Source of the DNA: a virus | Lineage: Duplodnaviria; Caudoviricetes | Reading direction: 5' to 3' (one strand) | IMG/VR virus record: IMGVR_UViG_3300022542_000213 | Span: 1 to 51,323 of that record | Length of the DNA stretch: 51,323 nucleotides | In this document: piece by piece, positions 1-51,323 of the stretch | How positions within the stretch are numbered: the first letter of the stretch is position 1 | Layout of the letters: every line of letters starts with the position of its first letter | Made by a program: the position numbers and the translations under genes | The notes under the pieces: generated by a model | What the model saw: the letters and a program-made list of their open reading frames with translations, nothing else | Database searches by the model: none | Told to the model about the DNA's origin: nothing

Positions 1-192
1 AATGGTACATCAATTATGACAACTAACAAACTAGACTTTGATACTACAGAAAAGACAACTACAACAGCTGCGACACCTCCAGATTTAACAGACACTACAA
101 TCGCAGTAGGAGATATTTTAACAATAGATATAGATTCAATTCATACAACAGCTGCTAAAGGATTAACAGTTTATATTGGTGTAAGAGAATAA
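1..192 (+). CDS. C-terminal fragment of tail fibre/structural protein, probably the continuation of the ORF starting at 50314
   Basis: Open frame from base 1 (NGTSIMTTNKLDFDTTEKTTTTAATPP...AVGDILTIDIDSIHTTAAKGLTVYIGVRE) to TAA 190-192; Thr-rich like the open ORF at the window end. Confidence 0.75.
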   Translation, partial: NGTSIMTTNKLDFDTTEKTTTTAATPPDLTDTTIAVGDILTIDIDSIHTTAAKGLTVYIGVRE

Positions 193-193
193 T

Positions 194-796
194 ATGGCTG
201 ATTTTTACACACAAGATTTTGAAGGATTATCAACTGGCGATTTAAATGGTCAGGATTCTTGGAGTGGTGATCCTTCTTACGATGTTTCAACTTCAAATCC
301 TCAAGAGGGTTCGCAAGGTATTATTCAATCTTCTGGTTCTTTTGTTGAAATTAGTAGAAGTCTAACAGCAGTCACAGGAAATAAAATACAAAGTTTTTGG
401 ATAAGAGGTGCTGATTTAAACGGTAGAGATACAAGAGTTAAATTTTTTACTGGAAGTTCAAGTCTTGTTTTCAGATTAGGTTCAGGTACTGGATTAAATG
501 CCATTATATTTAATGGAGCTAGTCAAGTAACTGTTAAGAGTGGAATAAATGATAACCAATGGTATCAGTGTGAGTTAGAGATAGATACTTCTCTAAATAG
601 TGGTAACGGACAAGGTAGAGCTAGAGTAGATGGCGGTTCTTGGACTTCTTGGCAAAATGGAGGTGCTAACTTCGGTGCAGGAATAAATGAAATTGCATTA
701 GTAGGAAATAATGCATTAGCTCAAAGTCAGTGGGATAATTTTGAAGATACTACTCCAATTGCAGCAACATTCATACCAACAATAACAATATTATAA
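194..796 (+). CDS. Virion-associated beta-sandwich (lectin/ConA-like) protein
   Basis: Gly/Ser/Asn/Trp-rich beta composition (DFEG...NGQDSW, DNQWY..E..ID), located among fibre genes. Confidence 0.5.
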   Translation: MADFYTQDFEGLSTGDLNGQDSWSGDPSYDVSTSNPQEGSQGIIQSSGSFVEISRSLTAVTGNKIQSFWIRGADLNGRDTRVKFFTGSSSLVFRLGSGTGLNAIIFNGASQVTVKSGINDNQWYQCELEIDTSLNSGNGQGRARVDGGSWTSWQNGGANFGAGINEIALVGNNALAQSQWDNFEDTTPIAATFIPTITIL

Positions 797-1083
797 TGAA
801 AAACAAAAAACAATCATGTGGTGCAGGTAAATCAGCACTATTCATACCAGACTTTATTTTTACAGCTCAATGCAGTAAGCACGATGAATACTATGCTAAA
901 GGAGGAGGTATTATAGAAAAGGTAAAGGCAGATACTTTCTTCTATGCTTATATGCTTGACGATATTAGTAAAGGAAATTATAGTTTCTTTAGAAGATTCT
1001 TTTATTTCGATATGGCAACAACCTATTTCATATGTGTAAGTACATTTGGATGCTTTGCTTTTAATTGGCACACAAAGAAATAA
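796..1083 (+). CDS. Small phospholipase A2-like protein
   Basis: CG...C-S-K-H-D-E-Y-Y-A-K-G-G...K-A-D-T-F-F matches the sPLA2-type CxxHDxxY...AD pattern; hydrophobic C-terminus. Confidence 0.55.
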   Translation: MKNKKQSCGAGKSALFIPDFIFTAQCSKHDEYYAKGGGIIEKVKADTFFYAYMLDDISKGNYSFFRRFFYFDMATTYFICVSTFGCFAFNWHTKK

Positions 1084-1107
1084 AAGGGAAATTTGAAACA
1101 AATTTAT

Positions 1108-1341
1108 ATGAAAGAAGAACCAACAAATGGAGAATTAAAAATAGCACTTGACAATATCATAGATAAGTTGAGTGATTTAGCTGTATCTAATGATGAAGGT
1201 CATAAAGGTATTATGGATAGACAAGATTTAACTAATGGTAATGTATTAAAGAATACAAAGTTTAGATGGGCTACATCTGCTATCATAGGATTTGTAACAA
1301 TAGTAGGTATAGGTAACGTAATAGCAATATTTATAATATAA
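1108..1341 (+). CDS. Holin-like small membrane protein
   Basis: ATG at 1108 preferred over TTG 1093; coiled N-terminus, TNGNV motif, single C-terminal TM helix. Confidence 0.5.
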   Translation: MKEEPTNGELKIALDNIIDKLSDLAVSNDEGHKGIMDRQDLTNGNVLKNTKFRWATSAIIGFVTIVGIGNVIAIFII

Positions 1342-1342
1342 T

Positions 1343-2119
1343 ATGGAACAAGAATTACAAAATCAAATAGATGAATTAAAACAGACTACTGAAGATTTGT
1401 CAAATCAATTAGAAATATCTAATCAAAGATTACAAGATATTGACCCTGTAAATCTTTTAAGTCTTAATTTAGATGTAGCTTCTCAAAGAACTATAACAAG
1501 TGTAATTGAAAAAAGTATTGATGATATTGTATGGAATAAATACTTTTATTATTCTACATTTATAGAATCAATAGCAAGATATTTCCAAGAAACAGGAGTA
1601 GGTGGAGCTATAGGTTTAAATGCAAATGGTCTAAGTTTAGCTGTTTCAAATACAACAGATGATTATGCCTCTGTATCATTAGATATCCTTGATTTAGTTG
1701 CTGATTCAGATATATTAAGATTTGATAAGGAAACAAAATTTAGAACACAATTAAAGATTGATGTTGTAGATGGTGCAGATTTGTCAATAGGTGGTGTTGG
1801 TACGTTACTACATAATATTCAATTTTTAATAGAAGATGGAACAATTAAAGCTTTCACATCTAATAATTCAAGTTCAACAACAGTAAATATTGGCTCAGTC
1901 GCAGATGATACTTATGTTAAATTAGAATATAGATATTATCCGAAGAGTCGTGCTGATTTTTATATAAATGATATACTTGTTAAATCAATATCAACTACAC
2001 TACCACTAACTACTGTTGGGACAGATAATGTATTTAATGCAAGTTTAGTCAAAAACTCAGGTACAGCAGGAGAGAAGGAAGCTTTTATAATGTTTTACGA
2101 TATAATACAAAGAAAATAA
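1343..2119 (+). CDS. Tail/virion protein (N-terminal coiled coil plus beta-sandwich)
   Basis: Heptad N-terminus, beta-rich C-terminus, structural operon context. Confidence 0.45.
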   Translation: MEQELQNQIDELKQTTEDLSNQLEISNQRLQDIDPVNLLSLNLDVASQRTITSVIEKSIDDIVWNKYFYYSTFIESIARYFQETGVGGAIGLNANGLSLAVSNTTDDYASVSLDILDLVADSDILRFDKETKFRTQLKIDVVDGADLSIGGVGTLLHNIQFLIEDGTIKAFTSNNSSSTTVNIGSVADDTYVKLEYRYYPKSRADFYINDILVKSISTTLPLTTVGTDNVFNASLVKNSGTAGEKEAFIMFYDIIQRK

Positions 2120-2120
2120 T

Positions 2121-3668
2121 ATGCAATTAATTATAGATTTATCAGGAAGAGAAGGATTAGCACCACGTTTTTTTGGAGATGTGGGTAGTTCTTCTAGTTC
2201 ACCAAACCTTAGATATTTAGGAGCAAAAGGTCAAGTGGCTGAGGGTGTTTATAATCCTCTAAGAAAATATGGTTACATGTGTGCTTCAGAAGCGACCTTT
2301 AGTGATGTAACTGTGGCTAGTGGAGCACCAGGAGAAACATTTACAACCTCTATTTATGATCCAGTAAATGATGATTTTTATGTTTCAGGTGGACAAAAGG
2401 TATATAAAGGAACAGATCTAACTGTAAGTGATGTAGCTTCTGTATTAGATCTTGGGTCAACTGGTACACCAACAATGTTAGACTTTGAAATTTATATGAT
2501 AAATGATGTTCAAAGACTATTCTATCTATACGAAAAAGGTGGAAATATGCTTTGTGGAGAAGCAGTATTGCCATTTGCTTCTGCTAATAGTGATTGGTTA
2601 GATACAGACGTTTCTGGAGCATTTACAAATGGTCTAACTAACGCATCAGCATTTATGAGAGTAGCTGATAATGGATTTATGTACATCTTCCAAGATAATA
2701 ATATACATGTAGTTGATGGTACAGGAGAAGGAGGAGCAACAGGAACTGTTACAGCTAATGTTATTCAATTCCCAATTACATTCTCAATAATTGATGCTAT
2801 TGATTATAAAGGATATATAATGGTTCTTATTAAACAAACAACTAAACTTACAGCTACAAAAGCTAATGTTAGTTATGGTGTATATGTATGGGATAGACAA
2901 TCAACTGTGGTTAATTCAAGAGACTATATACCTCTTACTGGAATTGATCGTGCACATAAAATATATGTAGCTCCAAATGGTAATGTAAGACTAATGGTAA
3001 CTAAACCAAATGAAATTACTGAAATTAGAGAATATACTGGAGCAACATTTAAACCAATACAAGAAGTAGGTATTAATGCACAACCAGAATCACTTGATGG
3101 TTTAACACAGATGGGAGAACTAACTGTGTGGTTATCAAATGATAAATACGTGCTTGCACATGGAAGTATTCTACCAGGAGAGAAAGAAGGTTTATTTAGA
3201 TTAGGAAAAATAGTAGATGCTTCTTCTATTACAGCAGGTGCAATTATATATGGTAATAATGGTTTATATTTATCTTATCTTGGTCAAGCTTTTGAATTTG
3301 TTCATTGGAATATCAATGGGACTACAACAGCAGCACAGGGTGATATATATACCTTAGTACAATATTTACCTCAAATGTCAACAGTAAAGAACGTAGAAAT
3401 ATATTGTTCTCCAATAACAAATACAGGAACAACAAAAGTAGCTGATATTAAAACCTACTTTAATCAATCTACAACAGCATTTAAGACACATAATGCAGAT
3501 AGAGACCAAGTATCAAGAGGATATGTAGATTTTGAGTTAAATAAACCGTTTGTTAACTCAATTCAGTTAGAGATAGAACACAGTACTAACGGAACTAATG
3601 AATTTTGTCCTTCATTTGCTGTAGTTGAATACGAACCAACCAAAACAAAAGGCTCAAAAGCTAGTTAA
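2121..3668 (+). CDS. Putative tail nozzle / DNA stabilisation protein (beta-propeller type)
   Basis: 515 aa, all-beta repeat character, position before adaptor and ejection genes. Confidence 0.5.
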   Translation: MQLIIDLSGREGLAPRFFGDVGSSSSSPNLRYLGAKGQVAEGVYNPLRKYGYMCASEATFSDVTVASGAPGETFTTSIYDPVNDDFYVSGGQKVYKGTDLTVSDVASVLDLGSTGTPTMLDFEIYMINDVQRLFYLYEKGGNMLCGEAVLPFASANSDWLDTDVSGAFTNGLTNASAFMRVADNGFMYIFQDNNIHVVDGTGEGGATGTVTANVIQFPITFSIIDAIDYKGYIMVLIKQTTKLTATKANVSYGVYVWDRQSTVVNSRDYIPLTGIDRAHKIYVAPNGNVRLMVTKPNEITEIREYTGATFKPIQEVGINAQPESLDGLTQMGELTVWLSNDKYVLAHGSILPGEKEGLFRLGKIVDASSITAGAIIYGNNGLYLSYLGQAFEFVHWNINGTTTAAQGDIYTLVQYLPQMSTVKNVEIYCSPITNTGTTKVADIKTYFNQSTTAFKTHNADRDQVSRGYVDFELNKPFVNSIQLEIEHSTNGTNEFCPSFAVVEYEPTKTKGSKAS

Positions 3669-3671
3669 TAC

Positions 3672-3700
3672 TTTACAAATAACAAAATAAATGCTATAAT
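3672..3700 (+). promoter_or_regulatory. Sigma70-type promoter with extended -10, near-leaderless
   Basis: TTTACA-17 nt-(TG.)TATAAT, ATG 8 nt downstream. Confidence 0.75.
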
Positions 3701-3708
3701 ACACAAAT

Positions 3709-4956
3709 ATGTCACTAACAACAGCTAATATTATCACACAAGTTGATACTTATATAGGAGATTCATCAACAGATAGAGTTTCCGCAGCCCAAAGATTACA
3801 ATCTATAACAGAGGCTTGTATTTGGGTTCAAGAAGAACTAGGTAATGACTTACAAAATTATACCGAAACTATATTATACTATGATACAGTAAATTACTAT
3901 AAAGTAACTACTGATATAGCTGATTTATTACAAGGAGCTGACTTAAGAAGAGAAAAAGACGACCAATATTTCTCATTTACACCAGTATCTGCAAGAGAAT
4001 TAGCTGAAATGGTAGGTCAAAAACAATCGGAATCTGCTTGGACAATAGAAAGAAGAGATACAGATGCTTATGTAGGTATTAATCATAATTCTAAACATAC
4101 AGCTAAGATAGTATCAGACTTTGATTCGACTACTTCTGGTGGTGGAACATGGGCTGTGGATGCAACCAATTCAGATGCTACTAACTTAACTGTAGATACA
4201 AATGAATTTAAACAAGGTACTGCATCACTTAATTTTGATATTGATGTATCTCAATCAGGTAATAATAGAGCTACTCTTGTAAATAGTACATTCACAACAT
4301 CTGATTTATCAGACTTTGAAGATTTAGCAGCTTGGTTGATGTGGGTTTATGTACCAGATGTAACTGAATTTACTTCAGTAACTATGTTCTGGGGTTCAGA
4401 TTCATCTAATTACTGGTCTGTAACAGCTACAACTGATATGGATGGAGCTTCATTTGCAGATGGTTGGAATAGAGTTAAAGTAGATTGGTCAGATGCTACT
4501 AAAACAAGCTCTCCTGACGTAGAGAATATTGATTACTTGAGAATAGACTTGAATTATGGAGCTGGACAAGGAGATGATACAGATTACAGAGTTGATTATT
4601 TAATATTAGCAAGACCAGAGAAACTAACTTACCATTATATTTCATGGAAGGTAGGGGTAGATAATTCTGGAGATGATATACTAAAGTTTGGTGCAACTAC
4701 AGATGTACCTTATTTCTCAGGTATGTATGACCAGTTACTATATCCAGTCGCACATAAAGCCGCTTCATTGTTGTTTAATCCAACATTAAGATTACCACAA
4801 GAAGCACAATTAGAGGAAGTAGAAGCATTAAAAGCATTAAGAAGAGTTAGAAGACTAATCCCTTCATCACGTGTTAAAGAAGTAAAGAGTTTCAAAGTTA
4901 AAGGAGTAAGCTTTGCTAGACGTAACAGAGGAAGAAGAGGTAATATAATAAGATAA
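3709..4956 (+). CDS. Putative head-tail adaptor (tail tubular A-like) with inserted beta domain
   Basis: Helical N-terminus (LTTANIITQVDTYIGD) and C-terminus (DVPYFSGMYDQLLYPVAHKAA) typical of adaptors; central Trp/Asp-rich beta insert. Confidence 0.5.
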   Translation: MSLTTANIITQVDTYIGDSSTDRVSAAQRLQSITEACIWVQEELGNDLQNYTETILYYDTVNYYKVTTDIADLLQGADLRREKDDQYFSFTPVSARELAEMVGQKQSESAWTIERRDTDAYVGINHNSKHTAKIVSDFDSTTSGGGTWAVDATNSDATNLTVDTNEFKQGTASLNFDIDVSQSGNNRATLVNSTFTTSDLSDFEDLAAWLMWVYVPDVTEFTSVTMFWGSDSSNYWSVTATTDMDGASFADGWNRVKVDWSDATKTSSPDVENIDYLRIDLNYGAGQGDDTDYRVDYLILARPEKLTYHYISWKVGVDNSGDDILKFGATTDVPYFSGMYDQLLYPVAHKAASLLFNPTLRLPQEAQLEEVEALKALRRVRRLIPSSRVKEVKSFKVKGVSFARRNRGRRGNIIR

Positions 4957-4957
4957 T

Positions 4958-6253
4958 ATGGCAGAATCAAAACCAATTTCAGATAAAGAAGTAAACGACT
5001 TGTTAAAACAAGGTTTCCAAGAAGGAGACACAGTACCTGGTAGAGGGAGACTTTCGCCTTCTGGTACTTTTATAACCGAAGACGCACCTACTAATATAGC
5101 AGAGACAGCAGGTCTTACAGGAGGAGGTAGTTCTAAAACTACAACTACTACTAAGACAGGTGGTACAGGCACAACAGATCCTTTCCTAGATCAATTACAA
5201 CAAAAGCTATTAGGACAAGCAGGAATTATATCATCAGGACAAACAGGTCTTGAAGCTAAAATTCAAGAAGCTATTAGTGGTGTATCAAAATCACAGGAAG
5301 CTAGTGCTGCAGGATTAGAAATTGGTGCAGAAAGAGCTATTAGTGGTGTAAGAGAAGCTGGTGCTCAAAAACTAACTTCTGCTAGAGAATCTCAAAGAGG
5401 ATTTGGTGTTAACCGTGCTGCTTTAAAACAGATAACAGATGAAACTCAAAAATCTGTACGTGATTTAGAAGGTAGAAAACAAGAACTCATCTTATCTGGT
5501 GAAGCTGCCGCTGCTTCTAAAATAGCAGAGTTACAATTTAGTGCTTTAGAATTCCAACAACAAGCGATGCAACAAACATTCTCTAATCTATTACAAGTAG
5601 GTGGATTTGCTATAGAGAAATCAAGAGAAAGTAGATTACAAGCAGCTCAAACAAGTCAAGAGAAACAACAAATTGCTTCAATTGCATTAGAGTTTGGATT
5701 ACCTGTAACAGAAGGAGAAACATTAGATACTATTGTAGCTAAGGCTTCACCTTTTGCAACAGAACAACAAAGACTAAAGATGCAGAAGACTCGAGCTGAA
5801 ATAGCTAGGATTCAAGCAGAAACTCAAAAGGCATTAGCTGGACAAGACTTTGCTTTCGATCAACCATTAGCATCATCAATTGCTAATACATTAAACAACT
5901 TGTTAACTTCAACTGATCCTTTTGCAGCTCAATCTATTGAAGCTATATTAGGAAACGTAGTAGATAAACATGGAGCATCTGCACTTGAACAGATAAAAAG
6001 AGAACAAGAATCATTAAGAAATGAACAATTCTCTTCAGATAATTTAAGGTCTGATATTTCAGAAGATATACAATCTGGTGCTTCTCGTAGAGATATAAGC
6101 GATTCAATTGAATCTAATCAACTTATGAACCCAGAACAAAGAGAAGAGGCAACTAATATTCTAAATGAATTGTCACCTAGACAACCATCATTATTAGATA
6201 GAGCATTTACAGATATTGGTGATACATTATTTGGTTCTCAACGTAATAGATAA
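4958..6253 (+). CDS. Putative DNA ejection / internal virion protein
   Basis: Ala/Gln-rich helical protein following tail genes. Confidence 0.5.
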   Translation: MAESKPISDKEVNDLLKQGFQEGDTVPGRGRLSPSGTFITEDAPTNIAETAGLTGGGSSKTTTTTKTGGTGTTDPFLDQLQQKLLGQAGIISSGQTGLEAKIQEAISGVSKSQEASAAGLEIGAERAISGVREAGAQKLTSARESQRGFGVNRAALKQITDETQKSVRDLEGRKQELILSGEAAAASKIAELQFSALEFQQQAMQQTFSNLLQVGGFAIEKSRESRLQAAQTSQEKQQIASIALEFGLPVTEGETLDTIVAKASPFATEQQRLKMQKTRAEIARIQAETQKALAGQDFAFDQPLASSIANTLNNLLTSTDPFAAQSIEAILGNVVDKHGASALEQIKREQESLRNEQFSSDNLRSDISEDIQSGASRRDISDSIESNQLMNPEQREEATNILNELSPRQPSLLDRAFTDIGDTLFGSQRNR

Positions 6254-6255
6254 AT

Positions 6256-9200
6256 ATGGGATTAATAAATCAAACAACAGTTAAACCTAGTGGTAGTTCA
6301 GGAGGTTTCGGTGGGTTTGCTGGTAATAAAAGTAGCTTTACTGGTCTTGGGAGTAGAAATAAACTATCTCCTGATGACCTATTACAAAGAGCTTTACAAG
6401 AAGGAGGAAACTTAGGTCAAGTAGCTCAAGAATTAGTACATCCAGAAACTTCAATACTGTCAACTATAGGAGATGGTTTTAAGAAATCATTTAAGAACTT
6501 TGTTGAAGTTATTTCAGTACCAGGACAAGTAGTAGCTGGTACTATTTCTGGTGATGTTACAATTAAGGAAGCTATACAACAAAATATAGATCCTTCTGAT
6601 GTTATATGGGGAGATAGAAATCCTGACGCTACACTATCACAAAAGGTAGGTGGTTTTTTAGTTCGTACTGCAACAGATATTCTATTAGATCCATTGACAT
6701 ATATAACATTTGGTGGTGCTAAAGGAATCTTAGGATTATCATCAGCCCCAAGAGTTACATTAAGAGGAAAAGCTGCTAAAGAAATAGGATTAGATGATTT
6801 TGCAGCAAGAGAACTAAGTGGTAAAGGACTTGATGTGTTTAAATATGTAAAGAATCTAGAACATCAAGCTGATGGTACAGCTAAAATACTTGATCTAACG
6901 AGTAAATCACTTGATACTACACTTGCTACTAAGAATCTTAAACAATTAAAGGAGAGTGCTAAAGCATTTAATGCTACTAAAACAAGTTCACATGAGTTAA
7001 TAGGTGCAGAACTTAAACAATTACTTGATACTACAGTAGATGCTAAGTTAGGATTTGATTATTCTAAGAGAGCTATGTCTAACCTGTTAGCTAAGAATCC
7101 AGGATTAGTTGAAGAACTAATTGATAAAGGAGGTTTTAAGTTTATGGGTAAGTCTTTATTGTCAGGACAAAAAATGAGATCAGTAATGTCTGTAATTCCT
7201 GGTATGACTCATGTAGATAGACTAACACAGCCAGTAAGAGGAGCTTTAGGTGCTATGTTTGACCCAGCAGTAGTTAAAGTTAATAAACAATTTGTTAGAT
7301 TACCAGAAGAGTTTGTTAATATAAGACAAGCAGGACAAGATTTAGCTACATCATTAGGTGATGAAAGACTAATTAAATTAGCTGATGTAGTCCGAGCTAA
7401 TAAACTGAATGTGAATGAATCACGTTTCTTAACTGCATCTATTGAAGCAGGTAAGTTACCAGTAGATAGTAGACTTGCTAATGCTTATAAACAATTACTT
7501 GGTTTCAATGAAGAAGAGTTTGACTTAATGAAAAGTAGTGGTGTAATGATTAGTAGAAGAGATAATCACGTACCCCATATGCTTGTTAAGAATGATATTG
7601 TAAAGATACCATTCGCAACACCACCTAAAGCTGTAGCAGGTGCTTCTTTCCAAAGGAAGTTAGAAGGAGAAATCTTCCAAATTTCAGATGAAGGATTAGA
7701 AGCATTAGAGACTACACTTACAGGTGGAGATAAAAAACTTATTGAAGAGACTTTTAATGATTTAAAAACAAAAGGTTACGAAATATTTGATGATAATGTA
7801 GTTACTGCTTTAGCTAAACGTTCATTAGATAACACAAGAGTATCTGTGTCAAGACAATTCATAACAAGTGTTGCAGAAGCATTTGGTACATCAGCTGGAA
7901 CAGCTTCTAAAGGGTTTGTCAAGATCAATAGTAAAGCCTTTAAGGAAGAAGGTGGTAAGGTAGCTCGTATGCTAGGAACAGATGGAGAAGATATTGTATA
8001 TCACCCAGCTGTAGCTAAAGCTATAGAGGACTTTGTTGGTGCTGTTAATAGTGATGACTCTACTGCAGTTGTATTGAAAGCATTTGATAATATACAAAAC
8101 CTATGGAAAGCTTCAGTAACAACTATATTCCCTGCCTTCCATGGTAGAAATGGAGTATCCAATGTATTCCTGAACTTTAATGATATAGGATTACATTCAT
8201 TAGACCCAAGACTTCATGCTCAATCTGGTTCACTATTACTAGCTGATAGAAAAGCTAATAGTTTAACACGAAAATCAATGAAACCTGGTAAAGCTGGAGA
8301 ACAAGCTATGGAAGAACTTCAAGAGCTTATGGAGAAGAAAGTATTTACAGACAATACAGGACACTCATGGTCATTTGGAGAACTAAGAACAGTAGCTAAG
8401 AATAATAATGTAGCCTTTTCAAGACAACTAACAGGTGCTTTAGATATTTCACAATCACCAGAGACTTTTATTACTACATTATTTAGAAGTGAAGAACCTA
8501 TATTAAAGAAAGTAGTTAGAAAAGGAGTACCAGTAACACAAGAGTTTGCTCCATTTGCCATTGGACGTGGTATTGGTAGAGCAGTAGAAGAACAAGCAAG
8601 ACTGATTAACTTTCTTGCGAACTTAAATGCTACTGGAGATGTGATGCATGCCGCCCAAAGAACCAAACAATTCCTGTTTGATTATCAAAACTTGACAGGA
8701 TTTGAAAGAAATGTTATGAAGAGGATGATTCCTTTCTATACTTTCACCCGTAAGAACTTAGAACTACAAGTTAAAACACTGTTTAAAACACCAGGACGTA
8801 TATCAGCACAGTTTACAGCACTACAGAACGTAGGAGATGCTATGGCTGGTGGTCAGCTTACTGAAGAACAGAGAGAAGCATTGCCAGATTGGATAAAAGA
8901 TGGTATAGCTATTCTTAAATCTAATAAAGATGGTACAGTAGAGATATTAGGTTCATTAGGTACACCTATAGAACAACCATTCCAACAATTCCAACCTAAT
9001 ATTATGCTAGGGTCTGTATCTCCTTTGATTAGAGCACCTGTAGAACATATGTCTGGTTATTCATTCTTCCATGGTAAAGCCATGAGTGATATTACTAATG
9101 CCTCAGCTTTCAAGAATGCCCCTAAAGTTATTAAAGACTTTATAGGGTTTACAGAAGTTAAGTTTGATAAGGATGGAGAAGAACAAACATGGAATGTAGC

Positions 9201-9458
9201 TCTTCGTCCCGAGAGAATGAATTTAATACAGAATTTCCCATTCACATCAAGAGTTTTATCTTCATTAAAACAAATGCAAAATGAAAACATCTCAGGTCAA
9301 TCTAAAATATTACAACAGCTAGTCGGCGTTCGACCGTTACCTTTGATATTGAAGCAGAACAGGCTAAGAGAGAGAAAGAGTTAAGAAAGAAACTAGAAAA
9401 GACAATGGGAGATGCTGGTTTAGGTTTTACTTTAGATAGATTTATATTAAATAAATAA
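6256..9458 (+). CDS. Large ejection / internal virion protein; C-terminus apparently frameshifted near 9337
   Basis: 1042-aa ORF to 9384 with FDYQNLTGFERNVMKRMIPFYTFTRKNL segment; the -1 frame continues TFDIEAEQAKREKELRKKLEK...LNK to TAA 9456-9458. Confidence 0.6.
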
Positions 9459-9477
9459 GCCATTCTAATAACAAAAC

Positions 9478-9516
9478 AACCGTAGGAGGTACTTTGATAC
9501 CACTACGGTTATTTTT
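9478..9516. terminator. Hairpin terminator between the convergent genome arms
   Basis: AACCGTAG..GGTA-loop-TACC.CTACGGTT flanked by A-rich and T-rich runs. Confidence 0.65.
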
Positions 9517-9572
9517 ATGCCTTACAAACGATTCTGTGAAAATCATAGTCTATTATATGGCTCTGTTGAGCC
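9488..9572 (+). repeat. Composite palindromic site, copy A
   Basis: GGTA-N6-TACC, TTACA-N2-CGATTCTGTGAAAA-N12-ATAT-GGCT-N6-AGCC; second copy at 30570-30653. Confidence 0.7.
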
Positions 9573-9586
9573 ACTTAGATTTAGGC

Positions 9587-9778
9587 TTAAATAGTATAGA
9601 GAAACGATAATAACTCTTTTCTACTAGAACCTTTATAATCGTCCCAATCTACTAACTTTAAGTTCTTCTCTATAACATCTGGATGTAATCTCATTCCTTT
9701 GATAGCTCTTACATAACATATAAGACTAGATAAGTTTGGATTATCCTTTTGTATTTGTTGGAATTTTCTTTGTAACAT
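9587..9778 (-). CDS. Hypothetical protein
   Basis: 63-aa ORF in the tightly packed minus-strand operon. Confidence 0.6.
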   Translation of the reverse strand: MLQRKFQQIQKDNPNLSSLICYVRAIKGMRLHPDVIEKNLKLVDWDDYKGSSRKELLSFLYTI

Positions 9779-9783
9779 ATTGT

Positions 9784-9981
9784 TTAATCGTTTAATTTCT
9801 CTAATATATCTTCAATTGCTTCATTGAATCCACGTTGTCTCATACAACAATAATCGTCATGGTATTCTGATTCAGGACAGCATATTGGTTTCTTTAAAGA
9901 TTTGATAAAGAATTTCATTCCTACCATAAAATGAGTATCTAATTTTATAGGAATACCATCTGGTGTTGGTTCTATTTTCAT
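9784..9981 (-). CDS. Hypothetical protein
   Basis: 65-aa ORF with C-terminal GFNEAIEDI motif common in small phage proteins. Confidence 0.6.
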   Translation of the reverse strand: MKIEPTPDGIPIKLDTHFMVGMKFFIKSLKKPICCPESEYHDDYCCMRQRGFNEAIEDILEKLND

Positions 9982-9982
9982 A

Positions 9983-10255
9983 TTATCTTATATATCCCAC
10001 GATATCCTCCTCTCTAACCATAAAGAAGTCCATACCATCTAAATTAAACTTAGTAGTAGAATACTTATTAAAGAGAACCTTATCTCCTACATATACTTTT
10101 ACATTTCCTACAGAGATAACTTCCCCTATTTCTGGCTTATCTTCATAAGAATCTGGATTAATAATTCCATCTACCTCCTCCACTTTAATGCCCTTAATAA
10201 GGACATTATCATGTAAGAGAGTATACTTTGTAATATCTTGATATTTATTCACCAT
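9983..10255 (-). CDS. groES: Co-chaperonin GroES
   Basis: LLHDNVLI...GII.P...KPEIGEVISVG...VGDKVLFNKYS...MVREEDIVG; ATG at 10255. Confidence 0.9.
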   Translation of the reverse strand: MVNKYQDITKYTLLHDNVLIKGIKVEEVDGIINPDSYEDKPEIGEVISVGNVKVYVGDKVLFNKYSTTKFNLDGMDFFMVREEDIVGYIR

Positions 10256-10412
10256 AACTTTCAATTTTATCTTTTAATATAGCTATTGCCATTGTGATTT
10301 CTTTCAATTCACCAACAGATAAATCTTCTCTTTTTAATTCTATTTGAATTTTAAATAGCATTAGCTCGATTAGATTATTTATTTGTTCTTTTTTTGTTAA
10401 TTTTGGTGGCAT
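10245..10412 (-). CDS. Hypothetical 55-aa helical protein (not in ORF track)
   Basis: MPPKLTKKEQINNLIELMLFKIQ...KIESYGE* fills the gap between phosphoesterase and groES. Confidence 0.55.
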   Translation of the reverse strand: MPPKLTKKEQINNLIELMLFKIQIELKREDLSVGELKEITMAIAILKDKIESYGE

Positions 10413-10423
10413 AATTTTATTTA

Positions 10424-11185
10424 TTATCCTTTATATACTTTACCGTTCATATCGGTAAACTTATGTTTAAATATTAATGGTACATAATAAGTAAAGTGTC
10501 CAGTCTTTTCAAAAGAGAATACTCCAAAAGCATGTTGCCATTTAGAAGGTCTCTTTTGCATATAACTTTGCTCATACTTACATAGACAACCTAATGATTG
10601 TCCTACTGTTGTATTATCAGAACCAAAAGTAACTCTTGAATACTGTTGTACATCATGTGTATGTCCATAGAATACACTACCATCATATGCTTCCGCCATT
10701 TTATTAGCATGATACTTAGTAATATATTGTCCGTGATGGAACATAGCCTTACCTAATTTAAAGACATCACCTTTAGTATAGCTTCTTACTATCTTAAATC
10801 CTCTTTCTTTTAGGTTCAATCCTATCTCAAACTCTACCATACCCTCTAACTGAGGATTAGCATCTATATATCTTTCAATTCTATACTCATGGTTTCCTTC
10901 AATATAGATAAACTTAGCTTTAGGATTCTTTTTTTTAATGATTTTCTGATGTCGATCTAGAATAGAATTACCTATTCTGTAATCTTCCCATATTCTTTTA
11001 CCTTCTACTTGTCGGAGGTTGTTTTTGTTATGGCTAGATATACAGTCTAAGTCCATAAAATCTCCAAGTAGAATGTAATAGTCCCACGTATTATCTGTCA
11101 TGTACTTCTCTACTGCCTTCAATGTCTTATCATCTTGATAAGGTACATGTAGATCTGGTAAGACTATTGCTCTACCTTTTTTCAT
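10424..11185 (-). CDS. Calcineurin-like metallophosphoesterase
   Basis: Motifs DLH, GDFMD, GNHE, HHG, GHTH. Confidence 0.9.
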   Translation of the reverse strand: MKKGRAIVLPDLHVPYQDDKTLKAVEKYMTDNTWDYYILLGDFMDLDCISSHNKNNLRQVEGKRIWEDYRIGNSILDRHQKIIKKKNPKAKFIYIEGNHEYRIERYIDANPQLEGMVEFEIGLNLKERGFKIVRSYTKGDVFKLGKAMFHHGQYITKYHANKMAEAYDGSVFYGHTHDVQQYSRVTFGSDNTTVGQSLGCLCKYEQSYMQKRPSKWQHAFGVFSFEKTGHFTYYVPLIFKHKFTDMNGKVYKG

Positions 11186-11187
11186 AT

Positions 11188-13038
11188 TTATTCTTTTACC
11201 TCTGTGTTTTCAGGTACTCTGACTAGGGCTACCTGTGGTACAATACCAAATTGACTTGAATTCAAGTATGGTTGTAACGCTAAACCTTCTTCTTTCAATA
11301 GTGCATCAATTTTCTCTGATACTTCTTTAACACCTTCATCTACTTTTTGTGGTGCTTCTGCTGTTAGTTCTCCTTCTGGCTTAACAATCTCTTCTGTAGT
11401 AGTTTCTACTACCTCTGCTGTATCTACAGCTACTTCAGTTTCTGTTACTGATCCTACTGTTTTTTTATTATTTGTCATCTTTTCTATTTTATTCATTACG
11501 TAATAATTTGTACTAATAAGTACATTAGCTACTGAAATAGAGTTTTTAATTGCCATCTCAATAACCTTAGTTGGTTCTACAACACCTGCTTTTAACAAAT
11601 CTTCGTACGTATCTGTTAAGGCGTTGTAACCAAAGTTCTCTTCATCTGTTTCTAGAACTTTATCTACCATATATCCTCCATTTTTCTCACAATTCTCTGC
11701 AATCTGTCTAATAACTGCTTCTGAATAACTCCTGAACATGTCATATAGTCTATCATCATCAGCCATCTCATCTCTATATGCTTTCAGTAAGGTAGTTCCA
11801 CCACCTACTACATAACCATCTTTAAGTGATGCCCTAACTGCATTAATTGCATCTTCATAACGATAAATCTTTTCATTAATCTCTAGTGGTGTTGAACCAC
11901 CTACCTTTAGAGTTACAATACCATTAGTTAGTGATGAGATTCTCTGTTTCAGAGTATTATCTTCTGGGTCTTTCTTCAATAACTTCTTTAGTTCTTTAAT
12001 TCTGTCATCTAATTCCTTATTATCTTTCAATACAGGTGTGATAAGTGTCTTATGTGCATCTGAAAATACTCTCTCTGCCATTACAAAGTCCTTTTCAGTT
12101 AGCTTATTAACAATACTACCACTTCTTTCTGATATTACTTTACCTCCTAGATAAACTGCCAAGTCTTTTAATGTAGTATCATCATTCTCTGATACATATG
12201 AGTCCTTTACAAGACATACTTTAATTCCTCCTTCATTGTGGTTAGCTACAAATGTACTAATTGCTTTATCCATAAAGTCTGTTGCAACAATCACTACAGC
12301 ATTATGCCCCATTTCCTTAACAGCTTTAAGTATTGACACTGCTTCTTCTTTATAGTATAGTCTCTTGTCTGTGATTAACACAGGTACATTACTATAAGTT
12401 ACAGAAGGTTTGGAGCTATCCAATAACAATTCCTTATAAATGATACCTCCATTAACTTTAAAGCCATGATCTTCTTCAATCTCTGTCTTATCATTAGCTC
12501 TATTCTCGTGAATAAATACCATACCATCCTCCCCTACTACCTTAATGGTCTTTACAATATCCTTAGCTATCTCTTCATCATTATTAGCAGAGATTTTAGC
12601 AATGTTAAACAAGTCATCATCACCATCAATCTTTGTAGACATCTCTTTAATCGCTGTAATATAATTCTCCCCAAAAGATTCTAACTTCTTAGTTAATTCT
12701 TTAGGATTATAACCATTGTCTAACATCTTTAATCCTTCTTTAGCTAAGAACCTTGACAATAACATAGTAGTTGTTGTACCATCCCCAGCTTCTGTATTAG
12801 TCTTGAATGATGCTGATTTAAGAACTTGTATAATACTATTCTCTAATCTATCTTCTACTTCAATACTCTTTGCAATAGTATATCCATCTTTAGTACTTGA
12901 CAAACTACCACTTTCGTTTTCTATTAGTACTGTGTTCCCTTTAGGTGATAGTGTTTGTACCACAGGATCAGCTACCATATCACAAGCATTGAATATCCTT
13001 GTTACTATATCTTCTCGTTTAAATATCTCTTTATTCAT
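11188..13038 (-). CDS. groEL: Chaperonin GroEL with ~96-aa C-terminal extension
   Basis: TLSPKG, TKDGYTIAK, AGDGTTT, VVGGG, GYNA, AGVVEPTKV motifs. Confidence 0.92.
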   Translation of the reverse strand: MNKEIFKREDIVTRIFNACDMVADPVVQTLSPKGNTVLIENESGSLSSTKDGYTIAKSIEVEDRLENSIIQVLKSASFKTNTEAGDGTTTTMLLSRFLAKEGLKMLDNGYNPKELTKKLESFGENYITAIKEMSTKIDGDDDLFNIAKISANNDEEIAKDIVKTIKVVGEDGMVFIHENRANDKTEIEEDHGFKVNGGIIYKELLLDSSKPSVTYSNVPVLITDKRLYYKEEAVSILKAVKEMGHNAVVIVATDFMDKAISTFVANHNEGGIKVCLVKDSYVSENDDTTLKDLAVYLGGKVISERSGSIVNKLTEKDFVMAERVFSDAHKTLITPVLKDNKELDDRIKELKKLLKKDPEDNTLKQRISSLTNGIVTLKVGGSTPLEINEKIYRYEDAINAVRASLKDGYVVGGGTTLLKAYRDEMADDDRLYDMFRSYSEAVIRQIAENCEKNGGYMVDKVLETDEENFGYNALTDTYEDLLKAGVVEPTKVIEMAIKNSISVANVLISTNYYVMNKIEKMTNNKKTVGSVTETEVAVDTAEVVETTTEEIVKPEGELTAEAPQKVDEGVKEVSEKIDALLKEEGLALQPYLNSSQFGIVPQVALVRVPENTEVKE

Positions 13039-13595
13039 TACGTCAGTTTACTTACAATAAATGCTAATAATTGTTTAACAAGTTCTCTTGATTCGTCCAA
13101 ACTTCTTTTTAGTCTAGTTATTTCAAGACCTTTCTCTCTATCAGAATCATCATAATCAAATGTAACTCCTCCTAAGATTACTTTCTTAAGATAAGTTTTT
13201 GTGAATAAATTACCAGCACAACTTCTATTAGTATCCAAATCTTTATGAAGTTTAACTTCAATATTTGGATAATCCTCTTTCATTTGATTAATAAATTCAT
13301 ATAATTCATATGCTTGAGTAATAGTCGGTAACTCTATATTAAAGTCTCCAGCCAAACATACATGAATTGTGTCAAAGTTATGTCCTTTTATAGCTACTGT
13401 TTCTTCCCCTACATTCCTAGTCTGTGTAGTAGCTCCGTTAGTACCAATGAAATAATTATATCCTGTGTACCAACCTAATTCTGATTTCATTCCCCATTTC
13501 TCTTTGTGGTATCTATTTACAGCATAGAATTGAGCATTCTGTAATTCTCTACTTACTGCTGTGTGATGTATTGCTAAGTATTTAATCTTTGTCAT
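13038..13595 (-). CDS. N-acetylmuramoyl-L-alanine amidase (Amidase_2 type) endolysin
   Basis: IHHTA, GYNYFI, VCLAGDF, LHKD...SCAG motifs; coiled-coil tail. Confidence 0.85.
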   Translation of the reverse strand: MTKIKYLAIHHTAVSRELQNAQFYAVNRYHKEKWGMKSELGWYTGYNYFIGTNGATTQTRNVGEETVAIKGHNFDTIHVCLAGDFNIELPTITQAYELYEFINQMKEDYPNIEVKLHKDLDTNRSCAGNLFTKTYLKKVILGGVTFDYDDSDREKGLEITRLKRSLDESRELVKQLLAFIVSKLT

Positions 13596-14004
13596 TTAAT
13601 TCTTCTATTCTAATCTTATAAATTTCTATTAATTCTTGATATTCTTCTATAGAATACTTCCTATACCCTTGATCTTTAAGTCTTATTATTTCGTCAAATG
13701 TTTCTTGCCCATATTTCTCTATAAACTTAGTAGCATATATTGCTCCATTACCACCTAAGTTAATGTTACAATAATAACATTGTGCATGTACATTTTCCTC
13801 ATGGAAGTATAATGAAAGTCCTCCACATGCTCTAGGTATCATATGTCCAGCATGTAAACCTTTACCCTCTCCTTTCTTTCCACAAGTGAAACATGTAAAG
13901 TCATCTCTAGTTCTTATGTATAGAGAAAATGTTGTCCAGAATTTCTTCTTCCACCAACCCATAGTATGTTTCTTTGCTTCTTTCCTTAATTTAGTCCTTT
14001 TCAT
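13582..14004 (-). CDS. ninG: NinG/Rap-like HNH recombination endonuclease
   Basis: IRTRD..TCFTCG...AGHMIPR...FHEENVHAQCYYCN..LGGN. Confidence 0.85.
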   Translation of the reverse strand: MKRTKLRKEAKKHTMGWWKKKFWTTFSLYIRTRDDFTCFTCGKKGEGKGLHAGHMIPRACGGLSLYFHEENVHAQCYYCNINLGGNGAIYATKFIEKYGQETFDEIIRLKDQGYRKYSIEEYQELIEIYKIRIEELNDKD

Positions 14005-14131
14005 TATCTAATATACGTCTAACAAACTCAGACATCTTAATGCCTAAGCTATTTGCTCCCTTTAATAAGCTATCTTTAGTAGTTTTAGTTACTCTTACTA
14101 TTATTGTTTCTGTCTTTCTTTCTTTACTCAT
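13991..14131 (-). CDS. Ribbon-helix-helix DNA-binding protein (46 aa, not in ORF track)
   Basis: MSKERKTETIIVRVTKTTKDSLLKGANSLGIKMSEFVRRILDNEKD: strand-helix-G..MSEFVR RHH pattern. Confidence 0.75.
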   Translation of the reverse strand: MSKERKTETIIVRVTKTTKDSLLKGANSLGIKMSEFVRRILDNEKD

Positions 14132-14207
14132 CTTGTTTAGGGTATTTTACGTGGTCTGGGTCTACAGTACCAGCTTCTTCGTATAAATCTTCTATATTAT
14201 ATTTCAT
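14124..14207 (-). CDS. 27-aa acidic microprotein
   Basis: MKYNIEDLYEEAGTVDPDHVKYPKQDE*, overlapping the start of the RHH gene. Confidence 0.4.
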   Translation of the reverse strand: MKYNIEDLYEEAGTVDPDHVKYPKQDE

Positions 14208-14216
14208 AATTTTATT

Positions 14217-14377
14217 TTAATAGGCTAACGGGGAATATATCTATTTAGCTACGGCTTTGGGCGATTCCGTTATTTTCAGTAACAAGAGCCAATCAATAGA
14301 TATTTAGTTATAGTTGTACGTTGCCCTTCTGTGTAAATCTAAAATTTACTTATAATTATCCCCCGCTAACCTATTAA
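14217..14377 (-). ncRNA. Candidate structured RNA (~160 nt)
   Basis: 20-bp closing stem pairs fully only on the minus strand (3 G-U pairs); two internal arms; possible GGGC/GCCC pseudoknot. Confidence 0.65.
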
Positions 14378-14388
14378 GGTTAGCTTCT

Positions 14389-14805
14389 CTACCTATTACT
14401 CCAACATGGTCGAGACCATATCCACGGAGCTGAACCTTCTACACTTAGTAACCACATTCCAGCTTCTATATTATCTTCTGTATCGTAAATGTCAAGTCCT
14501 CTTTCTGCCATGTAAGTCTGCCAGTAATGAGTATTGAATTGGAATAAACCAACATCAACCCCAACGACAGCCTTATAATTTCTTGCATCTTCGAGAAACC
14601 TTGATTCACAATAGATAATATTTCTAGCTAGAACTTCATCTACATTATACTTGATAGCATAATTAGATATAAGTTCATCGGTAGTAAAAGTTTCTTCAAT
14701 AGGTACTGGTGCTTCTGCATATGCAGGAACTCCAGCTATATGTAGGAAGGCAATAAGTATCATAATGATAGTTATCGCCATCCGTCTGGGTAATTCTTCA
14801 CCCAT
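14389..14805 (-). CDS. Lytic transglycosylase (SLT-like) with N-terminal signal/TM
   Basis: IIYCESRF catalytic Glu, GLFQF, DNIEAGMWLL..EG..PW; hydrophobic N-terminus. Confidence 0.85.
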   Translation of the reverse strand: MGEELPRRMAITIIMILIAFLHIAGVPAYAEAPVPIEETFTTDELISNYAIKYNVDEVLARNIIYCESRFLEDARNYKAVVGVDVGLFQFNTHYWQTYMAERGLDIYDTEDNIEAGMWLLSVEGSAPWIWSRPCWSNR

Positions 14806-14811
14806 AATGAT

Positions 14812-14839
14812 ATTATAACATATCTGTTAGGTTTGTCTA
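14812..14839 (-). promoter_or_regulatory. Sigma70-type promoter, leaderless start
   Basis: TAGACA-16 nt-(TG.)TATAAT-6 nt-ATG. Confidence 0.65.
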
Positions 14840-14840
14840 T

Positions 14841-15080
14841 CTATTTTATCTTGACACCTAACTTATTTAATGCTTTAGTTAGCTTACTCTTTCTATCTTT
14901 AGCCATCTCATTAGTTAATTCTGTTACAAACTTTCGTAGTTTCTTTGATTCTAAATTCTTAACTAATTCTCTCGGTTTGATTCCTAATGTTAATGCTATA
15001 GCAACAATCAATTTGTATACATTCTTATTGCTTTTAGCTTTTTTATTAGGTACTATTCTTTTTCCTGATCGTTTTATCAT
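14841..15080 (-). CDS. Basic hypothetical protein
   Basis: 79-aa Lys-rich ORF in operon. Confidence 0.6.
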   Translation of the reverse strand: MIKRSGKRIVPNKKAKSNKNVYKLIVAIALTLGIKPRELVKNLESKKLRKFVTELTNEMAKDRKSKLTKALNKLGVKIK

Positions 15081-15082
15081 AA

Positions 15083-15922
15083 TTATTTATTCCACGTAGT
15101 ATATCCAGATGTCTGTTCTAATATATATGACAGTTCATCGTTAGTATACCCTAGTGTTTCTCCTTGTTTTTCAATAATTCTATTCTTATATGGCGAATAA
15201 AGCACCTGCCAATCACCAATAACTTTATGTCCATTCCTTGCTTTACTTATCTCATTCTTAGAGATAGTCTTCCAGTCAATTTCTTTTACATCATACTTAT
15301 ATATAATGTCTGGTTCTGGTTCTATATCCTTAACAATATTTTCATTATATAACTTAGCCAACTTATTATAATGTTTGTCAAGGTCTACTGTTACTGTACC
15401 ACATTGATATAGTCTGTCTTTAATATGCTTACATTCAAGCCAGAATCTATGTAGTCCATCTATACTAGCTACAAATAGATAACCTTTATCTACTCCAAGT
15501 GCATCCATATATGTAGATAATTGACCTACATAACTCTCTCTAGGTGTATTTTCTTCATAGGATCTAATATCAAAGGCATTCTTATTGTTGATAGACTTTA
15601 TCTCAATAGGTAAACCTTCTTTAGTCACAGCATCCATATGATAAGTAATCTTAACACCTTCTCTCTCCATTAAACCACCACCATGTACATTTTGATCGTA
15701 ATCTTCTTGTACAACACCACTATCCTTTAGGACTTGTAGCATTTTATCCTCTACTCCTAAACCTGCCCCCCATTTCAATGTATCATACCATTGTACAGGG
15801 TTGGTAGGTTCTATTTCTTTGAAAGAACAATATATATCATATATTGATTTTCCATAATCAGAAGCATGGAATACTCCATCTCTCCAATTATCATCTAGTT
15901 TTATAGTTAATTTATCTAACAT
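15083..15922 (-). CDS. PD-(D/E)XK exonuclease (Cas4/RecB-like)
   Basis: FHASDYG, HMDA, IEIKS, GQLSTYM motifs; ATG at 15922 (MLDKL) preferred. Confidence 0.8.
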   Translation of the reverse strand: MLDKLTIKLDDNWRDGVFHASDYGKSIYDIYCSFKEIEPTNPVQWYDTLKWGAGLGVEDKMLQVLKDSGVVQEDYDQNVHGGGLMEREGVKITYHMDAVTKEGLPIEIKSINNKNAFDIRSYEENTPRESYVGQLSTYMDALGVDKGYLFVASIDGLHRFWLECKHIKDRLYQCGTVTVDLDKHYNKLAKLYNENIVKDIEPEPDIIYKYDVKEIDWKTISKNEISKARNGHKVIGDWQVLYSPYKNRIIEKQGETLGYTNDELSYILEQTSGYTTWNK

Positions 15923-15923
15923 T

Positions 15924-16007
15924 TTATTCGTGCTGATCACATTCTTGATCACAATGACATGGTTCTAATAAACTACAGCCACATTCTAAGCATTCATCAT
16001 CCATCAT
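15924..16007 (-). CDS. 27-aa Cys-rich acidic microprotein
   Basis: MMDDECLECGCSLLEPCHCDQECDQHE* exactly fills the gap between flanking genes. Confidence 0.5.
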   Translation of the reverse strand: MMDDECLECGCSLLEPCHCDQECDQHE

Positions 16008-16008
16008 A

Positions 16009-16566
16009 TTATTCTAGTTTAAATGTTTCTTTAATAAGTTCACTCGGTATATCATGTACTTTACTAAGACTACCTGTTTGTATAGACTTCTTCATAATAA
16101 GATATTCATAGGTCTGTTCTTCTTCTGGGTTCTTACTTTCGTATATCTTTTCTCTAAAGTCTTTCTGAGATAACATGGTTGCATCAGCCAACAAATCTGC
16201 TACTTCGTCAACATCATCTGTACCTTTAACAAGAGGTAATAAGTAGTGTAGATTCTTAACTGGTACTTCTGATACAGTCTCTATAGAGAAACCTAATCTT
16301 AATACAAAGTTTTCGTAAATCTGAATTAATCTATTAGCTTCCCCTTTGGACAATCCAATTTCTGGTTGTTGTAAATACTCATTCCAAGTATCTATACCTT
16401 CACCCACTACGTTCTTGAAACTCTCATCTTGATCCAAGTGATAAAGCATACGCCCCATTAATACGAAGTTCTGCTTTGCATTTACCACAAGTTCTAATAA
16501 GAATTTATGGTAATCATAAGGTGTATATTCAACTGTTATACTATTCTCCTCCATCAGTCTCTTCAA
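16009..16566 (-). CDS. Hypothetical DNA-binding protein (DUF3102-like N-terminal helical/HTH region)
   Basis: NFVLMGRML...TWNEYLQQPEIGLSKGEANRLIQIYE pattern; start may be the later Met (MEENS). Confidence 0.55.
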   Translation of the reverse strand: MKRLMEENSITVEYTPYDYHKFLLELVVNAKQNFVLMGRMLYHLDQDESFKNVVGEGIDTWNEYLQQPEIGLSKGEANRLIQIYENFVLRLGFSIETVSEVPVKNLHYLLPLVKGTDDVDEVADLLADATMLSQKDFREKIYESKNPEEEQTYEYLIMKKSIQTGSLSKVHDIPSELIKETFKLE

Positions 16567-16882
16567 CTTTATTCTCTAGTTGTTTCTTTAGTTCTTCAAT
16601 CTCTGCATCCTTTTCAGCACTTTCAATATCTTCTGGTTTAGGAATTCTAAACTTTAATTGCTCTTGACCTTGCCACTCTTCTGTACTTGTGTCAATAGTA
16701 ATCTCATCTCCAGCTTGAAATGTAGGTTCTTTACTCATAAACCCATTCAACCATTTCTCTCCATGTTGTTCTGTTTGGATTCCTACTCGGTAAAACTTAC
16801 CGTACTTACCAATAAGTTCTGAACCATCTTTCTTTTTGTCTGTTGAGGAAACCCTCAAAATTTTTACTTTCTCAATACTCAT
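16541..16882 (-). CDS. Putative single-stranded DNA-binding (OB-fold-like) protein
   Basis: Short beta-rich domain with aromatic residues and acidic tail, next to exonuclease. Confidence 0.45.
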   Translation of the reverse strand: MSIEKVKILRVSSTDKKKDGSELIGKYGKFYRVGIQTEQHGEKWLNGFMSKEPTFQAGDEITIDTSTEEWQGQEQLKFRIPKPEDIESAEKDAEIEELKKQLENKVEETDGGE

Positions 16883-16896
16883 ATATTTTTAATTTA

Positions 16897-17247
16897 TTAT
16901 CTTCCAACTGTTATCCCAAATTCCATTCCATAGGTGTTTGTTTTTACTGATTTAATTCCTTTCATCAATGTATTTAATTGTTTAATACAATCAACACAAA
17001 TATAATGACTTATAATTCTATTATCATACATTTGGTTACCTCTTTCATCTACTACTTTAGTAGAATTTTTATAATCATAATTCCATTTAGTAAAATTATG
17101 TTTATATCTAGGTATACTAACTGTTTCCGTAAAAGAACTTTTTGCACAATTCTTTTTATTTTCTCTACACATAGAACATTGTGCGTGGACTAATGCAACA
17201 CCAGTGTTCTCTGCTGATTTACTTTTGTCAATAAATAATTTCTTCAT
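16897..17247 (-). CDS. Hypothetical Zn-binding protein
   Basis: CSMC...CVDC; ATG at 17247 because the track TTG start is the -35 of a promoter. Confidence 0.6.
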   Translation of the reverse strand: MKKLFIDKSKSAENTGVALVHAQCSMCRENKKNCAKSSFTETVSIPRYKHNFTKWNYDYKNSTKVVDERGNQMYDNRIISHYICVDCIKQLNTLMKGIKSVKTNTYGMEFGITVGR

Positions 17248-17281
17248 AAATTTTATTTTGTTAATTTTGCTTTGTAATACA

Positions 17282-17310
17282 AGTCTATCATATTGCTTAT
17301 TAAATGTCAA
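17282..17310 (-). promoter_or_regulatory. Sigma70-type promoter
   Basis: TTGACA-17 nt-(TG.)TAGACT. Confidence 0.7.
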
Positions 17311-17335
17311 GGACTTTTATAGTTGTAGTACAATA

Positions 17336-17893
17336 TTATTTACTTGTCAACTCTATATCACTTTCTACTTCATTACCCCATACATCCCAGCCTTCTATCT
17401 TCTCTCTTGCAAATAATTCAATTCTAGGTAAATCACCTAATAACTTAATAATTCGTTCTCTCACTTCGTTTGGTTTTTGTGAGTGTCCTTGTATTTTAGT
17501 ATCAACGACTGAATGTACACCCGCATTAATTCTTTTAGGCTTTCCTTTAGTTGCCATTAAACATAATTCAGCATTAGCTCTTGTCCAGCGACCCATTCCC
17601 CAAAACCAACTAGGTGTTACCTTATTTTTCTTTACCCAAGTAAAAGCTACTGTTTTATAATCAAATCCCCATTTATCAATTAAATCCCAACATTCATTTA
17701 ATTTTGGCATTGTAACCCATAAAAATAATACACAATTTTTATCTGCAATATCTTTAACATTTAAGTTATCAATCCATTCTTTTGATTGTGTTTCATATTT
17801 ACATCCAGCACCTCTATTTCCTGCAAGTGCTTTATCTCTGTAAGACCAAGGTGGATCTGCATATATTATTTGGTATTTTTTTTCTTTATTCAT
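17336..17893 (-). CDS. MT-A70 family adenine methyltransferase
   Basis: YQIIYADPPW, LFLWVT, WGFDYKT.AFTWVK, HSQKP, RIELFAR, GWDVWGNE. Confidence 0.92.
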   Translation of the reverse strand: MNKEKKYQIIYADPPWSYRDKALAGNRGAGCKYETQSKEWIDNLNVKDIADKNCVLFLWVTMPKLNECWDLIDKWGFDYKTVAFTWVKKNKVTPSWFWGMGRWTRANAELCLMATKGKPKRINAGVHSVVDTKIQGHSQKPNEVRERIIKLLGDLPRIELFAREKIEGWDVWGNEVESDIELTSK

Positions 17894-17894
17894 A

Positions 17895-18146
17895 TTATTT
17901 TAAATTATCTAGTTCTTTAATAGCTTCACTAAATGTACACCCACTCTCTAATATAAAGTCAATACTGTTAAATCCATGCCGTGTGCATCCATAACAGTGG
18001 TATGACCCATCAGGGTATAGTACCATAGAAGGATCTGTGTCCCCATGAAAGGGACAGATAACCGACTGTCTTCTACCTGTATGTCGTATACCTAAGATTG
18101 TAGTGATAGGTATATTTCTTATTCGTTCTAAATCTAAATCATTCAT
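17895..18146 (-). CDS. Stand-alone CHC2 zinc finger (primase Zn-binding domain)
   Basis: CPFHGDTDPS...YHCYGC...G..IDF. Confidence 0.88.
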   Translation of the reverse strand: MNDLDLERIRNIPITTILGIRHTGRRQSVICPFHGDTDPSMVLYPDGSYHCYGCTRHGFNSIDFILESGCTFSEAIKELDNLK

Positions 18147-18164
18147 ATTGCCTGTCTGCGTTCG

Positions 18165-20684
18165 TTAAAATTGATTTACAATATCCTCTTCTATATCATC
18201 TGCGTTGTTCAGTTCTTGAGTGAAGTCGGTGAAATCAGAATCCCCCATCTTACCTGTTTCGGGACGGAAACTAAACACCTCTGACTTCATTTCCCCCTTA
18301 TTCTTTGCTACATTTACTTCTATACCCTCATCATGCTTGTTTATAAGCACTACACACTCTGGGTCTTGTGATAAGCTAGAACTACCTTTAAGGTCGTCTA
18401 AATTCGGTTTGCGTTCTAAAACAGCACCAGCTTGTTCTATCTTTCTTATATGAGTTACAATGATAATGATAATACCATGCTCCTCACCTATTCTTTTTAA
18501 GTTTTGTAGGGTGTTAGATATTTCGGCTTCTCTCGATCCACCAACATGTCTAACTAAGTAGTCTAAGTGATCTACAATAACAACTTTAGTGTCAAATAGT
18601 CTCTTGGACTTTATAATAGTGTCTATTATCTCGTCTTTCTTTGGTACAGCAAAATACAATGGCTTGTTAATACAATCCTGTATAATTTCATCCCACTCAT
18701 TTTCATTAGTAAATCCAAAGTCTTCGTTAGTCTTATCATACCTAACATTCATAAATCGTTTACCCACAGCATCAATCCCTCTTTCAAAGGGCATTATAAG
18801 AACAGGGGTGTCTTGATCTAATATATCATTAGCTACATTTAAGACATAAGATGTATTGTGTGTAACAGTAAAGCTATCAAGTAAATATAAGCCATCTCCG
18901 TCAAGTGTAAAGCCAAAGTATTCACCAACACCTAATTCTTCTACATCTAATTTGGAAGTAAGCCAATTCTTTTTACAACAAAAATTACTTTTCTTTCTAT
19001 CAAGTCTAGTTGGAATTAATGATATATCACCAGTAATATAAATTCTATTATATTCACCAGTAAAATTAATTGATTTAATACTTTTCTTTGTTTTTGTTAT
19101 TTTAGCTCTAAAACCTAACGATCTAGCTAAGAATACAATATCATTCGATAATTGAGTATTCTTCTGTATAATCTCAAAGTATTCACCTCGTTCAGTTTTA
19201 GATAGTGACCCATCAGTATCAATTAGCCCAGCTAATACTTCTAATCTACTTTGTCTATCATTTATTTTATATTCCTTTGGAATATGTTTGTTATTTAGTA
19301 AATTATAATATCTTAAATTATTAAGAATATAATTACTACCTTTCTTTCTGCTTGGACTAATCATATCCATCGTTATAGAATTATTGTCCTTTTGTTCTCT
19401 TACTGTAACATCTAAGTCACATACACACGCATAATGATATATAAAGTCTTTTATATACTCATCTTCTGTTGTGATCTGTGTCTTGCTAGAAGTACCATCA
19501 CCTAACCACAAACCGACAAAGTATGGATCTAATTTTATATCTTGATAATCAAAATCCACACTTGTTTTCCAACCTCGGTAATGTCTTCTTGTTTCTGGTT
19601 TAATCTTTAAAAAGTCTTCTACAGACATTTCTTTATCAACTATCTTCGTTTTCTTTTTCTTCTTATCCCAGCTATCTTTTTTAAGAGAAAGGATATGACT
19701 TTTATTTACATCATAATATTCATTTCTTTCATGAATACGATACATTTCTTCTTTTCCATTCGCTAAAGATAATACTGTTCGTGGTTTGGATTCTATCCCC
19801 ATTAGCTTATCACCAATAACTATTTCTTCAACATTCTTAATAGAACCATCAGACATTAATAGTTTTGTACCTTTAGCATGGCATTTTCCACTATTAGTTT
19901 TACCAGACACGACAATAAGCCAATCCTTCTCCATAGTAACCTTTGGGAAGAATTTTGTTGTAACTGTATTTTTAGTTGGGGTGCGTAGACTTTCAATAAT
20001 GTCTCCTAACCCCTTGAATTGATAGTTATAGTAAGGTTTTGCGTTTTCCAGCAATTCTCTATAGTCATCTTTAGTATATGACTTAAAGAACTCATTAGCA
20101 TCTTTTATTTCATCTGGGTAACATACTTCAAAAGACTTGTCAATACCTAGTCTATCAGCCATCTTTAAAGCACTAGCTTTTCCACCTTCATCATTATCGT
20201 AAGCTATATATATCTTTGGTATGTTATCTAACTGTTCTATCCATACACCAAAACTATCCTTGCCAAAAGCTGGACTTACGACATTCTTATACCCAACTTG
20301 CCATGCAGAAATGAGATCAAATTCTCCTTCCACGACTAAAACCCCCCCTTTCTTTAAGCCGAGATCTATACCTTCATCATTGAAGATCCATGTCTCTGCT
20401 CCATACTCGGAGGAGTATTTTTGTTTCTTTGGGTTTAAGAACCTATACTTAACATTAATAAGTTCACCTCTTTTGTAAATCGGGATTGATATGGCATCTC
20501 TCTTTTCGTCATAACCTAATTTGAAGTGTTTGATTGATTCATCAGAAAGCCCTCTCTCATTACGTAAGTAATCTTGGGCTATCTCATTATTGTTAAGTTT
20601 TTCAATGTACTCGTCAATCTTCGTCTCATCAGGTCGTTTATAATCAATGCCAACGGTTTCCCGCATTGATTTTATTATATTCAT
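18165..20684 (-). CDS. TOPRIM primase - SF4 (DnaB/T7 gp4/Twinkle-like) helicase with intein
   Basis: VVEGEFD and YDNDEGG TOPRIM motifs, KDANE linker, Walker A GKTNSGK/T, IVDHL, LKGSSSLSQD. Confidence 0.92.
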   Translation of the reverse strand: MNIIKSMRETVGIDYKRPDETKIDEYIEKLNNNEIAQDYLRNERGLSDESIKHFKLGYDEKRDAISIPIYKRGELINVKYRFLNPKKQKYSSEYGAETWIFNDEGIDLGLKKGGVLVVEGEFDLISAWQVGYKNVVSPAFGKDSFGVWIEQLDNIPKIYIAYDNDEGGKASALKMADRLGIDKSFEVCYPDEIKDANEFFKSYTKDDYRELLENAKPYYNYQFKGLGDIIESLRTPTKNTVTTKFFPKVTMEKDWLIVVSGKTNSGKCHAKGTKLLMSDGSIKNVEEIVIGDKLMGIESKPRTVLSLANGKEEMYRIHERNEYYDVNKSHILSLKKDSWDKKKKKTKIVDKEMSVEDFLKIKPETRRHYRGWKTSVDFDYQDIKLDPYFVGLWLGDGTSSKTQITTEDEYIKDFIYHYACVCDLDVTVREQKDNNSITMDMISPSRKKGSNYILNNLRYYNLLNNKHIPKEYKINDRQSRLEVLAGLIDTDGSLSKTERGEYFEIIQKNTQLSNDIVFLARSLGFRAKITKTKKSIKSINFTGEYNRIYITGDISLIPTRLDRKKSNFCCKKNWLTSKLDVEELGVGEYFGFTLDGDGLYLLDSFTVTHNTSYVLNVANDILDQDTPVLIMPFERGIDAVGKRFMNVRYDKTNEDFGFTNENEWDEIIQDCINKPLYFAVPKKDEIIDTIIKSKRLFDTKVVIVDHLDYLVRHVGGSREAEISNTLQNLKRIGEEHGIIIIIVTHIRKIEQAGAVLERKPNLDDLKGSSSLSQDPECVVLINKHDEGIEVNVAKNKGEMKSEVFSFRPETGKMGDSDFTDFTQELNNADDIEEDIVNQF
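18855..19883 (-). mobile_element. LAGLIDADG homing-endonuclease intein (343 aa) in helicase Walker A
   Basis: Begins CHAKGT, ends VTHN before Thr; blocks GLWLGDG and LAGLIDTDG. Confidence 0.93.
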
Positions 20685-20758
20685 TTATTCTCTTTTTCTG
20701 TATTTTATCGGTCTCTAACAGACTTAATTGGGGGCGTTTATATCCCCCTATAAATCTA

Positions 20759-20947
20759 CTATTGTACTTTTTCTATTTCATATTTAGACAACGTTAAACT
20801 TGAATATATATTACATCCACGTTGATTATCATAATATGCTTCCTTAATCTTAACTTCTTTTCTATCCGATGTATAACCAATAAATATAAAATATTGTCCC
20901 GTTATGACATGTCTTACTTTTTCACCTCTTTTAATATATTTAAACAT
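20759..20947 (-). CDS. Hypothetical protein
   Basis: 62-aa ORF in operon. Confidence 0.55.
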   Translation of the reverse strand: MFKYIKRGEKVRHVITGQYFIFIGYTSDRKEVKIKEAYYDNQRGCNIYSSLTLSKYEIEKVQ

Positions 20948-20948
20948 T

Positions 20949-21713
20949 TTAACTTATTTTTAACTCATAATTAAGAATAGCATTTACATAACTATTTTCA
21001 GTTGAGTCCGCCATTCCGCATGCCGTATTACACTCTAATACATAATACTCTCCGTCCTCTCCTCTAATGATGTCTACTGCTCCAAAATCAAGTCCTAAAG
21101 CCTGTATAGACTTAATTGCGATTCTACCTAACTCTGTGTTAAATTTGATACCTCCTCTGGCAAACGTCCATCCATTTTGGTGGCTCTTAACCATCCTGTG
21201 TTCTTCACTAACAAATTCTTCTTCATCAGGGTTAAGTCTTACCTTCTTTGACATATCTATAACATTCCCATCAAAGACATGTACTCTATATTCTGCTCTG
21301 GCAGGTATAAATCGTGTATATAGTGGTGCTACTGGTAAATTATCGCTAGTATTAAATATTTCAATACCTTCACCACTATGTCCATCTAATTTATGTCTAA
21401 CTACTACCTTACCATAAATATCTCCTGCTGATATGGGGTTATCTTTAAAAAGTGGTACAAGGATATTATTCTCTGAAAGAATTTGCAATGCCTTTAATTT
21501 GTTACTAGCATTACCCACAGCACTTGGCTTATTTAACCACTTAATACTATCAGACATCCAATTAGGTACTTTAGAATTTCCCCAATTAATAACTAAATCA
21601 TCAATCTTATTTCTATAGTTTCTATCAGGATAGACTTGTAGCCCTCCTAACCTTTCTTTTAGTTGCTTACTTGAAGCAGAACCGACCTTGTATGGATAAA
21701 GAATTTTTCGCAT
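20949..21713 (-). CDS. ATP-grasp ligase (phiEco32-like/RimK-related)
   Basis: INWG, NKL, GHSGEGI, EYRVHV, LGLDFGAVDII, LECNTA. Confidence 0.9.
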   Translation of the reverse strand: MRKILYPYKVGSASSKQLKERLGGLQVYPDRNYRNKIDDLVINWGNSKVPNWMSDSIKWLNKPSAVGNASNKLKALQILSENNILVPLFKDNPISAGDIYGKVVVRHKLDGHSGEGIEIFNTSDNLPVAPLYTRFIPARAEYRVHVFDGNVIDMSKKVRLNPDEEEFVSEEHRMVKSHQNGWTFARGGIKFNTELGRIAIKSIQALGLDFGAVDIIRGEDGEYYVLECNTACGMADSTENSYVNAILNYELKIS

Positions 21714-21737
21714 ATCTTTATATTAGTTAGTTATTAA

Positions 21738-22187
21738 TTATAGTGATTCCTCTTTTTGTAAATACTCTATAGCAAGTTTCATTATTAGTATGTCATCCTT
21801 GAAATGTCCTAAACCAACATTACATCTATGACATAATAAACCTCTTATAAATCCAGTTTCGTGATTATGATCTACAACTAATCTATTTACAGATTTACAT
21901 ATTTTACATGATCCATTTTGCTCATCATACATATCATTATATGTTTCTTCTGTCAACCCATATCTTCTTAATGTTTTGTTCCTTCTTTTTTCTGTTGTAC
22001 AATATTTTTTTGAAGCAATCCTCCATATACTTTGTAAACGTTTCTTATTTTTAGATTTATATTTTTGGAAATATTCTGCTACACATTTCTTACATTTAGA
22101 ATTAATATAACCTCTTTTTTTATCACTAAAAGAAAATTCGGATAAATCTCTAACTATTAAACATTTCGTACATTGTTTTGTTTTCAT
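21738..22187 (-). CDS. Endonuclease VII-type HNH nuclease
   Basis: YGLT...Q.G.CKIC...LVVDHNH.TG.IRGLLCHRCN.GLG; N-terminal CxxC..CxxC. Confidence 0.9.
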   Translation of the reverse strand: MKTKQCTKCLIVRDLSEFSFSDKKRGYINSKCKKCVAEYFQKYKSKNKKRLQSIWRIASKKYCTTEKRRNKTLRRYGLTEETYNDMYDEQNGSCKICKSVNRLVVDHNHETGFIRGLLCHRCNVGLGHFKDDILIMKLAIEYLQKEESL

Positions 22188-22193
22188 AACCCT

Positions 22194-22222
22194 ATGATAT
22201 CATAACTAGAGTTATTTGTCAA
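22194..22222 (-). promoter_or_regulatory. Sigma70-type promoter, leaderless start of the EndoVII gene
   Basis: TTGACA-17 nt-(TG.)TATCAT-6 nt-ATG. Confidence 0.75.
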
Positions 22223-22234
22223 ACTATATACTAT

Positions 22235-22357
22235 AAATTTCGTAATTATACCCCACAACCATATTGCTGTGGGGTTGACTTCTATGTCAAAAATTTCTTA
22301 CTGAATATTACGTAACAGGATATTTTATAACTTCATCCCTCCTCTAAACTATTCAGT
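22235..22357 (-). ncRNA. Candidate structured small RNA/leader (~125 nt)
   Basis: ACUGAAUA/UAUUCAGU domain, UUGAC/GUCAA hairpin, ACCCCACAGC/GUUGUGGGGU hairpin; promoter TTGACT-17-TAGTAT at 22365-22393. Confidence 0.5.
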
Positions 22358-22422
22358 GTCTTATATACTATACTATTGTGTTTCAAAAGTCAAGTGTATA
22401 AGTAGTTGTGATACAATCTATC

Positions 22423-23316
22423 TTAAAAGTCAACCCCATCCCCACAGTCTACCGTTGCTATCTTATGTTTCTGGTACATCCTAATCACAGAAGGTCTATC
22501 ATCATAAGCTATTCTAACGTCATCAACTCCAAACATTTTTAACATATCCTCTTTAACCTCTGTATCAGGTCTAAAGTCATTTTTAGCCCTCATAAACATA
22601 CATTTAGCCCTATCTAGTATTTCGGGGCAATGTTTGTTAAACCATTTAATTGTTTCTGCCCTATACTTTTCATTACGTCCAGTTACTAAGAATAGATCAT
22701 AACCACTATTATCAAGTATTTCTTCAATTTCATCCCAAACATCCTCTCTGAAAGTATCTAAGTTACATTCAGCAAAAAAGGATTCCCAATCTTTATGTTC
22801 TCCTTGTACATGCTTAATCCTTTCTCCTATATCAGCTAAAGTACCATCAATATCAACTAGCATTACGCCATTCCATGAAATCCACATATGATTCTTTAAA
22901 GCATCTTTCCAAATTACATGATCCCCGACTGGATTATCTCTTTCTCCATCTCTTTTTACACAATCAGTAACTATAACATGTTTAGTTTCTAAAGTATGAA
23001 AATCAGCACCATTTTTTTGGGCTAATTTAAACCATCTCTGCCTATCTACAGGTTTTAAATTATCATTGTCTACAATACAACTAATACCATGACTTAAACA
23101 TTTATCAATTATACTTTCTTGGGAATTTCTTACTTTAAACTCCTTGAAAGAACCCTTTTTATCAAGAAACAAACTTAATCTTAAATCGTCAAGACTTGTT
23201 CTGAAAATACTATTTTTAGATCTCTTGACTAAATCTTTAGCCATTGTGGTTTTACCACTAGCTGTTAAGCCTTTCATCATATATAATTTAGGCATTGTTT
23301 TTCTAATTGCTATCAT
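22423..23316 (-). CDS. pseT: Polynucleotide 5'-kinase/3'-phosphatase (T4 PseT-like)
   Basis: Walker A GLTASGKTT; HAD motifs DIDGT, VTGR, MR...DFRPD, YDDRP. Confidence 0.9.
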   Translation of the reverse strand: MIAIRKTMPKLYMMKGLTASGKTTMAKDLVKRSKNSIFRTSLDDLRLSLFLDKKGSFKEFKVRNSQESIIDKCLSHGISCIVDNDNLKPVDRQRWFKLAQKNGADFHTLETKHVIVTDCVKRDGERDNPVGDHVIWKDALKNHMWISWNGVMLVDIDGTLADIGERIKHVQGEHKDWESFFAECNLDTFREDVWDEIEEILDNSGYDLFLVTGRNEKYRAETIKWFNKHCPEILDRAKCMFMRAKNDFRPDTEVKEDMLKMFGVDDVRIAYDDRPSVIRMYQKHKIATVDCGDGVDF

Positions 23317-23333
23317 TATTATTAAACTATCAA

Positions 23334-23819
23334 TTAAACTTCGTCTTCTGATAAGTTATCCTCATCAACAGGATTATGTATTTCATCTCTTTCACTATTA
23401 TTAAGGTGTGAGCCTATAAATTCATCTCTATCATTTTTATTTATATAAAAATACTCATAAGCTAGTGATATTAGATAAATCTTTTGTGGTACAGGTAAAT
23501 CTTCAAACTCGGTTAAAAGAACCTTAACTACACTTTTAGTGTCTCCTAAATCACCAAAATATAAACCATAAGATTTACCATCTTTCACTAACTCTACAGT
23601 AGTCTCATTTAACTTAATTTTATAGGGGTTAGGTACTTTTTCTTCTTCTGGTACTTCAATAGTATCACCAGTACTAAAACCATACTCTGCAGTGGGCATA
23701 TCCCATCTTATATAATCACCATTCCCTCCAGTTCTTGTAGGTACTGGTAGTTGTGATCTCATTAATGATTCTCTTGCAGTTTCTCTTAATATGTGTCTCT
23801 CTCTTGGTGTTAGTGGCAT
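23334..23819 (-). CDS. Hypothetical protein
   Basis: 161-aa ORF with acidic tail. Confidence 0.6.
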   Translation of the reverse strand: MPLTPRERHILRETARESLMRSQLPVPTRTGGNGDYIRWDMPTAEYGFSTGDTIEVPEEEKVPNPYKIKLNETTVELVKDGKSYGLYFGDLGDTKSVVKVLLTEFEDLPVPQKIYLISLAYEYFYINKNDRDEFIGSHLNNSERDEIHNPVDEDNLSEDEV

Positions 23820-23820
23820 A

Positions 23821-24195
23821 TTAGTTATTTATTAAATTATTAACAATAGTCTTAATTCCATCTTCGTTATCAAAATCAACTTTTAATACATTTTGTATAT
23901 AAACTCTCATTGAATTTATTAACTCGTTATTAAATAGGAATATCCCATGTGTCTTACCCTCTAACCACTTTTTTGCAGAATCATCATCACCATTAGCACC
24001 TTTCCATTCAAAGAATACTATCAGTAAATAAGCTATCTGATATTCTGTATAATCATCAATAAGATCTTTAAACATTTTACCTGTTAAGCCGTAATTAATA
24101 CGTGGCTTAATTCCATACTTATTATTATATAGAATAGAGTAAATTGTACTCAATCTTATTACGTAATTATTCCCTAAGTTTTTTGGTAACTCCAT
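23821..24195 (-). CDS. Hypothetical helical protein
   Basis: Start moved to ATG 24195 (MELPKN) because the upstream part of the track ORF is the tRNA. Confidence 0.65.
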   Translation of the reverse strand: MELPKNLGNNYVIRLSTIYSILYNNKYGIKPRINYGLTGKMFKDLIDDYTEYQIAYLLIVFFEWKGANGDDDSAKKWLEGKTHGIFLFNNELINSMRVYIQNVLKVDFDNEDGIKTIVNNLINN

Positions 24196-24196
24196 G

Positions 24197-24267
24197 CTCT
24201 CTCTGAAGGAATCGAACCTTCGTATTTCGGGCTTCAACCGAACGCTTTACCACTAAGCTAAAAGAGA
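24197..24267 (-). tRNA. tRNA with GAA anticodon (Phe), atypical, no encoded CCA
   Basis: Cloverleaf: TCTCTTT/AGAGAGA acceptor, GCTT/AAGC D-stem with GG, TTCGG-TTGAAGC-CCGAA anticodon arm, GAAGG-TTCGATT-CCTTC T-arm. Confidence 0.9.
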
Positions 24268-24300
24268 ATGTGCTATTTTCGTACGCACCTAATATATTCT

Positions 24301-24582
24301 TTTGAGTTAAGTTCTGTTATATTGGACTATAACAGAAAGAATAAGGCGTAAGGATTAAGATACTTTGTTGCTTGATATGATATACTCTTTTCACGGAGTA
24401 ATGTTTCAGTGATCTGTATTCCGTATCTATAGTTTTTAAATAGCTAACCCCCAGAATATCCTAACCGATTATGAATTGCGGTTGGACGACCCAACGTTAA
24501 TTCACAATTAGACTTTAAGTTAGGGTAATCCCAGCTTGATTTATAAAAAGATTATGTGGCGTTGTTTGGTAATTAACTCAAA
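24301..24582 (-). ncRNA. Candidate large structured RNA (~280 nt) upstream of the tRNA
   Basis: 10-bp perfect closing stem TTTGAGTTAA/TTAACTCAAA with several nested helices; no ORF. Confidence 0.65.
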
Positions 24583-24615
24583 TCTTGCCTAAGCAATGCC
24601 ATTAAGATGCTCCAT

Positions 24616-25836
24616 TTACGCACCACCACCTAATCTAATTTGTAATTGTTTTAGTTCTTGTTCAAATTCTAGTAATTCTTCAATAAACTCCTCTTGATTA
24701 TCCTCCATTTCATCAAGAATTGCTTCGTTGTAAACTTGTGAAGTATTTCCAGCTTCTACAAAATCTTGACAAACCTTAATATCTTTATCAAGATCATTCA
24801 CGAGTTCTCCAATTCTTGCAATTTCATCCTCTACATATTCATATCTTTCATTTTCTTCGTCAAACATACTGTTAGCCATTTCACCAAAATCTTTCTCTAC
24901 ACCACTTTCTAATAGATTTTGAGCATAACCATCATTAGACATACCATTTATGAAATCATTATCAACATGAATCATAGTCATCTTTCCAGTTTCAGCATCT
25001 ACCTCGTAAGGATCTTCATAAGGTCTTCTAGTATCAAATCCAGCAGGTCTCTTATATTCACTTCCACTATTCCAGCTATTGTAAGTAGGTTTATAATAGT
25101 TACCAATATCTACATTATTTTCTGTAGTCTTACCTGTTTTGTAATCAATAGTAACTAATACATCTTCTTCAACTGACTGTCCGTTTCCAACTGATTTAAG
25201 AACAAACATACCTTTATTTTCCTCTAAAATAAGTGGGTTTCTTGAATTGTGTCCGTAGTGGATATTCTTAATAGAACCTCTCTTATCAGTTTCAAAACAA
25301 ATAAATGCTATTGACCCTTTGGATTTAAAGTGTTCTTGCTTACCTTCAAGATATAGGGCGAGATCTATTGAAAATGATTCACTATCATTGTAAAAGTCTT
25401 CTTCGGTAGTAACTTTAGTCTTACCTCCAATCCTATATAACTCTTGCTTTTGCATCTCTGTAGTGTACTTGATACCTAATTCTTCGTGTTCCTTCTTTAA
25501 ATCATCAGAGTTACTAATAATACCATTGTGGATCACATAATAATTACTCTTGAATATCTTATGCTTAACTGTAATAGGATGGTTGACATCCTCAAAGTTA
25601 GGTGTACTTGTTGGTATTCTGTGATGGAAAAGAATCTCATCAGACTTTTCCTGTTTTAAGGCATTAGTAACTTCACTTAATGTCTCAAATCTTTTAACAC
25701 CTCCTATTTTACCATCATAGACTGGTATATATCCAAAACCTTGTACACCTCTACTTTTCTGTTTTTGGAATCTCTTAATAACAGTCTTGTTAGCACGAGA
25801 TTTATTATTTCTTTTAGTGTATATAATTCCACACAT
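24616..25836 (-). CDS. Class II (Ntn) glutamine amidotransferase with acidic coiled-coil tail
   Basis: MCGII, SRG, HHRIPT, NHP, HNGII, DSE. Confidence 0.9.
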   Translation of the reverse strand: MCGIIYTKRNNKSRANKTVIKRFQKQKSRGVQGFGYIPVYDGKIGGVKRFETLSEVTNALKQEKSDEILFHHRIPTSTPNFEDVNHPITVKHKIFKSNYYVIHNGIISNSDDLKKEHEELGIKYTTEMQKQELYRIGGKTKVTTEEDFYNDSESFSIDLALYLEGKQEHFKSKGSIAFICFETDKRGSIKNIHYGHNSRNPLILEENKGMFVLKSVGNGQSVEEDVLVTIDYKTGKTTENNVDIGNYYKPTYNSWNSGSEYKRPAGFDTRRPYEDPYEVDAETGKMTMIHVDNDFINGMSNDGYAQNLLESGVEKDFGEMANSMFDEENERYEYVEDEIARIGELVNDLDKDIKVCQDFVEAGNTSQVYNEAILDEMEDNQEEFIEELLEFEQELKQLQIRLGGGA

Positions 25837-25841
25837 TACTG

Positions 25842-27428
25842 TTATTTTTTGTTTTTATCTGATAATGTTAAACGTTCAATTCTCTCTCTGTAGAAAACTT
25901 CGGTATCTTTAGGTAGTTTCAGTATGCTAAAGAAAGCATCAATTTTATCCTCTAGTAAATAAATATCACTCATTTTCTTCATTTGGGCGAAAGTTATTTT
26001 ACCATCAGACACTTTGTCTAGTATAGCTTGGTGTAACTTAACCCAATAAAGAATTTTCTTTGCGTTTAGAGTACCAGCATGTAATCTGATCTCTACAGTA
26101 TGTTGCTTATTACTGTTAAACAATGGGTGTAAATTAAAGTGATAATAACGACTACTTACGTACCTATTATTTTTAATTGAATTTAACTTGTTACTGCTTG
26201 TAGCCTTGTACCAATATTTCTCAATATCAGAAGGATCAGAGAAATGGTTAAGGTCGTAAATTCCGAAGGCATTTTTCAATTTTAGACAATATCCATTATT
26301 TTCCCTTCGGCTTTTAGGTTGTGTAGCAAACAAAACATCCTCAAAAGTTAGATAGAAAGCAAACAATGTTGATAACTTCTTTGTACTATCTCCACCTTGA
26401 AGAAGAACTTTATCTGTAGATTTTGGTTTATATTGTTTAGTAAAGTCTCCGTTATCATCTGCTCCAACATATCCATTTATTCTACATACAGAATCTTTAT
26501 GCTCTATAATTATATGATTAAATATCTTTAGACGAGAAGTTTTTTGTTGTATTAGAGTTACAAGTCTATCAATACCATTATAATCATTAACATAATTGTT
26601 ATACAGAGATGTTGGTATAACAATAGGTGTTATATCAGACTTTTTAATATGGGCAATTATCTTTGCCTTCTCTGAAAAGTTGACAACTTTAAGATTCTCT
26701 GGTAAGAAATCTTTACCTCCTAAGTGTACATGTATTCCAGTAGTTTTATTGGTATAGTTACCATATTTTTGTAGTGTTTTACATGTCTCTCTAAGGACAT
26801 CCTCCCCTTTCTTACCTTTAAGTACAGGTGTAACTACCTCTAACCCCTCGTTTCTTTCCATAGAAGAATCTTTACGTCCATCAGGGTGTATAGATCCATC
26901 ACCTGTTAGCCCCATTTCATCAGCTAATTCTTGACTAAGCCCATTGGCTCTACCAACACACTCTATCTCTACACCAAAAGTCCTTTCAGAAGTGATAATC
27001 TTACCTTTGTCTTTACTTTGATACTTTTTAGAAGTAGCATTAAAACTCCTTCTTTGAAAATTACCTTCACCATCACCTCTTAAACAGTTAAGACATATAC
27101 CACTCCTATATTCAGATACATGTTGACTACAATGTGAACATCTAATACAATCATTTCTGTCATAACAATCTTGACAATAATCATCACCATTTCGCATCCT
27201 AGTGGCATTATCCTGATGGTATATATCGCCACAATCATCACAATAAACGTAATTATTCATACACTCACTTTCACACATCATACCCTCTGATGTTCCTTCA
27301 CAGTCATCATATTTTCCACAACCTTCACATTCTTGAAAAGAGGTATTATCAAGACATACTTTACACATGTCTCCTTCTACTGTATCGTACATTACACCCT
27401 CATCTTTTTCACAATTTATACAACTCAT
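25842..27428 (-). CDS. Amidoligase (COOH-NH2 ligase, Amidoligase_2 family) with N-terminal CxxC repeats
   Basis: TFGVEIE, DGSI, GLEVVTPVL, TTGIHVH, RY..FNL, TVEIRLHAGT. Confidence 0.9.
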   Translation of the reverse strand: MSCINCEKDEGVMYDTVEGDMCKVCLDNTSFQECEGCGKYDDCEGTSEGMMCESECMNNYVYCDDCGDIYHQDNATRMRNGDDYCQDCYDRNDCIRCSHCSQHVSEYRSGICLNCLRGDGEGNFQRRSFNATSKKYQSKDKGKIITSERTFGVEIECVGRANGLSQELADEMGLTGDGSIHPDGRKDSSMERNEGLEVVTPVLKGKKGEDVLRETCKTLQKYGNYTNKTTGIHVHLGGKDFLPENLKVVNFSEKAKIIAHIKKSDITPIVIPTSLYNNYVNDYNGIDRLVTLIQQKTSRLKIFNHIIIEHKDSVCRINGYVGADDNGDFTKQYKPKSTDKVLLQGGDSTKKLSTLFAFYLTFEDVLFATQPKSRRENNGYCLKLKNAFGIYDLNHFSDPSDIEKYWYKATSSNKLNSIKNNRYVSSRYYHFNLHPLFNSNKQHTVEIRLHAGTLNAKKILYWVKLHQAILDKVSDGKITFAQMKKMSDIYLLEDKIDAFFSILKLPKDTEVFYRERIERLTLSDKNKK

Positions 27429-27430
27429 AT

Positions 27431-28150
27431 TTATTCAAAAAAATTAGCTATTAATTTATAATCCTTTAATTCCTCTGGATGCCATTGAATAGCTAACACA
27501 GGAGAACCCCTAAAACTTTTAATGTTAAATGCTTCCACTACTGAATCGTCTACTCCGACCCCGAATCCTGTAGATCCACATATTTTAAAGTTATCATTTC
27601 TTTTGTTAAACTTCTTGACGCTACCCTTTAGAATAACAGACTGATGGTGTATAGAGTTTACAAACATTCTATTATACTTATCTTTATTGTTATACAATAA
27701 TTCTGATATTATGTTTATACCATGTGTTGTAGCATCTCTTTCTGCTTTCAATTCTTTGGGGGCGTTATGTTTCTTAATATCTTGTCTATATTCAAGACTA
27801 TCGGCATTATTCTCATTCATATATTCCCTAAATAAGAGTTGAAATCCTCTACATATCCCAAAAATAGGTTTCTTAACGTCTGTAAATGCTTTTATAACAT
27901 CTCTCTCAAAATCATCTCTATCTTGGTTACAAATATTAGATGCAATATTATTATATCCATAGAAAGTGGGATCAACATCAATACCTCCAGCTAACATTAA
28001 ACCATCACAAGCTTTAGTTATATCTTCATAATCAGAGTTTGGATAAACCAAAACTGGCATCATTCCAGCCCCGAGTACATAATCAACATATACTCTGTTT
28101 ATGTACATCTGTTTTTTATTAAATGGTATTGGTATTGCTATTATTTTCAT
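27431..28150 (-). CDS. Peptidase C26 / PuuD-like gamma-glutamyl hydrolase (class I GATase fold)
   Basis: GGIDVDP..YG, RDDFE, PIFGICRGFQ, VNSIHHQ, QWHPE. Confidence 0.92.
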   Translation of the reverse strand: MKIIAIPIPFNKKQMYINRVYVDYVLGAGMMPVLVYPNSDYEDITKACDGLMLAGGIDVDPTFYGYNNIASNICNQDRDDFERDVIKAFTDVKKPIFGICRGFQLLFREYMNENNADSLEYRQDIKKHNAPKELKAERDATTHGINIISELLYNNKDKYNRMFVNSIHHQSVILKGSVKKFNKRNDNFKICGSTGFGVGVDDSVVEAFNIKSFRGSPVLAIQWHPEELKDYKLIANFFE

Positions 28151-28153
28151 AAG

Positions 28154-28327
28154 CTAAAATTCTATATCTAAATCATCCTCTAAATCCTCAAAAGGATCTG
28201 TACCATTGACAATATTCATATCAATCATAACCTCGTCAACTTTATCCTGTGCTTCACTAACATCCCCATGTTCGTTAGAAAAGTCATTTAAAAGACTCTC
28301 TAGTTGTTTTAATTTTGATAATTCCAT
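28154..28327 (-). CDS. 57-aa highly acidic protein (not in ORF track)
   Basis: MELSKLKQLESLLNDFSNEHGDVSEAQDKVDEVMIDMNIVNGTDPFEDLEDDLDIEF*, first ORF after the promoter. Confidence 0.65.
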   Translation of the reverse strand: MELSKLKQLESLLNDFSNEHGDVSEAQDKVDEVMIDMNIVNGTDPFEDLEDDLDIEF

Positions 28328-28356
28328 GTTTGTTGTATTACTTTATTAATAATTAT

Positions 28357-28401
28357 ATATTATACTATCTAAAATATATGTCAAGTAAATTCTGTGGATA
28401 A
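28357..28401 (-). promoter_or_regulatory. Promoter with perfect DnaA box upstream
   Basis: TTATCCACA-8 nt-TTGACA-16 nt-TAATAT. Confidence 0.65.
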
Positions 28402-28511
28402 GTCCAAATTTAATCAGTTACAGGGAATTTATCTAAGTTTGTCAAGCGACAAACTCGTCTATCTTTGTCAACCCTCCAACTTGATCCTCTCTATCTTATT
28501 ATTATTTTAGT

Positions 28512-28856
28512 TTATAAAGTCTCCAAGTAGGTTTCTATTGAACCTCCTTCTTGTAGGTGTGGCATTAAGCCGTTCATTTTCTTTTTCCAACCTTGAATAA
28601 TACATTCTTTACAATTTCCTGTATGAGCGAAGCCTTGTTGAAATTTAAAAGAACATTCTTCTACCCATTTTTCTGTTTTTCCAACTGCTTCCCAAGAGTT
28701 TTTGTCTAGGAGGATTGTTTCTATTGGAGTTGTTAATTCGTGCATTCCATTTCTACTAAGAGTTACATGTTGAGATTTCTCACTGTAATATTCCAATTTA
28801 ATTCCTTTTCTCCACCCCCCCTCTATTGCTTTTTCAATATATTCTTTTGGTTTCAT
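28512..28856 (-). CDS. Hypothetical protein
   Basis: 114-aa ORF (IEKAIEGGW...ILLD...WEAVGK). Confidence 0.65.
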   Translation of the reverse strand: MKPKEYIEKAIEGGWRKGIKLEYYSEKSQHVTLSRNGMHELTTPIETILLDKNSWEAVGKTEKWVEECSFKFQQGFAHTGNCKECIIQGWKKKMNGLMPHLQEGGSIETYLETL

Positions 28857-28857
28857 G

Positions 28858-29133
28858 TTATTTGTTTTTTATTTTGGTTATTAAATCGTATAACGCTGTA
28901 TTGTAGATACTTCTCCATTCATCATTTTTCTTGACAGACCCTAAAAGTTTTCTTGTCATTCCTTCAGCCATCTCAACTATTTCCTCCCTCTCTTTATCTT
29001 TGACTTTTTGGAGGGAGGTTTTAATTTGTTTACGATGACAAGTACACCAAATCCTTTTGCCATTTTCACATTGGCAAACTTTACAACATTCCATCTTCAT
29101 TAGCTCCTCAACTATTTTATCTATTGTGTTCAT
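28858..29133 (-). CDS. Hypothetical protein
   Basis: 91-aa ORF, Cys cluster and YNTAL.D C-terminal motif. Confidence 0.6.
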   Translation of the reverse strand: MNTIDKIVEELMKMECCKVCQCENGKRIWCTCHRKQIKTSLQKVKDKEREEIVEMAEGMTRKLLGSVKKNDEWRSIYNTALYDLITKIKNK

Positions 29134-29164
29134 AGTGTTTTATTATTTATAATTTAGTTATAAC

Positions 29165-29188
29165 AAAAGGGGATGTTCAGTCCCCTTT
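29165..29188 (-). terminator. Intrinsic terminator of the microprotein operon
   Basis: AAAGGGGA-ctgaaca-TCCCCTTTT. Confidence 0.7.
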
Positions 29189-29198
29189 GATTTATAAT

Positions 29199-29396
29199 TC
29201 AACTTTTTTTCCTCCCTCTTGCTTTTTCAAGACAATAATTACAGAGTCCATGAGAAACAAGTAAAAGTTTGTTTGTGCGAATTTTACACTTTTGCCAGAA
29301 AGGTATATCACAAAGATCTCTAAAACAAGTTCTTTGAAAACCATCAGGCTCTGTGCAACCGAGTAACTTACCACAAAGACACTTTCTAAGTAGCAT
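29199..29396 (-). CDS. Cys-rich microprotein with SHGLCNYC motif
   Basis: AGGAGG SD, TAATG overlap with the upstream gene, 8 Cys. Confidence 0.7.
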   Translation of the reverse strand: MLLRKCLCGKLLGCTEPDGFQRTCFRDLCDIPFWQKCKIRTNKLLLVSHGLCNYCLEKARGRKKS

Positions 29397-29578
29397 TAGT
29401 TTACCCTCCTCTCAGACATTTCTATTTCTCTGAGATAAGTTTTAAAACATTCCACAGCATCTGGGCTTGTTGAGAATTTGATAAGAAAGTTCAAACAAAT
29501 CTTTGCTCCCTCTAAATCTTTCCCAAATAAATCAAAACCCATAACCAAACTTAATCCTTCTTGATAATGAATCTGCAT
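29396..29578 (-). CDS. 60-aa microprotein
   Basis: AGGAG SD 8 nt before ATG, coupled to neighbours. Confidence 0.65.
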   Translation of the reverse strand: MQIHYQEGLSLVMGFDLFGKDLEGAKICLNFLIKFSTSPDAVECFKTYLREIEMSERRVN

Positions 29579-29579
29579 T

Positions 29580-29726
29580 TTATCTACTCCTTTTTCTGAT
29601 AGGCTTTTTCCTTCTCCTTGTTTTAAGGTTAGGACAGCCTTGTTTAGAGCAATACCTCCTTATCTTTTGCATTGATGGTTTTTTACCACGAACACAATAA
29701 TAGAATAAACTCCTTTTAATTTCCAT
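29580..29726 (-). CDS. 48-aa basic Cys-containing microprotein
   Basis: GGAGGTG SD before ATG 29726 (MEIKRSLFYYC...). Confidence 0.65.
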   Translation of the reverse strand: MEIKRSLFYYCVRGKKPSMQKIRRYCSKQGCPNLKTRRRKKPIRKRSR

Positions 29727-29901
29727 TAGACACCTCCAAAAAACAGCAGAAACAATAAAAAGGATAGGCTTTTTGAGTTTCTTTTCTTTCACAAAGTTTA
29801 TTACAGTCGTCATCACAGAATTGAATCAATCCCATAATTTGACAACCATATCTTATCTTACATTTAATACAATGTTTGATATGATCTCCTTGCTTTCTCA
29901 T
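29716..29901 (-). CDS. Cys-rich microprotein (61 aa)
   Basis: AGGAGGT SD, 9 Cys, boxA-like TGTTCTTTAA upstream. Confidence 0.7.
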   Translation of the reverse strand: MRKQGDHIKHCIKCKIRYGCQIMGLIQFCDDDCNKLCERKETQKAYPFYCFCCFLEVSNGN

Positions 29902-29952
29902 TAAGACCTCCTATATAGTTGAATTATTAAAGAACATTCTTGCTTAATATTA

Positions 29953-30185
29953 AAAACAAGATATAATGGGTTCTAGTACAAGAATTGTTAAAGCAATTAC
30001 TGACTGACTACCAGAGCATCTAGTTACCACAACTGGTTTGCTAGAAGGTGTTTTTGAGTAGAGATAAGTACCTCACGCTGATTGTTATAGTCAACTGACA
30101 TCAATCTTGTTTCTCTTTCCCATCACTCTTGACAAACGGATCATAGACTTTGACCATAGTACCGATGCCCACTATATCTTATTTT
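29953..30185 (-). ncRNA. Candidate structured RNA/leader (~235 nt)
   Basis: 18-bp closing stem AAAAUAAGAUAUAGUGGG/CCCAUUAUAUCUUGUUUU with G-U pairs on the minus strand; several internal hairpins. Confidence 0.65.
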
Positions 30186-30266
30186 CAAATGACTTTTTAC
30201 TAATAAACTTGTCGGAGGGTATTTACATCAAAGTAACGTACCCTCAAACAAATCTACTATACCCCT

Positions 30267-30305
30267 ATATTAATCTATTGTATTACAGTTGTCAAGTGTT
30301 GATAA
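30267..30305 (-). promoter_or_regulatory. Promoter with adjacent DnaA-box variant
   Basis: TTATCAACA-1 nt-TTGACA-17 nt-TAATAT. Confidence 0.65.
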
Positions 30306-30326
30306 CCCCCATAACATAGATATAGA

Positions 30327-30438
30327 AAAAGAGCAACCCCCGACCATGATTGCCCCTTTTCCCAATGGTAAACCTTGAGTTCCCCATTCCTTTAAATTAT
30401 TAGTATGTATATATTATATTATTTATATTTAAAGTCAA
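30327..30438 (-). ncRNA. Candidate ~80-nt sRNA with own promoter and terminator
   Basis: TTGACT-16-TAATAT (30411-30438), hairpin AAUGGGGAAC/GUUUACCAUU, terminator GGGGCAAUC/GGUUGCUCUUUUU. Confidence 0.45.
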
Positions 30439-30569
30439 GTATATATATAGTCATGGTATAAATAATTTGCGTTGTCTAGTTATTGTATAAAAATCCAGTC
30501 TGCGTTCGTTAATATTTAATAAGTATGTTCTCTTATGACTTTGATTTTAAGATATAGTTTTCTTGTAGG

Positions 30570-30653
30570 GGTATCAAACTACCTGTTTGTTATTTCCATT
30601 CGTTACAGGCGATTCTGTGAAAAACTACCCTTAAAATATGGCTCAACATAGCC
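30570..30653 (+). repeat. Composite palindromic site, copy B
   Basis: Same architecture and near-identical spacing as 9488-9572. Confidence 0.7.
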
Positions 30654-30711
30654 CTTTGTAAATGTCTTATTTTCGTATAGACAACAAAAAAAGATTAGTT
30701 TTTTTCACAAC

Positions 30712-30746
30712 AAAAAAACCACACCGTCCGTTAGTGTAGCTTTTGT
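30712..30746 (-). terminator. Intrinsic terminator
   Basis: GCTACAC-loop-GTGTGGT followed by T run. Confidence 0.7.
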
Positions 30747-30792
30747 TTGCACTTTGTCTTTTGACGGTGCTTTATTATTCGCTTTTATTTTC

Positions 30793-30912
30793 TTAAATAC
30801 ATCTTTTACATTTAGTACATCTATATCCCCAAACTTCTTTTTTAGGGTTTCCGAAGAGTTCCATTTCTAAATGTTCGCATTTCTTCTTTTTTTCTTTTTT
30901 CTTCATAAGCAT
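30793..30912 (-). CDS. 39-aa basic zinc-ribbon microprotein
   Basis: MLMKKKEKKKKCEH...YRCTKCKRCI*, TAATG overlap with upstream gene. Confidence 0.55.
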   Translation of the reverse strand: MLMKKKEKKKKCEHLEMELFGNPKKEVWGYRCTKCKRCI

Positions 30913-31199
30913 TAGTTTAGATTAGCAAGTTCATACTTGCCACTATTAATCTTCTTTTGTGTTTCCTTTTTGTCTTCTCCTAAAAATATATTTCTATATT
31001 TACCAGTAGTAGTAGAATAATCCCATTTATTTTCATCTAGTATTATTGCTTCGGGGTATCCGTCAAGATCATTTTCAATTATGGCAATTATACTATCATA
31101 ACTTTGAAAGTATGTTGTATCACCAACTTTAATAATAAACTGATTGACTACTTCTTTACCACTAGGGCTAGTCATATTCATAACTTTTACTTTTAACAT
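30912..31199 (-). CDS. Conserved-looking phage early protein of unknown function
   Basis: NQFII...FQSYDSIIA...WDYSTTTGKYRNIFLG pattern familiar from phage early proteins. Confidence 0.7.
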   Translation of the reverse strand: MLKVKVMNMTSPSGKEVVNQFIIKVGDTTYFQSYDSIIAIIENDLDGYPEAIILDENKWDYSTTTGKYRNIFLGEDKKETQKKINSGKYELANLN

Positions 31200-31257
31200 A
31201 ATATTTAATTATTTAATTTTCAATGTACGGACTAAACAATCGCTTGCTTATACTCTT

Positions 31258-31346
31258 ATTATAGTATACAATGGTTCTATTTCAATGAATATTGGGGATA
31301 AGTTATCAACAGTTATGCTTGACAATATTATTTGACATTGTATTAT
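31258..31346. promoter_or_regulatory. Divergent promoters centred on back-to-back DnaA-box variants
   Basis: Minus: TTATCCCCA-7-TTGAAA-16-TATAAT; plus: TTATCAACA-7-TTGACA-16-TATTAT. Confidence 0.65.
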
Positions 31347-31371
31347 TTATATGTTGTGGCGATATTTTCTA

Positions 31372-31400
31372 TTGACAAATGATATAGAATTTGCTATACT
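31372..31400 (+). promoter_or_regulatory. Near-consensus sigma70 promoter
   Basis: TTGACA-17 nt-(TG.)TATACT. Confidence 0.85.
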
Positions 31401-31404
31401 TGTC

Positions 31405-31540
31405 ATATCGTTATTTTTAGCGAGGTTATAGGTTCGCTTCGGTGTTCCAGTAACCTCACTAAAGGTAACATATAAATGGATTATGGTAGTTATCACAGGA
31501 AAAATACTGCACTTTCTACTACAATAGTAGTATTTTTTTT
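31405..31540 (+). ncRNA. Structured leader/sRNA: long UUCG-capped hairpin plus terminator-like hairpin
   Basis: GUUAUUUUUAGCGAGGUUA/UAACCUCACUAAAGGUAAC stem, CGC-UUCG-GUG cap; UACUAC-AAUA-GUAGUA followed by U8. Confidence 0.6.
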
Positions 31541-31557
31541 GATTAAATAATAAATAA

Positions 31558-31836
31558 ATGAAAGTAATAACAACAGTAGAATATTACACAAAATCATCTC
31601 CAACTTGCCAAGAGATAGTTAGAATCTTCCCAGAAGGTACAAGCCCGACAGTTAAGGAGATAGAAGATTTATATATAAAACTATCAAAAACTGAATATAA
31701 GGACAAGGGAAAAAGAGAAAATGGATCTTTAAAATTAAAATCTAATCGTTCAACGAAGAAAAGGAGGGGGAGAAGATTTTACAAGAGATTAAGGAAACTA
31801 GGTTTTTGGGTAGCACCATCTTATCTAAATCTTTAA
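31558..31836 (+). CDS. Small basic protein, only plus-strand gene in the minus arm
   Basis: 92 aa, Arg/Lys-rich C-terminus KKRRGRRFYKRLRKLGF, downstream of a strong promoter. Confidence 0.65.
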   Translation: MKVITTVEYYTKSSPTCQEIVRIFPEGTSPTVKEIEDLYIKLSKTEYKDKGKRENGSLKLKSNRSTKKRRGRRFYKRLRKLGFWVAPSYLNL

Positions 31837-31867
31837 AAGATAAATAGAGGGTATTTAATGAATACCT

Positions 31868-32340
31868 TTTATTTTGTTTTTTAACAAACTCGTAGAAGTT
31901 AAATTATATAGGCGAGTAAAAGAACTATATAAGCAGTAGCAACGGCACAGGGATCGGATAGACTACTGAAAGTATAATAAAATAAGGGTGTGATAAATCA
32001 TGGCGACTTAAAACAGAGAATCGGAGGAAGAAACACTAACCTTTCCTTATAGAAGTATAAGGATATAATAGGGTCTATTTAATATTTATAGTTATACTTA
32101 AAATTAAGTTACTTACTTATATATAATAGTGGTATAGTATTAATAGTACTAGTGTATTATTATGTAAGAAGACAACACTAGGCTAGGGATGGATATACCA
32201 CTTATAAAAGTAAACCTAATACTAGAATTATAAACCATGGTAAAGCTACCAATAACTCTATTATCCTATCTTCTTTCCTCGATCTATTCATATTATTTAA
32301 AACTTTCTGTTAAGTACAACGAGGTACTAACAAGAATAAA
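31868..32340 (+). ncRNA. Candidate large structured RNA (~470 nt)
   Basis: Five perfectly nested long-range helices plus closing helices and local hairpins; G-U pairs favour + strand; no ORF. Confidence 0.7.
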
Positions 32341-32344
32341 GCAT

Positions 32345-32620
32345 TTATTTTAATTCTGTTCCATTAAATTTAAGCCATTTTGGGTTTTTATAAATACTTC
32401 CAATTACTATCATATTAGTAAGATTAAAACAACCACAACGATAATTATTTTCTAATGCTAGAAACCAACAATTAACATCTTTTTCCCAAGTTACAACCAT
32501 TTTAATTAGATGACGAGGGTTTTTAATATTCGGTTCATTGAAAATACATACATCACCCTCACGGATTTCAAACCCCCTACTGTCTTTTTTATTTATTTTA
32601 ACTCCTAATTTCTTCCTCAT
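32345..32620 (-). CDS. YopX-like protein
   Basis: KDSRGFEIREGDV and VIGSIYKNP match YopX C-terminal motifs. Confidence 0.7.
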   Translation of the reverse strand: MRKKLGVKINKKDSRGFEIREGDVCIFNEPNIKNPRHLIKMVVTWEKDVNCWFLALENNYRCGCFNLTNMIVIGSIYKNPKWLKFNGTELK

Positions 32621-32630
32621 TATAATATAT

Positions 32631-32753
32631 TTAACTTAATAATATAGTCAATGTTATAATTAGCATAGATATAAATATATATACCATAAACATTAACCAC
32701 TTTTTAAAAGCATTTATCCACTCTTCCTTTGTAAACCATAGAAATTTATCCAT
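32631..32753 (-). CDS. 40-aa membrane microprotein
   Basis: MDKFLWFTKEEWINAFKKWLMFMVYIFISMLIITLTILLS*. Confidence 0.5.
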   Translation of the reverse strand: MDKFLWFTKEEWINAFKKWLMFMVYIFISMLIITLTILLS

Positions 32754-32823
32754 AATAATTAATTATATAGGATTATCCAAACTATTGCCTAAATAACCCT
32801 AATATTTAACTATCTATACTTAA

Positions 32824-33339
32824 CTATTTAACATTAAATATAACTTTTAAATCTTTCTCACAGTTATCTATTACTTTTTGTGCGTCTGTTTCTGATTTAA
32901 AGTAGAAATTGCTATCATAATTTGACCAATTCCAAGAAACATAATTAAAACTTTCATCACTCTGATCATAATAGATATTAAATTTCTGCTCTGTATTATT
33001 CCAATCTGGCACAAACTCCAAATCATTCTCCCAAATAAACTTCTTTATTCTTTGTAGAGCAGACCGTCTTTTTTGCTCAATTTTTGCTTCTGTATCACTG
33101 AAGAAAACATTACCACCATTTAGCCGAGTTGTATCTGTTATTGAATCTTCCCATAAATCACTACATCTTAAATTCTCATTATCAAGGTAGTAGTATACAT
33201 CATCATAAGACGGTTGAAACGCCCCCTTAATAAATTTACTCTTAAACTCTTTAACTGTTTCTTCTGATAGGGCAACTTTTTTACCCTCTATCATAATGTA
33301 GTTGTTGTCTTTCATAATTAAACTTGTTAAATGTTGCAA
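32824..33339 (-). CDS. Hypothetical phage protein
   Basis: GNVFFS..EA, FVPDW....KFNIYY, YFKSE..A pattern; start probably the internal Met (MKDNN). Confidence 0.65.
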   Translation of the reverse strand: MQHLTSLIMKDNNYIMIEGKKVALSEETVKEFKSKFIKGAFQPSYDDVYYYLDNENLRCSDLWEDSITDTTRLNGGNVFFSDTEAKIEQKRRSALQRIKKFIWENDLEFVPDWNNTEQKFNIYYDQSDESFNYVSWNWSNYDSNFYFKSETDAQKVIDNCEKDLKVIFNVK

Positions 33340-33352
33340 CGACTTTAGTCGT

Positions 33353-33721
33353 TTAAATAAACATTATCTTAATAATAGTTAGTGATAGTGTTAGAATTAC
33401 ACCCCAACAAAAACCACCCCATGCACTTGTTTTTGATCCCTCTAAATAGTAACCGATAGGATCTCCAAAATCATTAACTTTAAAATCAATTATTGGATAG
33501 GTTCTATTTCTAATTCCCATACTGTGAACAGAAGTCAACATCTCTCTATATTTAGTTGATATTTTCTTGTGTTTATTACAAAAATACTCGTGCCTAACAA
33601 AATCACCTTTGAAATCAACAATCTCTATTCTTGTACTAGAACTTTTATCTATAATAGAGCAACAGTCTTGACACTTAATTAAATCTAAATGACCTCTTTC
33701 TTTGTATGATATATTCTCCAT
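33353..33721 (-). CDS. Hypothetical protein with Zn-binding motif and C-terminal TM
   Basis: CQDC...CNKH; hydrophobic C-terminus. Confidence 0.6.
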   Translation of the reverse strand: MENISYKERGHLDLIKCQDCCSIIDKSSSTRIEIVDFKGDFVRHEYFCNKHKKISTKYREMLTSVHSMGIRNRTYPIIDFKVNDFGDPIGYYLEGSKTSAWGGFCWGVILTLSLTIIKIMFI

Positions 33722-33760
33722 GTTTTTATTTATATTTATCTTTAATAATCTCTCCGACCT

Positions 33761-33919
33761 TTAACGATAATGTTTATAACATTTACAGCAATACAAACCC
33801 GTTTCTTCTTTATTTATTACTAGATGATGTTTACAATAATCAATGTTAGGTATAAAATGGGGGCAATATAAACAAACTCGCCCATTCTTTCTTTCTTTAT
33901 ATATATGGTTACACTTCAT
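33761..33919 (-). CDS. 52-aa tandem zinc-finger microprotein
   Basis: CNH...CLYC and CKH...CCKC repeats. Confidence 0.55.
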   Translation of the reverse strand: MKCNHIYKERKNGRVCLYCPHFIPNIDYCKHHLVINKEETGLYCCKCYKHYR

Positions 33920-34073
33920 AGCTAGGTTTTTCTAAATACATGGTAACATTCCCATCTCCTTTACATACAATATGTTTTAAACGATAACCTCTTTTTGAGT
34001 ATTTATCTAAATCTTTTTGGATGTCCTTACGGAAAAAATGCCCTATTACTTTGTATTTATATTTAATCATCAT
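33909..34073 (-). CDS. 54-aa protein (DUF4177-like), leaderless
   Basis: YKYKVI...LDKYSKRGYRL...MYLEK pattern; ATG 6 nt after the -10. Confidence 0.6.
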   Translation of the reverse strand: MMIKYKYKVIGHFFRKDIQKDLDKYSKRGYRLKHIVCKGDGNVTMYLEKPSYEV

Positions 34074-34079
34074 ACCTAT

Positions 34080-34145
34080 ATATTAACAAACCCCTTGACT
34101 TTGTCAAATCAACAACTGGGGATAACTCTGTTAGTATGTGGATAA
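34080..34145 (-). promoter_or_regulatory. Promoter with two tandem DnaA boxes
   Basis: TTATCCACA-11-TTATCCCCA-9-TTGACA-16-TAATAT. Confidence 0.65.
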
Positions 34146-34182
34146 CAAAAAGGGGCAGAATAATTAAATTAAACCGCCCCTT
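34146..34182 (-). terminator. Intrinsic terminator
   Basis: AAGGGGCG-loop-TGCCCCTTTTT. Confidence 0.6.
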
Positions 34183-34208
34183 AACTTTGTTACCTAAGTA
34201 ACACCCCT

Positions 34209-34391
34209 TTATACAACAACCTCCATATTTAATGTTTGTGTTAAATGCCTATAAAGGCTAGAATAACAATCACTTTGCAGAACTTTATTACCATTGACAA
34301 CTGGTATAGACCTGCTATCAACTGCGACAAACTTCTTTTGATCATTTAAGCCTTTGATTATCTTAACATTCCCTTGATTATTTAATGTCAT
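34209..34391 (-). CDS. 60-aa SD-led hypothetical protein
   Basis: AAGGGGG SD and GTTCTTTAA boxA-like motif upstream. Confidence 0.6.
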   Translation of the reverse strand: MTLNNQGNVKIIKGLNDQKKFVAVDSRSIPVVNGNKVLQSDCYSSLYRHLTQTLNMEVVV

Positions 34392-34501
34392 TGTATTTCC
34401 CCCTTTTAAAGAACTATATAAATTAACCTGTTTAATTTACTCCATGTCGCCCACCTCATTTATCTAGTTACTTCCTAGTTAAGATAAGCGATAGCAATAA
34501 A

Positions 34502-34744
34502 CTATCTAATGTTTGGATCACAATCTGCTATAAACATATTCCAAGCATCTTGACTATATGGGTTACCTTGATAATAATAATCACCTGCAACCTCTACAAT
34601 ACAGTTACTTGTTTCCTCTAACTTATCAATATAATAACTAGATGTTGCAATCTTCCATATTCCAACCCCCATTAAGAATATAATCGCCCCTATACCTAAA
34701 TACATAAATATAAATGTTAGAACCTCCTGTGTTGTTTTTAACAT
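34502..34744 (-). CDS. Small membrane protein
   Basis: N-terminal TM helix, first gene of the minus arm. Confidence 0.6.
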   Translation of the reverse strand: MLKTTQEVLTFIFMYLGIGAIIFLMGVGIWKIATSSYYIDKLEETSNCIVEVAGDYYYQGNPYSQDAWNMFIADCDPNIR

Positions 34745-34776
34745 AACTTTAAATGAACTAAACTTTTAATATCTAT

Positions 34777-34820
34777 ATAATAGCATAAGACTAAATCAAT
34801 GCAATAGCACATGGGGATAA
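34777..34820 (-). promoter_or_regulatory. Promoter with DnaA-box variant
   Basis: TTATCCCCA-7-TTGCAT-16-(TG.)TATTAT. Confidence 0.6.
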
Positions 34821-34899
34821 CTCTTTGGATTATCCAAGAACTAACCCCATAATACAGGTATATTGACCCCTCTAATCATTTAAACACCCTTTAAAAGCT

Positions 34900-35400
34900 A
34901 ATTTCAAGGCTCACAAATCGCCCCAAACCCACTAAAACACCTATATAGAGGATAAAGGCTAATAACTAGCATATAACTAACTGAATACACCGCCCCCAAC
35001 TAACTAACCCTCTATACTACCACTAACTACTACCTATCACTACATACATAAAAAGAATACACTATAAGCCAGTCAATAAGTCCGCCCCCTACCCTAAGCC
35101 CCTACTATACATAGAGTATAAGACTACTATCACATACACACTAGACACTAGCACCACACACGCTTGATATAGCACACACTGTTAATATAGCCCCATGGTA
35201 TTGATATAGTATCTACCACCCTCCCCCCACATAGAACTAAAAGAAAAAGAAGTGTTGTTATTATAGGCTCTATACTGTATATATGTATATGTATAGGCAT
35301 AACTAAAGGGCGGGGGGTACGGAGGACAATGGGAACCGTAATATATATATACCCATCATCAACTATTCACAATATATTATATAACGTAATACAATTATAT
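34900..35400. other. Strand-skewed non-coding region, candidate packaging/terminus or origin
   Basis: C/A-rich plus strand with poly-C runs switching to a G-run at 35308-35317, directly upstream of terminase. Confidence 0.4.
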
Positions 35401-35420
35401 ATATTATACTACTATATGTC

Positions 35421-35449
35421 TTGCAATTATATATATTATATGTTATAAT
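35421..35449 (+). promoter_or_regulatory. Sigma70-type promoter for terminase genes
   Basis: TTGCAA-17-(TG.)TATAAT. Confidence 0.75.
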
Positions 35450-35475
35450 GTAAAAAATAACCCGCGATTAGACAT

Positions 35476-36036
35476 ATGAAACTAAGTATTGAACAAAAGA
35501 TAGGATTATTTAGAATGTTAGCATCTAAGCCTCTATATGAGGTTGGTTTAGAATATGGCTTTGATAAGCACTATAAGGATAGTAAAGCTGTTAAAGGGGC
35601 AGTATATCGAATATATGCTGATATGAAGAATAATCCAGAGAAATATCATATTGAACAAGATATGCTTACTTTAGTAGTAGATGCTGTATCTGCACGTAAG
35701 GTAGCACATAGGAAACAAGATATCTCCTTGAAAGAGAAAACAGATGTACCTATGGAGATAAAGGATGTTATCCTATCTAATAGGGATAAGGCTGCGGCTT
35801 TGGTTAGTAAGAAGTTAGATATGATTGGAAAGAGTAGAAAACAGTTAGAATCAATATCTTTACCACAATTAACTACTGCTATGGCTATTCTCTTTGATAA
35901 AGGACAATTAATACAAGGAGAGGCTACTGAGCATATAGCTCATCTTGCTAAGATAGATGAAGGTATGACTCCACAAGAATTACTCGATGCCGTAGTCGGA
36001 CAACGAGAAAAGACTATTATAGATAAGAATAAGTAA
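35476..36036 (+). CDS. terS: Putative terminase small subunit
   Basis: Helical protein with AILFDKGQLIQGEATE motif, upstream of terL. Confidence 0.6.
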   Translation: MKLSIEQKIGLFRMLASKPLYEVGLEYGFDKHYKDSKAVKGAVYRIYADMKNNPEKYHIEQDMLTLVVDAVSARKVAHRKQDISLKEKTDVPMEIKDVILSNRDKAAALVSKKLDMIGKSRKQLESISLPQLTTAMAILFDKGQLIQGEATEHIAHLAKIDEGMTPQELLDAVVGQREKTIIDKNK

Positions 36037-36420
36037 ATGATACTAAAAATCGACCAAAAAGTTTATCCAGTAGATATAATATTTGCATGTGATGAATCAC
36101 CAACTAGAGTTAATAACTGGTTTAAAAAGAATTATGGTATAAATGAATATGACTTTAGCTTACAAGCTACAGGAGAACATATTTTTCTATCATCTGAAAG
36201 AGAAAATAAGAATCTATCTTTTATACAAATAGGTAGTTTTAAAAGAAATAATGTTAGAGATATGCAAATTCTAGTTCATGAGATATATCATTCTGTTATC
36301 TCTGTTGGAGATCATTTAGGATTTCGTGATGAAATAGGAAGCAGTGAAGCTGGTGCATATCTTTATGATTGTATCTTAGGAACTATACTCGAAAAGTTAT
36401 GGATGAAAAAGAAAAAATAG
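36037..36420 (+). CDS. Hypothetical protein with HExxH metallopeptidase-like motif
   Basis: LVHEIYH...EAGAYL. Confidence 0.65.
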   Translation: MILKIDQKVYPVDIIFACDESPTRVNNWFKKNYGINEYDFSLQATGEHIFLSSERENKNLSFIQIGSFKRNNVRDMQILVHEIYHSVISVGDHLGFRDEIGSSEAGAYLYDCILGTILEKLWMKKKK

Positions 36421-38090
36421 ACCAAGAAACTAAATTAAGTCTCTTAAATAGAAAGGAGAACGAAAGAAAGAAGAGAGTACTTGATGAGTATATAAATAGT
36501 GAAGAATATCAATCTAAGCTTCTAATGAGAGCTAAGCTTTTTGATGCTACCAAAACAGGTAGAAAAGACTTTCTTTTGTCTAGAGCCAGACTATATGAGT
36601 TATGTAAAGGTATACAAGAAGATGGTTCTTATGATCCAGCAGCAGGTTGTATATTCTTTATAAATAACTTTGGATGGACATATGCTCCTAAATTAGTTAC
36701 CAGTAGTAGTAAATCTAAACATCTTCCTTTTATATTATTTGGATTCCAAGAAGATGCTATTAGATGGTTTATTGAAAGAATAGAGAGTGGTGAAGATGCC
36801 TTTGCTGAGAAGTCTCGAGATATGGGAGCTTCTTGGATTCTCTTTGCTTATGTATCATTATGGTATTGGTTATTTGTAGAAGGTACAAGTATCCTTATGG
36901 GTTCTTATAAAGAAGTTCTTGTTGATGATGGTACACCAGCTTCTTTGTTTGGTAAGGTTCATTATGCAATAGAATCATTACCAAAATGGTTAATACCTAA
37001 AGGATATAATCCAAAAAAGCATAGAACCAAACTTAAAATAATTAGACCTGATAATGGTAATGTTATTCAAGGAGATACAATGAACCCTAACTTTGGTCGT
37101 GGTGCTAGGCATACAGCTATTTTATTTGATGAATTAGGATTCTGGGATTATGCTAAAGATGCTTGGGAAGGTTGTGCTGACTCTACAAACTGTAGATTAG
37201 CTAACTCAACTCCTAATGGTTATAACTACTATGCTATGCTTAGAGAAATGCCTATTAGTATTCATACTATGCACTGGAAAGAACATCCACTTAAAGATGA
37301 TGATTGGTATGAATATGAAAAGTATACTCGTACTCCAGAGTCTCTTGCTCAAGAAGTGGATATATCCTATTCTAAATCTCTAGAAGGTAAAGTATATCCT
37401 GATTGGAATGAAGTTAATATTGAACAAGGTATCTTTGAATATGACCCATTACTACCATTATATGTAGGATGGGACTTTGGTAAGACTGATGATACAGCTA
37501 TGATATGGTGTCAACCTAACAGAGGTAAATTAAGAATTATTGATACATATAGAAATGCTGCTAAGACTATTGATTTCTATGTTCCTTTTGTAACTGGATA
37601 TGTTTCTTCTGAGAATCATCTCTATACACCAAAAGACTTAGAAAAGATTGATAGACATAAACAATGGAAGAAAGGAACTCACTTTGGTGACCCAGCAGGA
37701 AGATTTCAAAATAATGTTGTAGACCAAACAGTAGTTGACGTATTAAGAGATAATGGTATAATAATTAACTTCCAAGATAAGTGGAAATACTTTAAAGCTA
37801 GAAAGGAAGCTACACGTCATTTAATATTAAACGGTATTGAACTTAATATTAACTCTGATACCAAGTGGTTTAACACATGTATGATGCAAGCAGCTTATCC
37901 AAAAGTAAAAAGAGAAGGAGTTGATTTTACTAATTCAGAGAAACCTAAACATGACTTTACATCTCACTATAGATCAGCATTTGAATATCTTGCTTTAGGA
38001 TTAAGAGATATGGGTAGACGAAGAGTAAAGCCAGTAGATAAGTTTCCAAAAGAAGGTCGTTTTAAAAGAGGTAGAGTAATAGGATATTAA
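36399..38090 (+). CDS. terL: Terminase large subunit
   Basis: Walker A EKSRDMGASW, Walker B ILFDE, NSTPNG, nuclease GWDFG..DDTA, DPAG; ATG 36399. Confidence 0.93.
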   Translation: MDEKEKIDQETKLSLLNRKENERKKRVLDEYINSEEYQSKLLMRAKLFDATKTGRKDFLLSRARLYELCKGIQEDGSYDPAAGCIFFINNFGWTYAPKLVTSSSKSKHLPFILFGFQEDAIRWFIERIESGEDAFAEKSRDMGASWILFAYVSLWYWLFVEGTSILMGSYKEVLVDDGTPASLFGKVHYAIESLPKWLIPKGYNPKKHRTKLKIIRPDNGNVIQGDTMNPNFGRGARHTAILFDELGFWDYAKDAWEGCADSTNCRLANSTPNGYNYYAMLREMPISIHTMHWKEHPLKDDDWYEYEKYTRTPESLAQEVDISYSKSLEGKVYPDWNEVNIEQGIFEYDPLLPLYVGWDFGKTDDTAMIWCQPNRGKLRIIDTYRNAAKTIDFYVPFVTGYVSSENHLYTPKDLEKIDRHKQWKKGTHFGDPAGRFQNNVVDQTVVDVLRDNGIIINFQDKWKYFKARKEATRHLILNGIELNINSDTKWFNTCMMQAAYPKVKREGVDFTNSEKPKHDFTSHYRSAFEYLALGLRDMGRRRVKPVDKFPKEGRFKRGRVIGY

Positions 38091-38092
38091 AT

Positions 38093-38239
38093 ATGAAATC
38101 ATTTAGAATTACAAAGATTATATATGCAAAAGATATACAAGATGCTTTAAAGAAAGAAGATAAGGCAGAATTGGTCGATATTGAATTAACAGATGAAGTT
38201 GATGAACCAGAAAAAGTAATTGTTGGTTTTGGAAAATAA
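38093..38239 (+). CDS. 48-aa hypothetical protein
   Basis: MKSFRITKIIYAKDIQDALKKED...VGFGK*, TAATG overlap with next gene. Confidence 0.6.
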   Translation: MKSFRITKIIYAKDIQDALKKEDKAELVDIELTDEVDEPEKVIVGFGK

Positions 38240-38625
38240 TGTTTAGAGAAGCCTATGAAGAGGAAGGGAGTTTGTGGTTTAGAAGATTCCTAAAAGATTG
38301 TAAAAGAATTAGCCCTTATATTAGGGTTAAGAGAATTCGTAATGGATTCTTTAGAGTTTATTATAAACAAGCTTATATACATGAAGTATATAAAGAAATG
38401 CCGCAGAATGGTTATGATCATACAGATAATGATGCTAGATTTGAAAAGAAATCATTTTGGGAAAGTAAAGAAGACAAGGCAGATTTAACAAGACAATTAA
38501 AAAACTTCGTTGAAGGATATTGGGATTCCTTAGACGCAGTACAAACAAGAGTATATATGTTTAGACATGATGATGAAATGTATAAGAATGCAGTTAATGC
38601 TTATAAGACTGTAGTCATACGTTAA
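38239..38625 (+). CDS. Hypothetical protein
   Basis: 128-aa ORF between terL and portal. Confidence 0.65.
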   Translation: MFREAYEEEGSLWFRRFLKDCKRISPYIRVKRIRNGFFRVYYKQAYIHEVYKEMPQNGYDHTDNDARFEKKSFWESKEDKADLTRQLKNFVEGYWDSLDAVQTRVYMFRHDDEMYKNAVNAYKTVVIR

Positions 38626-38628
38626 CAG

Positions 38629-38657
38629 TTGCATTATTTTAATATGTGTGCTATAAT
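38629..38657 (+). promoter_or_regulatory. Sigma70-type promoter for portal
   Basis: TTGCAT-17-(TG.)TATAAT. Confidence 0.75.
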
Positions 38658-38685
38658 ACGAACAAATTAAAAACTATAGTTTAAT

Positions 38686-40725
38686 ATGACAAAAAAAGAT
38701 ACTTTAGAGAAATTTGAACTTACTGAGAAAGAAAAAGAGAATGTTGCTTTATACCAACCTACTGATGAAGAGGTTGCAGTTCTTACTGACATAAGACAAA
38801 AATTTACTGATGCTGAAACTGTTCGTAATAGTAATTATGAATATTTTGATGGTAGAAAATTAAAAGAATATATTGAAGATTCAGTACGTAGATTTACTAC
38901 AAACATTGATGAAAGAGAAGATTTAGAAGATTGGCAGGCTAGAGTCAATGATGGATTTACAAGAAACAAAGTACTTGCTATTTTAGGTAAGGTTGTTTCT
39001 GTATTGCCTATTGCTCAGTTTACTGGTAGAGGAGATGAAGATATTAGGAAAGGTATTATTCTTTCTAACCTTTATGAATACTCAGAAGATGTAGATGATT
39101 ATGAAGAGTTTATGACTAACTATCTTCTAGAAGCTATTGTTAAAGGAACAGCTATTGGATATGAAAATGTAGATATTAAATCACGAGATATTAGAAATGT
39201 CAAGGGATCTAATGATAATATTACTATAACTAAAGATGTAGAAAAGAAGACAAGACTTAAAGCTTCTATTGTACCACTAGAGGATTTCTATCCTTCATCA
39301 CTTGGTATCAGAAGAATTAAAGATATGCCATGGTGTTTCTGGAGAACTGAAATTTCATATTCAGAATTCGTACAGAATTGGGATATGTATGAAAGGTCAA
39401 ATCTAGTTCAACCACATGTTGTTTCGTATGGATCAGAACAAGAAAGACCCTTTTACAGAGACTATGTAACTAATAATACGAAAGAAGGTAATGTTGAAAT
39501 TCTAAGATTTTATGATAGAGAACATGACCAATATACAATTATTGCTAATGGTGTTTGGTTAAATCCATTAAAAAATAAAGATACTATGATTGTTAGTCCA
39601 TTACCATGGAATCATAAAGAACTTCCATTCTTTGATGTAAGATTTGATTTCTTTGGTGCTGATTTCTTTTATGGTAAATCACTACCTGATAGACTAAAAG
39701 CTATGCAGGATGTATTGAATGTGTTGACTAATATGCTATTAGATCAATCATTCTTAACTATTTTCCCACCAATGCTTGTAGCAGGATTCGATGATATAGA
39801 AGAAGACTATATGAGACCTGGTAGGAGAATACCTATTGATACACAAGGACAACCACTATCTCAATCATTTATGAAGTTAGATCCTGGTACTCCATCAGGA
39901 TGGCATCAGTTTATTCTTGGATATACACGTAAGGTTATGGAAGAAGCTTCTATTGACCAAGTGTCTTCTGGGAATGCTGGTGTAGGAGAAAGAACTACTG
40001 CTCAAGAAATTAGGGTTGCTGCAGAAGGTGTAGCATCTACTCTAGGACTATTTGGTAGAATGATTAATTTTGGATTAAAAAGAAAAGCTCTTATGAGAGG
40101 AGCTAATATTTTACAATTTTGGACAGATCCAAAGAATCCTGTTATAACCCAAGTTATGGGAGCAGGTTCTCAAAAAGATGTTAATAAAGCCTTTAATACA
40201 TTTAAGATTGGAAATGCTGTATTAACAAATGGTAAGAGAGGAACTAAGATTATTGAGATGTTTGCTGATAAGAAAGATATTCCAAATAAGAAAGTACAAG
40301 AAGCAAGAAGTCAAATCTTAACAGCAGAACAGAATGCTGATGTAGAACTAGATGCAGTATTACCACAATACTTAAGAGACTTTTCTCATGATATTAAGTT
40401 AGTATTGAATCCAAAGAGTGAAGGTTCTAAAGAAGTGGAAAAAGCTCTACAACTAGAGAAGGTTAGAGTATATCTAAGTTTCTTCCCAGAAATGGTCGAC
40501 AAAACAGAATTACTAGCACAGACTGCAGAAAAGATGGGAGATGACCCAACTAAGATTATGAAACCAGAGATTCTTGAAGAAGCAATCAATCCAGAAAATA
40601 AAGAAGCTGAAACTCCTCTTGGTCAAGATCCAACACAGAATACAGCTAATAATATTGCTAGAAGTGCTAAAGGAGGTGAAGGTGCTGCAGACCTAGGACA
40701 AATGGCAGCTTCATTACAAGGATAA
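38686..40725 (+). CDS. Portal protein (P22-like)
   Basis: 679 aa after terL; FYGKSLPDRLKAMQDVLN and RTTAQEI segments typical of this portal class. Confidence 0.85.
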   Translation: MTKKDTLEKFELTEKEKENVALYQPTDEEVAVLTDIRQKFTDAETVRNSNYEYFDGRKLKEYIEDSVRRFTTNIDEREDLEDWQARVNDGFTRNKVLAILGKVVSVLPIAQFTGRGDEDIRKGIILSNLYEYSEDVDDYEEFMTNYLLEAIVKGTAIGYENVDIKSRDIRNVKGSNDNITITKDVEKKTRLKASIVPLEDFYPSSLGIRRIKDMPWCFWRTEISYSEFVQNWDMYERSNLVQPHVVSYGSEQERPFYRDYVTNNTKEGNVEILRFYDREHDQYTIIANGVWLNPLKNKDTMIVSPLPWNHKELPFFDVRFDFFGADFFYGKSLPDRLKAMQDVLNVLTNMLLDQSFLTIFPPMLVAGFDDIEEDYMRPGRRIPIDTQGQPLSQSFMKLDPGTPSGWHQFILGYTRKVMEEASIDQVSSGNAGVGERTTAQEIRVAAEGVASTLGLFGRMINFGLKRKALMRGANILQFWTDPKNPVITQVMGAGSQKDVNKAFNTFKIGNAVLTNGKRGTKIIEMFADKKDIPNKKVQEARSQILTAEQNADVELDAVLPQYLRDFSHDIKLVLNPKSEGSKEVEKALQLEKVRVYLSFFPEMVDKTELLAQTAEKMGDDPTKIMKPEILEEAINPENKEAETPLGQDPTQNTANNIARSAKGGEGAADLGQMAASLQG

Positions 40726-40726
40726 T

Positions 40727-41029
40727 ATGGAAAATATAACAACCGAACAATTAGAACAAGAACTATTAATTAGATACAATTCTTTAGAAGAAACTAATAT
40801 AGATAAGAAAGAAGAAGATTTCATCTATAAGAAGTTAAAACAGATTGATGGTTTAAGTCAATACTTGACAAGAGTAGCTAATCAAGATGTAGTAAAATAC
40901 TTCTCAGCTACTACGGATGAACAGAGAGCTTTATTGAAAGGCTCATTTGCTAGAACTTTGTATATTAAAAACAAACTAAAAGATAAGAAGACATCTACTA
41001 AATTAGAAATTGGTAGATATGCAAAGTAA
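40727..41029 (+). CDS. Small helical head-assembly-associated protein
   Basis: 100 aa immediately after portal. Confidence 0.55.
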   Translation: MENITTEQLEQELLIRYNSLEETNIDKKEEDFIYKKLKQIDGLSQYLTRVANQDVVKYFSATTDEQRALLKGSFARTLYIKNKLKDKKTSTKLEIGRYAK

Positions 41030-41030
41030 T

Positions 41031-41059
41031 TTGCTTTTTATTAATTAGTATGTTATAAT
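41031..41059 (+). promoter_or_regulatory. Sigma70-type promoter for scaffold/capsid operon
   Basis: TTGCTT-17-(TG.)TATAAT. Confidence 0.75.
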
Positions 41060-41080
41060 AGCAAAAAGGATTAATTAGAT

Positions 41081-41250
41081 TAGTCCGTGTAGGGTATAGA
41101 GCACTTCGGTGCGAGGTCGGTACTATATCTTACACAGACTACTTTAAGTAGTCCATATAGTGTTGCAACTAGAGGACTCAACCTCACTAAGATCGAGTGG
41201 ACTCAACCACATTAAAAAGGGAGATTTTTATTAAAAAGGGAAGTTAAAAA
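41081..41250 (+). promoter_or_regulatory. Structured 5' leader of scaffold gene
   Basis: Long stem with GCAC-UUCG-GUGC, two hairpins with identical GG-ACUCAA-CC tops, two TTAAAAAGGGA repeats. Confidence 0.7.
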
Positions 41251-41259
41251 ATAAACATT

Positions 41260-41970
41260 ATGACAGATTCAAAACAGAATCCTGAAGTGAATCCAGGCGA
41301 CGAGGGGGAAGTCGTAACTCTTTCAAAGGAAGAGCACAATAAATTAGTCGAAGAAAATGCTAATTTAACCCAAGACAAGAGTAATCTTGTTGGCGAAATT
41401 ACTGAATTGCGTGAAAAAAAGCAACTCACTGAGGACGAAAAAGCAGAGTTAACTACAAAAGTTGAAGAACTTGAGAAAAGCGGAGACGCTGGAACTAAAG
41501 TCGAAACTGATGAAGTTAAGACTGTAGCGGAAGAAGTTGTAAGTAAAATTCTTTCACAGAATGAAGCTAAGATTCGTAAAGAAACTTTGCAGAAAGCTAT
41601 GGATAAATTTGTACAAGAGAACCCGCAATTCTCGAAAGAGAATGATGAAGGTGGACTTAAAAAGTCTGCATTCGATAAGAAGTTAACTATGTTTAACTTA
41701 GACAATTTGAAAACTGAAGATGAATTTCTTATAGCTTTCAAAGATGCTAATAGCTTGTTAGGTGGTAAACCAGTTGAAGAGCAACCAGAGAATAATATTC
41801 CTGCTGCTACAGATACAGGAAATGCCCCTGACCCAATTGATATACATGAATTATCTGCTAAAGAAGTAAAGATCGTAAATGACTTTATGGAAGGTGATAA
41901 GGAAAAGTATATTAAGATAAAAGCTAAGCGTCCTGACTATGTTGCTAGTTTACTTCGTAATATTTATTAA
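41260..41970 (+). CDS. Capsid scaffolding protein
   Basis: Acidic coiled coil between portal and capsid genes. Confidence 0.75.
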   Translation: MTDSKQNPEVNPGDEGEVVTLSKEEHNKLVEENANLTQDKSNLVGEITELREKKQLTEDEKAELTTKVEELEKSGDAGTKVETDEVKTVAEEVVSKILSQNEAKIRKETLQKAMDKFVQENPQFSKENDEGGLKKSAFDKKLTMFNLDNLKTEDEFLIAFKDANSLLGGKPVEEQPENNIPAATDTGNAPDPIDIHELSAKEVKIVNDFMEGDKEKYIKIKAKRPDYVASLLRNIY

Positions 41971-41992
41971 CAATTTTATTTAGATATACATT

Positions 41993-42511
41993 ATGAGCTT
42001 TACAAAAGCAGGTAGTCTAGACTCACAAGGAGCACCAGTAATGAGAAATAGTATTATTACTAACTCAGTTGCCCTAGTTGTTTCAGACTCCGTAAAAAAC
42101 GTAAGTGGTTTCCTAGCTTTAGGAACTGCTGGAGTTGCTGTATTTGGTCATGTGGATTCTATTGTAACATTTAAGGACACAGGTATGGAAACTACAGGTG
42201 TTGCTGGTTCAGAGAGTGGGAGTTATGTAGGTGCTTTTACAGCAGCTTCAGACAACCAAACTGTTGCTAAGGTAAGTGGAAAATGTGATATTTCACAAGA
42301 AACACTTTACTCAGCAGAACTAGACGCTACTATCGGTACTACAACAGGTTCAAACCTATTGAATTACAGATTAGACCTTATTGATGAAGATACTCTTGAT
42401 GAGTCTTCAGCAGTTACAACTACAGCTCAGTATTATAACTGGGGAGTAGATCCACTAAATTCAGCACGAATCATAGTGAGCATATTTGAATCAGAAGTAT
42501 TTAACACATAA
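41993..42511 (+). CDS. Capsid cement/decoration protein
   Basis: Small Gly/Ala/Thr-rich beta protein directly before the major capsid gene. Confidence 0.65.
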   Translation: MSFTKAGSLDSQGAPVMRNSIITNSVALVVSDSVKNVSGFLALGTAGVAVFGHVDSIVTFKDTGMETTGVAGSESGSYVGAFTAASDNQTVAKVSGKCDISQETLYSAELDATIGTTTGSNLLNYRLDLIDEDTLDESSAVTTTAQYYNWGVDPLNSARIIVSIFESEVFNT

Positions 42512-42517
42512 TAAACT

Positions 42518-43474
42518 ATGGAATCTAGAGGAACATGGACAGACCTTATCCCAGACGTAGGACTTAAAATCTCCGATGTCTTCGATCAAGGTGATGATCT
42601 ATATACACCAGGTATCCTGAGTCTACTTAATGTTAATAGTGGTTCAGGTGCTCAAAAAAACTTCACTGGTAAGACAGGTTTTGGAGAAATCTCAAAATTT
42701 GCTGAAGGTGACAACATTCCAGAAATTACACGTTACAAAACTTATACTACTAAAGTTATTTATAATAACTATGGTGGATCAGTTAAAGTAACTAAGAATA
42801 ATATTGAAGATAGAGACTTCAACACTCAGTTAAATGAGATGAAAGATATGTCTCGATCTACAAATTATGCTGTAGACAAGGCTGGAATGCAATTATTCAA
42901 TGGAGGTTTTGCCACAACTGTTAACGTTAGCGGTTATGACATGACTTGGTACAACGATGGTGTACCACAATTCTCTACTATACATCCAACAGTAGTACCA
43001 GGAGGTAGCACACAATCAAATGCTTCATCTACAAGTATCATTTTGTCTCACGACAATTATGAAACTGCTAGATTAGCACTTGCATTGCAGCAAACTGACA
43101 ATGGTCTAGCTTTGACAATGGCTGGAAAGAACACTTTAGTTCTTCCTATCGCATTGGAAAAGAAAGCTATGGAAACAATAGGATCAGAATTGACTCCAGA
43201 AAGTGCAAATAATGCACTTAACTTCTTCAGAGGTTCAACTGATATTGTTACATCCAAGTTCTTGGATAGTAATTCTTCAGTAGCATGGTATTTGATTTCC
43301 CAAGGAGATCATATGCTATCATATGACACTCGACAAGAGAAGAGACTAGAACAGGATACTGATATCCTTTCTAAGACTGTAACCTTTACAGTTGATGCTC
43401 GATGGGCTAACGCTTCATTGGACTTCAGAGGTACATGGGGGTCTAAGGGAACTAACGCAGATTACTCAAGCTAA
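42518..43474 (+). CDS. Major capsid protein (HK97 fold, Mu gpT-like)
   Basis: GFGEI...EG, VTKNNIEDRDF, DGVPQFSTIHP, LVLP..LE, AWYL, DFRG.WGS.G. Confidence 0.85.
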   Translation: MESRGTWTDLIPDVGLKISDVFDQGDDLYTPGILSLLNVNSGSGAQKNFTGKTGFGEISKFAEGDNIPEITRYKTYTTKVIYNNYGGSVKVTKNNIEDRDFNTQLNEMKDMSRSTNYAVDKAGMQLFNGGFATTVNVSGYDMTWYNDGVPQFSTIHPTVVPGGSTQSNASSTSIILSHDNYETARLALALQQTDNGLALTMAGKNTLVLPIALEKKAMETIGSELTPESANNALNFFRGSTDIVTSKFLDSNSSVAWYLISQGDHMLSYDTRQEKRLEQDTDILSKTVTFTVDARWANASLDFRGTWGSKGTNADYSS

Positions 43475-43567
43475 GTTAATATCCTATCGTCAACGTTTGT
43501 GGAGTACGTTAAACTCCACCTCGCTATTATTAAAAACTCTAATCTCCGAGTTTTAATCTACAGAGGA

Positions 43568-43843
43568 ATGAGATACAATATTTACAAAAAACATTCTACT
43601 CGACATGAAAGATTATTCTATGAAGTGCTTAAAGAGATGAAAATTCCCTTCAAGCACAGATGGATAATCCATGGAAAAGAGATAGACTTTGTTATAGGAG
43701 AATATGCAATAGAAATAGATGGGCACGAACAGGATACTGATAAGAATGAATTTTTAATCAATCATGGATATATCCCTATTCACTTACATAATTCAGAGAT
43801 AACAAAAAAGAATATTATAAAACTAATTAAACAATTATGTTAA
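43568..43843 (+). CDS. DUF559/Vsr-like endonuclease
   Basis: ST..E...Y..L, EIDF, AIEIDGH, L...GY; ATG 43568. Confidence 0.75.
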   Translation: MRYNIYKKHSTRHERLFYEVLKEMKIPFKHRWIIHGKEIDFVIGEYAIEIDGHEQDTDKNEFLINHGYIPIHLHNSEITKKNIIKLIKQLC

Positions 43844-44781
43844 CAAAATTAAATTTACCAAATGGAGTTGTAAATGCAGGACTTACTGCAATTGGAGCTA
43901 GTTCACTTTTTACAACAGGTAAAACTTGGTACGTACAAGCAACAACAGGAGCTGACGGAAATGTAGGAGATGATTCTTCTTTACCTAAAGCTTCAATAAA
44001 CGGAGCTATTGCAGCAGCAAGGGCAGACAAAGGAGACGTTATTATCGTAATGCCTGGTCATGCAGAAACTGTAACAGCTACAAGTATAGTACTTAGCAAA
44101 GCAGATATAAAAATCGTTTGTCTAGGAAATGGAAGAAATACTCCAATCTTTACACTTAACGCAGCTACTTCAACTATCACAGTTTCAGCAGCAGATGTTT
44201 CATGGTATGGTGGAATCTTCGAAGCAACTAAATTAGATGTTGCATCAGCATTCACACTTTCAACAGCAAAGAACTTTACACTAGATGGTGGATTATTCAA
44301 TGATACCTCAGCTATCTTGAACTTCCTATCTATTGTAACTACAAATGCTACAGACAATGCAGCAGATGACCTTACTGTAAATGGAAATACATGGTATGGA
44401 TTAAACCTAGTTACGCCTCTTGCGTTCCTATCTATCCTTGCCGCACAAGTACGACCAACATTCACTAACAACAAGATGTTCCACAAGTGTACAGCTGGTG
44501 GAGAAATGATTACACTAGCAGCAAAGGTTGTTACTGGAGCAAACTTTAGTTTCAACAATCAAAATGTTGTTGGAGCAACAGGTACAACTACAGGAATCTT
44601 CCTTACAGGAAGTAGTACAACTAACACAGGTATTGTAGAAGGAAACAGAAGTTCCTCTCTAGATACAACAACTGAGCTTATGTTCACAGCAGGAACAAAA
44701 CTTACTTTCTTCGATAACCTTTATACAGGTGTTGCAGATAAGTCAGGATACATTCTTCCAGCTATTGACTCAGCGGCTTAA
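43837..44781 (+). CDS. Beta-helix virion decoration protein
   Basis: TWYV...GADGN.G...PKASI..AI...GDVIIVMPGHAE cap followed by beta-helix-like repeats. Confidence 0.7.
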   Translation: MLTKLNLPNGVVNAGLTAIGASSLFTTGKTWYVQATTGADGNVGDDSSLPKASINGAIAAARADKGDVIIVMPGHAETVTATSIVLSKADIKIVCLGNGRNTPIFTLNAATSTITVSAADVSWYGGIFEATKLDVASAFTLSTAKNFTLDGGLFNDTSAILNFLSIVTTNATDNAADDLTVNGNTWYGLNLVTPLAFLSILAAQVRPTFTNNKMFHKCTAGGEMITLAAKVVTGANFSFNNQNVVGATGTTTGIFLTGSSTTNTGIVEGNRSSSLDTTTELMFTAGTKLTFFDNLYTGVADKSGYILPAIDSAA

Positions 44782-44847
44782 TCTAATGAGTTTGCCAGTA
44801 CTCTTGAACTGGTTGCCTTCGGGCTATTACAAACTAATCGATAATAT

Positions 44848-45144
44848 ATGAAAGTAACTAACACAACAGAAAATTCAATCACAGTTATGTTAACTGGAAA
44901 AGAATATACTGTAGATGCAGATTCTACAATTTCAGGTGTACCTACAAAGGATGCTAAATATTGGCAAGAATCTCTACATAACTTCATTATTCTTTCAGAA
45001 GAAGATACAGTTTCAGTAGAAGAAACAGTAGAAGAAGTAAATGAGGAAGTTAAAGAAGAAGTAGTAGAAGAGGTTAAAGAAGAAGAGAAAGAAGAACCTA
45101 AGAAAGCTACTAAAAAGACTACTAAAAAAGTAACTAAAAAATAA
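44848..45144 (+). CDS. Small protein with Glu-rich/Lys-rich tail
   Basis: Typical post-capsid small gene. Confidence 0.6.
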   Translation: MKVTNTTENSITVMLTGKEYTVDADSTISGVPTKDAKYWQESLHNFIILSEEDTVSVEETVEEVNEEVKEEVVEEVKEEEKEEPKKATKKTTKKVTKK

Positions 45145-45146
45145 TT

Positions 45147-45818
45147 ATGGCAGGAGGACTATATTACCCAAATCAATGTGTATCCGATTTAATCGGTAGC
45201 ACAAGTACAACAGGAGCAATTACAGCCGTAGCTCTTACTGATTATTATGATTTAGATGGAGATACAACTAAAGCTATTGAGACAGGTTCAATGTCAAAAA
45301 TGGAACTTGTAGCTCAATATACAGCAGGAGCTGGAGAAACATCTAATTCATTACAAATTGTTGTTGAAGCAAGTGATGATGGAGTTAATTATTACAGACT
45401 CTTAAACGAATCTGTATCAGACGGTACATCAACACTTACTCAAAGAGAATTTACAGTGGCTCAAGTTACAACTTATGGTACACTTGGATATGATGCTGAA
45501 GCAGCACCATTCACAGTTGGACTAAAAGTAACTGGTGCTGGAGGAGCAACAGGATATGTTGAAGTTGATACTGAAATTGTAGCTGGGACATCAGGTACAT
45601 TAACATTATCAAATGTTACAGGAGTTTTCGTTAATGATGAAAACATAACTGATTCAGGCTCAGGAGACGCAACAGTAAACGGAATCTTAACATCAATAAC
45701 TAATATATCACTACCACTAGATATTTCTAATCTATATCATAGAATTTCTGTTAAAGAAACAGGAGTTGCCTCAAACGCAGGTACAATCTATGTAGGTTCA
45801 GTATTAGGAGGTAGATAA
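45147..45818 (+). CDS. Virion structural protein
   Basis: VEASDDGVNYY jelly-roll-like motif with inserted beta domain. Confidence 0.55.
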   Translation: MAGGLYYPNQCVSDLIGSTSTTGAITAVALTDYYDLDGDTTKAIETGSMSKMELVAQYTAGAGETSNSLQIVVEASDDGVNYYRLLNESVSDGTSTLTQREFTVAQVTTYGTLGYDAEAAPFTVGLKVTGAGGATGYVEVDTEIVAGTSGTLTLSNVTGVFVNDENITDSGSGDATVNGILTSITNISLPLDISNLYHRISVKETGVASNAGTIYVGSVLGGR

Positions 45819-45823
45819 AAACT

Positions 45824-46570
45824 ATGGCACAAAAACCCAAGAAACAAATAAAGCACGATAATCTCGATGCTCAAATTACAGTAATGAAAGAAGAGCTTGG
45901 TGTTGTCAATAAAGAGTTAGGAGAAAAACTAACAGAGAAAGACTCATTAACTAATGAGTGTGTTTCTCGTTTAGAAGAACTTTCTAAAGTAAATACAGAA
46001 TTAGAAGATAAGAAAGCATGGGTTCTAGAACAAAAAAGAAAGTTTCGACAAAAGAATAATGACCTAATTGAAAGAGAAAATAATATAGAAAGAAACGAAC
46101 TTACTTCTAAGAAGAAGATAGGAGTTGAACAGAAGTTACATAAAGAAGAAACTCTTAATTTAAGAATAGAGAAAGACCAATTAGATAACATAATCTTTTT
46201 GAAAGAGGATAACTTAGCTATTTTAACAAGTAAATTAAAAGACTTAAAGGAAATAGAAGATAATTTATCTAAGAATCTAAAAGAAAAGGTTAGAGAAAAT
46301 CTATTACTTGAAAGTGAAATTGCCTTCAATAAAGACAAGATAGGAAAGGATATTATCAATTACGATAAACAACTGGAAAGAAAGGAAAAGAAATTAATTG
46401 AAATAGAAACTAAGATATTAGAGAATCAGCAATTGATTGAAGAACCAACTAGAAACTTAAAAGAATCAAATAGACGACTAAACCTAAAGAAGAAGAACTT
46501 AGATGTTATGATTATGAGATTTAATAAAACATTTAAGAAACATTATCCAAATCAAGAATTAAAACTATAA
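45824..46570 (+). CDS. Long coiled-coil protein
   Basis: E/K/L heptads throughout. Confidence 0.65.
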   Translation: MAQKPKKQIKHDNLDAQITVMKEELGVVNKELGEKLTEKDSLTNECVSRLEELSKVNTELEDKKAWVLEQKRKFRQKNNDLIERENNIERNELTSKKKIGVEQKLHKEETLNLRIEKDQLDNIIFLKEDNLAILTSKLKDLKEIEDNLSKNLKEKVRENLLLESEIAFNKDKIGKDIINYDKQLERKEKKLIEIETKILENQQLIEEPTRNLKESNRRLNLKKKNLDVMIMRFNKTFKKHYPNQELKL

Positions 46571-47247
46571 TGAAGAATTTAGATCAAATTAAAAAACAAA
46601 TGTCAAGTATTGTCAATACTAATATTGATAATATTATTGATGAAATTTCTAATCTTTCTTCTGACCTAGAATCTGTTAATTTAGAATTAAAAGATAAACA
46701 ATCTCAATTTATTGATTTAAACAATGAATATGATAGAGTATCTAAAGAACTTAAAAATGAGAAGCAAGAAATTGATAGAGACCGTGGAAATCTTAAAGCT
46801 GAAGAAAATCAACTTACAAGTTCTAAAGTTAAGTTAGAAAAAGAAAAGAATGAATTATCATCTACTATTAGCTCTATGGAGACAGTTATCAAATCTTTGG
46901 AATCTAAGAAAAAGAGATTAGAATCAACAAGTAAGACAGTTGATACTTTAACTACTATAAAAGAAAGTCTTGAAAAAGATATTCAAGAATTGAAACTTAA
47001 TTTACAAGAAGATACAGAAGAACATAATAAGATTATTAAACTTCAATCTGAAGAAGTTAAAGAACTAGATAAAGAAGTAACTAAGTTACAAGAGGATAAA
47101 AAGAAAGAATTAGCTAGAGTTATTCCTAAGATGGAAGAACTAGAATTAAAAGAAAAACGACTGAAAGATAAGGAGGATGGATTAGCTATTATTAAAAAAC
47201 GTTATAAGAAATTATACGGAGATAAAGGAGTAGGATTTAAAGTTTAA
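46570..47247 (+). CDS. Long coiled-coil protein
   Basis: E/K/L heptads throughout; TAATG overlap. Confidence 0.65.
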   Translation: MKNLDQIKKQMSSIVNTNIDNIIDEISNLSSDLESVNLELKDKQSQFIDLNNEYDRVSKELKNEKQEIDRDRGNLKAEENQLTSSKVKLEKEKNELSSTISSMETVIKSLESKKKRLESTSKTVDTLTTIKESLEKDIQELKLNLQEDTEEHNKIIKLQSEEVKELDKEVTKLQEDKKKELARVIPKMEELELKEKRLKDKEDGLAIIKKRYKKLYGDKGVGFKV

Positions 47248-47260
47248 TTAAAATAATAAA

Positions 47261-49900
47261 TTGACATTTTTTTCACCACAAAACCCTGGAATAGGTGGTC
47301 TTGATGAATTAACACCAGCAGAGGAAGCTTTTCTTACAAGTCTAGCTGGACTACCTTATTCTGAAGGAGATACATTATATTATACAGGAGGTTTTCTAAC
47401 AAACCTTGGTATTGGAAGTCCTGGAGAAGGGCTTGTTGTTAATTCTGGTGGAACAGCACCTGAATGGTCTACTTCTGTTACAGAAATAGCTATAGGAGAA
47501 ACTATAGGTAGTGCCACAGAAGGTTCTGTTTTATTTGCTGGAGTAGGTGGTATTTTGGCCCAAGACAACGCAAACCTATTTTGGGACGATACTAATGATA
47601 AGTTGGGTCTAGGAACTAATAGCCCAGCAAGTCTTTTACATATTAAAGGAGGTAATGGTGGTTACGACCCAACAACAAGAAACTTAGGTCTATATTTTGA
47701 GAATGGAGGTTCAAGTGATGCTTTCTATATTTTTGAAATGTCTAATGGTTTAGAGAAAATATTTAGTGTTGCTAATTCAGGTAGAACAAGAGTTTCTTCA
47801 AGATTAACATCAATCTTAGATAATCAGTTTGAGATTGGATATAACGATTCAGCCTTCTTAGGTTTCTTTGTTGATGCTTCTTCTAATGTAGATATTACAT
47901 TGAATAACACTACTGATGTAATGTATTTTGACGGAGCTACTGGAGATGTAGGTATTAACCAAACAACTCCTCTTGCTAAACTTCACATCAAAGACCTAAC
48001 TGCGAACACAACCACAGCAATATTTGAAAATGCTAATACAACAATTGCCCCTGCAACTATTGGAGGAGTAGAACTTTATAATGTTACTGACTCAGCTACA
48101 CTTGGAGAGAATGTAATAAAAAGCACATTTTATGACTCCGTAGATGAGGTAGATAGGTTTGGTGGTGCTATTTTCTTTGAACAGTCTGGAGACTGGACTG
48201 GTTCAGGAACATCTGCTAAAGATTCTGTTATGAGATTCACTACTGTAAGAAATGGTGGTATTATTGAGGGTCTAACAATAACTAGTGATGGAGATGTTGG
48301 AATACATAACCCATCTCCTGTTTCAAACCTAGACCTTATTGGAACTATGAGAGTATCGGGTACTGGTAGCTATTTAGCATTTAAAGATGATGCAGGTGCG
48401 TTTCTATCTGCTAACCCAACATTTGCTCTAATTTTATCTTCTACTGTTAATCAAGGACAAGTATCTGCCTATGATGATTTAATTCTTGAATCAGTAGTAG
48501 GTGATGTTTTAATACCCACAGGGAATGTAGGTATAGGAACAACTTTACCAACTGAAAAATTTGAAGTATCTGATTCTGACCCAGTTATTAGATTAACAGA
48601 TACAAGAAATCTTACTTGGACAGGAGGTACACAAATAGGAGCTATTGAATATTATTCTGCTGACCCTTCGTTTGCATCAGTAGTAGCTAAAATTCAAGCA
48701 ATAAGTAGTGAAACTAGCACTGGAGGTTATGCTGATGGAGATTTAGCTTTTATAACAAGAGAAGCTGGTAGTGTATCTGAAAAGATGCGTATTCTTAGTA
48801 CTGGAAATGTAGGTATAGGTACAGATACTCCTGAACAAAAAGTACATTTATATAATGATTTTTTTACTTATATGAAGATTGAATCTAATACAAGTAATGC
48901 TGGTGTTTACCTTGATAGTAGCAACGACAGTGCAATTATATTTCAGAGAGATGGAGTCTCAAAATTCATATCAGGAACAAATGCTGGATTTAATGATTCT
49001 TTTATTATAGGTTCAAGTATAAATGTTCCTTATTTACTAATTGATAGAAGTACAGGTGGAAGAGTTGGTATTGGTACTGGGTCAGATGTTCCATCAGCTA
49101 AACTACATCTTAAACCATTACAAGCGACTGAAATAGTTCAAATAATTGAGGGCGTGGCTTCTCAATCAGCAGATTATTTAAATATAAATACAGTTGGAGC
49201 TACTGGTGGAGATGTATTTACTGTTCAGGCTGATGGAAATGTAGGAATAGGAGTAACTACACCTGCTACCAAACTTCATATTGATGGAGCATTCACAGTT
49301 AATGAGTTATCAGCAGACCCAACAGACCCAGCAGAGGGGAGTGCTGTATTTTGGAAAAGTGATGGAACTGGTACAGGTGATGATGGTGATTTACTTTATA
49401 TGGAGCAATCAGCAAGTACAGTTTCAACAGGTTCTCTTAAGTGGAAAGATTTTGCTCCAACAACTGTAACTGTAAATACTGGTACAATAGTTACTGGAGA
49501 TGTTACAGATACTCAAGTTATGTTTGATGGAAATGAATTAGTTGTAGATGAAGTTACAGGAGTACCAGGTTTTGATATAGAATTTGCTTTTACTAATGTT
49601 GATAGAATACCATCATTTGTTGTAGCTAGATGGAAGTATGATGGTTCAGCAACTCACTGGGTAACAGTAGATATATGGAATTATATTACAACTGCTTGGG
49701 ACGAATTAAGAGTATTTAGTAATTCAAATGCTTTCTTTGATAGTCTTACTATGTATATTCCTAGAGTTAGTAATGGAAATTATGTTGATGGAAGCGGAAA
49801 TTCAAAAGTAAGATTTTATCATATAACATCAGGAAATGCGGCACACGATATACATATTGATTATGTTGGTCTTGCACATTCATTACAAGGAGTAGTTTAA
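47261..49900 (+). CDS. Tail fibre / receptor-binding protein 1
   Basis: Repeated G(N/D)VGIGT..P...L units; N-terminal anchor shared with 50314; TTG start. Confidence 0.8.
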   Translation: MTFFSPQNPGIGGLDELTPAEEAFLTSLAGLPYSEGDTLYYTGGFLTNLGIGSPGEGLVVNSGGTAPEWSTSVTEIAIGETIGSATEGSVLFAGVGGILAQDNANLFWDDTNDKLGLGTNSPASLLHIKGGNGGYDPTTRNLGLYFENGGSSDAFYIFEMSNGLEKIFSVANSGRTRVSSRLTSILDNQFEIGYNDSAFLGFFVDASSNVDITLNNTTDVMYFDGATGDVGINQTTPLAKLHIKDLTANTTTAIFENANTTIAPATIGGVELYNVTDSATLGENVIKSTFYDSVDEVDRFGGAIFFEQSGDWTGSGTSAKDSVMRFTTVRNGGIIEGLTITSDGDVGIHNPSPVSNLDLIGTMRVSGTGSYLAFKDDAGAFLSANPTFALILSSTVNQGQVSAYDDLILESVVGDVLIPTGNVGIGTTLPTEKFEVSDSDPVIRLTDTRNLTWTGGTQIGAIEYYSADPSFASVVAKIQAISSETSTGGYADGDLAFITREAGSVSEKMRILSTGNVGIGTDTPEQKVHLYNDFFTYMKIESNTSNAGVYLDSSNDSAIIFQRDGVSKFISGTNAGFNDSFIIGSSINVPYLLIDRSTGGRVGIGTGSDVPSAKLHLKPLQATEIVQIIEGVASQSADYLNINTVGATGGDVFTVQADGNVGIGVTTPATKLHIDGAFTVNELSADPTDPAEGSAVFWKSDGTGTGDDGDLLYMEQSASTVSTGSLKWKDFAPTTVTVNTGTIVTGDVTDTQVMFDGNELVVDEVTGVPGFDIEFAFTNVDRIPSFVVARWKYDGSATHWVTVDIWNYITTAWDELRVFSNSNAFFDSLTMYIPRVSNGNYVDGSGNSKVRFYHITSGNAAHDIHIDYVGLAHSLQGVV

Positions 49901-49919
49901 TAATTAACAAAATAATAAT

Positions 49920-50183
49920 ATGTTTACAATAGGAACAAAAACAATAATAGCAGGTAAAGTTTCAAAAGGAGCTTGGGCTTGGGGTTACAGAACAGTTATA
50001 GATAACCCTGAATTTAGAGGAGAGGAAGGAACAGAAACAATAACTAACCCTCAAACAGAAGCAGAGTTTCTTGAGGAAATTTTGATTACAGAAACAAAGA
50101 GAAGATACCAGAAAAGAAAATCAAACGAAGGAGCAAACGAAGGTCGTTTAGAAGCAATAGCATCTCCAGATTACACATTTTAA
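49920..50183 (+). CDS. Small fibre-associated protein
   Basis: 87 aa directly after the fibre; NPQTEAEF motif. Confidence 0.55.
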   Translation: MFTIGTKTIIAGKVSKGAWAWGYRTVIDNPEFRGEEGTETITNPQTEAEFLEEILITETKRRYQKRKSNEGANEGRLEAIASPDYTF

Positions 50184-50272
50184 TTATGCCTAAAAACCCC
50201 ACAAATGAAACACTTAAAAGAAGAGATGATAAATTGATGGAGTAATAACAGAGTAATAACTTACGTAAGTAA

Positions 50273-50301
50273 TTGACAATTAATAGAAAATATGTTAGAA
50301 T
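50273..50301 (+). promoter_or_regulatory. Sigma70-type promoter
   Basis: TTGACA-17-(TG.)TAGAAT. Confidence 0.75.
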
Positions 50302-50313
50302 ACAAGAAATAAT

Positions 50314-51323
50314 ATGAGTTTTAGAGATGTAAATAACCCAGGCATAGGAGGACTGGATGAAATAACCGATGCAGAAGCACTATTTCTGCAAAACTTAACA
50401 AACTTAGCTTATGCTCAGGGTGATATTTTATATCATGATGGTAGTGATTTAGTAAGATTACCTAAAGGAACTGGGTTACAACAATTTAGAATGAATGCTG
50501 GTGCTACAGCTCCTGAATGGGCAGCAGCCGCAGGAGGAGGAGACTTACTAGCTGACGGTACAGTACCATTAACAGCTAACTGGGATGTTGGAGCGTTCAC
50601 AATAACAGGTACACAATTCATTTCTGACATAGCAATAGGTACAGCACCTTTCGTGGTTACATCCACAACAGTAGTTACAAATCTTAATGCTAGTACATTA
50701 GAAGGAAATGCAGCCGCAGCCTTTGCTACAGCAGCACAAGGTTCTACAGCAGACTCAGCACTACAATCACTTGCAGGAGCAGTTCTTACAGACCAAACAG
50801 TAGGACAAACAATAGGTTTAACAGGAGCAAGGTTAACTAAACTTTGGGCGACAGATATTACGGTAACAAATGCAATAACAGGTTCTATTACAGGAAATGC
50901 GGGCACAGTTACTACAATAACAGGTCTTGCCCCAGACACAGCAACTACACAAGCCACACAGGCTTCTATTACTACATGTGCTAACTTAGTCACAGTAGGT
51001 ACAGTAACAACAGGTAATGTAGATGCAGTAGTTTCAGCTTCGTCTGTAACAACAGCAGGTAAGGTAGAGTTAGCAACAACAGCAGAAATTGATACAGGAA
51101 CTGATAGCACAAGAACTATGCCAGTAGACCAATTCGTAGCATCTAAAAGAAATATAAGATGGTTAGTATTTAATTTAGTTGAAGCAGCTACAGATTGTGC
51201 TACAGCAACTAATATTGCAGGAGACTTTATCTCACCTATCGCTGGTACAATACTACAAAGTGATTCAACACCATTCTATCTATATGCTACTAACTCAACA
51301 GCAGGAACAACAGGAACTATGGT
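50314..51323 (+). CDS. Tail fibre / receptor-binding protein 2 (runs off window end; not in ORF track)
   Basis: MSFRDVNNPGIGGLDEITDAEALFL...TAPEW...GKVELATTAEI...AGTTGTMV, no stop before the end. Confidence 0.8.
   Translation, partial: MSFRDVNNPGIGGLDEITDAEALFLQNLTNLAYAQGDILYHDGSDLVRLPKGTGLQQFRMNAGATAPEWAAAAGGGDLLADGTVPLTANWDVGAFTITGTQFISDIAIGTAPFVVTSTTVVTNLNASTLEGNAAAAFATAAQGSTADSALQSLAGAVLTDQTVGQTIGLTGARLTKLWATDITVTNAITGSITGNAGTVTTITGLAPDTATTQATQASITTCANLVTVGTVTTGNVDAVVSASSVTTAGKVELATTAEIDTGTDSTRTMPVDQFVASKRNIRWLVFNLVEAATDCATATNIAGDFISPIAGTILQSDSTPFYLYATNSTAGTTGTM

Follow-up and report, generated by a model that had tools for sequence, protein, structure and literature searches.

Phage morons, as known from the lambdoid-phage literature, are autonomous accessory transcription units that lie between conserved phage genes. 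The locus described here, an island of four small open reading frames (ORFs) in a tailed-phage genome, resembles them in being compact, in having its own terminator and a candidate promoter, and in encoding small ORFans that are absent from related genomes. It also differs from its surroundings in signals and stop usage, and occupies a variable region between conserved modules. Unlike the morons, it is made up of four coupled genes and not of one, its GC content (0.33) equals that of the genome, and what sets it apart is how its genes signal the start of translation; its promoter is a candidate.

The mobile early-gene cassettes of T4-type phages consist of small genes of unknown function that differ among close relatives; in the account given by Arbiol et al. 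(2010, PMC2839356) they seem to be mobile as units, together with the signals for their expression. Like these cassettes, the island comprises small early genes that vary between relatives, but it belongs to another phage group and no flanking repeated promoter or stem–loop elements were found at it. The hosts treated in that paper use Shine–Dalgarno (SD) sequences, and the contrast in start signals that marks the island is thus not to be found there.

A further parallel is offered by bacteria that ignore SD sequences. In Bacteroidia, the anti-SD is described as sequestered by the ribosomal proteins bS21, bS18 and bS6 (McNutt 2023, PMC9976891; Naeem 2026, PMC13000453). According to the same sources, the bS21 gene rpsU of Flavobacteriia is an SD-bearing exception in an SD-blind organism. 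Flavobacterium has essentially a single known gene of this strong-SD kind, with a regulatory meaning. The island is likewise a rare case of strong SDs in a nearly SD-free genome, and rpsU shows that such an exception may be regulatory. The two differ in that rpsU encodes a ribosomal protein behind an extended SD of about −20 kcal/mol, whereas the island holds four ORFans with ordinary SDs. Scored against a 13-nt anti-SD tail, the island duplexes (−10.2 to −14.5 kcal/mol) fall short of an extended SD of the bS21 type and lie inside the range given for ordinary SD genes in McNutt 2023 (PMC9976891), although the methods behind these values differ. A Pfam search of the island proteins gave no match to bS21.

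Anatomy of the four-gene island

The window (the whole stretch of DNA analysed, 51,323 bp) is the entire record of a tailed phage from marine sediment, and encodes terminase, portal, capsid and primase–helicase together with small early ORFs. The island is on the minus strand, where four abutting ORFs of 61, 48, 60 and 65 aa extend from 29901 to 29199. Its features are as follows, with duplex energies computed against the 13-nt anti-SD.

29963..29991, minus strand: candidate promoter of weak sigma-70 type, TTAACA-17-CATTAT, some 60 nt ahead of ORF1, with 9 of 12 consensus matches
29924..29936, minus strand: boxA-like 13-mer, one exact copy
29907..29912, minus strand: SD of ORF1, AGGAGG, 5-nt spacer, −11.4 kcal/mol
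29716..29901, minus strand: ORF1, 61 aa, 9 Cys (CxxC-x5-C, CxxxCxxxC, CxCC), an ORFan
29733..29738, minus strand: SD of ORF2, GGAGGT within the 3′ end of ORF1, 5-nt spacer, −14.5 kcal/mol
29580..29726, minus strand: ORF2, 48 aa, its start overlapping the end of ORF1 by 11 nt
29587..29591, minus strand: SD of ORF3, AGGAG, 8-nt spacer, −10.2 kcal/mol
29396..29578, minus strand: ORF3, 60 aa, starting 1 nt past the ORF2 stop, an ORFan
29405..29410, minus strand: SD of ORF4, AGGAGG, 8-nt spacer, −12.5 kcal/mol
29199..29396, minus strand: ORF4, 65 aa, 8 Cys (CxC, GC, ..., HGLCxxC), TGA stop, TAATG overlap with ORF3
29166..29188, minus strand: intrinsic terminator, a hairpin followed by a U-tract, 10 nt past the ORF4 stop (−11.9 kcal/mol, z −2.6)

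The first-pass annotation had described four coupled ORFs, each led by an SD, in a unit closed by a terminator, and both parts of this description were confirmed: the spacers measure 5–8 nt, and the hairpin is stable and followed by its U-tract. In all four leaders, 5 nt or more can pair with the CCUCC core and stand 4–10 nt before the start codon, as the canonical definition of an SD requires. Sixteen ATGs occur on the minus strand of 29165–29960, and the four that are preceded by an SD are exactly the ORF starts. Of the six frames, the annotated one has the best codon score for ORF1, ORF3 and ORF4; that of ORF2 is not top-scoring, which makes ORF2 less certain as a gene than the other three.

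ORF4 was also said to have the sole TGA stop among credible genes, and so it does: two of the 81 called ORFs stop at TGA, and the second of these runs antisense to a real gene. Alternative genetic codes were rejected: reading TGA, TAG or TAA as sense joins no credible genes, and the sole effect of a sense TGA is to extend ORF4 to 80 aa. A stop in the terminase of L029 is apparent only, its position being upstream of the true start.

The signals proposed upstream of ORF1 are less secure. Sigma-70-like sites number 65 in the region against 50.9±7.4 in shuffles, a bare excess in such AT-rich DNA, and the match at the candidate promoter is not evidence of function. The boxA-like element of the earlier annotation is not supported. 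A boxA consensus should recur at the heads of regulated operons; matches to the 13-mer with at most two mismatches number 16 where 8.4 are expected, about twice chance, and are scattered inside genes, and the core 8-mer TTCTTTAA occurs 19 times, mostly within genes, so that nothing favours a Nus-type element.

Start signals across the phage genome

Outside the island, translation starts lie in an A/T-rich, SD-free context. Among 35 phage genes, position −3 is A in 71%, position −6 likewise in 71%, and position −1 is T in 69%, with a further A-rich stretch near −11, which bears out the initial observation that almost all other genes start SD-less after A/T-rich sequence. Genome-wide, the duplex at the first start is weaker than −5 kcal/mol in 62 of 71 called ORFs and reaches −8 kcal/mol or stronger in four, two of them ORF3 and ORF4; from this list an overlap filter had removed ORF1, and ORF2 appears in it as an alternative start. 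Gene calls were naive longest-ORF predictions, and some starts outside the island may be wrong. A motif scan of both strands returned 24 combinations of SD, start and ORF: the four island ORFs, one at a Met inside the neighbouring 91-aa ORF, and 19 others that are doubtful, lie within longer ORFs or run antisense to them. Scoring of the called starts sets the island apart: SDs precede 4/4 of its ORFs and 3/77 of the others (Fisher p = 2e-5, in a table drawn up by the analyst that leaves out the neighbouring 91-aa ORF).

Two other small ORFs are relevant to this contrast.

28858..29133, minus strand: 91-aa ORF, the next gene downstream of the island terminator, with a Cys-rich N-terminus and GAGGAG ahead of internal Met12/Met14
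34209..34391, minus strand: separate 60-aa ORF with an SD-like GGGGG leader (duplex −10.7 kcal/mol) and its own terminator

For the 91-aa ORF, the duplex is −8.5 kcal/mol at Met12/Met14 against +1.3 at Met1; read from the internal Mets, it is possibly a fifth SD-led microprotein. The ORF at 34209..34391, whose terminator is strong (−25.2 kcal/mol, z −6.8), is one more small unit of SD type on this early arm.

The proteins, their relatives and the origin of the cassette

The four products had been described collectively as Cys-rich microproteins. This applies to ORF1 and ORF4, with nine and eight Cys, and not to ORF2 and ORF3, with three and two; ORF2 is instead hyper-basic, 19 of its 48 residues being Lys or Arg (40%) and one Asp or Glu. 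By the searches performed, all four are ORFans. None has a family match in PHROG, Pfam or NCBIfam (E ≤ 0.01, 1 and 1, respectively), and a PDB sequence search gave nothing useful, its sole match being a nucleoporin at E 0.07. ORF4, ORF3 and ORF1 recovered only themselves from 5.8 billion word-indexed proteins. ORF2 had no usable match in the Atlas, and Atlas leads for ORF4 (DUF2197-like, Fur-type sites) were set aside with a score of only 0.88 or a TM below 0.5.

On conservation, one weak relative was found. ORF1 and ORF4 share as their only detectable relative a 61-aa, 9-Cys protein of the related phage L034. ORF4 aligns to it with z 5.8 (0/1000 shuffles as good; BLASTP E 2e-4 across the C-terminal 17 aa) and ORF1, in a local alignment, with z 4.3 (2/1000). 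ORF1 and ORF4 are connected only by way of the L034 protein, because their direct alignment is not significant (z 0.8). The common alignment has a C-x(1-2)-C-x5-(G)C start and an HG[IL]CxxC end, and is too variable to serve as a scan pattern. An HMM of the three proteins recovered ORF4 and ORF1 and no wider family among 1.84 billion representatives; 14 stretches of a 4960-aa fn3-repeat protein that it also matched were taken as repeat noise. The L034 protein is itself SD-led, with AAAGGAGGG ahead of its ATG, and has its own terminator, in a phage that is equally SD-poor (3/70 ORFs SD-flagged, the Cys-rich protein among them).

Small Cys4 zinc-ribbon and zinc-finger proteins are a general class among phages. 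ORF1, ORF4 and the L034 protein resemble them in carrying nine, eight and nine Cys, respectively, within about 60 aa, in paired CxxC/CxC knuckles that would suffice for tetrahedral metal coordination at two Cys4 sites; unlike known zinc ribbons, they match no Pfam, PHROG, NCBIfam or PDB sequence. Judged by sequence, ORF1 and ORF4 are probably members of one small, metal-binding 8–9-Cys family. Cys spacing is the evidence for metal binding, because the AlphaFold2 model of ORF4 is unusable (pLDDT 41). ORF3 is predicted to be a three-helix bundle in a single-sequence AlphaFold2 model (pLDDT 76.6), which has no fold match in PDB or BFVD at E ≤ 0.001.

The cassette is absent from the relatives searched. 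ORF1–4 had no tblastn match in 31 TerL-related loci, ORF4 none in four complete relatives or the L034-bearing MAG, and a profile of the family alignment none in five further records. Megablast against phage GenBank returned no relatives of the island, the L034 protein and the phage amidoligase had no match in IMG/VR, and ORF4 had none among metagenome contigs, where the phage peptidase C26 found relatives at 26–29% only. A parallel exists in the relative G002, which carries two adjoining SD-led small ORFs, the second with a TGA stop, at a GC of 0.45 against 0.39 for its genome. Synonymous codon scores of the island (0.19–0.30) are lower than those of large genes (0.42±0.11) and of other small genes (0.37±0.13), with Mann–Whitney p = 0.008 against large or all genes and p = 0.045 against other small genes; the deviation is modest and inside the range of other small genes. 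Taken together, start signals, absence from relatives, the TGA stop and codon usage make it plausible that the cassette was acquired from a different gene pool. As no donor or wider family was found, start signals and stop usage are what point to a horizontal origin. The proposal of a recently acquired cassette is thus plausible in its foreign-pool part and unsupported as to recency, the island GC being that of the genome.

Host, competing explanations and significance

A Patescibacteria host had been suggested. In its favour, one related phage contig (TerL 44% identical) sits in the Parcubacteria MAG G006, in whose ribosomal-protein operon the genes lack SDs and start in A/T-rich context like those of the phage, and whose 16S ends ...GGAU then UAAUUU, with no CCUCC anti-SD. 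Against it, the labels of the five TerL-related MAG contigs are inconsistent, the other four being in unrelated MAGs, and the amidoligase and GroEL hint at Bacteroidota. The amidoligase matches are all to Porphyromonas phages (4/4, about 30% identity over 21–25% of the query), and together with GroEL, a RimK-like ATP-grasp protein and a class-II amidotransferase-like gene it has annotated counterparts in the Cellulophaga (Bacteroidota) phage phi14:2. As a host marker GroEL was discarded as not diagnostic, since it is no more than about 30% identical to anything, be it in phages or in Patescibacteria, 134 of 151 genomes of which have it at 27–35%. A GroEL pattern scan of genomes gave no match, and SusD was absent from the four MAGs tested. 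BLAST of window positions 20001–40000 against 401 sampled Patescibacteria genomes returned short AT-rich or tRNA-Phe matches only, and the four best candidates contained no CRISPR repeats and hence no spacer evidence for that 20 kb.

We tentatively favour, at a probability of about 45%, the explanation that the island is an early accessory operon of moron type, acquired from a pool of genes that use SD and TGA, and is translated by ordinary SD pairing. It would form a self-contained operon in the leftward early arm of the phage, in which one short transcript, ended by the intrinsic terminator, carries four stop–start-coupled microprotein genes encoding two putative Cys-family proteins (ORF1 and ORF4), the basic ORF2 peptide and the predicted ORF3 bundle. 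Initiation would proceed by SD:anti-SD pairing together with translational coupling, unlike in the rest of the phage. A pool in which both SD and TGA are used is the most likely source from which the lineage gained the cassette, and the SDs were probably retained because the host ribosome can still read them. The products would probably act early, in host takeover or counter-defence.

A doubtful but serious competitor holds that the cassette was imported with SDs that are now relics in a host that is SD-blind or has no anti-SD, where any translation would depend on coupling and A/U-richness. If the host resembled G006, the SDs could not function by pairing, its 16S having no CCUCC, and Tsurumaki et al. 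(2022, PMC9297842) report the anti-SD motif from just 48% of Parcubacteria. The foreign origin that this explanation requires is consistent with the TGA stop and with the deviating codon usage. It is opposed by the SDs themselves: the four of the island and the one ahead of the diverged L034 homologue are all intact, at the right spacing, despite a composition that fully matches the AT-rich genome, and this counts against relics because unselected G-rich motifs should decay there. The link to such a host, moreover, comes from one co-binned contig of five, and the spacer search of 20 kb of the window in the 401 sampled genomes lent it nothing.

It is improbable that the host is largely SD-blind in the manner of Bacteroidia and that the cassette depends mainly on ribosomes whose anti-SD is free, such as ribosomes without bS21; if so, the island proteins would be tied to a particular ribosome state during infection. 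The A at −3 and −6 and the A-rich stretch near −11 in the phage correspond to start determinants reported for F. johnsoniae (Baez 2019, PMC6847099), and the amidoligase matches and phi14:2 counterparts point the same way, but a Bacteroidota host is a hint and not an identification. The island SDs are ordinary (−10 to −14.5 kcal/mol) next to that given for rpsU (PMC9976891), the programs being not strictly comparable, and no bS21 or ribosome-targeting gene is present among the phage proteins scanned. In a true Bacteroidota phage, the same scan of the first 50 kb flagged 2/72 ORFs, which were unclustered and formed no island. Elizabethkingia phage EKP1 was dropped as a comparator, since it looks like an SD-using phage (GC 0.51, TGA-rich stops, 6/69 ORFs SD-flagged). 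Stated generally, SD-led cassettes in phages of hosts that ignore or lack SDs would act as a translational gate, opened by ribosomes with a free anti-SD such as bS21-free 30S subunits. This too is a long shot; the strong SD in 3/3 members of the Cys-rich family, in two diverged and otherwise SD-free phages, is a hint towards it, and the zinc-binding and basic microproteins would then be made solely in one ribosome state, early in infection.

Still less probably, the ORFs are not genes but frames left open by chance in a stretch that is rich in purines and regulatory or non-coding, and whose SD-like motifs are idle or used otherwise. The single weak homologue, codon scores below those of confirmed genes and the ambiguous frame of ORF2 would fit, as would the density of AGGAG/GGAGG, which ties for the genome maximum (12 copies in 772 bp, where the mean is 2.7), some copies being internal. 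Yet the ORFs tile the interval end to end, SD, spacing and ATG coincide at each junction and nowhere else, the stop–start overlaps are of the kind typically seen between coupled genes, a fold is predicted for ORF3, the L034 relative of ORF1 and ORF4 is also SD-led with a terminator of its own, and the opposite strand offers no better ORFs. Finally, the first-pass suggestion that the phage infects an episymbiotic Patescibacterium and that the cassette is meant for the ribosomes of that bacterium's own host cell is very improbable, as the host assignment is weak, the case for a Patescibacteria host possibly without an anti-SD is circumstantial, nothing supports translation in a second cell or bears on a passage of phage mRNA or DNA into one, and simpler explanations cover every observation.

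The cassette, which is most likely an accessory operon of imported origin, is a modest curiosity regarding translation signals in hosts of this kind; if it is merely a recent import, the finding is an ordinary one. Lineages that dispense with SDs, such as Bacteroidia and some Parcubacteria, are nevertheless an active question in translation biology, and a phage that is SD-free in style but for one cassette and one small protein family with perfect SDs provides a natural test case. These SDs would be either fossils by which the passage of genes from one translation regime to another could be dated, or signals read under special conditions. All four early proteins are compact ORFans, of which two probably bind metal to judge from their Cys spacing, and are candidates for host-takeover and counter-defence screens.

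Anatomy of the island and start signals across the genome

The island consists of four open reading frames (ORF1–ORF4) on the minus strand, and the first-pass annotation of four coupled, Shine-Dalgarno (SD)-led ORFs at this site holds, since an SD and an ATG are present at all four starts:

29901 to 29716, minus strand: ORF1, 61 aa; AGGAGG, 5-nt spacer
29726 to 29580, minus strand: ORF2, 48 aa; GGAGGT, 5-nt spacer; starts 11 nt before the end of ORF1
29578 to 29396, minus strand: ORF3, 60 aa; AGGAG, 8-nt spacer; starts 1 nt past the ORF2 stop
29396 to 29199, minus strand: ORF4, 65 aa; AGGAGG, 8-nt spacer; TAATG overlap with ORF3; TGA stop

An SD core lies 4–10 nt upstream of four of the 16 minus-strand ATGs between 29165 and 29960, and these are exactly the four ORF starts; the duplex energies for ORF1 to ORF4, calculated against a 13-nt anti-SD, are -11.4, -14.5, -10.2 and -12.5 kcal/mol. 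The unit is closed, as proposed, by a terminator, formed by a hairpin and U-tract 10 nt past the ORF4 stop (-11.9 kcal/mol, z -2.6); a check of the boxA-like element placed ahead of ORF1 gave no support. On the minus strand, 777 nt with no credible ORF (29937–30713) separate the island from the upstream operon's terminator (30744–30714). This stretch folds more strongly than shuffled versions (z -3.5, 20 shuffles only); at the curated threshold it matches nothing in Rfam, and the relatives show no similar sequence.

The contrast between the island and the SD-poor remainder of the genome was upheld when starts were scored for anti-SD pairing (4/4 versus 3/77; Fisher test, p = 2e-5). Duplex energy at the first start is weaker than -5 kcal/mol in 62 of 71 naive ORF calls and reaches -8 in four, two of which are ORF3 and ORF4; in this list ORF1 was removed by the overlap filter and ORF2 is present as an alternative start. 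A scan of both strands, requiring an SD core, spacer, start and at least 25 codons, returned 24 rows: the four island ORFs, one internal Met of the downstream gene (28858–29133) and 19 others, which are doubtful or overlap longer ORFs internally, in another frame or on the opposite strand. SD-like words are not rare in the genome (22 and 15 copies of AGGAGG on the two strands), yet do not precede starts, and the pre-start context of 35 confident genes is A/T-rich (A-3 71%, A-6 71%, A-11 69%, T-1 69%). SD use may nevertheless reach slightly past the four ORFs, given two SD-type leaders in the same arm:

34209–34391, minus strand: 60-aa small ORF; SD-type GGGGG leader; very strong private terminator, -25.2 kcal/mol
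28858–29133, minus strand: 91-aa ORF, next gene downstream of the island; GAGGAG before internal Met12/Met14

The 81 called ORFs stop at TAA (67), TAG (12) or TGA (2), and ORF4 is indeed the only credible gene with a TGA stop, the other being antisense to a real gene. Reading TGA as sense in the window merged no genes. Among ORFs of at least 80 aa, TGA stops vary in relatives from 1/53 up to 15/36; a Cellulophaga phage has 8/54.

Coding potential and the Cys-rich family

By codon-frame score, the annotated frame outranks the other five for ORF1, ORF3 and ORF4 but not for ORF2; all four ORFs score lower than confirmed genes. Single-sequence prediction folds ORF3 into a three-helix bundle (pLDDT 76.6), a confidence that would be unusual for a random ORF, with no informative structural match; for ORF4 no usable model was obtained (pLDDT 41). 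ORF2 has 19 Lys+Arg among its 48 residues, while ORF1 and ORF4 contain 9 and 8 Cys arranged as CxxC/CxC pairs. Comparison with PHROGs, Pfam and NCBIfam gave no match for any of the four, and word-indexed protein searches with ORF1, ORF3 and ORF4 returned self-matches only.

Searches with the large terminase (TerL) identified 31 loci in IMG/VR at 26–64% identity (29 at 44–64%) and five among metagenome-assembled genome (MAG) contigs at 37–59%. These phages are SD-poor: 35 of 36 loci have 0 or 1 SD-flagged ORF of at least 100 aa, and ten complete or large relatives have 1–5 among 32–95 ORFs. Neither ORF1–ORF4 nor the two genes just downstream have a tblastn match in the 31 IMG/VR loci.

One related locus, L034 (TerL 56%), encodes a 61-aa, 9-Cys protein that is among its three SD-flagged ORFs of 70, with AAAGGAGGG and a TGGTATAAT-type -10 element ahead and its own terminator after. 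It can be aligned both with ORF4 (z 5.8, equalled by 0/1000 composition-preserving shuffles; BLASTP E 2e-4 at the common HG[IL]CNxCL end) and with ORF1 (z 4.3, 2/1000 shuffles; common CxxC-x5-GC start). Direct alignment of ORF1 with ORF4 is not significant; since each aligns with the L034 protein, they look from these alignments to belong together in a single small family. All three known members have a strong SD in SD-free phages, and other Cys-rich micro-ORFs in these genomes have none. A profile of the three found one extra match, a repeat protein judged an artefact, and neither this profile nor ORF4 found a match in ten larger records.

A separate pair of SD-led small ORFs, lying side by side, occurs immediately upstream of the terminase module in the complete relative G002:

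30715–31118 of G002 (locus L004, 7300–7800): overlapping SD-led ORFs, 73 and 66 aa; AAAGGAGGTGA-type leader; terminator hairpin

The second ORF ends in TGA, and the segment has a GC of 0.45 versus 0.39 for the genome. The pair has no sequence relation to ORF1–ORF4. Both cassettes are located within the variable zone that separates the two divergent arms.

Phage setting and host

The 51,323-bp record, covered in full, is a tailed phage by gene content, with a GC of ~0.33:

36369–38090, plus strand: large terminase
38686–40725, plus strand: portal
42518–43474, plus strand: major capsid/protease-like protein
47261–49900, plus strand: tail fibre
18165–20684: primase-helicase
11188–13038: divergent GroEL
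22423–23316, minus strand: polynucleotide kinase-phosphatase
24196–24267, minus strand: tRNA-Phe, the single tRNA gene
20949–21713 and 24616–28150, minus strand: RimK-like ATP-grasp, and a trio of Ntn-amidotransferase-like protein, amidoligase (Amidoligase_2) and peptidase C26

Also identified were an endolysin-type amidase, SLT transglycosylase, NinG, MT-A70 methylase and endonuclease VII. Genes run leftward between ~35.3 and 9.5 kb, and rightward in the rest of the genome, which places the island near the promoter end of the leftward arm, among its small ('early') ORFs. The kinase-phosphatase near the sole tRNA-Phe suggests that tRNAs are repaired or replaced to counter host anticodon nucleases, and the ATP-grasp/amidotransferase/amidoligase/C26 set, together with the divergent GroEL, may be a peptide-ligation system directed at host proteins. 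Annotation of Cellulophaga phage phi14:2 lists a similar set, including an 'S6 glutaminyl transferase'. All sequencing runs that contain the stretch are DNA runs; they come from a single study and carry the label marine sediment metagenome.

The phage-encoded peptidoglycan hydrolases make a bacterial host likely. A Patescibacteria host is hinted at by a related contig (TerL 44%) in a 0.6-Mb Parcubacteria MAG, G006, whose ribosomal-protein operon has no SDs and starts such as AAATAAT..ATG, resembling those of the phage. Rfam alignment of its 16S 3' domain ends at position 1520, followed by UUAAUUU in place of the anti-SD; this agrees with the motif being detected in only 48% of Parcubacteria, according to Tsurumaki et al. 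2022 (PMC9297842). The other four MAG labels (an archaeon, Aquaspirillum, an unnamed bacterium with an SD-using ribosomal-protein operon, and Thermomicrobium) count against a Patescibacteria host, and no CRISPR evidence was found between window positions 20001–40000 and 401 Patescibacteria genomes. Other hints favour Bacteroidota: the A-3/A-6 start context is described for Flavobacterium by Baez et al. 2019 (PMC6847099); phi14:2 shares annotated ATP-grasp, amidotransferase, amidoligase and GroEL with this phage, and amidoligase matches were to Porphyromonas phages only (4/4 hits weak). A Bacteroidota phage, scanned identically over its first 50 kb, has equally few SDs (2/72 ORFs) and no island.

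The G006 16S gene is itself interrupted (locus L055, contig C20, 154–2475; main body 1074–2475, 3' minor domain 154–271): the two parts are ~800 nt apart, and this spacer holds a weak group-II-intron D1–D4 match (E 0.0012, below the gathering score). The 3' tail has no CCUCC anti-SD.

Origin and translation of the cassette

The evidence best fits an accessory early operon with ordinary SD initiation. Its four cistrons would be initiated by SD pairing and stop-start coupling. The products would be a pair of microproteins that probably bind metal, a very basic peptide and a small helical protein; to judge only from position, size and composition, these might serve host takeover or counter-defence.

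If the host is SD-blind or has no anti-SD, the SDs could instead be relics. Their retention intact, both in a sequence that fully matches the AT-rich composition and in a homologue that has diverged greatly, argues mildly that they are under selection rather than fossils. With such a host they could also be a gate that lets only ribosomes whose anti-SD is free translate the cassette, a behaviour reported for rpsU of F. johnsoniae (PMC9976891; PMC13000453), but the island SDs are of ordinary strength and not of the extended type. No result supports the proposal that the intended ribosomes are those of the host's own host.

Recent acquisition, also proposed, stands in part. SDs, a TGA stop, a private terminator and absence from relatives are what is expected of a moron-like unit acquired from a gene pool that follows different conventions. 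No donor is visible in homology searches, and recency is not borne out, as island GC equals that of the genome. Synonymous-codon scores of 0.19–0.30 are lower than the 0.42±0.11 of large genes (p = 0.008) and the 0.37±0.13 of other small genes (p = 0.045), but are inside the range of both. A literature search of limited scope found no description of SD-led cassettes within SD-free phage genomes. The island is best classed with phage morons and other accessory early cassettes; a switch in translation-initiation signal sets it apart, and its proteins are ORFans.

What the first reader, a model, noticed from the sequence alone, without database searches (positions are those of the whole stretch)
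31372..32340. Stand-alone unit: strong promoter, UUCG leader, Arg-rich protein and a ~470-nt nested-helix RNA
Seen: this is the only plus-strand transcription unit inside the minus arm. After the 92-aa ORF there are ~500 ORF-free bases with strictly nested pairings: 32020-32032/32271-32283, 32065-32074/32255-32264, 32085-32093/32226-32234, 32128-32136/32194-32202 and 32149-32155/32175-32181. These are enclosed by 31889-31893/32319-32323 and 31868-31878/32329-32340, with local hairpins TTATATAG/CTATATAA, CAGTAG/CTACTG and CCTTATA/TATAAGG. G-U pairs point to the + strand. Known: large phage ncRNAs (GOLLD, ROOL) and replication-associated RNAs (ColE1 RNAII, ARRPOF) exist, and Arg-rich motifs bind RNA (lambda N). 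Inference: an RNA-protein system, possibly an RNA-primed origin or an antitermination-controlled ncRNA. Terminator-like hairpins flank the ORF (31517-31540, 31846-31870), so read-through may be regulated. I do not recognise it as a named family.
Basis: partly seen in the sequence, partly recalled or inferred. Interest (0 to 1): 0.8.

Follow-up and report, generated by a model that had tools for sequence, protein, structure and literature searches.

The report
Phage cassette: small basic protein plus hairpin RNAs
A self-contained phage cassette (promoter, very stable leader hairpin, terminator, gene for a small arginine-rich protein of an unnamed family, second terminator, then a long hairpin-rich non-coding stretch) recurs with the same layout around a distant homologue in other viral DNA, so it is probably a new protein-plus-RNA module whose function is still unknown.

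Summary
The sequence features are real, but the single ~470-nt nested RNA is overstated. The promoter is TTGACA-17-TATACT. The leader folds strongly (z -6.33). The 92-aa ORF belongs to a real, unannotated family: 9 homologues among 1.84 billion representatives, AF2 pLDDT 87.5.

The whole 486-nt fold is no better than shuffles (z -1.67), and its outer closing helices have pair probability 0.00-0.31. An inner domain, about 32015-32290, does fold well (z -2.64). It ranks 3rd of 1112 windows of this genome. Rfam finds nothing.

The key new result comes from metagenome contigs that carry a homologue listed at 44% identity. They show the same order of parts:
- promoter, then a leader hairpin plus terminator (z -6.16);
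- the ORF, then a hairpin that starts at the stop codon;
- about 590 ORF-free bases that fold well on the + strand only (z -3.06 and -3.01 against -1.15 and +0.05).

Variants there show compensatory changes and helix-preserving replacement. The non-coding parts share no primary sequence with the window.

Best reading: a mobile protein-plus-structured-RNA cassette gated by two terminators. I found no support for an origin.

The parts
31258..31285 (-). Divergent promoter-like site (TTGAAA, 16 nt, TATAAT) in front of the 95-aa minus-strand gene. It marks the left edge of the island.
31319..31346 (+). Upstream promoter-like site (TTGACA, 16 nt, TATTAT; 11 of 12)
31372..31400 (+). Main promoter-like site (TTGACA, 17 nt, TATACT, TG before the -10; 11 of 12). 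The inferred start of the RNA is near 31407.
   Evidence: the start site is inferred
31405..31473 (+). 28-bp 5' hairpin capped by a C(UUCG)G tetraloop
   Evidence: 31400-31545: -43.9 kcal/mol, z -6.33, 0 of 200 shuffles
31496..31540 (+). Terminator-like hairpin T1: A tract, 6-bp core stem 31516-31530, U run 31531-31540. It ends 17 nt before the start codon.
   Evidence: The consensus scan lists no terminator because it requires 3 G-C pairs.
31558..31836 (+). Gene for a 92-aa protein: three short helices, a beta hairpin and a long Arg/Lys-rich C-terminal helix ending in a conserved G-[FYH]-W (the G and W are invariant)
31834..31883 (+). Hairpin T2 (23 bp). It begins at the stop codon, and its A-rich 5' arm pairs with a U-rich 3' arm around a G+C core.
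31884..32019 (+). ORF-free stretch with small local hairpins; its folding is not above chance
   Evidence: z -1.34; no open frame
32020..32283 (+). Long nested hairpin domain. The robust core is 32045-32264 (pair probabilities 0.64-0.99). The outer helix 32020-32/32271-83 has probability 0.31.
32284..32344 (+). Tail of the ORF-free stretch, up to the stop codon of the convergent YopX-like gene (32345-32620, minus strand)

Best explanation
The region is an autonomous accessory ('moron'-like) cassette of a virulent-looking, AT-rich phage. In order it holds:
- one or two sigma-70-type promoters;
- a transcript that begins with a very stable hairpin and runs into an intrinsic terminator, so most transcripts should end as a leader RNA of about 135 nt;
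- read-through into the gene for a small conserved protein with an arginine-rich C-terminal helix;
- a second hairpin terminator that starts at the stop codon;
- several hundred bases of non-coding RNA folded into long hairpins.

The likely mechanism is inferred, not shown. The protein is a nucleic-acid binder, most probably of RNA. It would bind the cassette's own hairpin RNAs, meaning the leader, the 3' domain, or both. The two terminators would set how much protein and 3' RNA is made, by attenuation or antitermination feedback.

Shown here:
- the parts exist;
- the protein family is real;
- the order of parts recurs in a second lineage;
- in that lineage the RNA hairpins are maintained by compensatory change and fold on the coding strand only.

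Not shown: any transcript, any binding, any effect on the host or on other phages.
For: Protein:
- 10 proteins with E <= 0.001 (self included) in an exhaustive HMMER search of 1.84 billion representatives; lengths 83-114 aa.
- In the 13-sequence alignment, G27, Y39, S43, G82 and W84 are invariant.
- AF2 with that alignment gives pLDDT 87.5 and pTM 0.73.

Same architecture in the second lineage (10 loci; sequence):
- TTGACA, 17 nt, TAATAT at L120 4834-4862 (my reading of the sequence).
- Leader L120 4860-5005 has z -6.16, 0 of 200 shuffles as good, with a terminator hairpin just before the ATG.
- After the stop codon comes a hairpin with an A-rich arm, a G+C core and a U-rich arm, in three variants.
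- No ORF of 40 aa or more on the + strand between 5249 and 5842.

RNA-level signals in the second lineage:
- + strand folds at -149.6 (z -3.06) and -134.9 (z -3.01). The - strand folds at -108.4 (z -1.15) and -106.7 (z +0.05).
- In the leader alignment of 4 distinct sequences, 4 of 48 pairs change on both sides and 96.4% of cells are paired. Slid controls give 0-1 such pairs.
- Contigs with the identical protein keep two sequence blocks that pair with each other. The inner extension of that helix is replaced by unrelated, equally complementary sequence. An A-to-G change makes a G-U pair.

Cassette behaviour:
- Homology among the contigs starts at about L120 4823 in 5 of them (L116, L118, L121, L122, L124) and ends at or near 5999 in 3 (L115, L116, L118), with differing flanks.
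- 0 of 50 and 0 of 29 related phage records carry the protein.
- A syntenic relative has no island next to the neighbour gene.

Window: the inner domain ranks 3rd of 1112 windows and the leader window ranks 6th.
Against: - The window's non-coding parts share no detectable primary sequence with those of the second lineage. Shared k-mers lie within native controls apart from k=7 (1% tail). Smith-Waterman z is 0.65 and 0.47, and -0.85 for the leaders. Homology of the RNAs therefore rests on position and architecture only.
- The window's 3' fold is weak as a whole (z -1.67). It is only slightly better on + than on -, so in the window a DNA palindrome or plain spacer is not excluded.
- Covariation comes from 4 distinct, closely related sequences, and the structure was derived from one of them. 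In one variant (L119) the leader combines arms of two types and breaks two pairs of the basal stem.
- The protein's fold has no confident match. The best Z is 4.6, below the tool's stated noise level. RNA binding is therefore inferred from composition alone.
- The same phage has another promoter-proximal long hairpin with a UUCG loop at 41025-41265 (z -5.26). The leader hairpin may be a general mRNA feature and need not be a specific binding site.
Confidence: 0.5

Rival explanations
1. An ordinary moron that encodes a small winged-helix DNA-binding regulator. The hairpins are just transcript-stabilising 5' structures and terminators. The ~460 bases after T2 in the window are non-functional spacer, or a buffer and terminator zone between convergent transcription units.
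For: - The predicted topology (three helices, a beta hairpin, a C-terminal helix) aligns with ArsR/SmtB-type winged-helix repressors at Z 3.9-4.2.
- The language-model search points to HTH families, at score 0.78, which is a lead only.
- Three strong promoters sit back to back at 31258-31400.
- The window's whole 3' fold is within shuffle range.
- There is no sequence conservation with the homologue's 3' region.
- A similar UUCG hairpin occurs elsewhere in the phage.
Against: - The homologue also carries ~590 ORF-free bases that fold with z about -3 on the + strand only.
- In that lineage the helix between the two conserved blocks is kept while its inner extension is replaced by unrelated complementary sequence.
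- The window's inner domain ranks 3rd of 1112 windows.
- By my reading of the alignment, the putative recognition helix is poor in basic residues, and the charge sits in the C-terminal helix.
Confidence: 0.25
2. The leader RNA of about 125-135 nt is the main product. It would be an antisense, immunity-type or incompatibility-type small RNA whose hairpin sequence sets specificity. The small protein would be its helper, in the manner of Rom or FinO (recalled).
For: - The promoter is followed directly by a hairpin and a terminator, in both lineages.
- Among otherwise near-identical cassettes, substitutions cluster in the leader. L116 differs from L120 at 20 of the 186 positions compared, 15 of them from 4866 onward, which is the leader proper. 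Its 700 bases after the ORF are identical. 4 pairs change on both sides.
Against: No target was found. There are no DNA matches in the phage collection, and complementarity inside the window is only at chance level. This reading does not explain the long 3' region.
Confidence: 0.12
3. A minimal relative of TIGR-Tas: a Nop-like RNA-binding protein with stem-loop guide RNAs.
For: - Foldseek's four best rows are TasH chains (E 0.2-0.6, TM 0.23-0.28).
- The independent aligner lists four Nop5 or Prp31 Nop-domain entries by title at Z 3.7-4.2.
- The papers describe stem-loop arrays with variable palindromic stems, often in phages.
- Hairpins vary beside an identical protein.
Against: - All structural scores are below the tools' stated noise level, and TasH realigns at Z 2.9-3.5.
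- A profile search against all PDB sequences finds nothing at E <= 10.
- There is no tandem array of units (my reading).
- By my reading, a 92-aa protein looks too small for the Nop core with coiled coil that those sections describe.
Confidence: 0.04
4. An RNA-primed or hairpin-type replication origin with its initiator or accessory protein.
For: A large AT-rich imperfect palindrome at 32020-32283 folds on both strands; the - strand ranks 16th of 1112 windows. The cassette lies in the early/replication arm.
Against: - There are no iterons or tandem repeats.
- GC skew follows gene direction and has no extremum here beyond the + island itself.
- In the homologues folding is strongly + strand-specific.
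- The cassette is absent from 0 of 79 related records searched, 20 of them at least 90% complete. An essential origin should not be absent in that way.
Confidence: 0.05

Closest known systems
Lambda-type N/nut processive antitermination modules (recalled from textbook knowledge)
   Same: An early promoter, a hairpin in the 5' leader, a gene for a small arginine-rich protein downstream of that hairpin, and intrinsic terminators downstream. An aromatic residue follows the basic helix.
   Different: There is no sequence relation to N (Pfam, PHROGs and NCBIfam give nothing). The basic helix is C-terminal and follows a folded domain. A terminator lies between the leader hairpin and the gene. In the window there are no + strand genes downstream to be read through. 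No boxA/boxB was identified.
Autoregulatory leaders of ribosomal-protein operons (structured leader plus terminator before the gene of a small basic RNA-binding protein; recalled)
   Same: The order promoter, structured leader, intrinsic terminator, then the gene for a small basic protein. The protein may also have a larger cognate RNA.
   Different: The protein is not a ribosomal protein. No Rfam leader family matches. The presumed cognate RNA is encoded in the same cassette.
TIGR-Tas stem-loop systems (PMC12045711, sections 4, 9 and 24 read; bioRxiv 10.64898/2026.09.09.750476, abstract, first part of Results and sections 7 and 11 read)
   Same: Phage-borne; a small RNA-binding protein next to non-coding DNA rich in hairpins whose stems vary between loci; weak fold resemblance to the Nop domain.
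   Different: There are no tandem units, no dual spacers and no box C/D-like motifs. The protein is much smaller. Structural scores are at noise level.
Large phage-associated ncRNAs GOLLD and ROOL, and the ARRPOF motif
   Same: A long, hairpin-rich non-coding stretch in phage DNA.
   Different: No Rfam 15 family reached its gathering score or E <= 10 here, apart from two noise hits in the leader/ORF part. I did not check that these three families are among the library's models. No sequence conservation has been shown so far.
Type III toxin-antitoxin loci such as ToxIN (recalled)
   Same: A promoter, a structured RNA, a terminator that sets the RNA-to-protein ratio, then a protein gene.
   Different: The leader is one hairpin; it is not a tandem array of ~36-nt repeats. 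The protein matches no PADLOC model and is half the size of those toxins.

Membership tests
Any Rfam 15 family (GOLLD, ROOL and ARRPOF if the library holds them, riboswitches, ribozymes, introns) | Covariance-model match at the family's gathering score | tested here: not met
   Window: only a tRNA at 24197-24267. At E <= 10 on 31200-32700 there are two hits far below gathering: 20.4 bits against 80, and 17.2 against 50. Homologue loci L119-L121 have nothing in the cassette.
TIGR-Tas | Tas protein with a Nop domain | tested here: inconclusive
   TasH: Foldseek E 0.2-0.6, realigned at Z 2.9-3.5. Nop5 and Prp31 entries: Z 3.7-4.2. All are under the tools' stated noise level. The profile against PDB sequences gives no hit at E <= 10.
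TIGR-Tas | Tandem array of units, each with two 8-12-nt spacers flanked by box C/D nucleotides (dual repeats or palindromic stems) | tested here: not met
   There are no direct-repeat families or tandem arrays of that kind in 31200-32700. The hairpins present have loops of 4, 13 and 23 nt and are not repeated units.
TIGR-Tas | Processing into unit-length guide RNAs | not testable with these tools
   No RNA run holds the stretch.
Lambda N / nut antitermination | N-family protein | tested here: not met
   No Pfam, PHROGs or NCBIfam match for any of the 13 family members.
Lambda N / nut antitermination | Arginine-rich motif that binds a leader hairpin; terminators read through in its presence | not testable with these tools
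   A basic helix, a leader hairpin and two terminators are present. Binding and read-through need experiments.
Type III toxin-antitoxin (ToxIN-like) | Tandem ~36-nt RNA repeats before a terminator, and a ToxN/AbiQ-type toxin | tested here: not met
   No tandem repeats in the leader. 0 of 13 members match PADLOC.
Winged-helix (ArsR/SmtB-like) DNA-binding regulators | Winged helix-turn-helix fold with a recognition helix | tested here: inconclusive
   The topology is compatible. ArsR-type chains align at Z 3.9-4.2, rmsd 3.2-3.8, 60-65 residues, which is below the noise level. There is no Pfam HTH match.
ColE1-type RNA-primed origin | Primer RNA with an overlapping antisense RNA, ending at an origin | not tested
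   No good antisense promoter lies over the leader; the best - strand site there is ATGACA/TATCAT at 10 of 12. Origin activity cannot be tested here.

The most novel reading that the evidence does not exclude
The cassette encodes a new phage ribonucleoprotein. A ~90-aa arginine-rich protein would work with long-hairpin RNAs whose hairpin sequences are swapped between otherwise identical cassettes. Those hairpins would be specificity determinants, that is sequence-programmable RNA used in phage-phage or phage-host conflict, comparable in logic to guide or immunity RNAs but built from unrelated parts.
Probability: 0.15. Interest if true: 0.85.

Novelty: new variant of a known kind. Interest (0 to 1): 0.55.

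Why it matters
If the association holds, this is an unannotated small protein family (absent from Pfam, PHROGs, NCBIfam and PADLOC) tied to structured RNAs that are absent from Rfam. The cassette moves between phage genomes. It would add to the short list of phage protein-RNA modules.

It also offers a compact system of about 1 kb, driven by sigma-70-type promoters, for studying terminator-gated expression of an RNA-binding protein together with its RNA. The variable hairpins beside an identical protein hint at a specificity function that could be tested directly.

If the association does not hold, the finding reduces to an ordinary moron with a small regulator and a spacer.

Tried and rejected
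Searches for similar DNA:
- blastn of 31200-32700 against 50,697 phage records: none. The homologue cassette and its variant: none.

Searches for loci of family members:
- Viral contigs with the window protein, P0007, alignment A3, P0016 and P0008: all without a relative.
- Genome contigs with P0007 and A3: none.
- Metagenome contigs with A3: none. With P0016: 10 loci.
- Alignment A1 was too diverse for the locus finder.

Other lines that led nowhere:
- Pseudogene remnant: 4639 stop-to-stop frames from 80 related loci were run by tblastn against 31200-32700 and gave only noise. The stretch has about as many stops as chance predicts (one search reports 15 in one frame).
- Fused or longer forms of the protein: none among 7999 candidates, which is weak evidence.
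- Sequencing runs: no RNA holder is listed. Three DNA runs of one marine-sediment study were laid. They gave near-identical contigs only and three single-base differences near contig ends.
- Sequence similarity between the window's and the homologue's non-coding parts: not significant. A collinear resemblance I saw by eye just after T2 reached only z 2.2 (14 of 500) in a post-hoc test, and I do not rely on it.
- TIGR-like reading: considered and ranked low.

Tools and files closed:
- Supplementary tables of the TIGR papers are closed. I therefore could not check whether this protein family or these contigs are among their listed loci.

No literature search was made for this protein family itself, because it has no name or accession to search with. 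One general search for phage structured ncRNAs gave nothing relevant (listing and abstracts only).
Full report
**Setting.** The window is a whole IMG/VR virus record of 51,323 bases, rated 100% complete. It is about 32% G+C and is held by DNA runs of one marine-sediment study. Genes run on + at 1-9.4 kb, on - at about 10-34.7 kb, and on + again from 35.5 kb. GC skew follows gene direction.

The minus arm holds a primase/helicase, a GroEL-like gene, polynucleotide kinase, an amidase and many small genes. None of the 25 ORFs scanned matched an integrase. Genes lack Shine-Dalgarno sequences. Sigma-70-type promoters are real signals here. There are 13 sites scoring 11 of 12 or better, against 3.7 in shuffles, and six of them sit directly in front of a gene on the right strand.

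**The observation.** The + island lies between the 95-aa gene (30912-31199, -) and a YopX-like gene (32345-32620, -). It starts with two strong promoter-like sites, and a third points the other way.

The transcript predicted from 31372-31400 begins with a 28-bp hairpin capped by a UUCG tetraloop. It then meets a hairpin with a U run that ends 17 nt before the start codon. This leader folds with z -6.33 (detail).

The 92-aa ORF is followed by a 23-bp hairpin that begins at the stop codon and ends in a U-rich run. The next 460 bases or so have no open frame.

The ensemble, however, supports only the inner ones (pair probability 0.64-0.99). The three outer helices get 0.31, 0.03 and 0.00.

The 486-nt fold is not better than dinucleotide shuffles (z -1.67 on +, -1.20 on -). 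The 5' third has z -1.34. The inner domain 32015-32290 has z -2.64 on + and -1.42 on -.

This domain ranks 3rd and the leader window ranks 6th. So there is real, above-background self-complementarity in two places, but not one closed 470-nt RNA.

**What it is not.** Rfam 15 gives nothing at gathering score and only two far-sub-threshold hits at E <= 10. There are no iterons or tandem arrays. No similar DNA exists in 50,697 phage records. I found no trace of a decayed gene.

**The protein.** It matches nothing significant in any library:
- Pfam: no family for the window protein and four isolated single-member hits (best E 0.025) among the 10 members scanned.
- PHROGs: best E 0.059.
- NCBIfam and PADLOC: no hit for any of the 13 members.

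An exhaustive HMMER search of 1.84 billion representatives found 9 homologues of 83-114 aa. Clusters added more. The 13-sequence alignment has conserved positions along its whole length and an invariant glycine and tryptophan at the end of the basic helix.

AlphaFold with that alignment is confident (pLDDT 87.5). The model has three short helices, a beta hairpin and a long basic helix.

Fold searches give no confident match. The best Z is 4.6, whereas the tool states that models without relatives typically reach 7-8. Winged-helix repressors and Nop-domain or TasH chains both appear at that level. A profile search of all PDB sequences is empty. I read the protein as a small nucleic-acid binder. 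RNA is the likelier ligand because the charge is concentrated in an arginine-rich helix followed by a conserved aromatic residue. That is an inference.

**The decisive comparison.** Most homologues lie in collections whose DNA I could not reach. One cluster (P0006/P0016, listed at 44% identity to the window protein) is in JGI metagenomes, and 10 loci came back. In L120 the gene sits among phage early genes: a DnaB-like helicase upstream, DNA methylases and a YopX gene downstream. It is built like the window's unit:
- TTGACA, 17 nt, TAATAT (my reading of the sequence).
- A leader that starts with a branched long hairpin and ends in a clean terminator hairpin just before the ATG. Its z is -6.16, with 0 of 200 shuffles as good.
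- The ORF.
- A hairpin whose A-rich arm contains the stop codon and whose U-rich arm follows a G+C core.
- About 590 bases without a + strand ORF of 40 aa or more, before a small gene that looked ribbon-helix-helix-like to me by eye but has no Pfam match.

That non-coding stretch folds at z -3.06. In a variant contig it folds at z -3.01. The opposite strand gives z -1.15 and +0.05 and is 41 and 28 kcal/mol weaker. That asymmetry argues for RNA on the gene's strand. It does not fit a DNA palindrome.

**Variation within that lineage.**
- Five contigs are identical over the 700 bases after the ORF. One differs in the first ~110 bases. Two contigs with the identical protein share only three sequence blocks.
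- The first two blocks pair with each other to form the base of a 27-29-bp helix. Its inner extension differs in sequence between the two types and is fully complementary in both. An A-to-G change in one block gives a G-U pair.
- The base of the post-ORF hairpin changes on both sides between variants (my reading).
- In the leader, 4 of 48 pairs change on both sides among 4 distinct sequences, and 96.4% of cells are paired. Slid controls give 0-1 such pairs.
- Caveats: the sequences are few and close, and the structure came from one of them. One variant (L119) combines arms of two types and breaks two pairs.
- Substitutions cluster in the leader. L116 differs from L120 at 20 of the 186 positions compared upstream of the ORF, 15 of them from 4866 onward. 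It has none in the 700 bases downstream.

**Cassette behaviour.** Homology between the contigs begins at about L120 4823 in 5 of them, just before the promoter, and ends at or near 5999 in 3. The flanks differ.

None of 50 records that carry the window's neighbour gene has the protein family (15 of them at least 90% complete). Neither do any of 29 records with a related terminase, 5 of them at least 90% complete. In one syntenic complete relative the neighbour gene is preceded directly by another minus-strand gene, with no island. The unit is therefore an accessory cassette.

**What remains weak.** The window's non-coding parts share no significant sequence with the homologue's. The link for the window's own 3' region is positional and architectural. 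On its own evidence (z -2.64, weak strand preference) the window's hairpin domain could still be a spacer or a palindrome. No RNA data exist. The phage also has another promoter-proximal UUCG-capped long hairpin at 41025-41265 (z -5.26). Such hairpins may be a general transcript feature in this phage.

**Verdict.**
- Most likely (0.5): a mobile protein-plus-structured-RNA cassette whose two terminators gate expression.
- Main rival (0.25): an ordinary regulator moron with a spacer.
- The origin idea is unsupported.

The protein family and the RNAs are in none of the libraries searched: Pfam, PHROGs, NCBIfam, PADLOC and Rfam.

Noticed in passing
window 41025-41265 (+): An intergenic stretch in the structural arm holds a promoter-like site followed by a very stable long hairpin capped by a CUUCGG loop (-63.5 kcal/mol, z -5.26, 0 of 200 shuffles), just upstream of the 236-aa gene at 41260. 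It has the same style as the leader hairpin of the finding.
   Followed up: partly
window 14629-14904 (-) and gap 14806-15082: This is the top-ranked 276-nt window for composition-corrected folding in the whole genome (rank 1 of 1112). The gap between two minus-strand genes folds at z -2.49 and also holds a TTG-started + ORF of 88 aa (14833-15099).
   Followed up: partly
window 32345-32620 (-): The YopX-like protein (91 aa) matches only the C-terminal half of the Pfam model (positions 57-128 of 128). The N-terminal half is missing or lies in the separate 40-aa ORF at 32631-32753.
   Followed up: no
window 34745-35475: A 730-base ORF-free divergence zone between the two arms, with several short tandem repeats (35015-35440; periods 13, 18, 17) and a strong minus-strand promoter at 35454-35426. 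The cumulative GC-skew minimum lies here. On position alone it is a better origin or regulatory candidate than the finding.
   Followed up: no
L114 (record G054) 5699-6276 and 3140-4770: The syntenic relative carries three tRNA genes (Rfam) and a G+C-richer stretch of about 1.6 kb without convincing ORFs, between its early arm and its terminase.
   Followed up: partly
L120 5795-5841 and the matching part of L119/L117: A purine tract with runs of G, followed by two copies of GTTAAC, is conserved at the 3' end of the homologue's non-coding region. In L117 homology to the other contigs ends just after it. It pairs with a pyrimidine tract that is also the 3' arm of the post-ORF hairpin, which suggests alternative pairings.
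   Followed up: partly
window 31515 and 31525: One Logan contig of run X1 reads G where the window has T at both places (inside or next to the T1 stem). Both are near the contig's end, at depth 5.9, so they may be errors.
   Followed up: no
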